In this document: positions 1-64,000 of the stretch, piece after piece
How positions within the stretch are numbered: the stretch's first letter is position 1
Layout: every line of letters starts with the position of its first letter
Assembly (NCBI GenBank): GCA_010093815.1
Contig: ML996578.1
Length of the DNA stretch: 64,000 nt
DNA from: Pseudovirgaria hyperparasitica
Lineage: Eukaryota
Strand: one strand, 5' to 3'
The notes under the pieces: model-generated
What the model was told of the DNA's origin: nothing
Seen by the model: only the letters and a program-made list of their open reading frames with translations
Databases searched by the model: none
Made by a program: the position numbers and the translations under genes

Positions 1-309
1 TCCCCAAACACACCCTCTCTGCGACATAACAATACTATCTCGCCGCTACTACGCAAGTCGACAACTCACGCCCATACGATCGTTACTTAACAACCTTGCT
101 GGGCCTTGCGCGTTACTGTGCGCACGCACCCACTCATACCGTGTCGTCGCGGTTCCCAGCCAGTCGAATTGACTCGTAAGTCAAGTCAGAGTGAATCGGG
201 TGGCCTGATCTCGAATTACCAGCCGTTCGACTACTCGCGCATATGCGACAATGAGCTATTGACGTCCAGTAGAGGTCGTGGACGACTAAGACTCAGCTCG
301 AGCAGCAAG

Positions 310-3300
310 ATGGACTATGCGCAAGCGGGAACAGGACCTCAGGATCAGCATTTACATCTGTCGCAGCACGCACCACAATACAACACTCGATCGCCAAATC
401 ATCGTGGATACACGCAATTTCGACAGCCTTCTGCGCCAGCAATGAATGGAGCTATGGATGCTTCAGTAAGCAGCCAGACGCAGATGAATATCCACGCCTC
501 GCCCTCACACATTGTTTCGGACAATTCCTCGATCGGCAACCCACACATGGCGCACACCTTCTATGGCGACATTGCGCGCAGTTCACTTACCCCATCTACA
601 CCCTCCAACGCAGCCTCTCCCCGCTTCTCGGGCCATTCTCCGGGCCAGCAGAAACAATATATGGCGAATTATACGCCCTCCGACCGCTCCCTTCCATCCC
701 GTAACATATCTGACGACACAATTGACGACGCCTACGCCGCATTCATACTATACTGTAATCCAAGCTTCCCGACCACAACAGATGTAACAGAATTAAAGAG
801 GTTATTTCGGCTACCACCGAAGAGCGACAGTAAAACTTTCAGCACATACACCCTTTTTGAGCTCATACGGAAATTTCCTAAGGAAATCAAAACATGGGCG
901 CAGTTAGCATTAGATCTGGGGGTCGAGCCACCCGATTTGGAGAAAGGACAGAGTACACAGAAGGTGCAACAGTACTCTGTTAGGTTAAAGGTATGTCTGA
1001 TAGAATTCCCTTTACACTCATACCCATATCCATGCGCTGCCTGATCACTGGCCTATCTTTGAACACCCGAAAAGAGCAAGGAAACTGAAGACCACCCCCG
1101 AGAAGCGTCACCCCATTGGAGCTTCTACAAGCTAAGTATATCTCTCAACTGTCTCCTTACATTCCCTGTTCGCTGAAGGACCAGATACCTTCAGTCCATA
1201 ATGGAAACTGGACATGTATTTGGCGGCTAAATCCGCCCAAGTTGGTTCTTTAGGGGGTTGTTTGGGTCAGAAGTCGAAAAATAGGGTCGTCTTTAGATTG
1301 GTCCCGTCAATTATAATTCTATGTCTCCACTTCCATTTTCTTCACCTGTCGACTTTTTCTACTCCATTTGCCATGGCTCTTGTTTGCTCAGCCAGCACGC
1401 AGCTGTTCAAAGCTGAGGCAGTTCGGCGTGATACAGTGATCAGAAGCAACGCACGTTGATAGTGATACCTCATGTTCTTGTTCGACTGCGAATGCGCTAG
1501 TCACGCTCAGTACCCATGGTTGTGTCATTTACTGACTTTCAGTAGCGTTGGATGCGAGCGATGCATATTGATGCCTTCTTTGAATATCTTGTGGGTAATC
1601 AGCACAGCTATTTCACATGGGTACCTACACCACACGAACCTTTTCCTGATGATGGGCGTGACGGAGTAATTTTCGATGAAGACCTTGCCATAAGAGCATT
1701 GGACCCAAAACTCAAACCAAAGAGGGGACGGCGGAAAAATGACGAAGGTGATGATGAAAATGAGGAACTACAGAGGGCACCGAAACGTCCGCAGTTAGAT
1801 ACCTCATTCTCGGCATCTAGCAATCACGCGCCTCCTCAATCTGCATATCCAAATAGCGCTCATCCGGATGACATGGATCGCTTCGTCCAGCCGCACGATC
1901 CATGGACTACTATCTCAACAATCACACCTGCATCTTCCCTGAACCCCTACTCTGCCAGAACAATGACTCCATATTCAGCTGCTTCGACTCCAGCTCAGCA
2001 ATTGCGGTGGCGTCTCAATACACCTAACGATGCACAAAGCCCACATCCTATGTCAGCAACCACACCCTCAACCTCCCAAGCCCCTGATTCAGCATTCGAC
2101 GAACCCCTATCGGCCTTGACTCCGAGTTCTACAAGGTCAAAGGCTCGCAGACGGCATGGTCCTGCTGTTTCGTCTGCTTGGACAAGCAATAGCACCAACT
2201 CAACCGGCAAACTGCGTGGACGACCGCCTAGCAATCGATCCGTCCGAGATGGACCCTTTGTAACCTTTCCTGCCAACCCCAAGACCAAAGAAGGCCCCAC
2301 AATCGACCTCAACCGATCTACACCCGGTCCGACACCTGTGGAACAGACACCATCCACGGCTTCAACAGGAAATACTGCTCCAGAGTCTCACCATTTTCGC
2401 TTTCCCCCTACTCCTGCGTCAGCTCTAACGCCTGCATCCGCCATCTCAATCAATTCGCAGCAATCTAGCCTCTCAGTAGGTCGACCAGAACGCCTACAAC
2501 TTCAGGTCCCACAGCACTTAGGAGGACCTGTCTCTCTCGTTACACCTACAGTCCTGGTTAATGGCCAAACAAATGCTCTCACTGCTGTGATTGCTGCACC
2601 TTCGGCGGCCTCTCCACACACTTCATCGGATATATATGAGCAACAAGGCGTTAGTTCACAAGATGCGCGACAGGCTGGCCCAACCTCGCATCCACAGCCG
2701 CCACAATATGTATCACATGAACAACCCCAAACACAGCCTCAGACACAAGCATCCGCGCCACAGTCTCACATTGTCCAACCTCGGTCCGCAAATTCGACAC
2801 CAATCCTCTCACCCTTCCCTACACTCACACATGAATCACTTAAACGCGCCCTTGCTCATGACCTACTTCGTGCTGAAATCTCAGGGCGGAAAAAACTACG
2901 CGGCACTGATGCCAAGGAGCTTGCTGATGCACTTTTAAGGAAGATGAAGACCATGCCACAAAGCCCTACCACCCCTAGTACTACCAATGGCAGCAATACC
3001 GGCGAGCAAGTTCATCGTATGGCTCTCGCCACTGTTTTGAATCTTTCTAGCAGTCTTGGCCTCCCTGGTCCCCCATCGCCTGTCAACCAGAAGAAACTCG
3101 TCTTCCAAAGGTTCCGCGTGGGAGGTGATGGCTACGATAGTCCTATAGATGACGACAACGACAATGCGATGGAAACTGAAGACGTTGAGGGAGCCAACGA
3201 TAGAAAGATTCGAGAGAGCGTAGATGTCGCATGGACGACGACCATCGGAGCGCTTGTAGCCGAGTGTAAGATCCGTGGCATCGTAATGGGCGATAAGTCG

Positions 3301-3450
3301 TCTAGGAAAGATGATGTGGATAGGGCTGAAAGTGCTGCAGCAGCCGAAATCGACTGGAAGAGTAAATTTGAAGACCTGAAGGAGAAATTAGGGAGGAAAG
3401 AAGAGGAAGTTAGAGAGTTGCGAGAAAAGGTCCTCGATGCTGTCATGTGA
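310..3450 (+). CDS. abp2: ARS-binding protein 2 (Abp2)-like nuclear protein; 2 exons (310-990, 1546-3450)
   Basis: Motif DDAYAAFILYCNP...PPKSDSKTFSTYTLFELI...QKVQQYSVRLK splices (GTATGT at 991, TAG at 1545) in frame to RWMRAMHIDAFFEY. Also a PKRGRRK basic motif, RGRP, and a C-terminal coiled coil. Confidence 0.8.
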
Positions 3451-4596
3451 GCGTATATAATCGTTTGATAGTTTTCTTCCTGCATCTAGTGGGGCTATGG
3501 CATACATGGTTTTGGTATCATGGATTGATATATAAAATGGGGTATGGGAGTTTCGCAGTGCTCATGAAGGCGATCATGCATCTCCATATGTCGTTTGTAT
3601 AGCAAGCGAGCGAGTGGTTTTAAATTCATCGCATTTGTGCTGTTGGGCGCATGTATCTATAGCGGTAATACTATCAGCACATGGGAATGTTCCTTCCATA
3701 GCCTAGAAGTATGGCTCGATTGTATGCGCCAGTCCGCTTTCCTTGTACCTCTAAATCAGCTCCCTCTGTCGGTACAAGCCTCTCAACCTTCTGTTGAATA
3801 TCGTAAACCACAGTTCGCCTTCCGATTGGGATAGTCAAGGTTGTTTGAAATAATTGATGTAGCTTACATGTCACAACAGAACCTCGTTATCATTGAATAT
3901 GGTATGATATTTCGATTACCGAACAATAATATCTAGCTATTTATGAGTTGCCCCTAACTTCACACTGAAACGTTGTTTCCATCTATGAAACTAGGTGTTT
4001 GGGTCTTGTGGTCAGCTTGACGTTGAGGTGCCATAGCAGGGTTCAATCTTGTTTCGAGAAAGTAGAGCCGATATAGTTTGTTTTCCACTTGAATCAAGCA
4101 CATTCGGCCATACCAACCAGAAAGCAAGCGGTCCCGTTCGCTCCCGCCTATTTAAGCTGGTTAGGGGTGGATTAGTAGTTAGGTGGGTGACCACTAGCGA
4201 ATACCCACTGCTGAATGTTTTTGCTTTTTGCTTTATTCTAGATCCATAGGCTTGCCTCTTGATGTCTTAATCTTTCATTATTGGACGATCAATATAGCTT
4301 GAGAATTTCAACAGGCCCTTTCTGGTAGGAACATATTATAATCTTAGCTTAGCGCGCAGTCTTTGCTTCGTTCTTTCGTTGTGTATTAAGATAATTGCTT
4401 GGTATCATCATAGTCCATAACATTGGGTAGAGACACGAAAACATTCATTTTGCATTGAACAGTTCAGCTATTTAATTTCCAAAACAAATACACAAGAAGT
4501 CAAACTGATCCCGTGCCAACTCCGAACTACCCAGTGCGTCTCTTGATACTGTTTGATGCAAACAGACTAGATGTATATGTATTCTACGATGTGAAC

Positions 4597-5133
4597 TCAT
4601 AGACATATCGGCGCCACATTGACGATTCCATTCTGGTCGACGTCTGGGTCACGAATGTTGATCAGGCCGTTCTACGCTGGCGTGAGCGTTTATGGTTTCC
4701 CTGTTGCACACGTTTAGCATACCTGGTTCACGTTGTGGTTGCAGTCGTTATTGCTACCTAGGTTGAAGTTGTTGCCCTGTGAGATGGTGTAAGTATGGAT
4801 GACTCGAATGATTTTGGAAGGGCTAGAGTGTACCGAGCCGTTACCATTACCGCCGTTGCCACTGTGGTTGCCGTTGTCGTTTCCATTGCCGTTACCGATT
4901 GGGTTGCCGTTGCCATTTCCGTTGCCGTTGCCATTACCTTGAGGGTTTATTCAGTTTGGGTATTCCAACGAAAAGCTATCAGGGGACGTACCAGCGGCGT
5001 TGCCAACAATAGAGCCGATGTTCTGAATAGCCTTGTCGAGGTCATTCATCAATTCGCCCTGGGGCTGGGCCACGGGGATAGCAGCGACAGTGAATGCCAG
5101 AAGGGCAGTTGCGAAGATGGTCTTGGCGAGCAT
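4597..5133 (-). CDS. Small secreted Gly/Asn-rich protein, about 124 aa; 4 exons (5133-4992, 4937-4834, 4776-4723, 4671-4597)
   Basis: Signal peptide MLAKTIFATALLAFTVAA. Three introns with GT..branch..AG (4938-4991, 4777-4833, 4672-4722) join in frame a (GN)n tract and the C-terminus NVNQNGLINIRDPDVDQNGIVNVAPICL. Confidence 0.8.
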
Positions 5134-6477
5134 TTTGGATAAGAATATGTGTGATGGAGGTGATATGGAACGGAATTAGGATCAGGGGCTTCGGAAGGCT
5201 ACAGGTAGAGTTGTAGTTGACGGCTGAACTGAAACGAGACCATGCTAGAAGATGGGAAAGGGGATGTTTTTATATTCTTCAGTATGGTTGGTATATAGCT
5301 CTCACATGTGGAATTTGGGCACATCCCGCATGTGTTGTGATCAGCAACGCGAAGGTAAACATGAGACTTAGCCCTATGAGATGCCAATGTCGATCATGCA
5401 CATGATCATAACATAGGGTCATTAGTAACAAGTTTTCTTTACAATGAAACCAAACGAAAATATAGTGTCTACACCACTGCAAAACTGGCTAAGCACAATC
5501 CTTTCAAGTGACTAGGGTTTGAGCGCTACCCAGAGTGGAGAAATGTAACAAATTGAACATGCTGATGGGGATCGACATTTACCGCTAGGTGTGCCGTACT
5601 AATTCCCCACAGATAGAGTAGTTCATAAGGCGTCTCTCATTAGAGGCATCAATTGGCTGAGAACCATCACGATGCAGAGCGGTTCTGCGGGCCTCGGCAT
5701 GGATGAACACCGCCGATCTCAACATAGATACTAGATTAAAATCACAGCCAGCCATCACGGGAAACGCATCTTCAACCCACAACGATTAAGTCAACATAGG
5801 TGGTATAGCTATGTGCGTGTGTTAGATAGGTATTTGCGGGCAATGATGCGAGACGACTAGAACTAGGATCGTACGAATGTCGAATGCCATGCTTATGGCT
5901 TAGTGCTCGCATTGTACTGTCAGCCTAGCGCTACATACCCTCAAGGTTCGAACTTGACGCACTAAACTCATATATTGATGACATGATCGACAGTGGCAGC
6001 GGTAGATACAGCGCCTGAGTATTGGATGGTCGGTAAACATCCAAGGTTGCTGCTATTATTTACGCAGATAGGCTTCAGGGACATCTACACAAAGCGGAAG
6101 CTCGATCGGTAGTCGGAGGTACGTAGAAACTCACACCCGGTACTGATTTGAAGAGCAAGAGATCAAAAAAACAGAAACAGAAAAACTGCAGGGGTTCTTG
6201 TCATACATAATCGAAAAAAGAAAACTGACCAGTACTAGTTTCAGCAGGAACAATAAGGGAAACAGATATGAGCCAGAAGGCTCGGCGTTGAGGTATCGCA
6301 TACCTTGCTGCCTCGACTGCGGAAGTGCTACCGGCTCCAAGACACGAAATGGATATACCGCTATCTTCAGTCATTCGTGGCTTTTCAGTCTTTTCAGGCT
6401 TTCATTCTTTGTAGGCAGTCATTAGACAGCTTCATCGCGCTTTCACTCTCTTCCAAGCAATATATACGCGCAAAATC

Positions 6478-7679
6478 TCATACGACAGACTTTCCGAGAC
6501 TATCTCTGAAGCCTTCCTGAAGCCAATGGGGTAAGCCCCTCAAGGCCGATGCAAGGGAGAATGCTTCTGGAATGATTAGTTGTCCACTCTTCCCGCTGAT
6601 GATCTGCTTCACTACCGCGTCCGCGGTTGTCTCTGGCTTGAGGATGAACTGCTTGGTTGCAATGAGTGAGTCCTCGAAAGCATTCAGCATCGGTGTCTTT
6701 GTCCAATGCGGATGGACGCAAGTTGTTAGAACTTCGGGCACGCAGTAGCGGTGCTTCAGCTCTTGGCCGAGGCCTAGAAACATTAGAGATAATACAACTA
6801 TAAGTCCCCTATCCAGTAGAGCGGGAGACGATTATGACCACATAGCATGGAGATCTCACCTTCGTGGAATGACAAAGCAGCTGCTTTGGTCGCACAGTAG
6901 TCGACCATGTTCGCTACGGTGATGAAGCCAGCACCGCTTGCGATCGTGACTATATGGCCTTTACGCGCTTTGAGCATGTCCGGTAGGAATGCCTTGACGG
7001 TATAGAAGTGGGCAAGGATGTTTACATCAAATATCCTATGAAGATATTCCTCAGATGTATCTAAGATGGTCTTGTTGCCGCAAATGCCGGCATTGTTGAC
7101 TAAAACAGTCGGTGTTCCAAGTGAATCCTTCACGTTCATAGCAACTTCCATGACTGTCGATTCTTTAGTGATATCACACTGGAAGTACATGATCTGCTTG
7201 TCTACAAAGATTTAGCCTGACCCTTTCGCATCCAGCCCCTTTCATCATGCTTACTTACGGCTTTGGAATCTTGCGGGCAAATCTGAGACGTCCAGAATTA
7301 CGACCTTCACCCCTCTGGTAACCAGTCCATCAACAATCAGCATGCCAATACCCCTGCAGCCGCCAGTAACGATGGCAATCTCTTCATTCCAGACCCAATT
7401 CGTCTTTTTCGTCGACCATTTGGCAAGCGCCCATAGGTTGAAAGCCCAGTTGAGGCCACGGATAATGCCAAGTGCAAAGGCTATCTTCAAGTGATTGACA
7501 AACCTTGTCGAGTTCGCAGTATTCATCAATGGACCTAGAATATCAATGAAACTTGAGCGATATCCGACTGGTGCTTTTGTAAGAAGCCATAGTAAAGGAC
7601 CAGTCAAGACTGGATTCAGAATTATGTTCTTTGCGGCGGACGTGATCCAAGTGCCAGTTCGAGCTGCGGCAATAGACAT
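6478..7679 (-). CDS. Short-chain dehydrogenase/reductase (retinol/17-beta-HSD11-like) with N-terminal membrane anchor; 3 exons
   Basis: TGGCRGIG Rossmann motif, LVNNAGI, and YCATK catalytic motif across three ORF segments separated by short introns. Confidence 0.9.
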
Positions 7680-8292
7680 ATTGATATATCTTGTAGTACT
7701 TACTCTTCGGGGCGAAGGCAAAAGTGCGGGAGGTAGTGATCGATCAATTGAGGTCGGGCGGGGTATTGGGTAGTTATATACACGGTCGTCACACGCATAC
7801 TACGCCACATACTGCGGATAGCACTGTTGCACTCGTACTCGTCTTATGCGTCTATTGGACGGCAGTGACTGTGGTCGGACATTGTGAGAGCTGGTTCGTC
7901 GGACATGGATGGGGGATGCACGATGCACGATGCGCACGGCATTGTGACAATGCGATGCATGGGTGCAGCTGGATCTGCACTTGAAGTCAAATTCAATTAG
8001 TTTTGCATTGTGCCTCATCTATCACACATTGGAGGATGGGCCGGTCCTGCTATGACTGGCTTCTAAAGTTCTTGGTGTCTGCTTGAGCTTGAACCTATTC
8101 AATACTGTAAAGCTGTAAGCACGGCATAGGATATTTTCTCTGCTGCATAGTCATACAGATGATATGGCTCGCCAATGAATCGTGTACACTTGTTGACGGT
8201 GTGATATGGTTGATGTTGATGGGCAGCAGAAATAGCAACGTTATGGCAACAGCAAGCGATGAATAGTGTCCGAGGTCCTGGCGTCGTTTGAG

Positions 8293-8686
8293 GCGGACGA
8301 CATGTGTCAGAGGGCCACATCCGAAAAGTGTAGACATGAAAGCCATATTCCGTTCCCATCACGGATCTTGAGACAACAACTCACTGCTCCCATCTAACAC
8401 TGACTACAGGATTTCTAATAAGATAGAATATTTAGATTCAGCTTGGTTGAGAAGTATAAATTAGCTAAATAGCGTAATAAAGGTTAGCTACTTAGAATAA
8501 ATAAGCTCTAAACTTATCTATAGAGTAGAAGAAAGAGTACTAATAGATAGCGTATATAAATAAAGCAGAAACAAGTAGAGATATACATAGATTAAATGAG
8601 TTCTTATATATCTCTTACTCTAACTGTGTATCCTTATTTTTGCTTTTTAGGTTTGCGTATCTGACCTTCTGACACATGTCGTCCGC
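8293..8686. mobile_element. MITE-like non-autonomous element with terminal inverted repeats and RIP-like interior
   Basis: GCGGACGACATGTGTCAGA (8293-8311) is the exact reverse complement of 8668-8686 and extends with mismatches. The interior (about 8400-8640) is AT-rich and TpA-rich. No TSD identified. Confidence 0.7.
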
Positions 8687-8932
8687 GGTAGTCGCTGTCT
8701 CTCGGTAAAGCGGATCGTCAAAGCAAAGACCAGGTTCTTGTACGTTTGTAGCTCTGACCGACTTACACCAACTCCACGAACCTAAAACCTCTGTATCTCT
8801 ACCTCAAACCAACGCCGCACCTCGTCAGGCTCTGCTCGTGCCTGCAGACAGCTGTACGTTTCGCGCGTGGTCCCGCTCTTGAACCCTTGCGTACATCTTG
8901 CCCGATCCAATCAACGTCACAAGCCAGGCAAA

Positions 8933-9895
<963 letters not shown>

Positions 9896-10363
9896 GCATG
9901 CGAAAAGAAAATGAGGACTTACGCCACTAGACTCTTTCTGCACAACTTTCCAATTTGAACTCTCAAGAGCACTCACAGACGCGAGCAAGTAGTCGAGTCG
10001 ATGTGAATATAGGGTAATGGCAGGACTACATTTGCCGCTGTACTTATACATTGGGATGGGTTGGATGAGAATATGTCTCTCATATGTTCTCTTTGCATGA
10101 CGAATACAGTACGATGTAACCGTTCCGTTCCTTAACATTCTATTAGTCGCGTGCGTGTTCGATTGCCAATGTTCCTTAGGTTCACGATACAAGACGTCAC
10201 TAGGCACTGCAAACTATTGTGTTTCCGTGGCCAACACACTGTTTACCACGTGGAAAAACAGGCCGCACAACCCATACCTCAGTAAAGGTTCTTAACACTT
10301 CTCTTTTGCATCGTGGTCTCACTGCTTCTTAAACCCGATTCCACATATACAACTGCTTTGATA

Positions 10364-11559
10364 ATGTCACAACAGCTCCAGTACCAGGGTCACCGGAAAC
10401 GGAGTAACACATACCCTTCCACCGTACGCATATACCCTACTTGCCAAAATAACCTACGTCGACAAAAGGTACGATTCCTCCCAGTGCGTAAATTGAAAGG
10501 ACAGCGCCTTTCACCACACGACCGACTTCGAGAACATGCCAAGAGTGTACGTAGAGCATAGAGTCCAGGTATCACCCAAGAGTACTTCACTAGACCTTCG
10601 ATTGACTCTAACTACAGGAGTATCTCACTGAACCTGCAAAACTCTTGCCACGTGGTACCCTGGAGCGGAAAGGTATGTTAGATCTCCCACCATTGCCTCT
10701 TCACAATCTGTTTGATGTACTTTCTGACTATTTCTCTGTTCACTTCATAGATGACACCAAGCAAGGCCTTCGCCCGTTACTCGCTCATGCCTCATCCGTC
10801 GGCCCATCCTGGATTTCCTCACCCTCGAAGACCATAACTTCTCTCATTCCTATGTTGGACCGCGACGCTCAGCCTGAAATGACGTCCCGTTCTCGTACCA
10901 TGCCGACTCTCAGCAAAGGCAATGCCCCTATCGTCGACGATCCTTTCACTTCAATGTCCAACCTCCATGGCCCCAGAAATCTTCGCAGGGGAAAGGACCC
11001 TATTGTCTATAACACTTTCACCACTCCCACTACCACGACCAAGACTGGCAGCAGCAGCGAGCCGGCCAGCAAACCGGTGCTCAAATTCCTCAGCGTCAAA
11101 GAACGCATGCAGGAACTCATGGAGAAGCGCGAAAGAAACAGAGAGAACCGCGGCGGTCCACTATCTATCGCAATGAACGAGCACGACACTGTCGACGCCC
11201 TCGCCGCGCTGCTTGACATGCCTACAGCACCGCTACCCAAGATCTGGAACCGCCATCACGACCTCTACATCGCCACCATGGACCTCGCCGGCCGTAGTTG
11301 GAAGGCCATGCTCAAGGGTCTCAAGCAGGAATTTGTCGAGCTTAGGTATGTGTCCATGTGTGAGGGCCAGATTGATAAGCGTCTGCGCCAGCTCGACCAG
11401 AACGTGTGGAGCAATGTGTACAAGGAAGCAATGAGGGCACCGCCGATCATGGGCACGCCCAGGAAGGTGACGAGGAGGAGCCCGGCGTCGCGCAATATTG
11501 GGCCGATCAAGAGCCATGCACAGATGCGTCTAGGAAAATGGTTCAACGAGTGGGAGTAA
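10364..11559 (+). CDS. Hypothetical protein, multi-exon; small helical C-terminal domain
   Basis: Long ORF 10645-11559 with coding-like codon usage. Short upstream exons from ATG 10364 are approximate. C-terminal WNRHHDLYIATMD...IDKRLRQLDQ looks like a folded helical (HTH/Myb-like) unit. Confidence 0.6.
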
Positions 11560-12254
11560 GGATTGTGGGCATCGGGTGAAAAAGCATTTGGGAGTATGGT
11601 TATGGTTATGACTTTTGCAAGGCCATGATTTGATAGTTTATCTTGTTTTCAATGGCCATCTGTTCATGTAGGGAGTGAGTGGTGATTCTCTTTCCGGCGG
11701 ACTGTGATTTACGTTACGTGATGTTTCCCGCAGCTCCCGCGCACAGTTTTCCGTAAGCTATCTATATATCTCCCCTCCCAACTTCGCTTGACATCCCATG
11801 TACGCGTTTCTCCCAAGAATTAATGAATCCCGGAGTCCGATGGGAAGTCTGGGAAGTGTATAGAAGCACTATGATTGGACGAGGTTTGGCGCTTTAAGAT
11901 ATCGAACAAATTGAAACACTGCAGAGGCTATAACACACAAAGATCAGTAGCGGAGGACCGGAGCACTGTTAGTGAGCACCTGCTGTAGACTACTTCGAAC
12001 AAGTGCAAATGATATGCCGGGTGTGCTTTGGTCTATGCGCTGGAGAATATAATATGGTAATTAGAGTGCGACCGCAACACAACGTGTCTGTGAGCCTCCA
12101 TCCTGAAGGCTTAGCAGGTCCTTGGCGCATTATCGAACGGAAATCTGGATTAGTATCAAGTCATTCATACGATTCCATTAGGTGGGTATATACAGTAGTG
12201 CCGCCAGTATTTCATGCAACACCAAGCACCTACAGCAGCAATCAAACACTTGCA

Positions 12255-14092
12255 CTATGCAAATCCGGTCGCCGAGCTCTTTTGCCTGTAGTCCTCAAAG
12301 CTCTGTGCTTCAGGCTCGATGCCTCTTTGCGGAACCTCTTTGCCTAGCTGCCGCGCTTCCCATTCCTCTTCCTCGCGCTCTATCAAGGCATTGAATTGCG
12401 CCTGCCGTCCGCGAGGCATATAAATCGGCGCCTGCAATTTCTGCGCCACGCGTTCCGTGACCAAGACATGTTTGATCGGCGAGCCTGGTGTCTCGAACAT
12501 GGTCTCGCCAAGTAGACGCTCGAGCACAGTGCGCAGACCTCGTGCGCCAGTGCCCATTTCAGCCGCGCTTTTGGCGACTTGCCGTAAGGCACCACTGGTG
12601 AAGCGCAGCTCAATGCTACTGAGCTGGAAAAGATGCTCGAATTGCTTTAAAAGACTGTTGCGTGGTTCGGTCAGGACGCGCACAAGTGCTTCTTCGTCGA
12701 GAGCAGAGAGAGCACAGGAGACTGGGATGCGACCAATCAGTTCGGGGATCATGCCATATTTTTGGAGGTCTGAAGGCTCGACAAGATCGAGTGTGTTGTA
12801 GATTGCCTGGGATGGCTTGAGACTCGCGGCCTGTAGATGGCTAAGTGGACATGGCTGGTTTGTGTCTTCGGTTATATAAAAGGGGAGGTGTTTACGGAAG
12901 AGTTCATCTTCGCCTCTGAGCATTGTCTCATGGGCTCCAGCAGTAGGACTTGACGATCGGACTCTTGCACCGAAGCCAATACTACCTTTAGATATACGAT
13001 CAAGGATCATCTTGTGTAGCCCGACGAAGGCGCCGGTGAATATGAACAATATGTTGTCGGTTCGGACGTTGTAGATCTCGCCCTTGCCACCCGTTTGATT
13101 AGAACCCCCTCCACTCCCTCCTAATGGATTATTCAATGGAAATTTGGAATTTCCGGGACGACCCCCGGCACCTCGTTCTTGTTTCGCTTGGATTTGGACT
13201 GTTGTGCCTTCAATGATCTTAAGTAGAGCTTGCTGAACACCCTCGCCACTTACATCCTTCCCGTGTGAGACTCTTGCCGTTGCGATCTTATCTATTTCAT
13301 CGAGACATATGATTCCACGCTCCGCAGCAGTGACGTCGTAATTTGCCGCCGCGAGCAGGCGCTGCACACACACTTCCGCATCTTCTCCTATGTAACCAGC
13401 CTGTGTGAAGGGTGTGCAATCGGACATGCTAAATGGCACTTGCAACACACGCGCCAGTGTCTTTGCCATCAGAGTCTTACCCACACCAGTGGGTCCCAAT
13501 AACATTACATTTGACTTTTCGATGGACAAGGGGCTTTTGTCTTCGAGCGAGCTATCTTCCATTTGAGAAGGTTGTCGAGGCGGAGGAGGAGAGAAGAGGT
13601 TCACAGTGGCTTGCTGTCCAGGAAATTCGTCTGCATGTGTCAATATTGAAAATGCCGGGATTATGGCATATATTATATACCTTCAATCGGGTGCCTATAC
13701 GCCATCTCTTGCCGTTGTTGTTGTGCAATACGCTCTTCATGTTCTTGGTCTAGTCTTTCCAATTCCTGAATACGTTGGTAGTGATTGTAGACCGAGACAC
13801 TCAAGACCTTCTTTGCTCTTTCTTGGCCAACCACGAAGTCGTCCAGGTGCTTCTTCAAAATCTTTGGCGTAATACGTGGTGCACCGACCATACTCGCATC
13901 TCCTAATGGTCCGTTCGTTGGCAAGCCTGATTCATATGTGCTCGAAAATCCCTGTCCAGCAAAGTCTGATCTGTGATATTGCCCTGACGAGCGCCTGGTC
14001 GACGTATGTAAGGTGCGTCGTATTGAGGCTAGGGCAAGGTATGACAAGCGAGCCTGAGGCGAGACGGTAACAGTGACGAACGTGTGAGACAT
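12255..14092 (-). CDS. clpX: Mitochondrial ClpX AAA+ unfoldase; 2 exons
   Basis: [38 protein letters not shown] (Walker A), LDEIDKI (Walker B), [19 protein letters not shown]. Arg/Ser-rich presequence-like N-terminus. Confidence 0.95.
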
Positions 14093-14775
14093 CCTGGCAG
14101 AATATGGTGAAGTTCTGGGAGCAGAGACGGAGGGCTATACAGCGCATAGGGGCTTCTGACTTTGCTACAGCTCAAGATGCCTTCGAATGTCCAGTCAGGT
14201 CGAAAGCGGGGTAAGATATTGGGGTGTCACGACAAGTGGTAGTGAATTACATGTCGCTAGGCAAGAGTGATACTGTTCGATCTGAGATCAGTGAGAAGTA
14301 TTAGGAGAGACTTAGGGCATTATATGCGTATAAACGACAAGTCAAAGGAGTAGTCGAGCGTGAAGGAATACGTGTGTTGACAGAGCTCGGGATGTCTACT
14401 CCACTTGTACGGTTAGAAATTAGCTGCCCCAGGCAGACTTAGCTCTTAGCTTGACACTAAGGCCAACCCCCCGGAGCTCTGATAATTTTGGCGGCGATTT
14501 CTCCGCAAACCAGTGACGTTGAATTGCAAGGGGGTTGCAGGGTCCTGTTGGGATCCCATTGGAGCTCCGCCGCGCTCAATTATCTTGCTGAGTCCAACAA
14601 TCAATGAACGGGCTGCACGTTAAATCTCCGCCAATAAGTCAATCTATAATTTTCTTTTCAGATTGTCTGCCTCTTCACAATTTCTTCCCCTTCTTATAAT
14701 CTTGAGTTCTTCAGTTCAATCGTAACCCGCGACTTCCATATTACACCATTCGAATCCCACCCAAACCACCCCGCC

Positions 14776-17184
14776 ATGGCCCTGAATGGTACTTCAGCAA
14801 ATTCTATTCATGCTCACCCTGCAGGAGAAGCAGCTCCTGATGGCACAGGTAGGGACTTGAGTAGTTAATTCACTGCTGTCATGCTAATCTTTTCCAGGAC
14901 TTGTAAGAGAAGATCCCTACCTTGAACCCTTCAAGGATGCCCTCAAGAGCAGGTTTAGCAAGGCTCAGGCATGGATTAAGACGATCCAAGACACAGAAGG
15001 TGGACTCGAAAACTTCTCCAGGGTACGGCTTTTTACTGTCGACGTCGAGGGGTCATTGAGGCTGACGAAGGCAACAGGGCTTCGAAAAGTTTGGGTTTCA
15101 AGTGCAGCCAAACGGCGATGTCATTTACAGAGAATGGGCACCTCATGCATTACGTGCATACTTGATTGGGGATTTCAGTAAGAGGTTGGATGTTGGAAAT
15201 AATTGAAGACTGACTTTCTGTCAGACGAGTGGAATCGCGATGCCACCCCAATGACGAAAAACACATTCGGAACCTTTGAAGTTACGGTACCGGGAAACAA
15301 TGGCCAGTGTACAATTCCTCACGACTCAAAGATCAAGGTATACAGCTTTAGCTCATATATGTGCTATGAATGAAATACTGACAGTATTGTGTAGATATCC
15401 CTCGTCGTACCCAACGATCACGCCAGACAAGAGCGTATACCAGCATGGATAACGCGCGTCACACAGGACCTGTCGGTGTCGCCTGTATATGATGCTCGGT
15501 TCTGGAATCCGCCTCCAGAGGAGAAGTATACGTTCAAGAATGCCCGACCTAAAAAGCCAGCTAGCGTTCGCATCTACGAGGCACATGTTGGCATCTCGTC
15601 GCCCGATCCCAAGGTCACCACGTACAAAGAGTTCACTCAAAACGTGCTTCCTCGTATCAAGAACCTTGGTTATAATGTCATCCAACTGATGGCAATCATG
15701 GAGCACGCATACTATGCTAGCTTCGGGTACCAGATCAACAGCTTCTTTGCAGCCAGTAGTCGCTATGGCAAGCCAGATGACCTCAAGGAGCTGGTGGATA
15801 CGGCACATGGCATGGGTATCACTGTACTACTGGATGTGGTCCATAGCCATGCTTCGAAGAACGTGCTAGATGGACTGAACATGTTTGATGGGAGCGACTA
15901 TCAATACTTCCATGAAGGTGCCAAAGGCAGACATGAGTTGTGGGATAGTAGACTGTTCAACTATGGTAAACACGAAGTCCTTCGATTCCTTCTCAGCAAT
16001 CTACGGTTCTGGATGGACGAATACAATTTTGATGGATTTCGCTTTGACGGTGTCACGAGTATGCTATACACGCATCACGGAATTGGAACGTGAGTTTACT
16101 AAGCGGATCCCTTGCAAGACGCGATCTAACACGATCCAGGGGATTCTCTGGTGGCTACCATGAATACTTCGGGCCAGGTGTTGATGAGGAAGGTGTTGTA
16201 TACCTCATGCTCGCAAACGAGATGCTCCATCAACTCTACCCAGACAGTATCACTATAGCAGAAGACGTATCTGGTATGCCAGGTCTTTGCATGGCCCTAT
16301 CGCTTGGCGGACTTGGTTTTGATTACAGACTGGCCATGGCTATCCCAGATCTGTACATCAAATGGTTGAAAGAAAAAGATGACATCGACTGGGACATGGG
16401 CAATCTGTGCTTTACTTTGACTAACCGACGACATGGTGAGAAGACGATCGCATACGCTGAAAGCCACGATCAGGCGTAAGTCACATTGACCGAAAAATGA
16501 TTCCACATCTAATGATATGCTAGACTCGTCGGCGACAAGTCGCTTCTCTTCTGGCTGTGTGACGCTCAGATGTATACAAACATGTCGGTCTTATCCGAGC
16601 TGACGCCAGTAATCAACAGAGGCTTGTCCCTTCACAAGATGATTCGCTTGATAACTCACGGACTGGGAGGTGAGGGCTACTTGAATTTCGAGGGCAACGA
16701 ATTCGGCCACCCTGAATGGCTTGACTTCCCAAGAGAAGGTAACAACAACAGCTTCCACTATGCTCGGAGGCAGTTCAATCTCGTCGATGATCAGCTGCTT
16801 CGCTACAGATTCCTCAATGAGTTCGACAGTAAGATGCAGTGGATGGAAGAAAAGTACGGCTGGCTTCACTCACCGCAAGCATACATTAGCTTGAAGCACG
16901 AAGGCGACAAGGTCATCGTTTTTGAACGAGCAGGGCTTCTCTGGATTTTCAATTTCCATCCTAGCAACAGTTTCACGGACTACCGCGTCGGAGTTGAGCA
17001 GGAAGGCACTTATAGAGTTGTGATCAATACAGACGCCCCAGGCTTCGGCGGCCATGGCAACATTTCGGACGATACTAGGTTCTTTACGACGCCATTCGCG
17101 TGGAACAACCGCAAGAACTACTTGCAGGTGTACATTCCAACAAGAACTGCCATGGTCCTCGCGCTGGAGAACACGTTGTCATAA
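14776..17184 (+). CDS. glc3: 1,4-alpha-glucan branching enzyme (GH13), multi-exon
   Basis: [44 protein letters not shown] and [12 protein letters not shown] motifs. Confidence 0.97.
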
Positions 17185-17516
17185 ATCATGATTTAAGCTC
17201 AGAAGTTAGATATGACCTGATGCTTGTTTAGCACCATAGAACAAATGCACGAAATTTATGATTATTCTTATTGAGCATATGAGCTACAGTCTTATGTTCC
17301 TAATTACATTGTCCATTGAGAGCCTGATGCGAAAATAATCCGGAGCGAGCTCTAAAAAGCTAGCTGTTTTCTGGACCAATTAAATCGGACCCGTGCGTTG
17401 AACTGGGAGCCGAGCTTTTTCCCATCTCGCCTCAACCTCTTCACCTCCCTTCAAGCTCTTGACAACCACATCCGCTTCTCTCCACTCTCATCAATTCATC
17501 CTCCTACATCTCCAAA

Positions 17517-19593
<2,077 letters not shown>

Positions 19594-21579
19594 ACGAACT
19601 CGATACATCGAACTAGCCGGCACAACATAGGACGTAGGAGAGCTGCTCGAATGTAATCACATCACATGTACAGAGGACGAAAAAGTTTCCCCGATACCAT
19701 GAGGGCAGTTTGGAAGCTGCGGTGGATTTGTCTGTGCCCGGTGTGTAACTTTAAATAAATGTCTCGTCTTTATCTGCATCATCAATACATCTCTTTGACC
19801 TGTTTAAAAAGAATTGTTCACTATCCTCCAAGTCTTACCGCTTCTCAAACTGCACTCACTCAGCAAGTCTCTGTATTTGCAATGACTGAATCAACTCATT
19901 GGGCAACCCCACGTCCCACTGCCAAGGTTCCACGACGAACTGGACGCTCTAAGAAATCCTTGGTCTGTAATATGACAAGAAAACATAGATAATGTCAATT
20001 CGGCACCACATAAATTCTCGTAAGACCGACTTATGACATAGAACAACTAGAGAGATCCTACATGAGCTCGAAGGCCTCAAAGAGGCGCTGTTGGCTCGTA
20101 GATCGCGATTCGTGCAAGAGGTAGGTAGGCCATGACGTCGAAGCCGTGAAGCCTGGCACTTACGTCGGTTCGAAAAGTCACACCACTTACTACTGCCTAA
20201 AGCACGGTCAAGTCCCCAGCGTCAAGGGGAGTGGGGGTGAGACCACTTATATAAGGAAGAGCAAACGCATATCTAGCACCACCAGCTATTATGGGTAGTC
20301 AGATCAAAGTATACATTCATCTATTGTTGTTGTCACGAAATAATGCAGATAGAAGCACATCAGAAGGGCTCTGTCTGTAGATTATAGAATTTTGTTGAGG
20401 ATTCATCAGAGATCCACCAATTATTTAGTAGACTATATACTGCCGACTTGATATCAGATATTAACACCGCCACAATAGTCTGCGATCCACTACAGATTCG
20501 GCGATAACAATTTTCTCGGTGGTCATAAGCAGGGCAAAGAAGTCGTAGGCAAGTGGTGCTTTACACGGCTCGTTAGGCTAGGCCGGAAAGCTTATATTGG
20601 AGATAAGATTCTTGTCTTTGTATCTTGTTCTGTTCTGTTCTGTTCTGTAACATTAATTGTCTACATATGTCACTGTTGTCCAAAGCTATTCCTGGAACAC
20701 AAACAGTCATTAGACGGTATAATAGACCGACGAGACGATTAAAACGTGTAACGTACCTGAACCATGGCGTGAATATGAGTAGGATAGTATAATTTAAAGC
20801 TATGAGTATTCGAGCGAATGAGGATTCCATACTTGCGTGAAGGTAGATAGACCTGTGAAAGAGACACGGACATGACGCAGGGACGATACCATCTGTTATT
20901 CCTTTGATACACATACATATTTATTGGGCTATAATTTCGTATCATGAATTGGACATCGAAGCATTAGTTGGCCCCTATCAGTCATATATACTAGAGAGCT
21001 GGGCTGAATACAGTAACATTGAATTTTGAGAACAGTATGTACTACCAGTTTTTCCGTATACGATAGGCTATGTTCATAATGGTCTCTTGGCTAAGAGTTT
21101 TTGGTTCAAAGTTCATACTAAACTACAGTACGGTGATCCATGGGTGTTGCTGAAGTTTTAGAGCCGTTCGTGAACATGTTTAGTAATGAGGATGCTAGGC
21201 TTTACCAAAAAGCCAAATTCATCGTTAACCCCATAAAGTTGTCTGACCTTCAGAGCACAAAAAGCACACTGACCATCTAAAAGCTTCGATTTTCACCATT
21301 TGGGTATACAGGATTAGGTAGAAAGCCCTGTGAGAGCCGTTATGTGATTTCTTATTGCCGTATAAAGCAAAGCAAGATCAGTCACTAAGAATCTGCAAAT
21401 CTCGCAAGTCTTTACTAGCAGGTCCCGTCCCAGTCAAATACTCTATTCAGGAATAAAAGTTCCGCACATGTTCTCGACCAAGCACTGACCTCCAGTCAGC
21501 CAGCTCATCCTGAAGACTGCTATGTAAGAAAGCTTATCCAGCTTTGCAGGGTTGATGCATGGAACAAGGTGATCGGATG

Positions 21580-21600
21580 TTTAACCGGTCACTTTAGCCG
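21580..21600 (-). promoter_or_regulatory. Two tandem XlnR/Xyr1-type sites (CGGTTAAA, CGGCTAAA) upstream of the sugar porter
   Basis: TTTAACCG (21580-21587) and TTTAGCCG (21593-21600) are reverse complements of CGGNTAAW, about 210 nt upstream of ATG 21811. Confidence 0.5.
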
Positions 21601-21810
21601 GGCTACATGCGGAGCATGACAAGCCATTGCCTGTTGCGATCTGAGGATTAACCAGGATGTGGAAAGATGGGGTAATTCGTACATGTATAATAATGCTGAT
21701 GCATCTCCGCATGTCTCGCTTGTCGCACAGTTTTCTTTGAAACTTTGTATGCACAGTCGCTCGCGTGCCATTCATCTATCGCCAACAACAACATTAGCAA
21801 ACAGTGAGAG

Positions 21811-24059
21811 ATGGCACCTACGGGAGATGGCTTTGAGATGGAGTCCGCGGCTTTGGCCCGACGGCAGGCGCTGATTGGGGCAGCTGGCCCTATGGCGCTT
21901 TTTAGAAATCTCAAGGTCTTCGGAATCGCTTGTTTTGCGTGCCTTGGTGGCTTGTTGTATGGATACAACCAGGTATGATAGAGCCATACTGTCGACTATC
22001 CAAAGCTAAAGTATGCAGGGCGTCTTTTCTGGTGTTCTGACGATGACGTCCTTCAAAGAGCGTAAGCAGTAGTCACAGATCGCATATTACTACTAGCCTG
22101 ACCGTTCCCAGACATGGGCTCATACATCGAGGATCAGGAGACTTTGACCTGGAATTCTTCCAAGCAAGGATGGCTTGTGTCTATACTCGAGCTCGGTGCT
22201 TGGTTCGGAACAATGTATAGCGGCTTTCTAGCCGAGATCCTCTCTAGGAAGTACGCGATACTTGTAAATGTTGGCGTTTTTATAATTGGAGTGGTGATTC
22301 AGACCACAGCAGTCGCAGGTTCGGGTCACAGTTCAATATTGGGCGGTAGGTTCATTACAGGTAAGTGAGCCTTGGCTTTGCTCTACTTCAATCAGACTAA
22401 TATCGCATTGATAGGTATGGGTGTTGGATCTTTATCGATGATCGTACCTATGTATAATGCGGAAATCGCGCCACCGGAGTTTCGAGGCGCTCTTGTCGGA
22501 TTGCAGCAACTGTCCATTACTCTGGGTATCATGATTAGTTTTTGGATCGACTATGGCACTGTAAGTAGAGATGGCTTCGACAGGGGTGGAATGTGCTAAT
22601 TGAGATCCCAGAACTATATTGGAGGCACAGGTAGAAGTCAGCACGACACCTCCTGGCTTCTTCCCCTGTGTCTGCAGCTTGTTCCCGCTGTCCTACTAGG
22701 AGTCGGCATGATTTTCATGCCCTTTTCGCCTAGGTGGCTCACTCATCACGATCGAGAAGGAGAAGCAGTCCGAGTATTGGCAAAATTACGAAACCTACCC
22801 CAGGATCATGAATTGATTGAGATCGAGTTCGCTGAGATCAAAGCGCAGTCACTCTTCGATAAGCGAACTCTGGCAGAGAAGTTTCCTCACTTAAAAGAAT
22901 CAACTTGGGTCAATGTACTCAAACTGTACGCTCGACCCAGCGGATCGAATACTGATCGCACCCGACTAACAATGATCCAGGCAATTTGTAGCCATTGCTT
23001 CACTGTTCAAGTCCATGGCCATGTTCAAGCGGGTCATCGTCGCCACGCTTGTCATGTTTTTCCAGCAATGGAGTGGTATCAACGCAATCTTGTGAGCGAT
23101 CCATTTGCGTGGTCTACAAAGTAAGGTTTAACCTCCACAGATACTACGCACCGACCATTTTTGGAGGGCTGGGACTGACGTCCAACTCGGTTTCATTACT
23201 TGCTACAGGAGTAGTTGGCATTGCCATGTTCATTGTAGGCCCCAAGACTGAGCTTGTAGACCCACAAACGACTGACAGGTGTAGGCGACGATTCCAGCTG
23301 TCATGTATGTCGACAAATTTGGACGTAAGCCTGTCCTGATTATCGGAGCCATTGGAATGGCGGTCTGTCATATCATTATAGCCGTCATCACCGCAAAGAA
23401 CCAACATGATTGGCCGTCGCATCAGGCTGCCGGTTGGGCAGCTGTCGCTATGGTCTGGCTTTTCGTCGTCCATTTCGGATACTCTTGGGGGCCATGCGCT
23501 TGGATTGTAATAGCAGAGATCTGGCCTCTTTCGAACAGGTATGCCACACGTCATCCCTTCTCTTCACACCCCTTGTTCTCTGCTACTGTCTCTACTCATA
23601 TCAAGCTCACTCACACTACAAGGCCATATGGCATTGCATTAGGTAAGTGTTGACGACCGAATGCTTTCGCGCGACTGATCATCCTCAGGTGCATCCTCCA
23701 ATTGGATGAATAATTTCATCGTCGGCCAGGTGACCCCTGATATGCTTTCGAGCCTCACATATGGAACATACATATTCTTTGGACTCCTCACTTTTCTCGG
23801 CGCGGGCTTCGTCTGGTGGTATGTACCAGAGACAAAAGGCCTCACTTTAGAAGAGATGGACATCCTTTTTGGAAGCGAAGGTATCGCCGCAGCAGACAAG
23901 GAAAGAATGAAGGAGATCGAACAGGAGGTTGGGTTGAACAATCTCCTTGGTAGAATCAACGGCGACAGATCCGTCTCTGGTGACAAGGAGACTGAGATTG
24001 AGAAGTCTGACGACGAGAAAGTAGGTTCAAACGTGCAGCAGGAAATCGCTTCGCAGTAG
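21811..24059 (+). CDS. MFS sugar porter, probably a pentose (xylose) transporter; many short introns
   Basis: ACLGGLLYGYNQG, PMYNAEIAPPEFRG, PFSPRWL, QQWSGINAI, DKFGRK, SWGPCAW and VPETKG motifs. From memory the N-terminus resembles the XltA/XtrD/Str1 clade; unverified. Confidence 0.92.
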
Positions 24060-24104
24060 GTGTTATTACGTGTATCATGATCGGGGAGCATGAACAGACC
24101 ATAA

Positions 24105-25011
24105 TCATACGCTATTCAGAAGCCTGTCCTTTTGATTGCCATGCGGATCTGTAGATCTTCCAGCTGAATTACGAGAGCTCCTTTGAATGTAGCTCCTGAC
24201 AGCCGCCCATGCCCCAGGTGCGGGTACCATCTCAGTCAGCCCGGCTTCAAGCTCATTGAACTTCGGGTCAACGTAGAACCGCGACTTTCCACGTTCCCAC
24301 GTCATCTCCCAAAACTTTCTTGTCTCTTTAGCCCCGTGTAATTCCATGTTCGTCATATCTATCCAGCTCTTGGGTTTTATGAAACGTAGATCCTTGAGAT
24401 TTACGACATTAGTCTTTTGCCATGGGAATATTCTTAAACACTGAACAATAGCGCGATTATCCCGGGGCAAGTTTTGTAAGTGTTTGAAAAGGGCCTCTTT
24501 CGACATTCTAGCCGCTGGAGGAAGCAACATAGATATGCTCACGACGAATGGCGCGGATACATATGAATAGATGACTAAGGGACCTAGGCCAATGCAGTAG
24601 ATTGTGGCTAATTGTAAGTAACTGCGTTCGCCTTTCGCGCTTTGGACCGCCCATACATATGGGAGTACGACAAGACAGGCGCCTAACAAGAAAAATATGT
24701 ATGTTGTCTTTTGTATGACCACAGAGTAGAGTCGACGATGAGGAGCTGCGTATATGCGGAGGATTTGAGGAAAAGCTAATATGTCAGAGGAGGTTCTTAT
24801 CAAGAAAGAGGGGGCTGTGGGTACCGTAGTTCACAGGTTTCTTAATATGTTGAGCCTTTTGAATTGCCTGAAATGGCTTTCCTGGTATTTTGACTGGTGT
24901 TTTGGCAGGTATTCTGACCGGGCTACTCTTGTGTTGCGTCGCAGGACGAGGCGCGCTTCGTAGTACGCGTAAAGAGACATGAAAGGCGCGTGATTGTATT
25001 AGTGAATTCAT
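24105..25011 (-). CDS. Hypothetical two-TM protein, probably mitochondrial; 2 exons
   Basis: Basic, acid-free N-terminal exon (MNSLIQSRAFHVSLRVLRSAPR...) spliced to a 232-aa ORF with two hydrophobic segments. Confidence 0.65.
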
Positions 25012-25302
25012 CTGAAGACATTGAGTACGAATAACTAGTTTTACTGCTAGGGTCCTCAATTGGCTGCCAAATTGGGTATATGCATGGGAGAGGAAAAGTT
25101 GCAAGCACTCAAGTTCTCCAACACTCAATCGATACGTTATGACACGTGACCGCCCTCTCGGCTCGTCTTATCCATGTGGCTCCTGAAGAGTACTCCGTGT
25201 TAACGAATTTATCTTTCCTATTGACCAAAGCCCGCAGTCTTCACCTTGTGACTTTCACTTTAAAATCCGGAGATGCCTTTGCTTTACTCATGAGAAGTAG
25301 GA

Positions 25303-26567
25303 ATGCGCATCATGTTGCAGCGCAGCCTCCTGTGCCTTACCCATCTTCTCGGGACTATCTTCGCGTACACACCACTGTCAGACGACTCCCTCAAGAGCCT
25401 CCCCGGACCCGGCGATGACTTCGACATCAAAACGGGTACCATCCTTTCGCCTATTCTGAAAGTTCGCGTGCCAGGGACCGAGGGGATTACGGCTGTGCAA
25501 CATCATTTTATAAATTTTTTCCAGAACACGCTCCCCGAATGGCATCTAGAGCTACACAACTCGACTGCGACAACACCGCTCAGCAAGGGCGAAGCAGTTC
25601 CATTTGTGAACATAATAGCTACACGAGATCCACCATGGGCAAGACCTGGAGACGTCGGCCGGCTGGCCCTCGTCGCACACTATGATTCGAAGATAACACC
25701 GGAAGGGTTCATTGGGGCCACTGATAGCGCTGCGCCGGTTGCAATGATCATGCACGCTGTGCGGAGCGTTGATCAAGCCCTTACTAAGAGGTGGAAGGAT
25801 ATGCAAGAGAATGGAGATTGGCAAGACTCATTGGAACCCGAAAAGGGAGTCCAGGTCTTGCTGCTTGATGGAGAGGAAGCTTTCGTAAGCTGGTCAGCTA
25901 CGGATTCGCTCTACGGAGCAAGGTACGCTGCGGCTATTCGAACGAGAAACTGATTGCGCTGACTGCATGCAGGGCTCTCGCTGAGAGCTGGGATGGAAGA
26001 ATGCATACTGCTGCGTCCACCTACCACAATTTCTTGGATTCGATCGAATTGTTTCTTTTGCTCGATCTTCTTGGCTCGAAAGAACCACAAATTCCATCCT
26101 ACTTCAAGACGACACATTGGGCATATAAAGCCATGGCAGCGCTGGAGATGCGTCTGCGAGACATGGGCGAGTTCAAGTCTTCACCTAACCACCATTCGAA
26201 GCGCAAGCCTGGTGACGCTAAGAGAAAGGAAAAGAAGTTTCTACATGAGGCTGATAAGGATGACAGCCGCTTTATGGGCGGCTTTGTTCAAGACGACCAT
26301 GTTCCATTCATGGCTCGAGGGGTCGAGATCTTACACATCATTCCCACACCTTTCCCTCGTGTGTGGCATGAAATGACGGATGACGGGGAGCATCTTGATA
26401 TGGACACAGTGGAAGATTGGGCTAAGCTGGTCACGGCGTTCGTCAGCGAGTGGATGGACCTCGAAGGCTATTTTGAGCACAAACGGGACACAGAAGAGAT
26501 AGCGCAGTTAGCAAGGAAAGGGGAGAACATAGAAGTGGACGAACACATACGAAGAACTGAACTGTGA
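25303..26567 (+). CDS. Glutaminyl-peptide cyclotransferase (M28 family), secretory pathway; 2 exons
   Basis: Signal peptide, AHYDSK, GATDSAAP, DGEEAF, LLDLLGS, DDHVPF, VWHEMTDD. Ends in RTEL (KDEL-like). Confidence 0.93.
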
Positions 26568-26958
26568 GTCCTGTTCGCTATCCTGGCTGCTGCTACTGCG
26601 ACTGCTACTACTGAAATTGAAATACCTATTTGTGCTAATGATACCCAAGGAGCGCGCCATAGACATTCATGAATGGTGTAACGTCGATCTATACATCCTA
26701 AATATCTGTCCATTGTCACAAGCATGCTCTGAGCTTAAATTCTAACTTAATTAAGAAAATCGCGCGAGTCACTTGCAGAAACGTGGGGTTCTAAGGCTGA
26801 CCCGCAGCCCCACTACCAGCTCCCATCGTCATCCTGCTCAGTCGTTCCCCAAGATGCTTACTTATACGGTACAATGGTACATTTCAGCAGGTAGTGTTCT
26901 CGTCAAAGCTACACTTCGGCTGGATATCACCTGATTGCCTAACGGGACATTCCCTAAA

Positions 26959-28947
26959 ATGGGCCAAGATCATTCCAGAGATTCTCAACAGCTGTCTCTA
27001 GGTATGTCAATGCTCACATCGTGATTGCGTCCCGCGACGTCGGTATATGCTGACAATGCTCCAGAGCAGCTTTCTTCCAAGTTGACGCAACGCTTCGCAC
27101 AACAGTGCTATACACCGCTAGAGCTCTATTGCTTCAACTCTGTCTTCAAATCCCTTGCAGACTCACAGTCAGGTCTCCACTATTGGAGCGAGTCTACATT
27201 ATGTCGTTTCCTCGAACTACCGGACGCCCTAAACGTAGGACCAGTACTGTTCCAGATGGCTAGTTACATCGGCGCATTTCCCTTCCCTACCCAAGCCCCA
27301 GCAATCTTAACAAATGAGGCACTTCTCAAGGTCGTTACAATATTGACGGAAAGATATGGAGCAGTTTTCAAGAGAAAGAGTCGCAGGATTTGGTTAGGAG
27401 AGATATACAGAAGTATGGCAGTCTACGATCGAGGATTGCAAGCAGCATTACATGGAGAGAAAAAAAATGTAGCAGAAATGTCCTCTACAAATCAGACTGA
27501 GGTCTCAATGATCAAATCAAATGCTGAGAAGCGTGGCTCCAGTTCTACGCATAGTAACGACCTGAAGTTCGCAATAGATAAGACAGAAGACAGCGAAGAT
27601 GTTTCAGAAGACGACGATCTCGTCCTCGCAGCCTTCGATTCTATGGACCTTAACGATACTTTCAAACACGGAGAAGTAGCAAACATCCACCATTCGATTA
27701 TACCGAGCGACAACCTTCTCAAATTACTTGAGCTGCTTCTTCTATCGGCACCGATGGAACCACATGACAATCTATCCACTTTCGCACTACAGCTGTCGGA
27801 CAAGAGAATCGTAGACATTAGAGCCACTGCAAATAGTGTCTTGTCAGCATTTAGCATCGAGAAAAATCCCGGCGTCACATTCAAGCACTTTAATGTCGTG
27901 ATCTCGAGCGCACTTCCGTATTTGTTTGATGGGCTACGGCCCCTATTCGAACATTTCCTTTTTGCAAAAGATTTTGACCTTTCGCGAAAAAAGGGCGAGG
28001 TATCGTCATCTCCACAGTCAAGTTCACAGCACTCAATATCCGTAGACAAAAGGGTCTCCATTCCAGAACCGGTCCTTCAAACCGAAGGTGATATTATGAA
28101 TCTTAGTACGCTCAGCCAACTCTCGTTTATCATTAAGGGAAACAACCTCTTCAGAAGGCTCCGCCTTCTTTATTCAGGCAACACTAATGGGTTCAGCATG
28201 GGCAGCTTCGAAAAGTCAGTCTTTAATTGGCGTGCTCCGTCGATATTGTTGGTTTCAGGGACTCTTCTTGGTGATCCGTTAAGTGCTCGAGAGCGTGCTA
28301 TGCATGATTCTCTGCCGCACAGTCGGCTGAAAAGTAGTCTCACAGAGACGAGCAAGTCAACCTCTACGACGGTCACCTATGGCGCATACATCTCACAGCC
28401 ATGGAAGCAAACCCACAAATCTTGCTTTGGCGACTCTGGTACTGTTCTATTCCAGATCGCTCCGACTCATGACGTCTTCGGGCCGTCTAAGTCTACGTCA
28501 GATTACGTATACTTCAACCGGGCACCTACACATCCTTCCGGTCTGGGTTTTGGCTCATCTATACCGAGCCAAGGTCGTGCCAATATGCATTCATCCAACC
28601 CTGTTCCCATACCTCTTGGGCCAGTCTCGCTGCATCTTGACGATGGTTTAGAGTTCGCGACATTCACGCATCTGAGCGAGGGTGGTGGGTCATTCTATCC
28701 CTCTCAGCTGCCAATCAGGAAGGCCAGAAGCTGGCAGGATCGCTTTGAGGTCGAGTCTCTAGAGGTATGGGGCTGTGGTGGTGACGAGGAGGCGGATGCT
28801 CAAAGAAGACAATGGGCATGGGAAGAACGCGAAGCTGAGGCTCGTAGGAAGATCAATTTAGGAACAGGTGATGTCGAAATGGACAAAGAATTGCTGCGAA
28901 TGGCAGGCCTGATAGGTGCGAACCAGAGCGGAGGCAGTATGGCTTAA
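26959..28947 (+). CDS. rtc5: Restriction of telomere capping protein 5 (TLDc domain); 2 exons
   Basis: N-terminal MGQDHS myristoylation-like start, [14 protein letters not shown], TLDc motifs LLYSG..GFSMGSF and EVWGCG, C-terminal [10 protein letters not shown]. Confidence 0.9.
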
Positions 28948-28961
28948 ATTCATCAGAGCCT

Positions 28962-31900
28962 TTACACGATCTTATATGAAGTATCCCGATCTATCTTATT
29001 GCTTTTCCTACTCAGCCACGCCCTACGTGTCACAATGAACTTCTTTTGAAAGCCTATGATAAGAGCAAGGAGTGTGGTAAATCCTGCTAAAGGGCCTGAT
29101 ATCTTCCAGAAATAGGCAGTCGTCTTTGGGTTGTCTGCATCGCCAGTGATATCCCGCATATTCATCCCGTAATACGACGTCATGAAAGACAACGGAAGCT
29201 AATCAATTACATTAGCAAGCTGCGCAGTGTCAAATGACTAAGCGAACATACGTAAATGGAAGAAAGAATCGTAAATATCATCACCACCCTGCCCTGACGT
29301 GCAGCGGCAACACTGAGGGAGAGAGAGTGTCTCGTCTGCGCACTAGTCTCCTCAGCCTGGACCCATGCAGCGTGTGACTCTCGGAGGTTCGCACGCTTCT
29401 GTCGAAGATCGAGAAGTTGAAGGAGCTATACGTTGTCAGTGAAATCATTCTTGATCAAACTGTCAAAGACGTGTTCACATCTTGCTCAATAGCATCTGCG
29501 TCGGAACGTAAGCCCTGGAACTGCGTCTCAAAGGACGATAGTTTCATCTTAGTTTCCTCCAATATCTCAGTGCCAATAGACAAGTGAAATTCTCCTTCCT
29601 TGTCTTTCATGAGTGCCGTCGACACCTTCTCGACTACGTTTTTTTGAGTCTGAATGATCTCAACTAGGCCTTGCATTTCATCTTTTAGGGTGTTCGCGTC
29701 AAGAACGAGTGATAGCTCAAAATTCTCTTTATTGGTGTCGGCGGTGAAATTGTTTGTGGCCTTCTTCAGGTCTTCATTACGGAAGGATGCTAGTGCAGTC
29801 ATATGCTGTTGGCGCTTGACATGATCGTTAGTAGTGAGAACAGTCTCGGTGGGCAAAATGTGACTTACGAGTTCTCCTACAGCTTTTCGATACAATTGTA
29901 TGAACAGGAGATCGGTGTGGCGTACCCGTGACAACAATGCGGTCGTGGTTCTATCTATGATGAGGGCACATAAGTCATAGACTGAAGACATGACGGTCGA
30001 TGGATGATCAATCCTCGATAGATGGTCCAGGACTGTGGTTTCAACATCAGCTGCTTGTGAGAGCTCAATGTTGTTCGCTTCAAGGGGCTTGCGAGGAAAG
30101 AATGTCACGATCGTCCCTGGGAGAACGTTTAGTAGTCATCAGCAGGCCAAGATTCACTCGTGAAACTCCTAACTCACTGTTATCTGTGATGACCAGCCAC
30201 AGTTGCTGAACTATCAGTGTCTTCATACCAGTGTCAGACATTGCTGTCTGCTTTGGTAGTATCTGGGATGCAAGGCGACTGGACTGCATAGAACTAGTGG
30301 GATATCGGTACTGATCCAGTAGCAACGGGAGGTGTACAGGTGGCTCGGCGGTAATCGACAGACTTGTATGTCTCGTGTCAGGATTTGTTGCAGCATTCCT
30401 ATAAGCCTCTGTAACTTGCTCGGGTGTATCTTCAGATGTTAGGATGTCTATCGCTTGTTGCCGCTGCGTCAGAGACGCGACAGTGTCCCAGTGAAGAAAT
30501 GGCATAACAAGTACCAATCCTTGTTCAGTGGAAGTCGATTCCGTTGGTTGGGTGCGCAATTTGCTGATCGAAGCAAAGTCTGGGCGTATATGCCACGAAC
30601 CCGGATACAGGTTTTCGGTCGAGTGTACATGGTGGGACCAGAAAGCGTCAAAGTGTGTCTTGGAACATATTCCAGATCCGTTCTTCATCAACGAAGACAT
30701 GATATCCTGACATGACTTGTTAATCTGGCTCAAGTAATGAAGTATCATACCTCTAACATACCTCGATCCATATGCCGTGATTGGCACTGCCATGATGCCA
30801 CATGAACTCAACCTCTTGTTTGAGACCAGTTGGCTCGTAAGAGTTCAAGGATGTGCATTGGATATTTGGAAGATCGCTCAAGAGTAGCATACTGGATCGA
30901 ACCTGAGTTTGAACCTCCAGATCACTGTTTCTGCTCTCCAGAGTGAACTTGATCGAATGCGAGGCAATCTTTTGTGGCTCGTGTAAGGGCAACTGAGCTT
31001 CAAGAGCTTTCTCTGACTCTTGTCCGAGTTTGGAGCGTAGTCTATCAGGTATAGTAAGCTGTTGACCACCTTTAAGTAGTAGAAAAGCCCTGTCAATCAT
31101 GAGGCGGAGCTCCTCTTGATTTGAAACAATAGCACTGGAGCTGGAGGTGCAAGAATCGCCTCGAAAATGATATTGAAGCTCATTCGGAGTATCCAGCGAT
31201 ACCTGGGGCCAACTGAATTTCTGCAGCTAGCATTAGAGCCAATCATAAGATTTTAGGGGAAGGCGCTTTGAGCGTACTGAGTCGGGTACCGTGCAACTAA
31301 TCGTAATATACAAATGTGCGATCTTGTTAAACGTGGCTTCATGTTCACAAAGCTTCTTGAATGCCTCAACATTTTCCGTGCAGCTAGTATGTGCAAGATT
31401 CAAGTTCTTCGACAATGCTGTCGACGAGCTCACACGCGTGAGATTGGGAACATCTACATCCCTTCGATCAGTCAATATCATTCTAGGAAGATATATATGG
31501 TACCTATCAATACTATCGCTCTTTTTGCTTTTCTATCAGGTGGTTCCGCAGATAACGCAGCTTTTACGACTAAACCTCCCACTCCGAAGGCCAGAAAAAG
31601 CCATCTGCGATCCTGTAACTAGATAAACAGGTGAGTTGAAGCTTGGTAAACGTGCTGTACAGTCGACTTACCCGCGTGTTTCGCTTCAGCACTTCAGCTA
31701 TCTGATCGAGGAGGGTTTCACGACTCCTCAGGACATCCGACAACTGTTCAGCGGCGTGATCAAATACAAAAATGCTTGCGGATGGGAATCTTTCGTGTAC
31801 AGTATGCACGAATGCGTTTGTGGAAGCTAGTTTCGACTCAGATGCTGGCGCTATGAGCAAGCTGTGTCAAGGAGACCATCAGCAAAGTGCTTCATGAATG

Positions 31901-31986
31901 GTATTTGGCAAATAAAGACAGAAAACCTGGTTTACGTACATAGGCTCTAGGTCGTCCTTCCCTTCCCATCTCCAATCTAGTGACAT
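28962..31986 (-). CDS. Fusion of a degenerate SesB-like alpha/beta-hydrolase domain and a fungal CorA-like membrane domain; about 8 exons
   Basis: N-terminal RWLFLAFGVGGLVVKAAL...AIVLIDVP. Central LVLVMPFLHWDT, LDQYRY, LIVQQLWL, TFFP motifs of fungal CorA-like proteins. C-terminal coiled coil, then TM-LPLSFMTSYYGMN-TM. Confidence 0.75.
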
Positions 31987-32405
31987 GCTCACACAGCGTG
32001 TGCTCAGTACTCAGGTCTCGGGAGACAAACACAGCTAAGTCTGCATCATGTACGGAGAGTGGCTCGTGTTGTGTTTATGAGTTTTAGCGCAAAGGCTGGG
32101 ACAGATTTGGGCCTTTTCCATTGTGGAGGCTTAGCTGTCTGACCACATGCCATGTCCTTAGGTTTTGTAGGTGGCGTTCGTTCACAGCTTGTGCTTATGG
32201 ATGTGTGGGTGTGCAGCTTCTTCATTGCTTGCCTCGTATTGACGGTGGTTATATACAAGGGTAAGGTATTCTATGGCAACTGATGGATCCGCATTCATGC
32301 ATCCTGGTCATATGGCGGCGGGGCGCTCCCCTCGCCCCATAAGTAGGTGAGCAAGCCTCATCCCAACCATCAAGCCTGTCTTGTTCAGCTTTTACAGAAA
32401 CCGTC

Positions 32406-35400
32406 ATGTCTATCGACACGGACTCTAAGTCTGACTCCTCTCCGATCGAACAGGCAAGGCAAGCTGAATTACCTTTGCCTGACATATCATGCCGTCACTG
32501 ACTGAGCTATTCTTTCTCTATCTAGTGAAGGCCTACTATCGCTTACAGTCGACTCAAGAGGATGGAATGCGGTTCGAGACATATGTAGGAAGAGGCTGGA
32601 GCCAGGAGACTTCCAAGTTGTCTCTAACCTGAAATCAATTGAAGAATTGATGAGGTTCGTGGACAGTTTACGTATAAGATACCAAGATACTAGCAAGGCT
32701 TTCGAATTAGCAAGGCTTGATGCATGCTTCTACCAACTGCGGACTTTCCATTCCAGCATTGATGTATTTATCCACATCAAGCCGGCCATATTGGCGCCGC
32801 TGTGGGGCAGCTTAAAACTGTGCATTGATGTACAGCCCTACCTTATATTTATCTGCGCAACTCAAAGACGCTAACACTTGTTAGCTCATACATACCACGG
32901 ATCAGGTTCTTCAATTGATTGTAGATATGTTTGATGAGATAAATCAAACGTTGCCTCGAATAGCTACGTACATGGAGGTGTATAATGAAGCACCGTCACT
33001 ACTGGAGCCGGCACAAGAAAGTAGGACATACTCTAAAATTTACATACAGTTTACCTGACATTACTCCAGTGTATATATTAATTGCGGAATTTGCTTGTCA
33101 GGTTATCTGGTTTTTTCGCCGTAATCCGCTCAGTAAGTTCTCTACCTTGACCTCCTTCGATCATAATTCTGCACATTGGCGCTTACATTGTCTAGAAAAC
33201 CTTTTAGTCACGACCTGGAAGCCGTTCAAGCCTGAACTCGACAAGACAGTGTCGAAGATAAGACAAAAGGGTCGTCAGATCGAGCTCGAAGCTCAAACAC
33301 TCAGTCGGCAACACGATGCTGTCCGCTATGAAGAGCTCAAGCACATTCTCAGTTCCTTAGAAGTCAAAAATCGCGTCACGCTACCATGCCACTATCTACC
33401 TCTGGCACGGAATCCTACTCTTGTCGGTCGAAATGATCTCCTAGATGCTGCCCATAATCACCTATGCTCCGCTCTTGACGAACAACGTATTGTTTCTTTC
33501 TACGGCTTAGGTGGGGTCGGAAAGACCCAGATCAGCATTGAATATGTATATCGGTACCTGGATGGCTACTCAGCCGTTTTCTGGCTCTCAGCAGATTCGG
33601 TAGTCAAGATGAGCCAAGATGTCCGAGGAGCCCTTGAGAAATTGGGAGCAATCAAGTCTAATGGGCCGGAAAATGACCAGCAGTGCCAGAACATATTCAG
33701 TAATTGGCTCAAAGATACTGGTTAGTGTTACTCCGACGTTTCCTACCACTGCTGATATTTTATCAGAAGAGAAATGGCTTATCGTTTTCGATAATGCTGA
33801 TGATCTGAAGGTTCTTCAAGGATATTGGCCTACTTCACGTCGTGGTCATATCATCCTTACCAGTAGAGACCCGGCCTCAGCAAGGTTTCCAACAAACAGT
33901 AAAGCACTCAGAGGTCTCCAAGTCCTGCCATTATCCGACGCCGTAGGAGCAGATATGCTTCTCGGTGTACTGTCTCACAAGCAAGACCCTTCTGATGAAA
34001 ATCACCAAGTTCATACCATGAACGACATCGAAATCGCAAAGGATCTTGTAGCGCAGCTTGGGGGCCTCCCTTTAGCAATCATACAGATTGCTAATTACAT
34101 CTTGGAAGCAGAATGCGAACTTGACGAGTTTAGCGAAATATTCTCCGACTTCCGCAATCGCAGCTCGCTTTTAGATGAGGATGCCAGCAATACAAACATG
34201 TCTTACCCTCATTCTCTTGGTACAGTTTGGGATATCTCGATGACTAGGATCGAAAAGTCAAACAAGAACTCTTTTCACATGATACAGATAATGTCGTTCT
34301 TTGATCCGGATGGTATACCCGAAACTCTTCTCGATAATTCTGATGTGCAGCGACCCGGCGATGCGTTACCGGCCTTAAAGTATCTCCAGAGCAAGTTGCT
34401 GTTCCTCAACGCAACTCGTCCTCTCTTGCAGCAGTCTATGATCAATAAGAACAAAGTGCAGCGATCACTAGTGATGCATCGCTTAGTGGGTGCAATCACA
34501 CACAAGAATATCACACACGCCGATAGACAGACGAGATTTGATGAAGCATTAGAACTTCTTTATCGAGTATACCCCCAGTTAACATTACAAAAGGCATCTT
34601 TGAACGAACAATGGCCTCGTTGTCGTCTATATGTGCCACAAGTCCTGGCTCTGGAAAGATCATATAGAGAATCTCAGGAACCCCTAAAACCCAGGGCAAA
34701 ATTTGCTACAGTTCTATCAAATGCGGCATGGTTTCTTTACGAGAACGGTTTGCCCGGTCAGGCAATGCAAATACTTCCAACCGCAAAGGCAGTGGCAGAA
34801 GCTACTCTGAAAGGTAACGAATTTGCTGCAGTTACCATATACAGGACATATGGTGGTATCCATATTGACGCAAACAAACCACAAATATCTTTAGAGATGT
34901 GGACTCGCCAAATGAACATAATGAAGGAAATAGGCTCCGAGCTTTCGGTTGCTCATGGCTTGAGCAACATGGCCTTGGCAGAACTTGCCATTGGTAATTA
35001 CGATGACTCCAGACGTGAGCTAAACAAGGCCACCGAGATTCGCTCTAAATATCCTGGACAGGCGGAAAGCTACAAAGCCTTGACGCTGGATGTCGAAGGC
35101 ATGCTAGATAATGCTCAAGGAAAGTATCAGTCTGCCATCAACAACCTTTCAGCTGCCATCAAGCTGTATGATGAGGAGCTAGGAGTGGGGAACTACTTGA
35201 CTGCGTTGTAAGTGCTAACTCCAGTAAGTATCGTGAAAAGCTCTAATAAAACAGCGCCAACCACACTCTGGGCAACGTGTATGAGCGAATGGGCCACTTG
35301 GAAGAAGCATTTCGGCTCCATTCTTTATCTTTATCTGTCCGAGAGGATATCCTTGGCGAGACTTATCGAACTGCAGGATCATTACACAAGGTCGCATGGC

Positions 35401-35727
35401 ATCTTCATATGCGAGATGACCATGTTGGCGCGGAGTATGTTTTACACCACATCCGATAAAGCTCCGTGACCTTCACATCTAAACTCTCATAGGAGGCTGC
35501 TTTACAAAGCGTTGAAGATATACGCGTCGGCTTACGAAGGTAAAGGTGGTATTGGTAGATCAAGCTATCTGATGAGTTTAGTTTTAGCTCAGCTTGGGAA
35601 GGAGGAGGATGCCATAAACACGAAGGCACTGGCAGAGAAGATACGAGAGGAGCTCAGTGGCATTCCTCCAGGCCATGATGATAATCTCAAATCATACGAC
35701 AACCTTGTCGGTATGCAAGACCGGTGA
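32406..35727 (+). CDS. Fungal NLR: helical N-terminal domain (Goodbye-like) + NB-ARC + TPR; multi-exon
   Basis: DVFIHIKPAILAPLWGSLKL N-domain, LVGR, GLGGVGKT (Walker A), WLIVFDNADD (Walker B), ILTSRD, LGGLPLAI, MHRLV, then TPR-like helices ending SYDNLV. Confidence 0.9.
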
Positions 35728-36345
35728 GCAGGTAATACTCTGCACGATTCAGCTACTCCAAGCATTTGACAGATCCCTCTTGGTAAACGTTCTTGGATGA
35801 CGAACAGTGGCGGTTGTGACTTCTAATCCAATACAATTTCGAATGGTTCTGATTGTTCACGTTGCGACATATGTCTTGATCTACACTTTCGCTGCTGATC
35901 TCGGATTACGTTTGCCGTGTATCAATTAACAGCCCGCGGATTTTATACTCGACAAGGAAAATGGTCATTTGACCGGAATGACAAACGCCTGCATTTAGTC
36001 TTGGTACTCCGAGGGCATCAGGGGCTTGATAAGTATTACGCTTGGCGCACAGGTGCAAGACTCGCAATCTCCAACAGCTCGATTGGCCAAATTCATTCTT
36101 GCCACCAACAACTTCCCTGCCATGCATATTGCTCTGCATGAAGCTCACCGATCAAGGATGACTTTCTGGAAGTTGCCGTACACAATTCAGAGCGAATGCA
36201 ACCCCGCACCTTCCAAATCTTTGCTCTTTCCTTGTCAGTCTTCGAGCCGTCTCATTCGGAAATTTCAAGAGCACCTCCTCACACGCATAATTCTTTCAAA
36301 GCTACAACGACAGTAGAAACCTGACTGAAAACGACATATTTCAAT

Positions 36346-36603
36346 ATGCCGCTTGTTGAGTCTCCAAAAGAACAGCCCTGGAAGGAATATGTAAAACCCC
36401 CTGCCGCTGGGCCGTTCGTTACGGAGGCAGCTCCGGTAAGCACAACCAGAACTGACAATCGATAATCGGGACTAGGGCTGAGATATTTCCAGAGACAGAT
36501 ATCAGAGACAAATGGGAAAGTTACTAGCGCAACGGTGTCTCATAGTTTGGAAGAATTGAGATTTATCAGAGAAAAATGTGGACATTGCCTTGGCGAAACA
36601 TAA
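36346..36603 (+). CDS. Possible small two-exon protein, about 66 aa (36346-36435, 36493-36603)
   Basis: ATG in CAAT-ATG context, canonical GTAAGC donor at 36436 and CAG acceptor at 36492. The spliced frame is open to TAA 36603. No recognisable homology. Confidence 0.35.
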
Positions 36604-36871
36604 AGACATGTTCTTGGTGTGCATAGGCGAGAATCATGCGATATATCGGGAGAGCGCATAGATACAGCCAGCACTTGCGATACCAATTCACTAGCTACCA
36701 ATCCAGATTCGCATTGACATTTCCAGAATCTACTTCTCTATCCGTGACATTGTCCTACTCAACCTCCCGGCTGCAAGACTAAGAATTCAGTGAAACCAAT
36801 TCGCAGTCCAGTCCAGAGATGCAAACAAGTACACCTCGCGCTCACAATAACGGATTTTTATCCCACCCAGT

Positions 36872-37949
36872 CATGACCAACGCAACACTTTCCTTCATCT
36901 CCGATCTCCCTTTGTATACCAATGTCAAACCGTATGCCATATCGACAGACACACAAGTCCCAGAGGAAGCACGTTCGAATATCAAATTCGAAGAGCGAAG
37001 CACTATCCCCATAACCGATGTCAGGACATTGCCACATGATAATCTATCATACTCGCAGCAAGGGTTCCGGTTTTTCGCACACCCGTCGTCGGCAACGTAT
37101 GAGTTCGGGTTTGATGACGCCTCTGTTGCAACGTACTGCAGAAAACTTGTGGAACTGGTCAGAAAGGAATTCATGACTGAACATGTGTTTTGCTACGATC
37201 TGAAGGTAACATCAGTAGCGTTAGCTGTAGACAAATTATTTTTTGACGCTCCGAAGGTTCGTGATAGTGAAACAAAGACGACTGAATATGGTGCTAGCAC
37301 TGATCTCAGCGCTGGCAATATTGCACCGCCGGTCTATGGTGTTCATATTGGTGCGTATGCGACGGACAGCATGACAGTGTAGCTAGATGCTGAAGTCCCA
37401 CTGTTACAGACCACACCGAAACTTCAGGACCACAACGCATACGTCGGCATTTGACGAATGTCGAAGTCGAGCGGTTCTTGAATGGTGGGTTCCGAGCACG
37501 CATTGTGAAGTAAGCGGACTGAGATGCCGGTGTGCTCAGTTGAAATGCTCACATGGCCAGTGTCTGGCGACCTCTCTATCGGCAGGTTGAAACGTGTCCT
37601 CTTGCATTGTGTGATGCAAGCTCTGTTCCAGCAAGCGATTTGCTCGCAGCAGATATGGTAACGTCAAATTATGTCTTCGACCTCTATTACACAAAATATA
37701 GTGCCAACCATAAGTGGTACTGGTTAAGTTTCCAGACCCCTGAGGAAGTTGCCGTCTTCGTACAGTACGACTCTAATGAACCGAGAGAGTCAGATACAGT
37801 ATCAAGTAAGTGTTGCTGGAATACCTAAATGTCATATTTCTGACAAAGCAGCGTGTCCCCACGCCGCGATTCGACAAAGGGACAGTGGCACCTGTGGTAC
37901 GAAACGCGAGAGTGTGGATGCAAGGCTCATCGTTTTCACACTCGAATGA
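36872..37949 (+). CDS. AsaB/CmcJ-like (GA4-desaturase family) Fe(II)/2-oxoglutarate hydroxylase/desaturase; multi-exon (alternative ATG at 36819)
   Basis: PLY..VKPY, ITDVR, QGF, VHI|D (HxD), VWRPL, PLALCD, HKWYWLS.QTPEEV, CPHAA, RESVDAR. Confidence 0.85.
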
Positions 37950-38081
37950 TGCAGAAAGGCGTTGTGCTCGTTCACCTAGTCTCCTGCTGGCTGGGGGGCT
38001 ACAATCACTACACATGTCTGATAGGTTGAGGAAGTAATGGTATAGCTCTACTGGTATAAACATCGAGATGTGCGCAATCCG

Positions 38082-39899
38082 TCAAGTCATATCATCAGTT
38101 TCGACTTCAGATGAGAAGTTCGTGGAGTCATTGAGGTCCTCCCTATGCTCCCTGATAGCCCGAAGTAAGTGATCAGGGTCGCGAGTGGTGTATAGGAAGA
38201 TTGCCGCCACGATACACATAACTACCGTAACAGCATAGAAAGGTATTCCAAGAGCTGCATCTGAACCTTGATCCAAAGCCAGAGACCAAAGATACCATAT
38301 GAACGGAGACAAAGTCAAGTCAGCGAGGACTTCAGACGTAATTATGACCGTATTCAACCTAGCAACTTCCTCAGGTAACACCAGTGAGGTCGCTATCGCC
38401 AGTATTGCCGTGCGACCACCTGCGCCGGTAGCATATATCACGTAGCCTATGGTCATGATTAATATGAAAGCAACAAATTTATATAGAGTGTTTACCAGGT
38501 ATCATTAGTCCCACACTTGGTGCGGCAGCAATGATGAGGGCTCCAAACCCTAGAGCACAGACGCTGTACCGAACAACTGCTCCTTCAGCGCGTATTGGAC
38601 CAAAAGAAGGATGCTTCTTGAGATATGTCACTAACACTGGCAGCATGAAGAAACTTAGCATAAGGCCAATGATCCCACTCATGGCGTCAAGAAAACCAGC
38701 CTGGTCAAGATCAGAGCGTGTCGAACCGAACCTAGCAGTGAAAGGCATCGGAAGAAGTTGTTGGGACACTTACATTTGCCAGTGACCAGTGATAGCGTTT
38801 AGAAACATACGGTAGTACGAGCTCTATGACAGGCCCACGTACAGCCATTAAAGGGAACAGAGCAATTATACCCACCAAGTAGTCTCTCTTGCGGACAGTA
38901 TTGCGAGCTTTATAATATATTTGCCACGCCCTCGTGGAGATCTTGGAGGGAAAAACATTGCTGAATACACCTCCTTGTCGCATTTTCGTCTGGCTCTGCT
39001 CCGCAAACTTCTGACTTGAAGGCATCAGTACAACTAGGAGGAGTGCGATGCCCCAGCAAATGAAAGCGAGACAAAAAGGTAGCCAAAGATACTTCATCGT
39101 CGCTGGTGCCAGGCCATTGCCGCAGATGTAGCCGAGATAGTACATGGCGAGAAGTAGATACAGGATCGTTGAGCTGGACAGCTTATAAGATTAAGCTATA
39201 CGATACCCAAGCTACACCTATCACTCACCTGTCCTCTGTTCCAGTCATGTCAACTCCCATGGTGAAGGCTATTGCGTTCTGCACTGATGAGCCACCGCCG
39301 ATTACTAGGAATGCGCTGGAGGCCAGCACAGAATCGATATGAACATGATCGTACAAAGTGCCTATGTGTATAGTCAGGGGCCCGAAGGTTCGCACAATCT
39401 ACACGGGCTTACAGATAAGCATGATCCACGCGGTACTTAGTAGCAAACCCACAGTACACGTGCTGTATACAAGTTTTCTTCCATATCGGTCTGCGATATA
39501 ACCGTATGGAATGGATAGCAGTAGTACGACGAGTCCGTCAAGGAATACTCCTGCAGCGCGAAGTCGAGACAAGCCTCTCTGGATGCTGCTGAGCTTGCAT
39601 TTGTCTTCGGTAATATCGTAGCCTGGCCAGTATGGGAGATCATGTATGAAAGATGGATCGTGATCTGAGTAGTATGTGCGACACAGAGTTAATTCTAGAA
39701 TGCGGAGTCTTGGAGCTAGGATGTGGTAGTAGGCGAAATTGGTAATGAATTGAAGTGTCAACAAGTAAAGAACCCTAGGCTGGATGAGGTGGATCAGGCT
39801 GCTATCATGGGGCCGGTCCGCGCCGTCGTTTGCTGGTGACGCCGGCGAAACAGGCGAGCTGACCAACCTCGTTCGTTCGTCTGGCTCAGAATCTGGCAT
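38082..39899 (-). CDS. MFS efflux-type transporter; multi-exon
   Basis: ERTRLV N-terminus, APRLRILELTLCRTYY...EDKCK luminal loop, YGYIADRYGRK motif A, multiple TM segments. Confidence 0.85.
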
Positions 39900-40064
39900 C
39901 TTCAGGTGCCGCTTCCAGTATAATACGGCCCTGAATTACTCTTGAGAGAGATACAGAGGAGAAGCGTCAAAACAAAGAGATGGACTATTCAAGATGGATT
40001 GCAAGTTGGGAAGACTCCCGAATAATAGCCGATTGGGCAGTAAGGGCTCGTCGAACCCACCCCC

Positions 40065-40363
40065 TGTTCACTCAGACTTAAGGCAAACCATTCCATGTCT
40101 AGAGCGCCTAGCTTTTATAGCATAATATAGTATAGAGATATCTAGCTACTTAGTCATTGCATAATGATTACTAAGGATATATAGGTATTCTTCCTTTATA
40201 CTTGGTAAAAGCAATAATAAATTTTAAGAAAGAAGAGCTTAAGAAATGGTCTAATAATAGAGCACTAAAATTTATCTACTATACTTCTCTAAGTTGCTAG
40301 TGGACTATCAGAGTAAAGCTAGTTAGCCTAGATATACGATAGAGAACCTGGGTAATTTAGGCA
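40065..40363. mobile_element. Candidate RIP-mutated solo LTR
   Basis: 299 nt starting TG and ending CA, flanked by CCCCC on both sides (40060-40064, 40364-40368). Interior AT-rich and TpA-rich. Confidence 0.5.
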
Positions 40364-40489
40364 CCCCCACCCCCTTGGTGAGAATCTGTCCATGACACAC
40401 TTCATCGATCATCTACACCACGTGCATATTGCCTCCACTTCCACCACCACCTTTTCTGATTTCCCTATCGATATCGCAATCGCAAAGAA

Positions 40490-41233
40490 TTACCTGACAG
40501 CGGCAATCACCATATCATAATATTGCTCTCCGACAGTCATCAGTAGGACAGCATCTAGCCTTGGGTCCGCTCCGACCCTCTCAATAAGTTCGCGGCTTCC
40601 ACGGACCCTTGCTACGTGTTCGTCAGCCGTAGGGATCAAGGGGTCGCAGAGTCGGACTGCACAATGAGCCACGATGCACGCGCGACCAAGACAGAGAGCA
40701 AGGCCAATGTCGAGGACCTCCCAGGTTTGCTCCATGGTGTCCAGATCAACACTGAAAAGCCCGAAAGGCTGCCTCTTCCCAGCCTGTATGTCCGCCCCTA
40801 GCTTAGGCAGCACATCCTGAGCCCTGCCGACAATGAGTTCGACTCGATCCAGGAGTCCAGCAGCCAGGAGATTCTGCTGTGCTATCTCCGCGAGGTGCTT
40901 GTCCATCTCGATCGTCGTGACTTTGATATTTTCATGTGCTGCGGCACACCAGATAGCGCTGTGCCCGCCAAATGTGCCTACCTCGAGGACATGCTGCACT
41001 GCTAGCATGCGGCACTGTAGCATCAGGAATTTGCCCTGCGAGGGAATGGCTGTCCAATTGGGAACCTTGTGCAATTTGCAATTATCCAGGGCGAACTTAA
41101 GCTGATCGTTCAGCCTAGGGCTTTGGGAATTGAGGTGATGGGTGGCATACTCCTCAATCGCACAATGATGAGGCTGTTGACTTCTGTCTAGCACATGATG
41201 CGTTTTCTGTGTCTCCGTCGGGTCCTCTGCCAT
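40490..41233 (-). CDS. SAM-dependent O-methyltransferase, COMT/CCoAOMT-like (family 3); single exon
   Basis: QGKFLMLQCRM, VLEVGTFGGHSAIW SAM motif, VTTIEMD, RVELIVGRA. Confidence 0.88.
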   Translation of the reverse strand: MAEDPTETQKTHHVLDRSQQPHHCAIEEYATHHLNSQSPRLNDQLKFALDNCKLHKVPNWTAIPSQGKFLMLQCRMLAVQHVLEVGTFGGHSAIWCAAAHENIKVTTIEMDKHLAEIAQQNLLAAGLLDRVELIVGRAQDVLPKLGADIQAGKRQPFGLFSVDLDTMEQTWEVLDIGLALCLGRACIVAHCAVRLCDPLIPTADEHVARVRGSRELIERVGADPRLDAVLLMTVGEQYYDMVIAAVR

Positions 41234-41698
41234 TGCTGTTGGTTAGCTGATGTGTTGTTTTTATAACTGTTGTTCTAATGGTGAATACGGCTGTGACCGT
41301 CTCGACGAGGAAACAATTTAACTTCTGCTTCTCGTGGCGCTGTCCTGCAGGCTCTATCAGTCATATATACCTCTTTTTAGTATGCATTGGAAAGGGATAG
41401 ATGGATTTTTGCCAACGAACGTTGATGCATGGTCATATGGAAGCGTGACTGACCAATGGCAGGATCTATACAGAGTCACTGAAAGCATAGAGGGCATGGA
41501 GTATGAATGAATTGACAGTAATATGGTAGGATTTAGTGTGCACAGCAGCACCCTAGTCTGTCTGCGGCCTCCGGTCCACAAGCAGTAAACAGAACCTCGC
41601 TAAATCATGCATGCCGCGCCTAGGGAATCCATCTCTACCAGAAGTCATCAAGTCGTAAGTATCGTAAGAATGGAAAAAGGAAAGGTCACCATAGTAAT

Positions 41699-44600
41699 TC
41701 AAACCCTTTCTCCTTTGGGTCCCTTCTGAATCAATCTCGCTTTCAGATCTTCAACTGCATCGCCCCAGGCACACATCTCCCCCAGCGCCTTCAGCTTGTC
41801 GCCAACCTTAGATCCTACGAAATCGGTCATCGTGTTCTCCTTATATCTCTCGCCATAAATCACATCTGCTTTAACATTCACAGTGCTTTCGAATATGGTC
41901 TCGTTCGCACTGACCCCGACTTCGAACGTGACGCGGACTTTAGTGCGTAGGGAACCCAGCACAAGCATCACAGAAACTGCAGTATGCTCATCAGACAAGA
42001 TGCTCTCTTCACAGATACCAACCACCTCCAGACTCCGGACCCCTTCTGACAGAGCCAAAGCCATCTGCCAACCGGTCTTGATAGTGGTAAGTAGACTAGG
42101 GATAGATGTGGAGCTTTGGGTAATCGAGTGGAGATGAGCGCGGAGCAATTGTAAGAAAAATCGTTTGCTAGTTGTAAGAGGTCGTGGAGATGGAGTCGAG
42201 TCGCCGATGTATGTTAGTGACATTGAGGAAGCTTGACTATGATCGGCATGAGGCGAGAAAGCAAGTGGATGGAAATAGAGCTCAAGGTCTGAGGCATAAG
42301 TCATTGTCAATGTTGGTGCAGGGACAGTGTTGGCAGAGGTGATAGACCATCCATACTTTGTCTCGAGCGCGGAAACCCTGTCTTTAAACTCATGTCAGCT
42401 CAAATTGTTTGCGAAGATGTTTAGGGACTTACTTTTGAGTGCGTTCACTTCACTCGCAGACCAGCCGCGGCATTCTTCACGTACACGTTCTGCTTCTTGA
42501 ATTTCACTCAAGCAATCAACCTTGCGTTCTTTTACAGCATCAATAGTTGCTTCCGTCTGCATTTGCGCTTCCTGTAATTGGAACAACATACGCCTTTTCT
42601 GCTCAAGTTCGGACTCTACAGCCACTAGTCTGTCACGCGTCGCATCAAGTTCCTCCTTGTCGCAGCTCAATAGCTCATCAGCCCGCTGCTGAAGTTGCTG
42701 CTCCTCTGTACGTAGCTTCTTGTAGCGAATAGACAGTGTAGGCATAGTGGAATCGAGTATTTCTTCTTGCTTCTGCAAGACTGCGTCATCTAGATCTAGC
42801 TCCCTACTAGTCTTGAGGAGAGCAGTCTTGAGATCGCGCAGCAGACTACTTCGCCAATTGTACCAGACTTCCTTGCTGTTGAGTCTAGAAAAAGTCTTCA
42901 TGTTCTTGAGCTGATTGCTCATGACGTAGCGTTGATCTGGAGGAGCAGACAGGAACTCTTTGAATAGGGGCGGGGTCTCCTCATCTACACTGGCTTCAAT
43001 GCCGTTTACTATGTCCTTGCCTTGGGAAATGTGCTGCTTGAGTTGATAGCATGCATGCTGGTACATCTCATATTCAGGGGCCGTGCACGCGGCAGCGACG
43101 ACACAGCTCGCGAGGCTAGGTTTTTCATCCTGATCTCCAAGATCACGACTTGTCCTCTTATTTAGAAATGCGGATGGAGCTGCGGTATGGCGTCGCTTCG
43201 TTGTCGTAAGATCCATGAACTTAATATTGGTCATATCGAGGAAATCCTGGAGCTGGATTCGCTCCGGTTCTGGCTGTTTAGCAGTATCGACAGAGCTGTT
43301 ATCTTGAGGTCCGTGAGGATCCTGATCTTCCAAGATTTCGAATCGTGCCTGCTTGCTTGGACTAATGCTTTTCCTCGGTGTCCGCTTGTTTGGGGTAGGA
43401 GCCCTTGATCGCGCTGCATTTTCCGTCTGAGCGAATGACTTCCTCGGTGTTGCACGCTTGGCAGGGGATGGTTGAGCCTGCTTCCTTGGAGTAGACAATG
43501 CTTTCATAGAATTGAAGAGAGCTGCGGTGCTCCTCAACGTTGGCTCCTCTGAGAACTCCTCTGAAGCACTTGAATCTTCCGCCTCTACACTGAGCGTAGA
43601 CGGTTTTGGTATTTTCCTTGTTGGCGATGGAGTCTTCTCAGAGCCAACTGAGTCGGCACCGAAACGTACTGTCTTTGGTGTCGGAGTTGATGTGTCCTTG
43701 TCTTTAGCTTCAGAAAAGTCACCAAAGGCTACCAAAACATCTAGCTTGGTTGGATCATTCTTCAAATCGTCTGACGTAGTCGGAGGTAAGCTGAGCAAAC
43801 TTTTCCTGGCAGTTCGCCGTGGAGACTGCTGTGCTTTGTTAGAGTGAGACTTAGTGGGCGAGCCCAAGCTTGCCCGGGATCGGCCAGGGCTTCTCTTCGT
43901 CACATTGGTCGAAATGTGGGACTCAACAGTGGATGTTTTAGCAGGACTCTTGACTGGAGTTACAGGCTTCGGAGACGCCTTTATAATCTCTCCCAGAACA
44001 GCAGTCAACTCCATGGACAATTCCTCGTTGTCGTCTCCACTCTCATTGCCCAGCTTATCATCGTGTTCTTGGGCCATCGTCGGTTTAATTCCACCGCCAA
44101 CCACCATTGTAAAGTCCATGGTCTCATCTACAAGAGACGTATTGATGCTACTGCGTCTGTCTTCCAAGCCTTTGAGCGAGCCAGGCTGCTGTATACCGCC
44201 TAGCGCCATAGTGAATTCCATTGTTTCGTCTTCAACAATAGAAGTGTCCGCGGGAGATGATCGGATTCTTAAGCTACTACGTCGAGATTGTTTGTTAGCC
44301 GGACTACCTTCTTCTGTGGCACCCTGATGAGGAAGAGCGGATGAGCGACGCCGTTTCAGTGATGCTCTCCGATTAGGCTGGGGGTGTGGCTCTGGCTTTT
44401 GGATACACCCTATTGCGGTAGTGAACTCCATCGTTGCGTCTCCGTCATCCGAGACCAGGTCGTTTTCTGATCGGATAATACCGCCGATGGCACGAGTGAT
44501 GTCCATGCTCATGTCCTCCGCGTCGCCACTGGGCATCTCCTCGACCTTGCCAGTCAATCTATGCCGAGACCGATCGCTACTGTCTGTGGGAAACGGATTC

Positions 44601-45597
44601 ACGTTCTCTTGATCGAACTTAGCCGTCGTGTCCTTCGACGGATTCAGTGTTCCAGCTGACTTTTGACACCAAGGCTTGAAAGCAGCTGTGACTTCATCAC
44701 CAGCTATTTCCATTGACATGTCTCCGTTCTCGTCAAAATCTAGTCTTTGTGTTCCGGCATAGGTGCTTGCTTGTTTCAAAGCGGCATCAAGCCGTGCACT
44801 TGAGCCTGTAGATTCTCCAGAGCAGCTGCCAATTGATGCAGACGTGTTCTCTTCCCCTTCAATAAAAGCTGTCGGTGCCTGCACGTCGGCGTCTTCTTCT
44901 TCGTCCCCGCTGTACGAGCTCTCGTCCATTGGGCTGGAAGAAAAGACGTCTTCCGGATTGTTGAAGTCTAATGGTGGTATTCCCGAGCTTCTTCGTCGTT
45001 TCTTCTGATGAGCATCGCGTTGATTTCCAGGTGACTCTTTTATGATAGGCTCGTCTAATTGCTCTTGGGGTGTAGATGGTGGCTCCACGTCAGAGAGTTG
45101 CGCTGCCGCATTTTCCTGCGGTGAGCGATTAGGCGCTGCAGAGTTCCGTCGGGTCGAACTCGAGGATGAGGAGGAATTGGTCGCGTTTTCGATGTACTCT
45201 ATCACGTCCCATGTATGTAGAGTAGCTTCTGGCGCAAAAGAGACGCGTCGATTCGCTGTGAATCCATTTAGTAAACTATTCATAGGTTTACTTCTACTAA
45301 TATAGACGTACCGAGAGACTTGCGCCTGGCCTCACGACGTTTCTTCTCATCTTCCTTGCTGGGGAGAATGCCACTTGGGATGAACGCAGACTGTGACTGT
45401 GATCAACGTAGGTTCCATGAACACCAGAGTCAGTATACCTTGCGCCTATTCCCTGTATTATCCTTGAGTGGTGCATCATTCAAGCCTCCTGGTCCGATAC
45501 TCTTGCTGCGCGTCTTGCGACCACTTGCTTTCTTGAGCGGCGATAAACCCGATTGCGAAACTTGAATACCCTCGGCGATATTCTCTTTGTCATCCAT
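41699..45597 (-). CDS. spc105: Kinetochore scaffold Spc105/Spc7/KNL1; 4 exons
   Basis: N-terminal DKEN, RRVSFAPEATLHTW PP1-binding motif, several MELT-like repeats (MDIT, MEFT, MDFT, MELT), IQLQDFLDMTNIKF Spc7 domain, coiled coil. Confidence 0.95.
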
Positions 45598-45900
45598 AAT
45601 GGAAGGACCTAAAGCACCACGGTATTTGGTCAGGTCTGGTGTGGGCGTCTAATGTCGAAACTTGCATAACACCTAGGTAGTCTTGAGTGGTGGAGGTGTT
45701 GTGATTGTCAACCATGTAAACAACAGTCGATCAACCGAGAATCCCCCGATGGAGCTTGATGCGAGGCAAGAACGGCATCTAAGCGAGATGGTCCGTGCCA
45801 CACACCACAGAAGATTTCGTGACCACAAGCGAACTCCAGGAACTTCAACGACACACGCCGCCACGCCAACTTTCGACCTCGACATCTCACGCCCGCAACC

Positions 45901-46667
45901 ATGGCGACCGAACTTACTGTCCAGAGCGAGCGCGCTTTCCAGAAGCAACCCCACATCTTCCTGAACTCCAAAGTTCAGTCAGGCAAGAGCAAGCGTATCG
46001 GCAAGGGTGGGCGACGATGGTACAAAGACGTCGGCCTGGGCTTCAGGACCCCGAAGACCGCCATTGAAGGCTCGTACATCGGTATGTAGCCCAGCTTCAG
46101 ACCTTTCTGGATACTCGATTGCGTTTGCATTGAAGATCGCGAAGATGGCGGAGCACTTTTGAACTGCAACACACCATCTGTTATAACATCATGCGCAACC
46201 ATATACGGTGCTTCGCACGTATCACACTGCTACCTGGGTCAACGAGGGAAATATACGTGCTAATTCTGGTGTTTGATAGACAAGAAGTGCCCCTTCACTG
46301 GAATGGTCTCTATCCGCGGACGTATTCTCACCGGAACCGTTGTATCTACGAAGATGCATCGTACTCTCATCATTCGCCGCGAATATCTTCACTTTATTCC
46401 CAAATACGCTCGTTACGAGAGACGTCACAAGAACCTTGCTGCGCACGTATCACCTGCTTTCCGTGTCGAGGATGGCGACCAGGTCACCGTTGGACAATGC
46501 AGACCATTGAGCAAAACTGTATGTTAAAACACCATCTGCTATCGTGGTTATATGACGGCTACTACCACCATATGCGGAGTCACTAACATGACTGGCAGGT
46601 CCGCTTTAACGTTCTTCGCGTATTGCCCCGTACTGGAAAGGCTGTCAAGCAGTTCAAGAAATTCTAA
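45901..46667 (+). CDS. rps11: 40S ribosomal protein S11 (uS17); 3 exons
   Basis: [43 protein letters not shown]. Confidence 0.98.
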
Positions 46668-47296
46668 GCATGATTCTCTGGGGTTTGGTTTCTACATGGG
46701 ACAGTGTGGGCATGCATGACAGTATGCTGGAAAAGCATCATGTAGCTTAGCAAAAATATATTGCGCATGGGCTGCAAATGTCAATTCTTCTCAACACTCG
46801 AAAATACGGTAGACGAGGTGCAACACAACGGGGATGCTCATTTTTATCTGGAGTACGATGCCCTGCTACATGTCCGCAATGTTTCAATATACAGGTTTCC
46901 CTCGCTTATTAAAGTTGAATTCCTGCTGAGATTTAGGTAGGCTGGTCACGTCTCGTAGTATGAGTAGCGGCTAGAGTTTAGAAATTCATGATGTTTTGGA
47001 GGTTTCTAAGGTTATTCATTGCACGTGCCGAGGTTTCGAAACTCAGAAATGGCATTAGTACCGGAATAACAGCGTCACGGGTTAATTGAACAGACATATT
47101 CTGACCTGTATCTTATCAATTCGAGATACAGAGCGAACATGGCCAGCATGACCATCCCTCTTTTGGTATAGTGTACGCGCTAAGATGTGATTATGATTAT
47201 CCATAGTAGGTATTAGGTAAGGTATCTCATTCTCAATCTCTTAGATCCTTCATCAAACATTATATCAAATTCACCCAACAACAAACTGCAACATTC

Positions 47297-50200
47297 ATGG
47301 CACGTCGAGATATCATTGACTTGACGAATGATGATAAAACGAGTGTCACCTCGGATGAAGGCAGATTACCTCACAGGCTGTCCCGACGAGCACATCGTGC
47401 AAGTCAAAGTAGAGACCCGCCGCTCGCATCAGTATCCACAACTCCGAAGCGCAAAAGGAAGGCACATCAATTACATGATCACTTAACCATATCTAGTGGT
47501 GATGACACGAAGATCGTGTCTGCGGATGACAGTCGACCAGCATCGGGAGTGCCCACTCGTGTTAAATCGCATGAGTTGCAGCCTGCTCGGAAAAAAACCC
47601 GCACGCCGTCTGACCAGCCCAGCCCGACTAAAGGTCAAGACCTAGCAGCGAGTACTAAGAGACAACCTGGGCTCACCACGACGCTACATGAAAGCATAAA
47701 CAGTGCGAAGACTTCTAATCGCAGAATTGGCGTTGTAAGCAATGAAACAGTCCTGGAGAATGATGCAGCACCGATTGCCAGCACAGACTCATCAACACGC
47801 CTCAGGGATGCTACAGTGAATCGTTCAAAGGTTTCAGAGGCCGAGGAAGTAGGTATAGCCAGAATCGACACGGTAAACCCCTCCAAGCACCTCCGGAACG
47901 CTGTTGCGAATCCTCTAAGAGTCTCGGAGGCTGCGGCCGCTCGGTTAGCTGATACTGCAATGGTATACTCATCAAGACTTATCAACTACGATGACCGGAT
48001 CAGTCACAAGACATCCATCCTGAGCGGAGAAGGAGGCCCCAGGGTCGTGGAGGAGGATGCAACAAGTCCCAAGGAAGTGACCCAAGTGAGGAGCTTTGAT
48101 GCTGTTGACACGGCCAACGCAGATTCGAACCAGGGTGCCCATGAAGTAGAGTCTACTGAGCAAAGACGTACCGTACCAATAGTAAACCGTAATCATAAAT
48201 CCTTTGATCAACATTCTGAATGGTTCGAGCTGATGACAATCAGACACAGACAGGGGCGTGGAAGAAGAGGCAGTTTCTGAGATTGTGCGGCGCCATGTTC
48301 AAAAGTGTCTCAAAGACCGAGAGGCACAACTTTCGGTAAGTCAGTGACTGCTCTGCAATGATGAGTCGTCTCGTCTGACGTGAATAAAAGTCCCTACTCG
48401 AGCACCAACGAAAAGCCATCAAACGATGCAATGATAGATGGGTCGATAAAGAAAACCCCTTTCTAAAGCTGATACTTGCTAGCCGATCATCGGCAAATAT
48501 CGAAAATTCGAAGGTCACCAGCTTTGTGCATAAATCCTGCGATCAAAAACGTGTACCTCACCATGGCATTCCCAGCATGATTTCTGAGATCAGGCCTAGT
48601 GGCACGCCAAAGTACTCTCACTATACCGAGATATCAAGCAACATTCTAGCTGAGAATAAACATGCTTTACTCAGCATCCCTTTTTTCGAAAACGATGAGC
48701 AGACGGATGAAGTGCAGAATGAGTTGACTAAACAGCTACCAGTACTCAACCGCGACAGGGACTCGCGTAACATCTCAAAAGGTCGGGGAATAACATGGTC
48801 TCGTTATGCGGAAGATATATTACGAGAGTCGCAGTGTTCTTGGTCCGACGTGCTGCGATATTTTAAAGAGCCAAATCTACTAGAGAGCTTCAGTGATCTA
48901 CCCACAATGGTGGGTGTGAAAGTCAGAGATCGAAACATCTATGCTCCACCAACTGAATTACACATCGGGGAGATCGACTCGACCTGGGAAGACCTGCTCA
49001 ATGACAAGGTACCTGAGATGACCAAGCAAAGTCTAGTCACAGCAGCTCTTGTAAGCGCCGCTTTCTGGAAAGAGACAAAATTCAGCTTGTTTGAACTAGC
49101 ACGCCAATGGTTCATAGACTGGTCAACACGTGAGGACTTAGCGAACAAAAAAGTTCCCAAGGAGGACCTCCTTTGCGAAATCTGCAAGATGTAGGTGATA
49201 TGATTCAGCTACTGAAAGTTGACTAACTCGTGCACGTCAAGACATGACTGCCCATATCACGGCGTTTACGAAGACGGCGATATCCTCGACAACAAACTAG
49301 ACTGCGATGAGGAGATCTTGCTCAAACCTGGACAGCACAACCAGCGATTCAGATTCACGGCTCTTAAGAAGCCCCCTCTAGAGCAAGGAGTCCCGGCATT
49401 GAGCTCACGTGGCTGGGCAGTTCGCTGGATGGAACAGGGTACTGGACGGCCGAAGCCGAAGATGGGAAATGCACACGAACCCCAGCAGACGCAGATATTC
49501 AGACCCTGTGACCATGATGGGCCGTGTGAGACTGCGGCGGAGTGCTCGTGTTTCGAGTTGAAGATTCCTTGCGAGAAGACTTGCGGATGCAACGCGCAGT
49601 GTCTACGCCGGTTCCCTGGGTGCGACTGTAAACGCGAAGGAAGGCCCTGCTTGCACGTCGACATCGCCACTCAGCGCCGCACAGTCTGCCTGTGTCTACA
49701 ATTGAATCGTGAGTGTGATCCTGACACATGCGGAAGCTGTGGTGTTCGAGAAGTCTTGGACCCAGTCAACCGTCATTGCGAGCTTCCACCACCGGTATGT
49801 GGGAATTGTGCTATTCAGCGACGTATGCGGAAGCACACGTTAATAGGGAACTCGGATGTCGAAGGATTTGGTCTCTTTGCTGTTGAGGAGATCAAGAAGG
49901 ATGAGCTCATCGGAGAATACACCGGAGAACTGATAACCATTGACGAATTTGACAGACGGTTCCAGGTCACCGTCCACAGAAATTATTCCTACGGTTTCGA
50001 ACTACATAGAGGTGTGTTTCACGATTCTCCTGATCTGCTCTCGCTCCTAACACCGCTGTACTAGACATAGTCATCGACAGCACCCGCGCCGGTAACAAAA
50101 TGCGCTTCATCAACAGCGCCCAGTGGGACGACACCGACAAACCCAAGCACAAACACAAAGCCACCGCCAAACGCACCGCAAACTGTTACCCCAGAATCAA

Positions 50201-50675
50201 AGCCTGCAACACCGTCTGCCGCATCGGCATCTACGCGGCCCGCCCCATACACGTCCACGAAGAGCTGCTCTACAACTACGGCGGCAAATTCCACGGCGCC
50301 ACGCCGTCCAAAACCGTCTCTTCGGCCACGAAACGTGCCCGCTCCACCACTTCGAGCAGTGTCAACGACGACGACGACGATGATGATGATGATGATGAAG
50401 ATGGTGATGATGGCGATAGCAACGAAAATGGCAACTTGAATACCACCACAGCAAACCCCCAAAAAGTACGAGCCTACAAAACCGTACCCCCAACGCACTA
50501 CGACAACCCATCGGCGCCCTCGTCATCGTCATCATCCGAGTATCACGCGACCACCGAGGCCGAGTCACAAGCCACGGGCGATCACGGAGGGAGCGCGAGG
50601 GGTGAGGGTCGGAGAGCGCAGGGAAGATCGCGGGCACGAGCGAGGGCAGGAGCCAGTGGGACGGGTGCAAGATAA
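47297..50675 (+). CDS. kmt6: E(z)/EZH2-like H3K27 methyltransferase (KMT6/SET-7): CXC + SET domain; multi-exon
   Basis: CXC domain PCDHDGPC...CEKTCGC...FPGCDC...RECDPDTC...CGNCAIQ followed by SET motifs GFGLFA, GEYTGELI, GNKMRFIN, EELLYNYG. Confidence 0.85.
50365..50412 (+). repeat. (GAC)n(GAT)n trinucleotide tract encoding poly-Asp in the kmt6 tail
   Basis: gacgacgacgacgatgatgatgatgatgatgaagatggtgatgat. Confidence 0.85.
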
Positions 50676-50915
50676 TGATCCCCTGTCATAGCATCATAAA
50701 TCAACAACAACAAAAACAACAATAGCTACAAGGACATTGACTACGACAGCGTCGCAAGAGCCCCAAAGAAAATTCCTATGTCAGTGCTCCAGCCAATGAG
50801 TACGTGATACCGATCCTACCAACAACAATCAAGACCGTAGCCCAAAGTGCCTACATGTATAGCTACTATATTGTGACCAACTCGTGACATAAGTCAAAGT
50901 AGACTAGGTATGGAA

Positions 50916-50955
50916 GTTCGTATTTGACCATGCTCGTTCGTATTTGACCATGCTC
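50916..50955. repeat. Exact 20-bp tandem duplication
   Basis: GTTCGTATTTGACCATGCTC twice (50916-50935, 50936-50955). Confidence 0.9.
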
Positions 50956-51746
50956 ATGCTCTTCCTCGCACTTTGAAACCTGGCCGAACTTGATGAACAA
51001 GAAGCCAAAAATGGCAATACAAGGAAAACTGGCGAAGTTTTCGATCAGTGCGAATGAAGACTGTATATATATATATGTGTGTGTGTATGTGCATAAAGTA
51101 GCGAATCAATACACTCCATCTTGATACAGTATCACATATCCAGTGAAAGAGAAAAGAGGTTATAAACCGTATAGCCGTATGATTATAACGTCCAAGCAAA
51201 TAGTACATGCTTAGCAGATCAAGGACGCATAAATAGCCCTGGATATACACACACGATCCAGACAACCATACTAATACCCCTAATATCCAACACGTATATA
51301 TATATATAACTCATGCGTTCATTCATGCATCGCTTTCCATGCCACCGACTCGCTCATTTGACATTCAATCTTGAGTTGATATGTGAATCGTTATATATAT
51401 ATATGCAGAGGTATATACTTCCATACCATAGTCTTCATGTCAAGCTCATGGCTCAAAGCTCAAGTCTAGCTGGTCTAGCTACCTATCTAGTCGGATACTT
51501 CATTACTCTAATACCTCTTACAACTCTCATGAGTAAATGAAATAATACTAATAGGATAAGGGACGTGCGTGCGACCCGATACATACATACTTACCACATC
51601 ATGAGAAGCTCTCACGTCCACACGCCATATGACCATCATCCTAATCTACTTTTCGATCTACTCTTATCTACCTATCCATACCATCCTCTCCATCCCATTC
51701 ACAAACCCAACACCCCCTCCCAGTCGTCATCGTGACTTATATCAGA

Positions 51747-53442
51747 CTACCACCCAACCCCTCCAACCAACGCCCCGAAACCCTCAAAGTGCGCCTTCGA
51801 AATCCACGGACAACACCTGCTCCACAACTGAATTACACTCCTTCTATTTCTATCCTCTATATTGCTGTTATCTGAACCATAAAGCATTCCTATGACACGA
51901 CTCAGACTCGCGAGCGTCGAAGTTGGTTCATCAGATTCTGCTCCAGCAGAGGAGGACGAGGAGAGCATATCTCTGCGCGCATCGGCGTGAGCGAGCCAAA
52001 GCCAGACGAGGAGGATGTCGTCATAGTGTATGTCAGAGAGGTTTGCGGCGGCATGGAGGATGAGGGCCGCGGCGTGCTTGATGGCGGTGTTTCTGGTGGG
52101 CATGGTTGTGGATGCATCGTTTACGATTTCGGAAATGACATGTGCACTGTGTATATCATTAGCTCATGTACCACACATGAATCGTGACAGGACAAGTGAT
52201 TCCATGGAAGACAAAGACAGGTACGTACAAGTCCTCGGCGCAACAACTCGTCTTCACACACTCACCCGCCGAGACAGGAGCGCCGTGTCTGGCTATCCAC
52301 CCATTCTCAGGCATGCCCCACGGAGGACAATATGTGTCCCAGTGGATATACCGCGAGATGACATGTATCTTAGCCAGGAACCCTGCGCTGCTAGCCAGGG
52401 CAATAAGCGAGTTGATCGCAGAGCACATATGGCGTTTGAGAAGAAGTCTCGGCACGCGCGCACGCAGATAGCAGCACGTTTTGCCCATGCCGATCATCTC
52501 GCGAGGGCTGAAGTCCCATTTGATTAGTCGGATGTGCAGGCGGCGAATATGGGGCAGGAAGGTGGCGAACAGCTCGATGGTTTCGAGGAGATGCTGGGCG
52601 AACCAGCCGGGGAGATTGGTCTGGGATTCATGCACTTCGATGGTTATATCGCGTAGGAGATTGTAGTTTCGGGCGCCTATGGAGTGTTGGATGGAGGAGA
52701 AGGCGGCGCCGGGGTCGGGTTTTGGGGGCATGGTTGATTTGAGTTCAGGAGGATAGGTCATGTGCCATTTGGTGCGTGTGTAGAGACTGAAGGTACCAAT
52801 GGCTTTGAAGCGCTTGCAGACCCGTAGGAGTTGTATATTGGGAATGGGACGCGGGGGGTCTATATGGTGTTTATCGTCGAAAGGCAGGTCTGTCTTGAGG
52901 ATGATCTCCGGAGGAGCATCGAGAGCGTTCGTGAGGATTATGTCGAGGATCTCATCTGGCAGATCTAGGATGCGGAAAGGAGGGACTATGCGGATACCTA
53001 GCTCTGGGTGTAGAGTAGTGGAGAGCGGAGACCATGGGTGAGCCATCCAGAACTGTCCGTCGAGAACCCACTGCCATCTTGTCTTTGTCTGGAATCTCGT
53101 GGTAACATTGTTCTCGGTGGACTCATTCTTGGTGTTGATCCTTTCAAGCTGTAGTTTCGACTCCTTGGCCAGCCAGGTAGATGCCTTCTCCCATCCATAT
53201 CTATACCTGCTTGATCTGTTCATGATGAGAAGCGGATGGTGCGAGTCTGCATTTTGTGTATGTAGCTTGACGTCTATGTAAAAGTGGCGCGTCTTGTCGT
53301 AGGGCCATACTAGACATCGTATGGGGTAACCCAATCCATATTCCTGCCAGTCGCAGATATATATGCTCGCCTGGAAAAGATTCCGACGGCAAACCTGATC
53401 GAAGCTGCGCTGTAAATATCTATGGAATGTTTCGTAGTCCAT
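51747..53442 (-). CDS. Hypothetical protein with an internal F-box-like motif; 2 exons (intron 52147-52228)
   Basis: PFRILDLPDEILDIILTNAL...LLRVCKRF motif. A GTACGT..GCTAAT..CAG intron joins the 427-aa ORF in frame to ORF 51747-52103. Confidence 0.7.
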
Positions 53443-53883
53443 GGCAGACAGAAGCTAGAAGTCGTGGGAAGACAGACTGTATCAAGAAGACTGGGCAAGG
53501 TGTAGATAGTGAAACTGATGCTGAGTCCTGGGTCCTGCTGATTATGTGAGGACTGGAAAGAATGTGCATGAAAAGAGCCATGCATCAGGTACTGGATGCA
53601 ATAATGAAAGGAAATTGCGCATCGTGAAGTGTAGATGCCTAACTTCGTGCGCTCATGTTAGTTCTCAGGAAGGAGGCGCACGACGTAGTGACTGTGTGAA
53701 AAATTTAGAGGCATAATCAATGTCCTTACCCCTTCCCCCATATACTCTCTCGTCACAGTGCAAATCATGTCCAATTCACACCAGGAAAGTCTTGACGGGG
53801 AAATCGTAGAAATTCATTCTTGAATTGTATCCTGACATCCAGACATACAGACATCAGACATCATACATCCAAGCACGACGAAT

Positions 53884-54949
53884 CTACAGCTTAGACCGGC
53901 TTTTCGACTTTGCTGCAACACGGTTAGCGACTCATATGCAACGATGACTGTACGCCCACGACAATGACTCACCCGCCAATTCCTGCATTTTCGCACCCAT
54001 CCTCTCAATCGGCACCCCCTCCACAAACCTCTCCGCCAAGGCATCCACACTCGAATACACCGCCGCCATCCTCTCCAACTTCCGCCCCTCATTCTGCAAT
54101 CTCTTCATCTCCACCATGCTCTTCCCATCATTCCCCACCAACTGCCTCTCCAAGAACCCAACCACATCCTCATGAAAGCTCGCCGCAGGGAACAGCTGAT
54201 TCACCAGCCCCACCTCCCGCAACTCCTCCACCGTCACCTTGCGCCCAAACATGAGCATCTCGTTGGCCCGGTGCACGCCCATGTGCTGCGCAAACGCCAG
54301 CGCCGACCCGTTCTCCGGCACCAGGCCGAGCGCCGAAAACGTCACGTTGAGCCACGCGCCCTCGGCTGCGAAGAATAGGTCCGAGCTGCCCTGGAACCAT
54401 GCCGCGCCAGCCCCGACGGCGTTGCCGTTTAGCGCCAGGACTGTCACTTTGCTGTGGTCGATGATGGACCGGACGAGCTCGACTCCAGGCAGGAAGCGGC
54501 GTAGCCAGTACAGCTTCTTCTGGCCTTCGTTTTGCACGTCCTCGACCGAGGCGATGGCTGGCGGCGTTAATCAGCGCGGCTGCGTGAGGTGCTCAGGGGT
54601 TACATATATATATCGAGCACGCAGATAGAAAGGGACAGAACTTACTTTTCACATCTGCACCGGCAGAGAAGAATCGGCCTTCGCCGGTGAGCACGGTGAA
54701 GACGGTGTCGGGGTGCTTGTCGAGGATCCGAAAGGCATCGATGGCCTCCTCGACCATGCTCCCGCCAAACGAATTGAGGTGCTTCGGACGATTGAACTGG
54801 GGGAATTTGGTTAGATCTGGGTAATCATAATAACAATACTTGTCACATTATCCAACAATGCCCAGGAAAGAAAGCTATTAATTTACTTTGATAATCCCAA
54901 TCTTCCCGCGGATCTCAAACGTAATGTCTTTGTAAGGCGGGCCCGCCAT
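53884..54949 (-). CDS. eci1: Peroxisomal Delta3,Delta2-enoyl-CoA isomerase (crotonase fold); 4 exons
   Basis: TGEGRFFSAGADV, ALNGNAVGAGA, FSALGLVPE. The last exon (53884-53912) gives AKSKSRSKL*, a PTS1. Confidence 0.9.
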
Positions 54950-55555
54950 TGTAGAATGCTGTCAATGGTTTCGCGAGATCCAAGCTCTTTGTGATAAGAA
55001 ATCTAATGGAATTGGAAACAGCTTTAGTGATAATCCAGCGTTTGATAGGGCGTTGTAAAATTTATTTATTGATGGCCTTGTGAGATGTTTCTGGGGTATC
55101 AATTAATTAAGCTGCAAGGAGACCAGACAGACTTACCCGGAACGCGTACTTTTTACCTCGGCCTAGGACTCCGCACCCATGCCACGGATCCATTCGCAGG
55201 TGTCGATTAGTAATAACAACATTGAGGCCGAACGTTCGGAATTCATGCTATTTATATGATGCTGCTGCTGCTGCTAAAGGATTATGTTTTGACAATAGTC
55301 TAGACTCAGCGACGCAGTTGTCACAATTCCCATGCCAGACTAGTACAAGTTTAACAGCAGGTATTAACGTTCACGCGCATCCATGTTTTGCAAAGTCATT
55401 GATATACGTGGTACTTTATTTTACAAGTCACACAGAGAGGAGAGAGCAGGACTCATGTCATGCCTGATAACGCCAATGTCCATTGAATCACAATGCACCA
55501 CCTAGTTTGCTTGTACACTCGCTAATTCCCAATCTTCACGTAGCTATTTGTTCAT

Positions 55556-56624
55556 CTATTTCCTCCTCTGGCTCATCCCTAGAATCTGGACCATGCGGAT
55601 GAAGATGTTGATAAAGTCGAGCTCAAGGCTGATGCTCTCCTTGACTGGATCTCTGGGCACCATACCCTGCTCTGCAAGACGAGCGTGGTGCAACACCTTC
55701 TGCACGTCATACAGAGTGAAGCCACCAAAGACAGCTAGTCCGCCGTACAACCAGATATTCTCAGTCCACATCAGGGTACGGGCAGCAGTGGCGGGAACAA
55801 CGAGAGGGGCAAGACCGGAAAGAGCGACAATTGCCACGCCCGCGAGAAGAGGTCCACCAAGGTAAAGGTACTTTTCTTGCTTAGCAGTGGCGCCAACGAA
55901 AGCAATACTACCCATCATTCCAACAGTATAGAGACCAGCGCGAGCGAGGAGGGCGGGCGACATAAACAAGAGCGGAGAAAGGAGAGCTGCTTGAACGACG
56001 TTGAAGCCGGCCCACAGTGCATATTTCTGAACATAGCTATGACGTGTTAGTTTGCGAATGCATGGAAGATTATGCTTAGACTTACTTGTCGGGACTAGTA
56101 GCCATACAGCCATACATCGTGCCAATGGAACCAACAAGGCCCAATCCCATAACGAGCCAGGGGTTGGCAGACATAAGTCGGTAGCTCCACGCACTGCGGT
56201 GAAGAGCGCTCGCGGCGACACCGATTATGCCGAGACCAAGACCGGTGTGCATGAACGTCTCATTCAGGTAGCTGCGCTCATAATGAGGCATACCGCCATC
56301 TTCTCTTGTTTCGCGGTTGAAGACCAGGTTGATAGCCAGAAGAGTTCCGCCGAAGATGCCTGCGCCGTAGAGTAGCCTTTGCTTCATGTCGCCAGATGCT
56401 TGAAGGGAAGGGATGCCTTGGGTCTGGTAGCTTCTTCGAAACGTTTGACGGAATACATTCTGCGACTTTGACACGGATGGGATGGTGCGGATTTGCGAGA
56501 GGATCGGTTGCGACTTTGCGAGTGGTAGGTTGTGAAGGTAGCGAAACGAGTTTGTTGTGGCCTTTGACGGCGCCTGTTTGAGGGCAGTCGTAATGGCAAA
56601 CGGACGCTTCAGCATGAACGCCAT
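55556..56624 (-). CDS. Bax inhibitor-1 family protein, mitochondrial GHITM/MICS1 type; 2 exons
   Basis: Presequence MAFMLKRPF, YLYLGGPLLAG, LYDVQKVL, ISLELDFINIFIRMVQIL. Confidence 0.92.
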
Positions 56625-56916
56625 CGTTCTTTGATGATCGAAGTCGAAAGTGCAGGTGGCACGACGATGACAAGAAGACGGAGGAGAGGCGGCGAGAGGA
56701 GGGAGGATATAATGACGTTCTGTGGCTTTAGCTCCATCCCGGGAACATTCTGGCACATTTTGCCGCCCGCCAAGACTTTCTCCTTCACCTCAGCCTTCAT
56801 CCCTTACTTCCGTGTCTAATGTCCGTGAGTCAGGCCATTATAATGACGATTTCGCTCTTCAAAGATAGATATAGTGTATGCCTCTTATGTACATCTATCT
56901 CTGAGATTTTCCCTCT

Positions 56917-58782
56917 CTATCTCGCATCCGCCTTGATCAAATCCGCAGCCTTCTCAGCAATAGCGTAAGTGGCCATCTGGGTATGTCCATTATTCACAAT
57001 TGGCATCACACTAGCATCGGCAACACGTAGCCCGTCAATACCACGCACGCGTAGTTTCTCATCAAGCACCGCCATCGGATCATCAGACTTGCCCATCTTG
57101 CACGTGCCAGAAGCATGGTAGCCTGCAGCGGAAGCATTTCAGTATCTAGCCCGAGCATAACAGGATAGAATAGACTTACAGGTCGTGGCACTGTTCTTGA
57201 CGTGCGGGATCCAGTCTTCTCGTGTTTTGTGTGTATGGTGCTTCAACCCTGGAGGCCAACTGCCTTTGACGATGTTCTTGGTGCCGACACCCTCCATCAC
57301 GATTTCGTTCGAATACCGACACGCTTCGGCCAGGACTTGTAGGTCGAGTTCGTGGTCGAGGTAGTTATGATCGACCAGAGGGTTCTTCAGCGGGTCGGAG
57401 CTCGCAAGCCTGACCGATCCGCGAGAGTTGGAGTTGAAGAGCAATGTGCACATGGCGAAGGTATGGCTGCCATCGATTGGGTAGCTGTCAAACTGCTTGG
57501 GACCGCCATACAGCTCGGTATTCCACATCTCTATGTTTGGCTGGTTCGGTGCTAGGCCCATAGGGTCACGTCCAGGCTTTCTCGGTGCGTTCTTCCATGC
57601 TTCACAATCCTCGAGTCGGTCATCGAGGCGGGCGAAGCAGAAGGCACCGAAGGGAAATACACTCAGGAAGCCAGACTTTGTATCGCCATATTGCTTCCTG
57701 AGCTTAGCCAGGCCTTGAGGATCGTGGAAGACTTGAGAGTCGTACGTAAGCCCCGGTTCGGTGACTTGGTAGAACTGAAAGGTCAACTGGAGCGGAGGTT
57801 AGCCACAAGAAGAGTGGGTGAATGACACAAGACCGCTCACGATATGATCCATGAGGTTCCTCCCAACACCTGGTAGATCTGCGACACACTCGATGCCTAG
57901 CTTCTCAAGCTCATCTTTCGCGCCGATGCCCGATCGCAACAGGATAGCAGGCGAGCAATACGCACCAGCACTGACGATGACCTCTTTCGACGCACCCACT
58001 CTCGACCTTGTGCCATTCTCAGCTACAAGATCCACGGCAGTCGCCCTCAAACCATCCCCCTGGCTCTCCACAACAATCTTATCGACAGTAACATCCGTCA
58101 TGATGGTGATATTCTCCCTCTTAAACCCCTTAGTCACAAAATCAGCCGCCGTCGTCCTCACACCCCGATGTATCGTCCTAGGCACATGCCCACACCCATG
58201 CGCCGTCTCCCCAGTCGAAAACATATCCTCACAAAGCGGCAACCCCTTCTCAACCATACTCTCCATCACCCGCTCACTAATCGGCGCCAGCTCATGCGAC
58301 GCAACATGCAGCGGTCCCTCAGTTCCATGAACCCCCGCAGCCCCCTTCAACCGCGCACTCGGATGAAATGTCTCCGCCTTCTTCATATATCCAAACACAT
58401 CCTCCCCGCCCCAGCCCTCCAGCCCCCAGTCATCATAGTCCTGCCGCGTGCCCCGGATACACAACGTGCCATTCACCCCAGACGAGCCGCCCAGGAACCG
58501 CCCGCGCGAGCACTTGACCCGTCGTCCATTCGCGCCTGCCATCGGCTCTGTGACGATGTTCCAGTCCGTCTTATTATTGTCGAAGTTGCCCATCCAGTCG
58601 CCCGGCATGTGCATTGTGGCCAGGTCCTTGCTGTCTGGCCCAGCTTCGATGAGGAGGATTCGTGTCGTTGTGGTTTCGGCCAGGCGTCCGGCGATCACGC
58701 AGCCGGCTGTGCCGCCGCCGCATACTATGTAGTCGTATGTGTTCGTGACGACGGGCGTATCGATGATGCGTGCGGGTGCCAT
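56917..58782 (-). CDS. GMC oxidoreductase (AA3-like, no signal peptide); 3 exons
   Basis: [15 protein letters not shown] motif, [38 protein letters not shown]. Active-site [10 protein letters not shown] and GHTQM (His/His). Confidence 0.95.
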
Positions 58783-59802
58783 GGGTGGTTATGATGATGG
58801 TGGTGCTTATTTGCGGTCGTGTGGGTTTAGGTGTAGGTGTGTATGTGTGTGTGCGTGTGCGTGTGCGTGTAATTATACGTGCAGATGGGATGTCACCGCA
58901 TATAATAACGATTTATACCTCCTCCAGATCACACCTACTTGCCCTATCAGCACAGCACAGCATCACACAACATAGCACACAACACTACAAAACTCTCCTC
59001 TCACTCTCATCCTCTCAGCACATTAACCCCACAAAATACATCATCCATACACAGCCTGCCCGAAGCCAAGCAAGCCGACCTAATCATGATCAGCAGTTAG
59101 CTAAGGTAATCATTAGGCATCATCCCTGCCCGCCTCACGTGTACCCGCCCCCTCCATCGGCCTAACCTCCTTCTGCCTAGCGCCACTCCCACCACTTTCC
59201 AATTCACGTGCCACACAGCAGCCCAGACCCACAAACAACCCGCTCGTCGCTGCCGTCTTTTAGGGGGCGTTTCGTGTGTTTTGCGGGGTAAATTAGTGCC
59301 CGTCGTCTTTGCCAGTCCCGTCTCCAGTCGTCCCGCGTGGTGCGGGCTGTGGAGCGCTCATTTATCACTAGGCTCACTACGAAAATCTACAGCACGTTTG
59401 AGACGTATTTACTTATTAGTCATGTATATTCATCGAGATATAGGGCTGGTAGCGTGAGAGAGAGGGCGGGTGTATATTCAGATATACACGTGCACATATG
59501 TATATACATATGGCTTGACGAATGATGCATAGGTGGACGAATAAGATATACCGACTCGCCCAGACACAAGCTTACATACATGCGTAGCATACATGCATGC
59601 ATTAACCACTCAGAGTGTGAGGTTGCACGGATCGCTGTTGGACACAAACACATGTATTCATGTACTGATGTATCGAAGACATGCATAGCGCGTTATATAC
59701 AGACCGCAAGCCCTTACACAGTCAAAAGAACAAAAATATACAGACATCTCATCGTGACCCCGTGCAATGACTCTTTATAAAAGGTATGACCCCGTCCTCA
59801 AA

Positions 59803-61487
59803 CTACGGCTTCCACCTGAAACCTGGGTGCTTCCAGTCCAGATCCTGCACCTTGCGCTGATCCAGTTCGGCCAGTTCGGCCTCGACATTACGCCGCCCGC
59901 GCCTCTTGTTATCGCTCTTCATCCACCACAGCAGCGCACAGCTCAGAAGCAATATGGTGCTGCTGGTCGCGAGATTGAGACCGTTACCGATATGGTAGTC
60001 GGGGCCGTCGAACGGCAGGAAGGACCACGTCGACACTAAGCCTCCGACATTTCCCATCATGACGTTAAGGCCAATAGCTGAGGAACGCGCCGTGTCGGAC
60101 ACGACATTTGCCGACACCTGGGCGTTGCACAGCGCGCCAAAGGAGAATGCGCCAGACGCAATGATAAACGTAGCGCCGTAGCGCGTTTGGGCGTCTGTGG
60201 AGGCAAGAAACATGATGTAGCCGATCATGACGAGGGGCGAGGATATGATGAAGAAGATAATTCTCCGATCATAGCGCCACGACAGGAACGGGAAAAGGAG
60301 GGTGAAGAATGCGCCGACAACGTAGGGCGGCACGGTGCGCAGTTGCTGGTAGATGACGGTGTTTTTGGGGTATATGGTGCGCACAATCGTAGGCGCGAAG
60401 AAGGCCAAACCCTGCACCGTAATGTTGTTGAGCAGGAAGATCAAGCTGGTGCCGATGCTGACAGGAGAGAAGATACCGCGAAGCGTCTTGGCCGTGTCGA
60501 TGCGGTCGAGCACTTCGGTAATGCCGACGCGCTCGCTCTTGACGCGGGCGATGGCCAGGTCCTTTTCTGCCCGTGAAAGCCAGCGTGCGGTTTCAGGCCG
60601 GTCAGTCAGGGTAAAAAATGAGATGACAGAGAGGCAGATGGTGATGATGCCCTCAATTGCGAAGATCATGCGCCATTCGCGTAGACCCGCGAACGACTCA
60701 AGCTTGAGAATGCCAGACGCCAGAAGGCCACCGAACGCGCCGGCTAGGGGTGCCATGACGATATATAGCGACAGGCGAAACGCAAGCTCTGAACGGCGGT
60801 ACCATCTCGATAAATAGTAGGCAATACCAGGCAGCATGCCAGCCTCGAAAATACCAAGCAGAAAGCGCACACCGCAGGCAGCAGACAGGTTTGTAACCCA
60901 TGCGGTGCCGAGAGAGGCGATTCCGAAGCCCAGCGAGATAGCGGGAATATACCAGCCGGGGCCGACCCATTTGCACATCATGTTGGAGGGGATCTCGAAG
61001 ACGATGTAGGAGACGTAGAAGACACTGAGGAGTTGGTTGTAGTCATAGCCCTTGAGCTTAAGGTCTCTCTCGAGGCCTGCGAGACGAGCATTTCCTGGAA
61101 GTGGTCAGCTTGTCGGCTTTTTGAAGGATTGACTGGGCTTGTGAAGTCACATACCGACATTGGCGCGGTCGATGAAGCAGAAGAGGTAGAGGAGGGCGAC
61201 GGTGGGAACGATGTAGAGGTCAATCTTCCAGCGCAGACGAGCCTCAGCATCCTTGTCAAAGACAATCAACGCGTTTCCGTGGCTAGAGAGTGTTAGGAAG
61301 ACAGGCGTGTGAAGGAGTAGAGGATGGCATGCCTGTCAGTGGCGGCATGGCCTTTCGCAGCAGCATCGTGCAAGTTCTCAACATGGTTGTCTGTAGGATT
61401 GAGGTCGGACTCGGAGGGATGGACAGCGACGTCTTTTTCGGGGTAGAATTCGGGCATAGCGGGAACAGCGATGGATGGTTGGCTCAA
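59803..61487 (-). CDS. MFS anion:cation symporter (Dal5/Tna1 family); 3 exons
   Basis: LRWKIDLYIVP, FCFIDRANVG|NARLAG, FEIPSN, RFLLGIFEAG, EWRMIFAIEG, DWKHPGFRW. Confidence 0.93.
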
Positions 61488-62849
61488 AGGTGGACGGAAG
61501 AATCCACCACTTGCGAGAGGGCGACGGACGGATATTTGTGTCCTGGAGACAGACGGGAAGAGAGGCCGAATTGAAAATGAACGTCAACGTCGAAACACGC
61601 TGAGGTCTTGGAGGAGCTGTTGACGACGGCATCTCGGAACGGCAGCTGGGGAGGTCCAGACAGGCCAGACCCCAGGCCCCAGGCATCCAGGTATGGTCAG
61701 TATTGATTGATAGAACTAATTCAGCAATATTCTTCTCATCCGAGCATCTCCACACTACAGTAATGACTTAATTCCTCTCGCACTGAACTGCCGCGTCTCG
61801 TCTTTGTCTTGGGCTTCGTGTCACTTGTCGCTCCTCATCTTCATCGGGCTGGCGATCAACCCTGACACGTCTATAAGCCACAAGGAGAGCACGCGGTTCA
61901 ATCTGGAGTCTAGACTCTCGCTCGAGGTGATTCTATCACATAGCATTATCAATATCGCTGCTGTCGTTACTATTACATGCTGATGCTCGCACGACTCATG
62001 CATCATGGCTACCCCAGATACTCCACTCTCCACACTCCCAACTCTCCACTGGTTCGTCTTCATCGCATGATCCCCACAGCCGCTAGCCGAGTTAGACAAC
62101 AATGAATGGTAATACAACAGATACGCCCGGCGGCGAGTGTTGTGACTGGGTGGTGCCCAAACACGGCGTGCAGCAGCCAAGCCATGGAGATGCATGGGTC
62201 TTCCTATGCATGCACACACACATATACACAGACATATACACACACATACATGATACATAGACATAGTACCAAATGTTTCATGTCTTCCAGCTTCCATCAG
62301 TCCCACCGTCGCCCCGACTAGAGAATCGTTCTGACAACAGGCCATCAGCTTGATAGATGCCCATTGCCTCATCTCCCCACTCCGCATCAACATGACCAGC
62401 TAGATTACGCGTCACGTATCCATGCATGCAAGGCCAAGGACCCCTACAGTTTCACCTCCGTCTTGATTCTGTTCCTTATCGCCTTTCCGAATTACTGTTC
62501 ATCTTCAAATCACGTGATATCTTCTCCTCACATCCATATCACGTGCCTATCCCGTCGGCGGCTTGGCGCTACTGTATTTGTCAGCCCTCTACGGACTTAC
62601 TCACTGCCATGTTTCGTATTAACGCACGACCCAACTCCTCGACCACCGCTCAACCCTCCATCCCGAATCAAGTTTCAACGGCATGGCCGTGAGTGGGCCT
62701 CGTAATGTCACGTCTACTACGCGCGTTTCGGGGTATAGAAGGGAGTAGAAGTGTATTTTAGCCTTCTGGCTATGCCTGGACTCGCTCTCTTCTCTCGTGT
62801 AAATCATTTTGTCCAGTCAAGCTAAGGTCATAATCTAGTCGTCTGGCTT

Positions 62850-63780
62850 ATGAGAATCTCATTACTATGTACTAGCTATAGCTAGATCTACTCTTAATTT
62901 CTAGATAATACCTCTTCTTTCGTATTTACTATACTTATAGTAAAGTCTCGAACTTGGTGTAATCATCCTTTTGTCTTCTGCTTATAGCTAGATCTACTTC
63001 TATACTCTGGGTCCACTCTCTTATATTAGGATCGACTACGAAACAAGTCAAGACTTGAGCTAGCTGCCTCTTCAGGTGATGCACAATCGCCTAGATTAGG
63101 CAGTTCTAGAGCCGGGCATTAGTTTTCGCCATTGTCCACGTACGCCTTCTTCTTTCTCAGTACGTAATAGATAAACTATCATACCTAAGCTTCTCTGTAA
63201 AACTTTCCACAGAGATAAGCATAGTCATTTTGTCGTTGCGAAATGTTCCGAGTGGTTTGTTTAACCGCCCAGCAGGTCCAACCAGCAAAAGTTAAGTTTC
63301 AGTCTTGCGGACGAGAGTGTTGCATCGAATGAAAAGTCAAGAGTCAGCAAATGCTTGTACTTATCGAGAGAACCTTTGTATATCAGTCACGCTGCGCCTT
63401 CCTTTAGCCTAGCCACTCGAACAGGACGGTTCGCTTCAAGCTCGTCAGAATGGGCCGTAAAAACTAGAGAGTCTGGTAACTTCCCAATCAGTATAACCTC
63501 GTTAATGACTTCTAGCTATATCTTCAACTGCTTCTCTACTCTAGCTGAATACTCTTGCTCTATATCTACTGCTACTAAATACGCAATATTAAAGCTAAGT
63601 ATAACTCTCTTAATGTCTACTAGCTGTATTTTAAATCTACTCTTATACTTAGCTAGGTTCTGATGCATTATATTTAGTATAGTAATAATATATCCTATAG
63701 TCTACTATAACTCCAGTAGTCTATACTATCTATCAGACTCAATATGTAGAGACCTAAGAGAATAACACTAAGCTTATGGA
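62850..63780 (-). pseudogene. RIP-like degraded coding relic (gene or transposon ORF); boundaries approximate
   Basis: Strong TpA enrichment. One minus-strand frame from about 63660 runs for more than 100 codons broken only by isolated TAG/TGA stops, followed by an intron-like GTATGA..CTAAT..TAG. Confidence 0.55.
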
Positions 63781-64000
63781 CCTCAAGAGAAAGACAAGAG
63801 TATTATCAGCTGTAATATAGTTCAATTTCTACTTTCAACTATCTTTCCAAAGAAACCCAAGATACTAAAAAATACAAACATGCGTCAATCAATGCGCAAT
63901 TCATGTAGCCCGCGCCCATAGATCCCGCGCTAGCTATCCAAGTCACACGCTTCAGATCGTGTCAATGGAACTGTATCTAAACCAAGGCCCTGCTGTTCCA

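Follow-up and report, generated by a model that had tools for sequence, protein, structure and literature searches.

Fungal genomes encode tens to hundreds of NLRs. To our knowledge, few executioners acting downstream of these receptors have been described, namely HeLo/HELLP proteins, gasdermins, and the patatin and SesB lipases. In clusters such as nwd2/het-S, PNT1/HELLP, and protease/gasdermin, the NLR gene adjoins the gene of a membrane-active protein, as outlined in passages of PMC12881547. These passages also describe NLRs with an integrated N-terminal domain of the Goodbye/HeLo type as an “all-in-one” alternative to two-gene clusters. SesB-like domains and ankyrin repeats are listed among the commonest NLR domains in sections of PMC12258605 and PMC4986451.

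Channels of the CorA/MIT superfamily (Thermotoga maritima CorA, PDB codes 2iub, 4i0u, and 3jcf; CmaX, PDB code 7nh9) share a cytoplasmic domain, a stalk helix, and two C-terminal helices. In type III CRISPR signaling, bacterial proteins of the CorA family serve as membrane effectors (PMC10600005 and PMC12255297, in excerpts); the SAM-AMP-activated members represent an immune output at the membrane that is opened by a signal to the cytoplasmic domain (PMC10600005, in excerpts). In the fungus Morchella importuna, vegetative incompatibility has been linked to the polymorphic CorA-like gene mimpvic32 (PF01544, 773 amino acids, 8 introns). This gene is one of two polymorphic candidates, and a mapping candidate only (PMC8940278).

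Here, we describe a locus of the rust-hyperparasitic fungus Pseudovirgaria hyperparasitica at which genes for an NLR and a CorA-like membrane protein diverge from a short spacer. None of the papers returned by our literature searches presented CorA-like proteins as partners of NLRs. The reading that we favor, at even odds, is that the pair consists of two mechanistically self-contained neighbors, both from fast-evolving fungal accessory families and probably co-regulated through a short bidirectional promoter.

Organization and transcription of the gene pair

The window, i.e. the whole stretch of DNA that was analyzed, comprises 64,000 nucleotides of contig ML996578.1 (assembly GCA_010093815.1). 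The head-to-head arrangement proposed from the sequence-only reading, with ATG codons at 31986 (minus) and 32406 (plus) and a spacer of about 420 nt, was confirmed, the spacer measuring 419 nt.

28962–31986, minus strand: CorA-like gene (10 exons, 836 amino acids; ATG at 31986, stop codon ends at 28962)
31987–32405, no strand: divergent spacer (419 nt from ATG to ATG)
32406–35727, plus strand: NLR gene (8 exons, 978 amino acids; ATG at 32406, stop codon ends at 35727)

The gene models were built by hand and then compared with contigs that lack introns, taken from two public runs (X1 and X2) of one sample and one study. The kind of these runs is unrecorded, and the transcript origin of the contigs was inferred from the missing introns. 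Besides one further joint, fifteen listed splice joints exhibit GT/GC..AG ends on the correct strand, and the joints support eight of the nine introns of the CorA-like gene and all seven introns of the NLR gene.

31986–31940, 31861–31672, 31618–31504, 31453–31278, 31220–30762, minus strand: CorA-like exons 1–5 (high to low)
30706–30178, 30116–29869, 29814–29479, 29425–29252, 29198–28962, minus strand: CorA-like exons 6–10 (high to low)
32406–32458, 32526–32829, 32885–33020, 33070–33132, plus strand: NLR exons 1–4
33196–33720, 33767–35207, 35255–35434, 35493–35727, plus strand: NLR exons 5–8

Both genes are complete and occur as spliced transcripts in the same sample. The RNA-supported models correct the two public ones. 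The annotated CorA-like protein (P0001, EJ05DRAFT_513296, 818 amino acids) is identical to our 836-residue model over the first 815 residues, and the annotated NLR (P0003, EJ05DRAFT_513298, 841 amino acids) is truncated at 35211 and lacks the two 3′ exons that the contigs join at 35207/35255 and 35434/35493 in the 978-residue model.

Contigs of the minus-strand gene extend to 32247 and 32249, and those of the plus-strand gene start near 32407 and 32429, which leaves ∼160 nt between the 5′ ends of the two transcripts. This distance fits co-regulation, is equally expected of a functional pair, and was counted against the self-contained reading.

The pair is flanked by a TLDc gene on one side (stop codon at 28947) and by an unknown ORF and genes for an MFS protein and an O-methyltransferase on the other. 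The proposed “non-housekeeping block” is only partly right, the remaining genes of the window being mostly of the housekeeping type (V-ATPase, ClpX-like, adenylate kinase, Spc7, and Ezh2-like). A comparison of the two annotated proteins by BLASTP (best E value 2.0) revealed neither a common motif nor a homologous domain, in line with the sequence-only reading, in which no amyloid-type motif was seen.

Structure of the CorA-like protein

The C-terminal two-thirds of the minus-strand gene product is organized as a CorA-type module, which is preceded by a hydrolase-like front domain.

28962–30986, minus strand: CorA-type module (residues ∼255–836; cytoplasmic domain, long stalk helix, TM1, YGMN, TM2)
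29160–29171, minus strand: YGMN motif (residues 768–771)
31278–31861, minus strand: degenerate SesB-like/DUF676-type α/β-hydrolase-like domain (residues ∼16–175)

The assignment as a CorA-like two-helix membrane protein, already made from the sequence, is supported alike by Pfam, the YGMN motif, and the fold match. Residues 716–805 match the Pfam family CorA (PF01544) with 40.5 bits (cut-off 27; E value 2.6e-10). In the structural model (mean pLDDT 78.4), the C-terminal helices span residues 668–769 and 785–814, the first of which contains a hydrophobic stretch (residues 746–766), and YGMN follows TM1. Foldseek aligned the model to T. maritima CorA chains with E values of 3.6e-7 to 3e-5, a probability of 1.00, and TM scores (by target) of 0.44–0.55, and a profile of the family matched CorA in the PDB (5.9e-5). 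As judged from the model, the protein possesses the CorA fold with its α/β/α cytoplasmic domain and long stalk helix. In contrast to the CorA channels, to which it shows only ∼10% identity, it carries ∼250 extra N-terminal residues with a dead hydrolase-like domain and is part of an expanded fungal family whose N termini are modular.

None of the Pfam families, DUF676 included, matched the front domain. However, our own profile, built from the DUF676 N-terminal domains of nine family relatives, matched residues 30–104 with 25.9 bits (E value 8.6e-8 among 151 proteins). The suspected SesB-like pseudo-hydrolase is probably real, albeit weakly recognizable. Its model displays a β-α-β pattern at low confidence (pLDDT 50–70), a value that we counted against the self-contained reading. 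At the nucleophile site, the P. hyperparasitica protein features F-G-V-G where relatives have H-S-x-G; the nucleophilic serine of the esterase motif G-x-S-x-G is absent, and the aligned residue is a glycine. The closest relative (P0004, 40% identity) likewise has G-V-G-G at this position. The domain is probably related to the SesB and SesB-like lipase domains of NLRs (Dyrka et al. 2014; PMC4986451, in excerpts) by an α/β-hydrolase-type homology that runs via DUF676-bearing relatives. Whereas the SesB domains described there belong to NLRs, the domain found here is joined to a membrane channel module instead of a NOD and lacks the catalytic serine.

The CorA-like family

A phmmer search returned 1060 representatives (E ≤ 1e-3) that share ∼28% identity. 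The matches cover the conserved part of the protein (∼residues 310–810), whereas the N termini vary. Among the 82 longest relatives, which were scanned against Pfam, 75 contain PF01544, 20 contain ankyrin repeats, 9 contain DUF676 or DUF7379, and 1 contains NACHT together with ankyrin repeats. With our own profile, the SesB-like/DUF676-type domain was detected in 33 of 151 proteins (9 of which had trained the profile). Of the 28 proteins covering the nucleophile site, 19 have a serine there and 9 a different residue (the P. hyperparasitica protein and 8 relatives), and the hydrolase serine was lost repeatedly within the family. Two Atlas clusters, with 100 and 949 members, comprise uncharacterized ascomycete proteins of the “DUF676 + CorA” and “ankyrin + CorA” types, which exhibit the same architecture and conserved module; in the cluster of 100 members, DUF676 occurs in 87% and CorA in 76%. 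The P. hyperparasitica protein differs from the “DUF676 + CorA” proteins in that Pfam DUF676 fails to detect its front domain and in that its nucleophile, like that of 8 relatives, is not a serine.

The NACHT-containing relative, P0055, is a single uninterrupted polypeptide that joins NACHT (including Walker A) to ankyrin repeats and the CorA-like module, demonstrating that a STAND module is coupled to such a CorA-like module somewhere. This fusion and the Morchella vegetative incompatibility candidate were both counted against the self-contained reading.

Other searches added little. Word-based homologue searches gave two matches for the CorA-like protein, one for the NLR, and four for the 41-sequence alignment of the family, and a metagenome scan with the CorA-like alignment recovered only three contigs (L001–L003, 1.4–4.8 kb). 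On one of them, L003, a weak Abhydrolase_6 ORF lies upstream of the match to the CorA-like alignment, and none of the 10 ORFs scanned encodes a NOD domain. Our literature searches yielded no paper on DUF676 with CorA and no relevant one on CorA with sesB.

Judging from sequence comparison, the large ascomycete family of which the CorA-like gene is a member has N-terminal domains (SesB-like, ankyrin, and once NACHT) that correspond to the NLR toolkit; together with the P0055 fusion, they speak for an NLR connection of the family as a whole. These domains also bear on the alternative that the minus-strand gene encodes a CorA/ZntB-type Mg/Co/Zn transporter with a long, decayed N-terminal extension, which plays no part in non-self recognition or death and lies next to the NLR gene by chance. 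The protein retains the complete CorA fold and YGMN, the Atlas neighbors carry the source name [quoted passage not shown] the genes flanking the pair are mostly housekeeping genes, and a CorA-like gene induced in mycorrhizal root tips of Amanita is listed as a transporter in the relevant part of PMC6231487, all of which would suit a plain cation transporter. However, the family is very large and divergent, and its modular N termini (ankyrin, DUF676, and NACHT) are unusual for housekeeping transporters. In addition, G-M-N is relaxed across the 41-sequence alignment (G in 33, M in 25, and N in 32 sequences) and lost in the NACHT-ankyrin fusion, and in Endocarpon the expansion of the CorA family was accompanied by that of the HET, ankyrin, and P-loop families, according to a section of PMC3897900. 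We therefore regard the transporter explanation as improbable.

The NB-ARC-TPR receptor

The plus-strand gene encodes an intact NB-ARC-TPR receptor, as had been read from the sequence; the assignment rests on the Pfam matches to NB-ARC, DUF7779, and TPR_12 together with the Walker motifs.

32737–33308, plus strand: DUF7708 N-terminal helical domain (P0003 residues 89–223; Pfam 8.8e-15, 55.3 bits)
33435–34521, plus strand: NB-ARC (residues 266–493; Pfam 3.6e-11) followed by DUF7779 (residues 521–612; Pfam 4e-18)
34705–35724, plus strand: TPR sensor region (Pfam TPR_12, 4.4e-11, and TPR_10)

Walker A reads GLGGVGKT and Walker B LIVFDNADD. The protein thereby combines the features of a fungal NLR, i.e. 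an NB-ARC domain with Walker A and B, a winged-helix DUF7779 domain, C-terminal TPRs, and an N-terminal accessory domain. The TPR region contains no detectable tandem DNA repeat. The Atlas clusters nearest to the N-terminal domain mix DUF7708, Goodbye, and NACHT_N, at scores below 0.9 that make this a lead only; Pfam matched neither Goodbye nor NACHT_N on P0003 at E values of up to 10. An Atlas structure search with the N-terminal domain gave TM scores of at most 0.37, to unrelated helical proteins only, a PDB sequence search with the NLR returned no match, and our literature search found no paper on DUF7708. By possessing its own N-terminal DUF7708 domain, the receptor corresponds to the “all-in-one” design outlined in PMC12881547 (in excerpts).

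Relationship between the two proteins

If the two proteins are self-contained neighbors, binding of a ligand by the TPRs would lead to oligomerization of the NLR, which would then signal via its own N-terminal helical domain. For the CorA-like family, the whole CorA-type module would represent the output, and the variable N-terminal domain would provide the input in cis, be it a DUF676/SesB-like hydrolase, ankyrin repeats, or, rarely, NACHT with ankyrin repeats. Having lost its serine, the hydrolase-like domain of the P. hyperparasitica protein would bind a lipid or a partner instead of cleaving it and may thereby open or close a putative pentameric pore, which would conduct cations and possibly contribute to cell death.

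Alternatively, the pair might represent a two-gene sensor-executioner module, the possibility raised in the sequence-only reading. The activated NLR oligomer would then use DUF7708 to bind the CorA-like protein at its pseudo-hydrolase or its cytoplasmic domain, causing the pore to open, ions to leak, and the cell to die. Such a pair would be the split form of the NACHT-ankyrin-CorA fusion, whose single chain argues for this possibility, as do the head-to-head arrangement with closely spaced transcript ends, the splicing of both genes in the same sample, and the SesB-like and ankyrin N-terminal domains of the family, which rank among the commonest in NLRs (see above). Support by analogy comes from the CorA effectors of type III CRISPR systems and from the Morchella candidate. 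However, the CRISPR effectors are bacterial, activated by a small molecule, and not linked to an NLR, the parallel extending to the logic alone (PMC10600005, in excerpts), and mimpvic32 is similar to the P. hyperparasitica gene in size and intron number, a likeness taken from its description (PMC8940278, in part). When the supplementary file of that study was searched by term, no NACHT, NB-ARC, or ankyrin entry was returned; some of the genes in rows 1–17 of the 23-gene table are unannotated.

The pair resembles the nwd2/het-S-type clusters in that an NLR gene adjoins the gene of a membrane-active protein, but in these known fungal clusters the signal passes via a shared amyloid motif or a protease (PMC12881547, in excerpts), whereas here neither a shared amyloid motif nor a protease domain is present and the receptor already has an N-terminal domain of its own. 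Furthermore, a NOD domain is found in only 1 of the 82 relatives scanned, and that one is of the NACHT-ankyrin and not of the NB-ARC-TPR type. By a rough, uncomputed estimate, one chance adjacency per genome of two multi-copy accessory families is not unlikely. Direct coupling of the two proteins is therefore doubtful in our view. We think it even less probable that the CorA-like module constitutes an unrecognized membrane-permeabilizing output of fungal STAND/NLR immunity, fused to NACHT and ankyrin repeats in P0055 and to SesB-like or ankyrin domains elsewhere, and here split from its receptor under one bidirectional promoter, as the eukaryotic counterpart of the type III CRISPR CorA effectors.

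Implications

The gain is modest and consists of two corrected gene models, a family with N-terminal domains of the NLR toolkit, and the repeated loss of the hydrolase serine within it. Because of these domains and this loss, it would be reasonable to examine the CorA-like family in cell-death assays, irrespective of any coupling within the neighboring pair. Should a sensor-executioner relationship prove true, a CorA-type pore acting as executioner would represent a new class of effector, parallel to CRISPR-CorA signaling in bacteria.

Gene models and the shared spacer

Two genes that encode proteins and carry short introns of fungal type occupy 28962–35727; their models rest on splice signals and on frames read from stop to stop. 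When single exons were used in word-based searches, the public annotation of each gene was retrieved, assigned by the source to Pseudovirgaria hyperparasitica.

Genes of the divergent pair
28962–31986, minus strand: CorA-like gene; public protein P0001, 818 amino acids, EJ05DRAFT_513296
32406–35727, plus strand: NLR gene; public protein P0003, 841 amino acids, EJ05DRAFT_513298

The models were compared with contigs from two public runs of the same sample and study, for which the kind of run is unrecorded. Because these contigs skip 15 listed intervals and one unlisted interval with splice-type ends (GT..AG, in one case GC..AG) on the gene-matching strand, we took them as transcript assemblies. 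They support all seven introns of the plus gene and, in the minus gene, eight of nine; the remaining one is probably the contig joint absent from the listing. In the NLR gene, contigs from each of the two runs support intron 1 (32459–32525, 67 nt), which is of the GC..AG type.

The public models of both proteins require correction. P0003 runs into an intron and ends at 35211, whereas the contigs splice 35207 to 35255 and 35434 to 35493, giving an NLR of 978 amino acids with two more exons and 138 additional TPR residues (window 35207–35727). The last small intron of P0001 (C terminus ...TPIR) is not seen in the contigs, which are continuous over 28900–29198 to the stop at 28962; the corrected CorA-like protein has 836 amino acids and a longer basic tail. 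At its 3′ end, the CorA-like gene (stop 28962) converges with a TLDc gene (stop 28947) across a gap of 14 nt (window 27025–28962). A single 7.7-kb contig spans both genes, so their transcript 3′ ends probably overlap.

The head-to-head arrangement proposed by the sequence-only reading is thus borne out by both models and their contig-supported introns, and its spacer of about 420 nt measures 419 nt from ATG to ATG. Contigs of the minus gene extend to 32247 and 32249, and those of the plus gene start at ∼32407 and ∼32429 (inferred from the 50 and 28 letters ahead of the first joint), which leaves at most ∼160 nt between the 5′ ends. In these contigs from one sample, the short gap looks like a bidirectional promoter. 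Because the NLR contigs start at or just past the proposed ATG at 32406, this codon is a candidate start only.

Domain organization of the NLR

An intact NB-ARC-TPR gene had been claimed for the plus strand, and the Pfam matches agree (TPR_12 and TPR_10 were also seen exon by exon).

Pfam domains of the NLR
P0003 residues 89–223: DUF7708, 8.8e-15
P0003 residues 266–493: NB-ARC, 3.6e-11
P0003 residues 521–612: DUF7779, 4e-18
Plus gene: TPR_12 and TPR_10

Walker A (GLGGVGKT) and Walker B (LIVFDNADD) read intact in the sequence, and no DNA tandem repeats were found in the TPR region. The Atlas clusters nearest to residues 1–260 are mixed DUF7708/Goodbye/NACHT_N (scores 0.87–0.89, a lead only); Pfam gave no Goodbye match for the NLR, and no mention of DUF7708 was found in the literature searched. 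Goodbye-like domains are counted among pore-forming domains in parts of PMC12258605, and a section of PMC12881547 presents Goodbye/HeLo-type N-terminal domains integrated in the NLR as an “all-in-one” alternative to two-gene clusters.

A CorA-type module behind a probable dead hydrolase-like domain

Residues 716–805 of the CorA-like protein match Pfam CorA with 40.5 bits (cut-off 27), and YGMN is found at residues 768–771. An AlphaFold2 model from a 41-sequence alignment (mean pLDDT 78.4, pTM 0.66), of high confidence from residue ∼240 on, matched full-length Thermotoga maritima CorA chains in Foldseek (E 3.6e-7 to 3e-5, TM by target 0.44–0.55) as well as CmaX; a sequence search of the PDB with a family profile also recovers these chains (5.9e-5).

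The first ∼230 residues have no Pfam match and show a β-α-β pattern at low confidence (pLDDT 50–70). A profile built from the DUF676 regions of nine family relatives matches residues 30–104 with 25.9 bits (E 8.6e-8 among 151 proteins). There, F-G-V-G aligns with H-S-x-G of the relatives, which indicates that glycine has replaced the nucleophile serine; G-V-G-G occupies this site in P0004, the closest relative (40% identity). A profile match, if a weak one, with a lost serine bears out the description as a SesB-like pseudo-hydrolase plus CorA-like protein, and the domain reading of both genes is confirmed and sharpened. According to portions of PMC12258605 and PMC4986451, SesB-like domains rank first or near the top among NLR N-domains by frequency.

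The wider CorA-like family

In a phmmer search of P0001 against 1.84 billion representatives, 1060 proteins pass E ≤ 1e-3, of which 293 reach 1e-10 and 16 reach 1e-30; they have residues ∼310–810 in common and N termini of varying length. The Pfam scan covered 82 of the 150 listed matches, the 68 left out all being shorter than 700 amino acids. PF01544 (CorA, E ≤ 1e-4) was found in 75 of the 82, ankyrin repeats in 20, DUF676 or DUF7379 in nine, and NPHP3_N/NACHT plus ankyrin in one, P0055 (1379 amino acids). This unbroken chain carries Walker A, ankyrin repeats, the cytoplasmic motifs of the family, and two C-terminal hydrophobic helices, without G-M-N in the pore loop; its architecture is of the NLR type, and a membrane module forms its C terminus. 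Across the 41-sequence alignment, G is kept in 33 rows, M in 25, and N in 32.

With our own profile, the SesB-like domain was detected in 33 of 151 proteins (nine of which had trained it). The nucleophile is serine in 19 of 28 site-covering proteins and another residue in nine, the window's own included. Such losses recur in the family, mostly as serine to glycine (P0011, P0012, P0016, P0018, P0020, P0044, P0105, and P0125). The nearest Atlas neighbors, both ascomycete clusters, are “Ankyrin repeat protein family” (949 members, CorA 91%) and “DUF676 domain-containing” (100 members, DUF676 87%, CorA 76%). On L003, a short metagenome contig, a CorA-like match (4433–4759) is preceded on the same strand, ∼1.4 kb upstream, by a weak Abhydrolase_6 ORF (2628–3038, E 3.2e-4), probably another hydrolase–CorA gene. 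No description of a DUF676–CorA architecture was found in the literature searched.

Relationship between the two genes

At about even chance, we favor autonomous neighbors that are probably co-regulated, in which the dead hydrolase-like domain would gate the CorA-like module in cis. Coupling of the NLR to the CorA-like protein, as the sequence-only reading had it, is unproven, and a true trans-acting pair appears unlikely. The divergent orientation and short inter-transcript gap would suit such a pair, as would the overlap of the family's N-domains with the NLR toolkit and the habit of fungal NLRs to adjoin their effectors, which is described in part of PMC12881547. Yet the two proteins have no common motif (best BLASTP E 2.0), and the NLR owns an N-terminal domain. 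P0055 is the sole NACHT–ankyrin–CorA fusion among the 82 scanned relatives; the fusion speaks for a pair, its rarity and a NOD of a different type against. Morchella importuna has a CorA-like candidate vic gene (excerpts of PMC8940278), which also counts in favor; on the other side, NACHT, NB-ARC, ankyrin, and P-loop drew no entry in a term search of the supplementary file. In its Table 7, rows 1–17 were examined, and several genes carry no annotation.

The genomic surroundings also argue against a trans pair. The supposed non-housekeeping block holds for an unknown ORF, an MFS gene, and an O-methyltransferase near the pair, but not for the rest of the window, which is housekeeping (Abp2, adenylate kinase, ClpX-like, branching enzyme, V-ATPase, M28 peptidase, TLDc, Spc7, Ezh2-like, and Bax inhibitor). 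Right downstream of the NLR, a 199-codon open frame (36783–37382, plus strand) belongs to no Pfam family.

Ordinary housekeeping genes in the window
41702–45331, minus strand: Spc7/Knl1 kinetochore gene with MELT repeats
47210–50672, plus strand: Ezh2-like SET/CXC gene
55559–56224, minus strand: Bax-inhibitor-1 gene

An ordinary cation transporter that happens to adjoin an unrelated NLR is as unlikely an account as the trans-acting pair.

CorA has bacterial precedent as an immune effector (PMC10600005 and PMC12255297), and no NLR–CorA pair was found described in the literature searched (NLR, NACHT, heterokaryon incompatibility, and allorecognition contexts). The more interesting lead lies at the level of the family, a large ascomycete expansion in which CorA-type membrane modules are wired to NLR-style input domains.

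What the first reader, a model, noticed from the sequence alone, without database searches (positions are those of the whole stretch)
28962..31986. Pseudo-enzyme architecture: SesB-like hydrolase lacking its nucleophile, fused to a CorA-like domain with intact GMN
Seen after splicing (not visible in the ORF track): DRRWLFLAFGVGGLVVKAAL...RAIVLIDVP around 31450-31612. This parallels the SesB-like consensus RPIIFIAHSLGGLVVKxAL...GIIFLGTP, but the nucleophile-elbow His-Ser is replaced by Phe-Gly. The C-terminus keeps TM-YYGMN-TM. Known: fungal CorA-like proteins of this type often carry ankyrin or other N-terminal modules, and plant EDS1-family lipase-like folds act non-catalytically downstream of NLRs. 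Inference: the dead hydrolase is a ligand- or protein-binding gate for the channel.
Basis: partly seen in the sequence, partly recalled or inferred. Interest (0 to 1): 0.7.

Follow-up and report, generated by a model that had tools for sequence, protein, structure and literature searches.

The report
Fungal dead hydrolase–magnesium-channel fusion
A spliced fungal gene joins a lipase-like domain that has lost its catalytic residues to a magnesium-channel-type pore and sits head-to-head with an immune-type receptor gene; the fusion is common in sac fungi, seems undescribed, and may be a gated ion channel of fungal non-self signalling.

Summary
The gene (minus strand, 28962-31986) has 10 exons and encodes 836 aa. 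Spliced contigs from one sample carry the hydrolase and CorA exons in one piece. Residues 10-228 have an alpha/beta-hydrolase fold of DUF676/SesB type; residues 257-811 have the CorA fold with intact GMN. The nucleophile Ser is Gly and the catalytic His is absent.

The fusion is not peculiar to this genome. It is an ascomycete family (35 of 152 hits carry the hydrolase) that I did not find described in print. Most members keep the Ser (19 of 29). It changed state 3-5 times, nearly always to Gly. In this gene's clade the dead domain is as conserved, relative to the channel, as in Ser-bearing pairs, so it is kept rather than decaying.

An intact, spliced NB-ARC-TPR NLR starts 419 bp away, head-to-head, and a second NLR/CorA neighbourhood exists in the genome. 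Three other hydrolase-CorA genes showed no NLR neighbour.

Best reading (0.42): a regulated cation channel with a non-catalytic input domain, acting in NLR/non-self signalling. Gating, transport and the NLR link are untested.

The parts
28962..31986 (-). Gene for the pseudo-hydrolase/CorA-like fusion protein: 10 exons, 836 aa
   Evidence: Open frame with 9 GT-AG introns; introns 2-9 joined in one contig in X1 and in X2; P0001 identical over 815 aa
31067..31959 (-). SesB/DUF676-like alpha/beta-hydrolase domain, residues 10-228 (exons 1-5), catalytically degenerate
   Evidence: ESM Atlas TM 0.78 to an ascomycete DUF676 cluster; VIA-align Z 12-14 to solved hydrolases; local profile E 1.2e-8; no Pfam hit by sequence alone
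31574..31591 (-). Nucleophile elbow A-F-G-V-G-G; Gly91 (31585-31583) stands where relatives have Ser
   Evidence: Alignments; coordinates
31446..31507 (-). I-D-V-P (split by intron 3): Asp118 in place of the small residue of the family's F-G/A-T/V-P-H motif; Asp is shared by P0004 and P0153
31152..31154 (-). Ser199: position of the family's conserved His if aligned without a gap (MAFFT puts a 3-residue gap here; no His either way)
   Evidence: clade members P0165 (Ser) and P0005 (Pro) align without gaps to the His of P0009
29040..30980 (-). CorA-like module, residues 257-811: alpha/beta cytosolic domain, long stalk helix, two membrane helices
   Evidence: Foldseek E 3e-7 and VIA-align Z 17.4 to T. 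maritima CorA; Pfam CorA E 2.6e-10 over 716-805; model pLDDT mostly above 85 here
29297..29338 (-). 14-residue (two-heptad) extension of the stalk helix just before TM1, against the commonest family length
   Evidence: lengths fall in steps of 7 in the family and 17 of 82 measured hits share this length
29160..29168 (-). GMN selectivity-filter motif (residues 769-771)
   Evidence: Aligned to T. maritima CorA G312-M313-N314; coordinates
31987..32405 (.). 419-bp interval between the two start codons: putative bidirectional promoter and 5' UTRs
   Evidence: Start codons at 31986 (-) and 32406 (+); the two genes lie on separate spliced contigs. Promoter function is inferred.
32406..35727 (+). Divergently transcribed NLR gene, 8 exons (first intron GC-AG), 978 aa: N-terminal helical domain (weak DUF7708 hit), NB-ARC, DUF7779, TPRs
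   Evidence: Pfam on exon frames: NB-ARC E 7e-4 and 1.5e-3, DUF7779 E 1.7e-18, TPR_12 E 9.5e-12, DUF7708 only E 0.15; 7 joints seen; open frame

Best explanation
The protein is a subunit of a CorA-type oligomeric (by family rule pentameric) divalent-cation channel with a GMN filter. Its N-terminal SesB-like domain descends from an active serine hydrolase. In this clade it has become a non-catalytic input domain, and the fold is kept because it binds something (a lipid or small molecule in the old substrate cleft, or a protein). That binding controls opening of the pore. The channel most likely serves fungal non-self or NLR signalling, with the head-to-head NB-ARC-TPR gene as the likely upstream sensor in this genome, giving ion flux, membrane depolarisation or cell death on activation. 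Shown: gene structure, joint splicing, both folds, loss of Ser and His, family breadth, recurrent Ser loss, NLR neighbour. Inferred: pentamer and cation conduction (family knowledge), binding and gating by the dead domain, and the NLR link.
For: Folds. One spliced contig. The Ser position is Gly in all 3 clade members whose elbow is in the record (P0001, P0004 Diplodia, P0153 Elasticomyces), with a shared Asp at 118. Hydrolase identity P0001/P0153 is 29% at 36% CorA identity; Ser/Ser pairs at 32-40% CorA identity have median 30% (16 pairs, range 28-34%). P0001/P0004: 43 of 145 in the hydrolase against 153 of 379 in the cytosolic domain. Across the family Ser changes state 5 times at least on the quick tree, 3 forced by strong branches; 9 of 10 non-Ser elbows are Gly. 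So catalysis is dispensable while the fold is kept. SesB-like domains are a main N-terminal domain of fungal NLRs (PMC4986451, passages). The same CorA-like module carries ankyrin or NACHT-type (NPHP3_N)-ankyrin N-termini in other hits. NLR-CorA fusions are rows in supplementary tables (PMC12258605 S3 and S10; PMC4986451 file 6). A second NB-ARC-DUF7779 gene lies directly upstream of another CorA-like gene in this genome, against about 0.02 expected among 9 NB-ARC loci or 0.09 among 38 NLR-type loci (rough, gene number assumed). A CorA-like gene is linked to vegetative incompatibility in Morchella by bulk segregant mapping (PMC8940278, section 15 and passages). A divergent CorA is a ligand-binding immune effector in type III CRISPR (PMC10600005, passages).
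Against: No NLR was found beside 3 of 3 other hydrolase-CorA genes with flanking DNA (L005/L006 one gene, L008, L009). None of these is of this clade, and L009 has only 2.6 kb upstream. Of 13 other CorA matches in this genome, 12 have no NLR-type match within 49 kb. No flanking DNA was obtained for the clade's orthologues, so conservation of the head-to-head pair is unknown. The constraint comparison rests on two pairs. The Morchella link is linkage only, strains with the same allele still formed barrages, and whether that protein has a hydrolase domain was not tested. No transport, binding or cell-death data exist for any member that I could find.
Confidence: 0.42

Rival explanations
1. A regulated Mg2+/divalent-cation channel for homeostasis or development. 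The pseudo-hydrolase senses a lipid or metabolite, or only scaffolds the channel, and the NLR is a chance neighbour in an accessory-gene slot.
For: GMN is intact here and reads GMN, GIN or GVN in 30 of 34 hydrolase-bearing hits. No NLR beside 3 other hydrolase-CorA genes. Papers read CorA expansions in ascomycetes as Mg transport (PMC3897900, PMC10694956; passages), without tests on this subfamily.
Against: The genome has other CorA-family loci, the best at E 1e-38, likely the housekeeping transporters. The interchangeable N-terminal modules (SesB-like, ankyrin, NACHT-type) are NLR parts. Two NB-ARC/CorA neighbourhoods occur in one genome.
Confidence: 0.28
2. The hydrolase domain is a relic kept for folding or spacing only, with no binding or gating role.
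For: It is the least confident part of the model (pLDDT 44-61 in blocks between residues 111 and 210). It is shorter than active relatives, has lost Ser, His and the Glu of the family's FYET strand, and sits on long branches.
Against: Relative conservation equals that of Ser-bearing pairs. It is retained across several Dothideomycete genera with shared derived residues. Many family members do without it or carry other modules, so the channel does not need it to fold (inference).
Confidence: 0.14
3. Guard or decoy arrangement: the dead hydrolase is bait mimicking active SesB-type targets of an antagonist, and the neighbouring NLR monitors it, or the fusion protein restrains the NLR, rather than acting downstream of it.
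For: Head-to-head sensor/helper pairs sharing a promoter are known in plants, and 13 head-to-head NLR pairs are listed for Sordariales (PMC12258605, passages). The NLR has its own N-terminal domain.
Against: An intact GMN pore is not needed for a decoy. No sign of rapid diversification was tested or seen.
Confidence: 0.11
4. The domain is still an enzyme with a rebuilt active site, for example using the clade's conserved Asp118.
For: Asp118 is shared by 3 of 3 clade members with that region.
Against: Asp118 follows the strand after the elbow, not the elbow. The elbow residue is Gly, and His is absent in P0001, P0005 and P0165.
Confidence: 0.05

Closest known systems
CorA/Mrs2/Alr1/ZntB metal-ion-transporter superfamily (Pfam PF01544; T. 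maritima CorA 5jrw, 3jcf)
   Same: Cytosolic alpha/beta domain, long stalk, two membrane helices, GMN; pore-helix residues align (L294/F751, T295/T752, P303/P760, T305/S762).
   Different: About 10% identity, some 200 extra residues in the cytosolic part, a stalk lengthened by heptads, and an N-terminal hydrolase-fold domain that none of the listed solved CorA structures has.
SesB-like (DUF676/PGAP1/SERAC1-type) alpha/beta-hydrolase domains of fungal NLRs
   Same: Fold, elbow context and strand order; relatives in the family hit DUF676 over its cut-off.
   Different: Fused to a channel, not to NACHT/NB-ARC; Ser, His and the FYET Glu are lost. The 2 SesB-like elbows read beside NACHT-type domains in this genome keep the Ser.
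Unnamed ascomycete DUF676-CorA proteins (ESM Atlas clusters of 147 and 100 members; UniRef 'DUF676 domain-containing protein')
   Same: Same two-domain architecture; top feature match 0.95.
   Different: Most keep Ser and all aligned members outside this clade keep His. This clade is about 300 aa shorter, lacks the long low-complexity linker and is fully degenerate. The trees do not settle whether the fusion arose once or twice.
Fungal ankyrin-CorA and NLR-CorA fusions (rows in supplements of PMC12258605 and PMC4986451)
   Same: Homologous CorA-like module with immune-type N-terminal parts.
   Different: Here the NLR is a separate, divergent gene and the fused module is a hydrolase fold.
Non-enzymatic alpha/beta-hydrolase folds (NDRG, neuroligins; PMC7022630 passages; EDS1 family and GID1 recalled)
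   Same: Triad replaced by non-reactive residues while the fold is kept for interactions.
   Different: Independent origin from another hydrolase family; none is fused to an ion channel as far as I recall.
CRISPR type III CorA effector (SAM-AMP; PMC10600005)
   Same: Divergent CorA with a large N-terminal soluble part acting in immunity, sometimes fused to a hydrolytic enzyme (NrN).
   Different: Prokaryotic, different N-terminal fold, nucleotide messenger known; no messenger or synthase is known here.

Membership tests
CorA superfamily | CorA fold: alpha/beta cytosolic domain plus long stalk helix | tested here: met
   VIA-align Z 17.4 (rmsd 19.6 over 321, stalk angle differs) to 5jrw; Z 16.0, rmsd 3.8 over 252 to the E. 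coli cytosolic domain 5n77; Foldseek E 3e-7
CorA superfamily | Two C-terminal membrane helices with GMN between them | tested here: met
   Pfam CorA 40.5 bits over cut-off 27, residues 716-805; model helices 668-769 and 785-813. TM2 stayed under a hydropathy threshold of 1.6.
CorA superfamily | Pentamer | not testable with these tools
CorA superfamily | Mg2+/divalent-cation transport | not testable with these tools
   Needs complementation or electrophysiology
CorA superfamily | Cytosolic Mg2+ sensor sites (M1/M2 acids of T. maritima CorA, recalled) | not tested
   No residue-level structural alignment was returned
SesB-like/DUF676 alpha/beta-hydrolase | Alpha/beta-hydrolase fold | tested here: met
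SesB-like/DUF676 alpha/beta-hydrolase | Sequence homology to DUF676-type domains | tested here: met
   Indirect: no Pfam hit for P0001 itself, but E 1.2e-8 to a profile of relatives, 9 of which pass the DUF676 cut-off; Atlas features 0.92
Active serine hydrolase | Nucleophile Ser at the elbow | tested here: not met
   Gly91
Active serine hydrolase | Catalytic His after the last strand | tested here: not met
   Ser or a gap at that column; His194 lies at the end of the strand itself
Active serine hydrolase | Catalytic acid | tested here: inconclusive
   The family's conserved Glu (FYET strand) is absent, but that it is the catalytic acid is my inference
EDS1/PAD4/SAG101 family | Lipase-3-like domain fused to an EP domain (recalled) | tested here: not met
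   The C-terminal part is CorA-like; the resemblance is functional analogy only
Fungal NLR-effector gene pair (NWD2/HET-S type, recalled) | Adjacent NLR and effector genes, both intact and spliced | tested here: met
Fungal NLR-effector gene pair (NWD2/HET-S type, recalled) | Adjacency conserved across genomes | tested here: inconclusive
   0 of 3 distant hydrolase-CorA genes have an NLR neighbour; no flanks for close orthologues; one further NLR/CorA neighbourhood in this genome
Fungal NLR-effector gene pair (NWD2/HET-S type, recalled) | Shared amyloid signalling motif | not tested
   No motif search was run; neither protein has an evident free N/Q-rich terminus by eye

The most novel reading that the evidence does not exclude
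Ascomycetes have an undescribed class of immune ion channels: CorA-type pores gated by interchangeable N-terminal modules (SesB-like hydrolase, ankyrin, whole NLRs). In the hydrolase-fused branch the enzyme has repeatedly turned into a receptor, and here the fully dead domain is the docking or ligand-sensing site through which the head-to-head NLR opens the pore. This would be a fungal parallel both to CRISPR-associated CorA effectors and to the non-catalytic lipase-like relay downstream of plant NLRs.
Probability: 0.3. Interest if true: 0.88.

Novelty: new variant of a known kind. Interest (0 to 1): 0.6.

Why it matters
[quoted passage not shown] This family joins the two in one chain and supplies natural active-site-intact and dead versions. 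That makes it directly testable whether a SesB-like domain works by catalysis or by binding, and whether a CorA pore is an output of fungal non-self signalling. If the NLR link fails, it is still an undescribed enzyme-fold-regulated CorA channel family.

Tried and rejected
Pfam on single exon frames and on P0001 found no hydrolase family; PDB sequence search gave only weak CorA hits (E 0.2). Three word-seeded protein searches returned only 2, 2 and 5 proteins; the family came from the HMMER search (only the best 150 of 1060 hits were available). A predicted complex of residues 10-230 with 245-715 gave no verdict (score 0.00, alignment not used) and is not used either way. No run was on record as RNA. 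The extra 3' intron of P0001 was rejected because the contigs cover that stretch without a joint. A hetero-oligomer with an active paralogue was considered: the own-genome search found only this gene and no SesB-like match near a CorA match, but these searches are lower bounds (they missed this window's own CorA and NB-ARC exons). A baseline for Ser loss in NLR-fused SesB domains gave only 2 readable elbows, too few to compare rates. The careful tree did not finish; quick trees were used and no monophyly test was run. The one close metagenome locus (L002, 1.4 kb) has no flanks. Literature: no paper describing the hydrolase-CorA fusion in searches (open-access library only; 'cora' hits were mostly 'coral'). 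Supplements: 5 of 17 files of PMC12258605 and 1 file of PMC4986451 were not searched, and bioRxiv supplements are closed; rows on SesB-CorA proteins could stand there.

Full report
1. The gene is real. The window is intron-rich fungal DNA. On the minus strand, ten exons from 31986 to 28962 with nine GT-AG introns give one frame of 836 aa. Two public runs, X1 and X2 (one sample; library not on record), each have a single contig that skips introns 2-9, so the 5' exons and the CorA exons are in one spliced piece. Intron 1 is inferred from a 78-base depth deficit. The database protein P0001 is the same for 815 aa and differs only by a 3' intron that the contigs do not show.

2. Two folds. Pfam sees only CorA (E 2.6e-10, residues 716-805). 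An AlphaFold model from a 70-sequence alignment (mean pLDDT 82, pTM 0.71) matches T. maritima CorA over 257-811 (Z 17.4) and cytosolic CorA/ZntB domains at rmsd 3.6-3.8, and dozens of alpha/beta-hydrolases over 1-228 (Z 12-14). The ESM Atlas places residues 10-235 with DUF676-type hydrolases by features (0.92) and by structure (TM 0.78). The pore helix aligns with T. maritima CorA through GMN.

3. The hydrolase is dead. The elbow is A-F-G91-V-G-G where most relatives have H-S-x-G-G. The next strand ends in I-D-V-P for F-G-T-P-H. The conserved Glu of the FYET strand is gone. The His column holds Ser or a gap; clade members P0165 (Ser) and P0005 (Pro) align there without gaps to the His of P0009. 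P0004 has a His one or two places off, so its state is unsure.

4. It belongs to a family. HMMER found 1060 representatives at E up to 0.001; I could use the best 150. A profile seeded on 18 Ser-bearing hits marks a hydrolase domain in 35 of 152 proteins at E under 1e-6, P0001 included. Named members come from Aspergillus, Xylariaceae, Agyrium, Lentithecium, Saccharata and others. The Atlas holds DUF676+CorA clusters of 147 and 100 ascomycete members. Other hits carry ankyrin or NACHT-type (NPHP3_N)-ankyrin N-termini on the same CorA-like module. Of 29 proteins whose elbow is in the record, 19 have Ser, 9 Gly and 1 Asn; nine more hydrolase-bearing models lack that stretch and were not counted. 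On a quick tree of the CorA module the label needs 5 changes, 3 forced by strong branches. The seven non-Ser members outside this clade keep the His. Metagenome loci add one Gly gene (L005/L006) and two Ser genes (L008, L009). Ser-to-Gly as the usual fold-keeping change in non-enzymatic hydrolases is recalled; PMC7022630 (passages) confirms only that such non-enzymatic folds exist and act in protein interactions.

5. This gene's clade. P0001, P0004 (Diplodia), P0153 (Elasticomyces), P0008 (Mytilinidion) and four unnamed fragments form a clade (SH-aLRT 100, long stem). All three with a visible elbow have Gly and the Asp at 118. Their hydrolase domains are similar beyond shuffles (scores 111 and 112 against maxima of 54 and 65 in 300 shuffles). 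Hydrolase identity of P0001/P0153 is 29% at 36% CorA identity, inside the range of 16 Ser/Ser pairs at that distance (28-34%); P0001/P0004 gives 30% against 40%. So there is no sign of faster decay, on two pairs. The clade also has a 14-residue longer stalk, a length shared by 17 of 82 measured hits.

6. Surroundings. On one side lies a convergent TLDc gene. On the other, 419 bp away and head-to-head, is an intact 978-aa NB-ARC-DUF7779-TPR NLR, spliced in the same runs. I saw this before consulting earlier findings. In the same genome another NB-ARC-DUF7779 gene with a TPR-like tail lies directly upstream of a different CorA-like gene on contig C7; chance expectation is roughly 0.02-0.09. Against a fixed pairing: 12 of the 13 other CorA matches have no NLR-type match within 49 kb, three distant hydrolase-CorA genes show no NLR neighbour, and no flanks were available for close orthologues.

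7. How it likely works. By family rule the C-terminal part forms a pentameric divalent-cation pore. The N-terminal module is exchangeable across the family and is drawn from the NLR parts list (SesB-like domains are about a fifth of annotated N-terminal domains; PMC4986451, passages). Repeated loss of the nucleophile with retention of the fold says that catalysis is not the domain's only job. I take it as an input domain that controls the pore, most likely in non-self signalling with the neighbouring NLR upstream (0.42). Supporting context: NLR-CorA fusions are rows in supplementary tables; a CorA-like gene is linked to vegetative incompatibility in Morchella, by mapping only (PMC8940278; section 15 and passages); a CorA effector binds SAM-AMP in type III CRISPR (PMC10600005, passages). 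Rivals: homeostatic channel with a chance neighbour (0.28), relic domain (0.14), guard or decoy (0.11), rebuilt enzyme (0.05). Binding, gating, conduction and the NLR link are all inferred.

8. Novelty. Both domains are known and the fusion sits unnamed in databases. Nine searches of the open-access library found no paper on the hydrolase-CorA fusion or its pseudo-enzyme forms. PMC12258605 and PMC12881547 were read as passages, PMC3897900 and PMC10694956 as passages, PMC4945025 and PMC9815663 as listings only. It is a member of the CorA superfamily by fold and motif, is not an active serine hydrolase, and is not an EDS1-family protein. Verdict: a new variant of known kinds, interest 0.6; 0.88 if the NLR-gated channel reading proves true (probability 0.3).

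Noticed in passing
L057:5400-8882 (+) and L058:454-1368 (+); G000 contig C7 near 1.453-1.458 Mb: A second NB-ARC-DUF7779 NLR-type gene directly upstream of, and co-oriented with, a CorA-like GMN gene of another subfamily.
   Followed up: partly
L012:4416-5022 (-) and 6099-9563 (+): A SesB-like hydrolase gene with intact Ser lies head-to-head with an ankyrin-CorA gene: the same two modules as separate neighbours.
   Followed up: partly
L027:3244-4833 and L028:6550-8214 (+): A HET-domain gene lies just upstream of a CorA-like gene; L025 has a protein kinase gene about 2.6 kb upstream of one.
   Followed up: no
window 29297-29338 and family: The stalk before TM1 varies in steps of seven residues across the family (25, 32, 39, 46, 60 in 80 of 82 measured hits), suggesting a kept coiled-coil register with variable pore length.
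   Followed up: partly
window 32459-32525 (+): The NLR's first intron is GC-AG.
   Followed up: yes
window 27025-28947 (+): The convergent TLDc-domain gene ends 15 bp from this gene's stop codon; one contig runs across both, so their 3' ends overlap.
   Followed up: no
window 36783-37382 (+) and L057:5443-5876 (+): Both NLR genes of this genome that neighbour CorA-like genes have, on their other side, a frame that looks by eye like the same kind of small oxidoreductase-like protein; Pfam gave no hit for the window's frame and the likeness was not tested.
   Followed up: no
P0055: NACHT-type (NPHP3_N)-ankyrin protein with a C-terminal match to the same CorA-like module: an NLR-channel fusion among the hits.
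   Followed up: no
G000 contig C47:2090 (+) and C47:23575 (-): Two NPHP3_N matches with the same score and frame length in opposite orientation, 21 kb apart: a possible inverted duplication.
   Followed up: no
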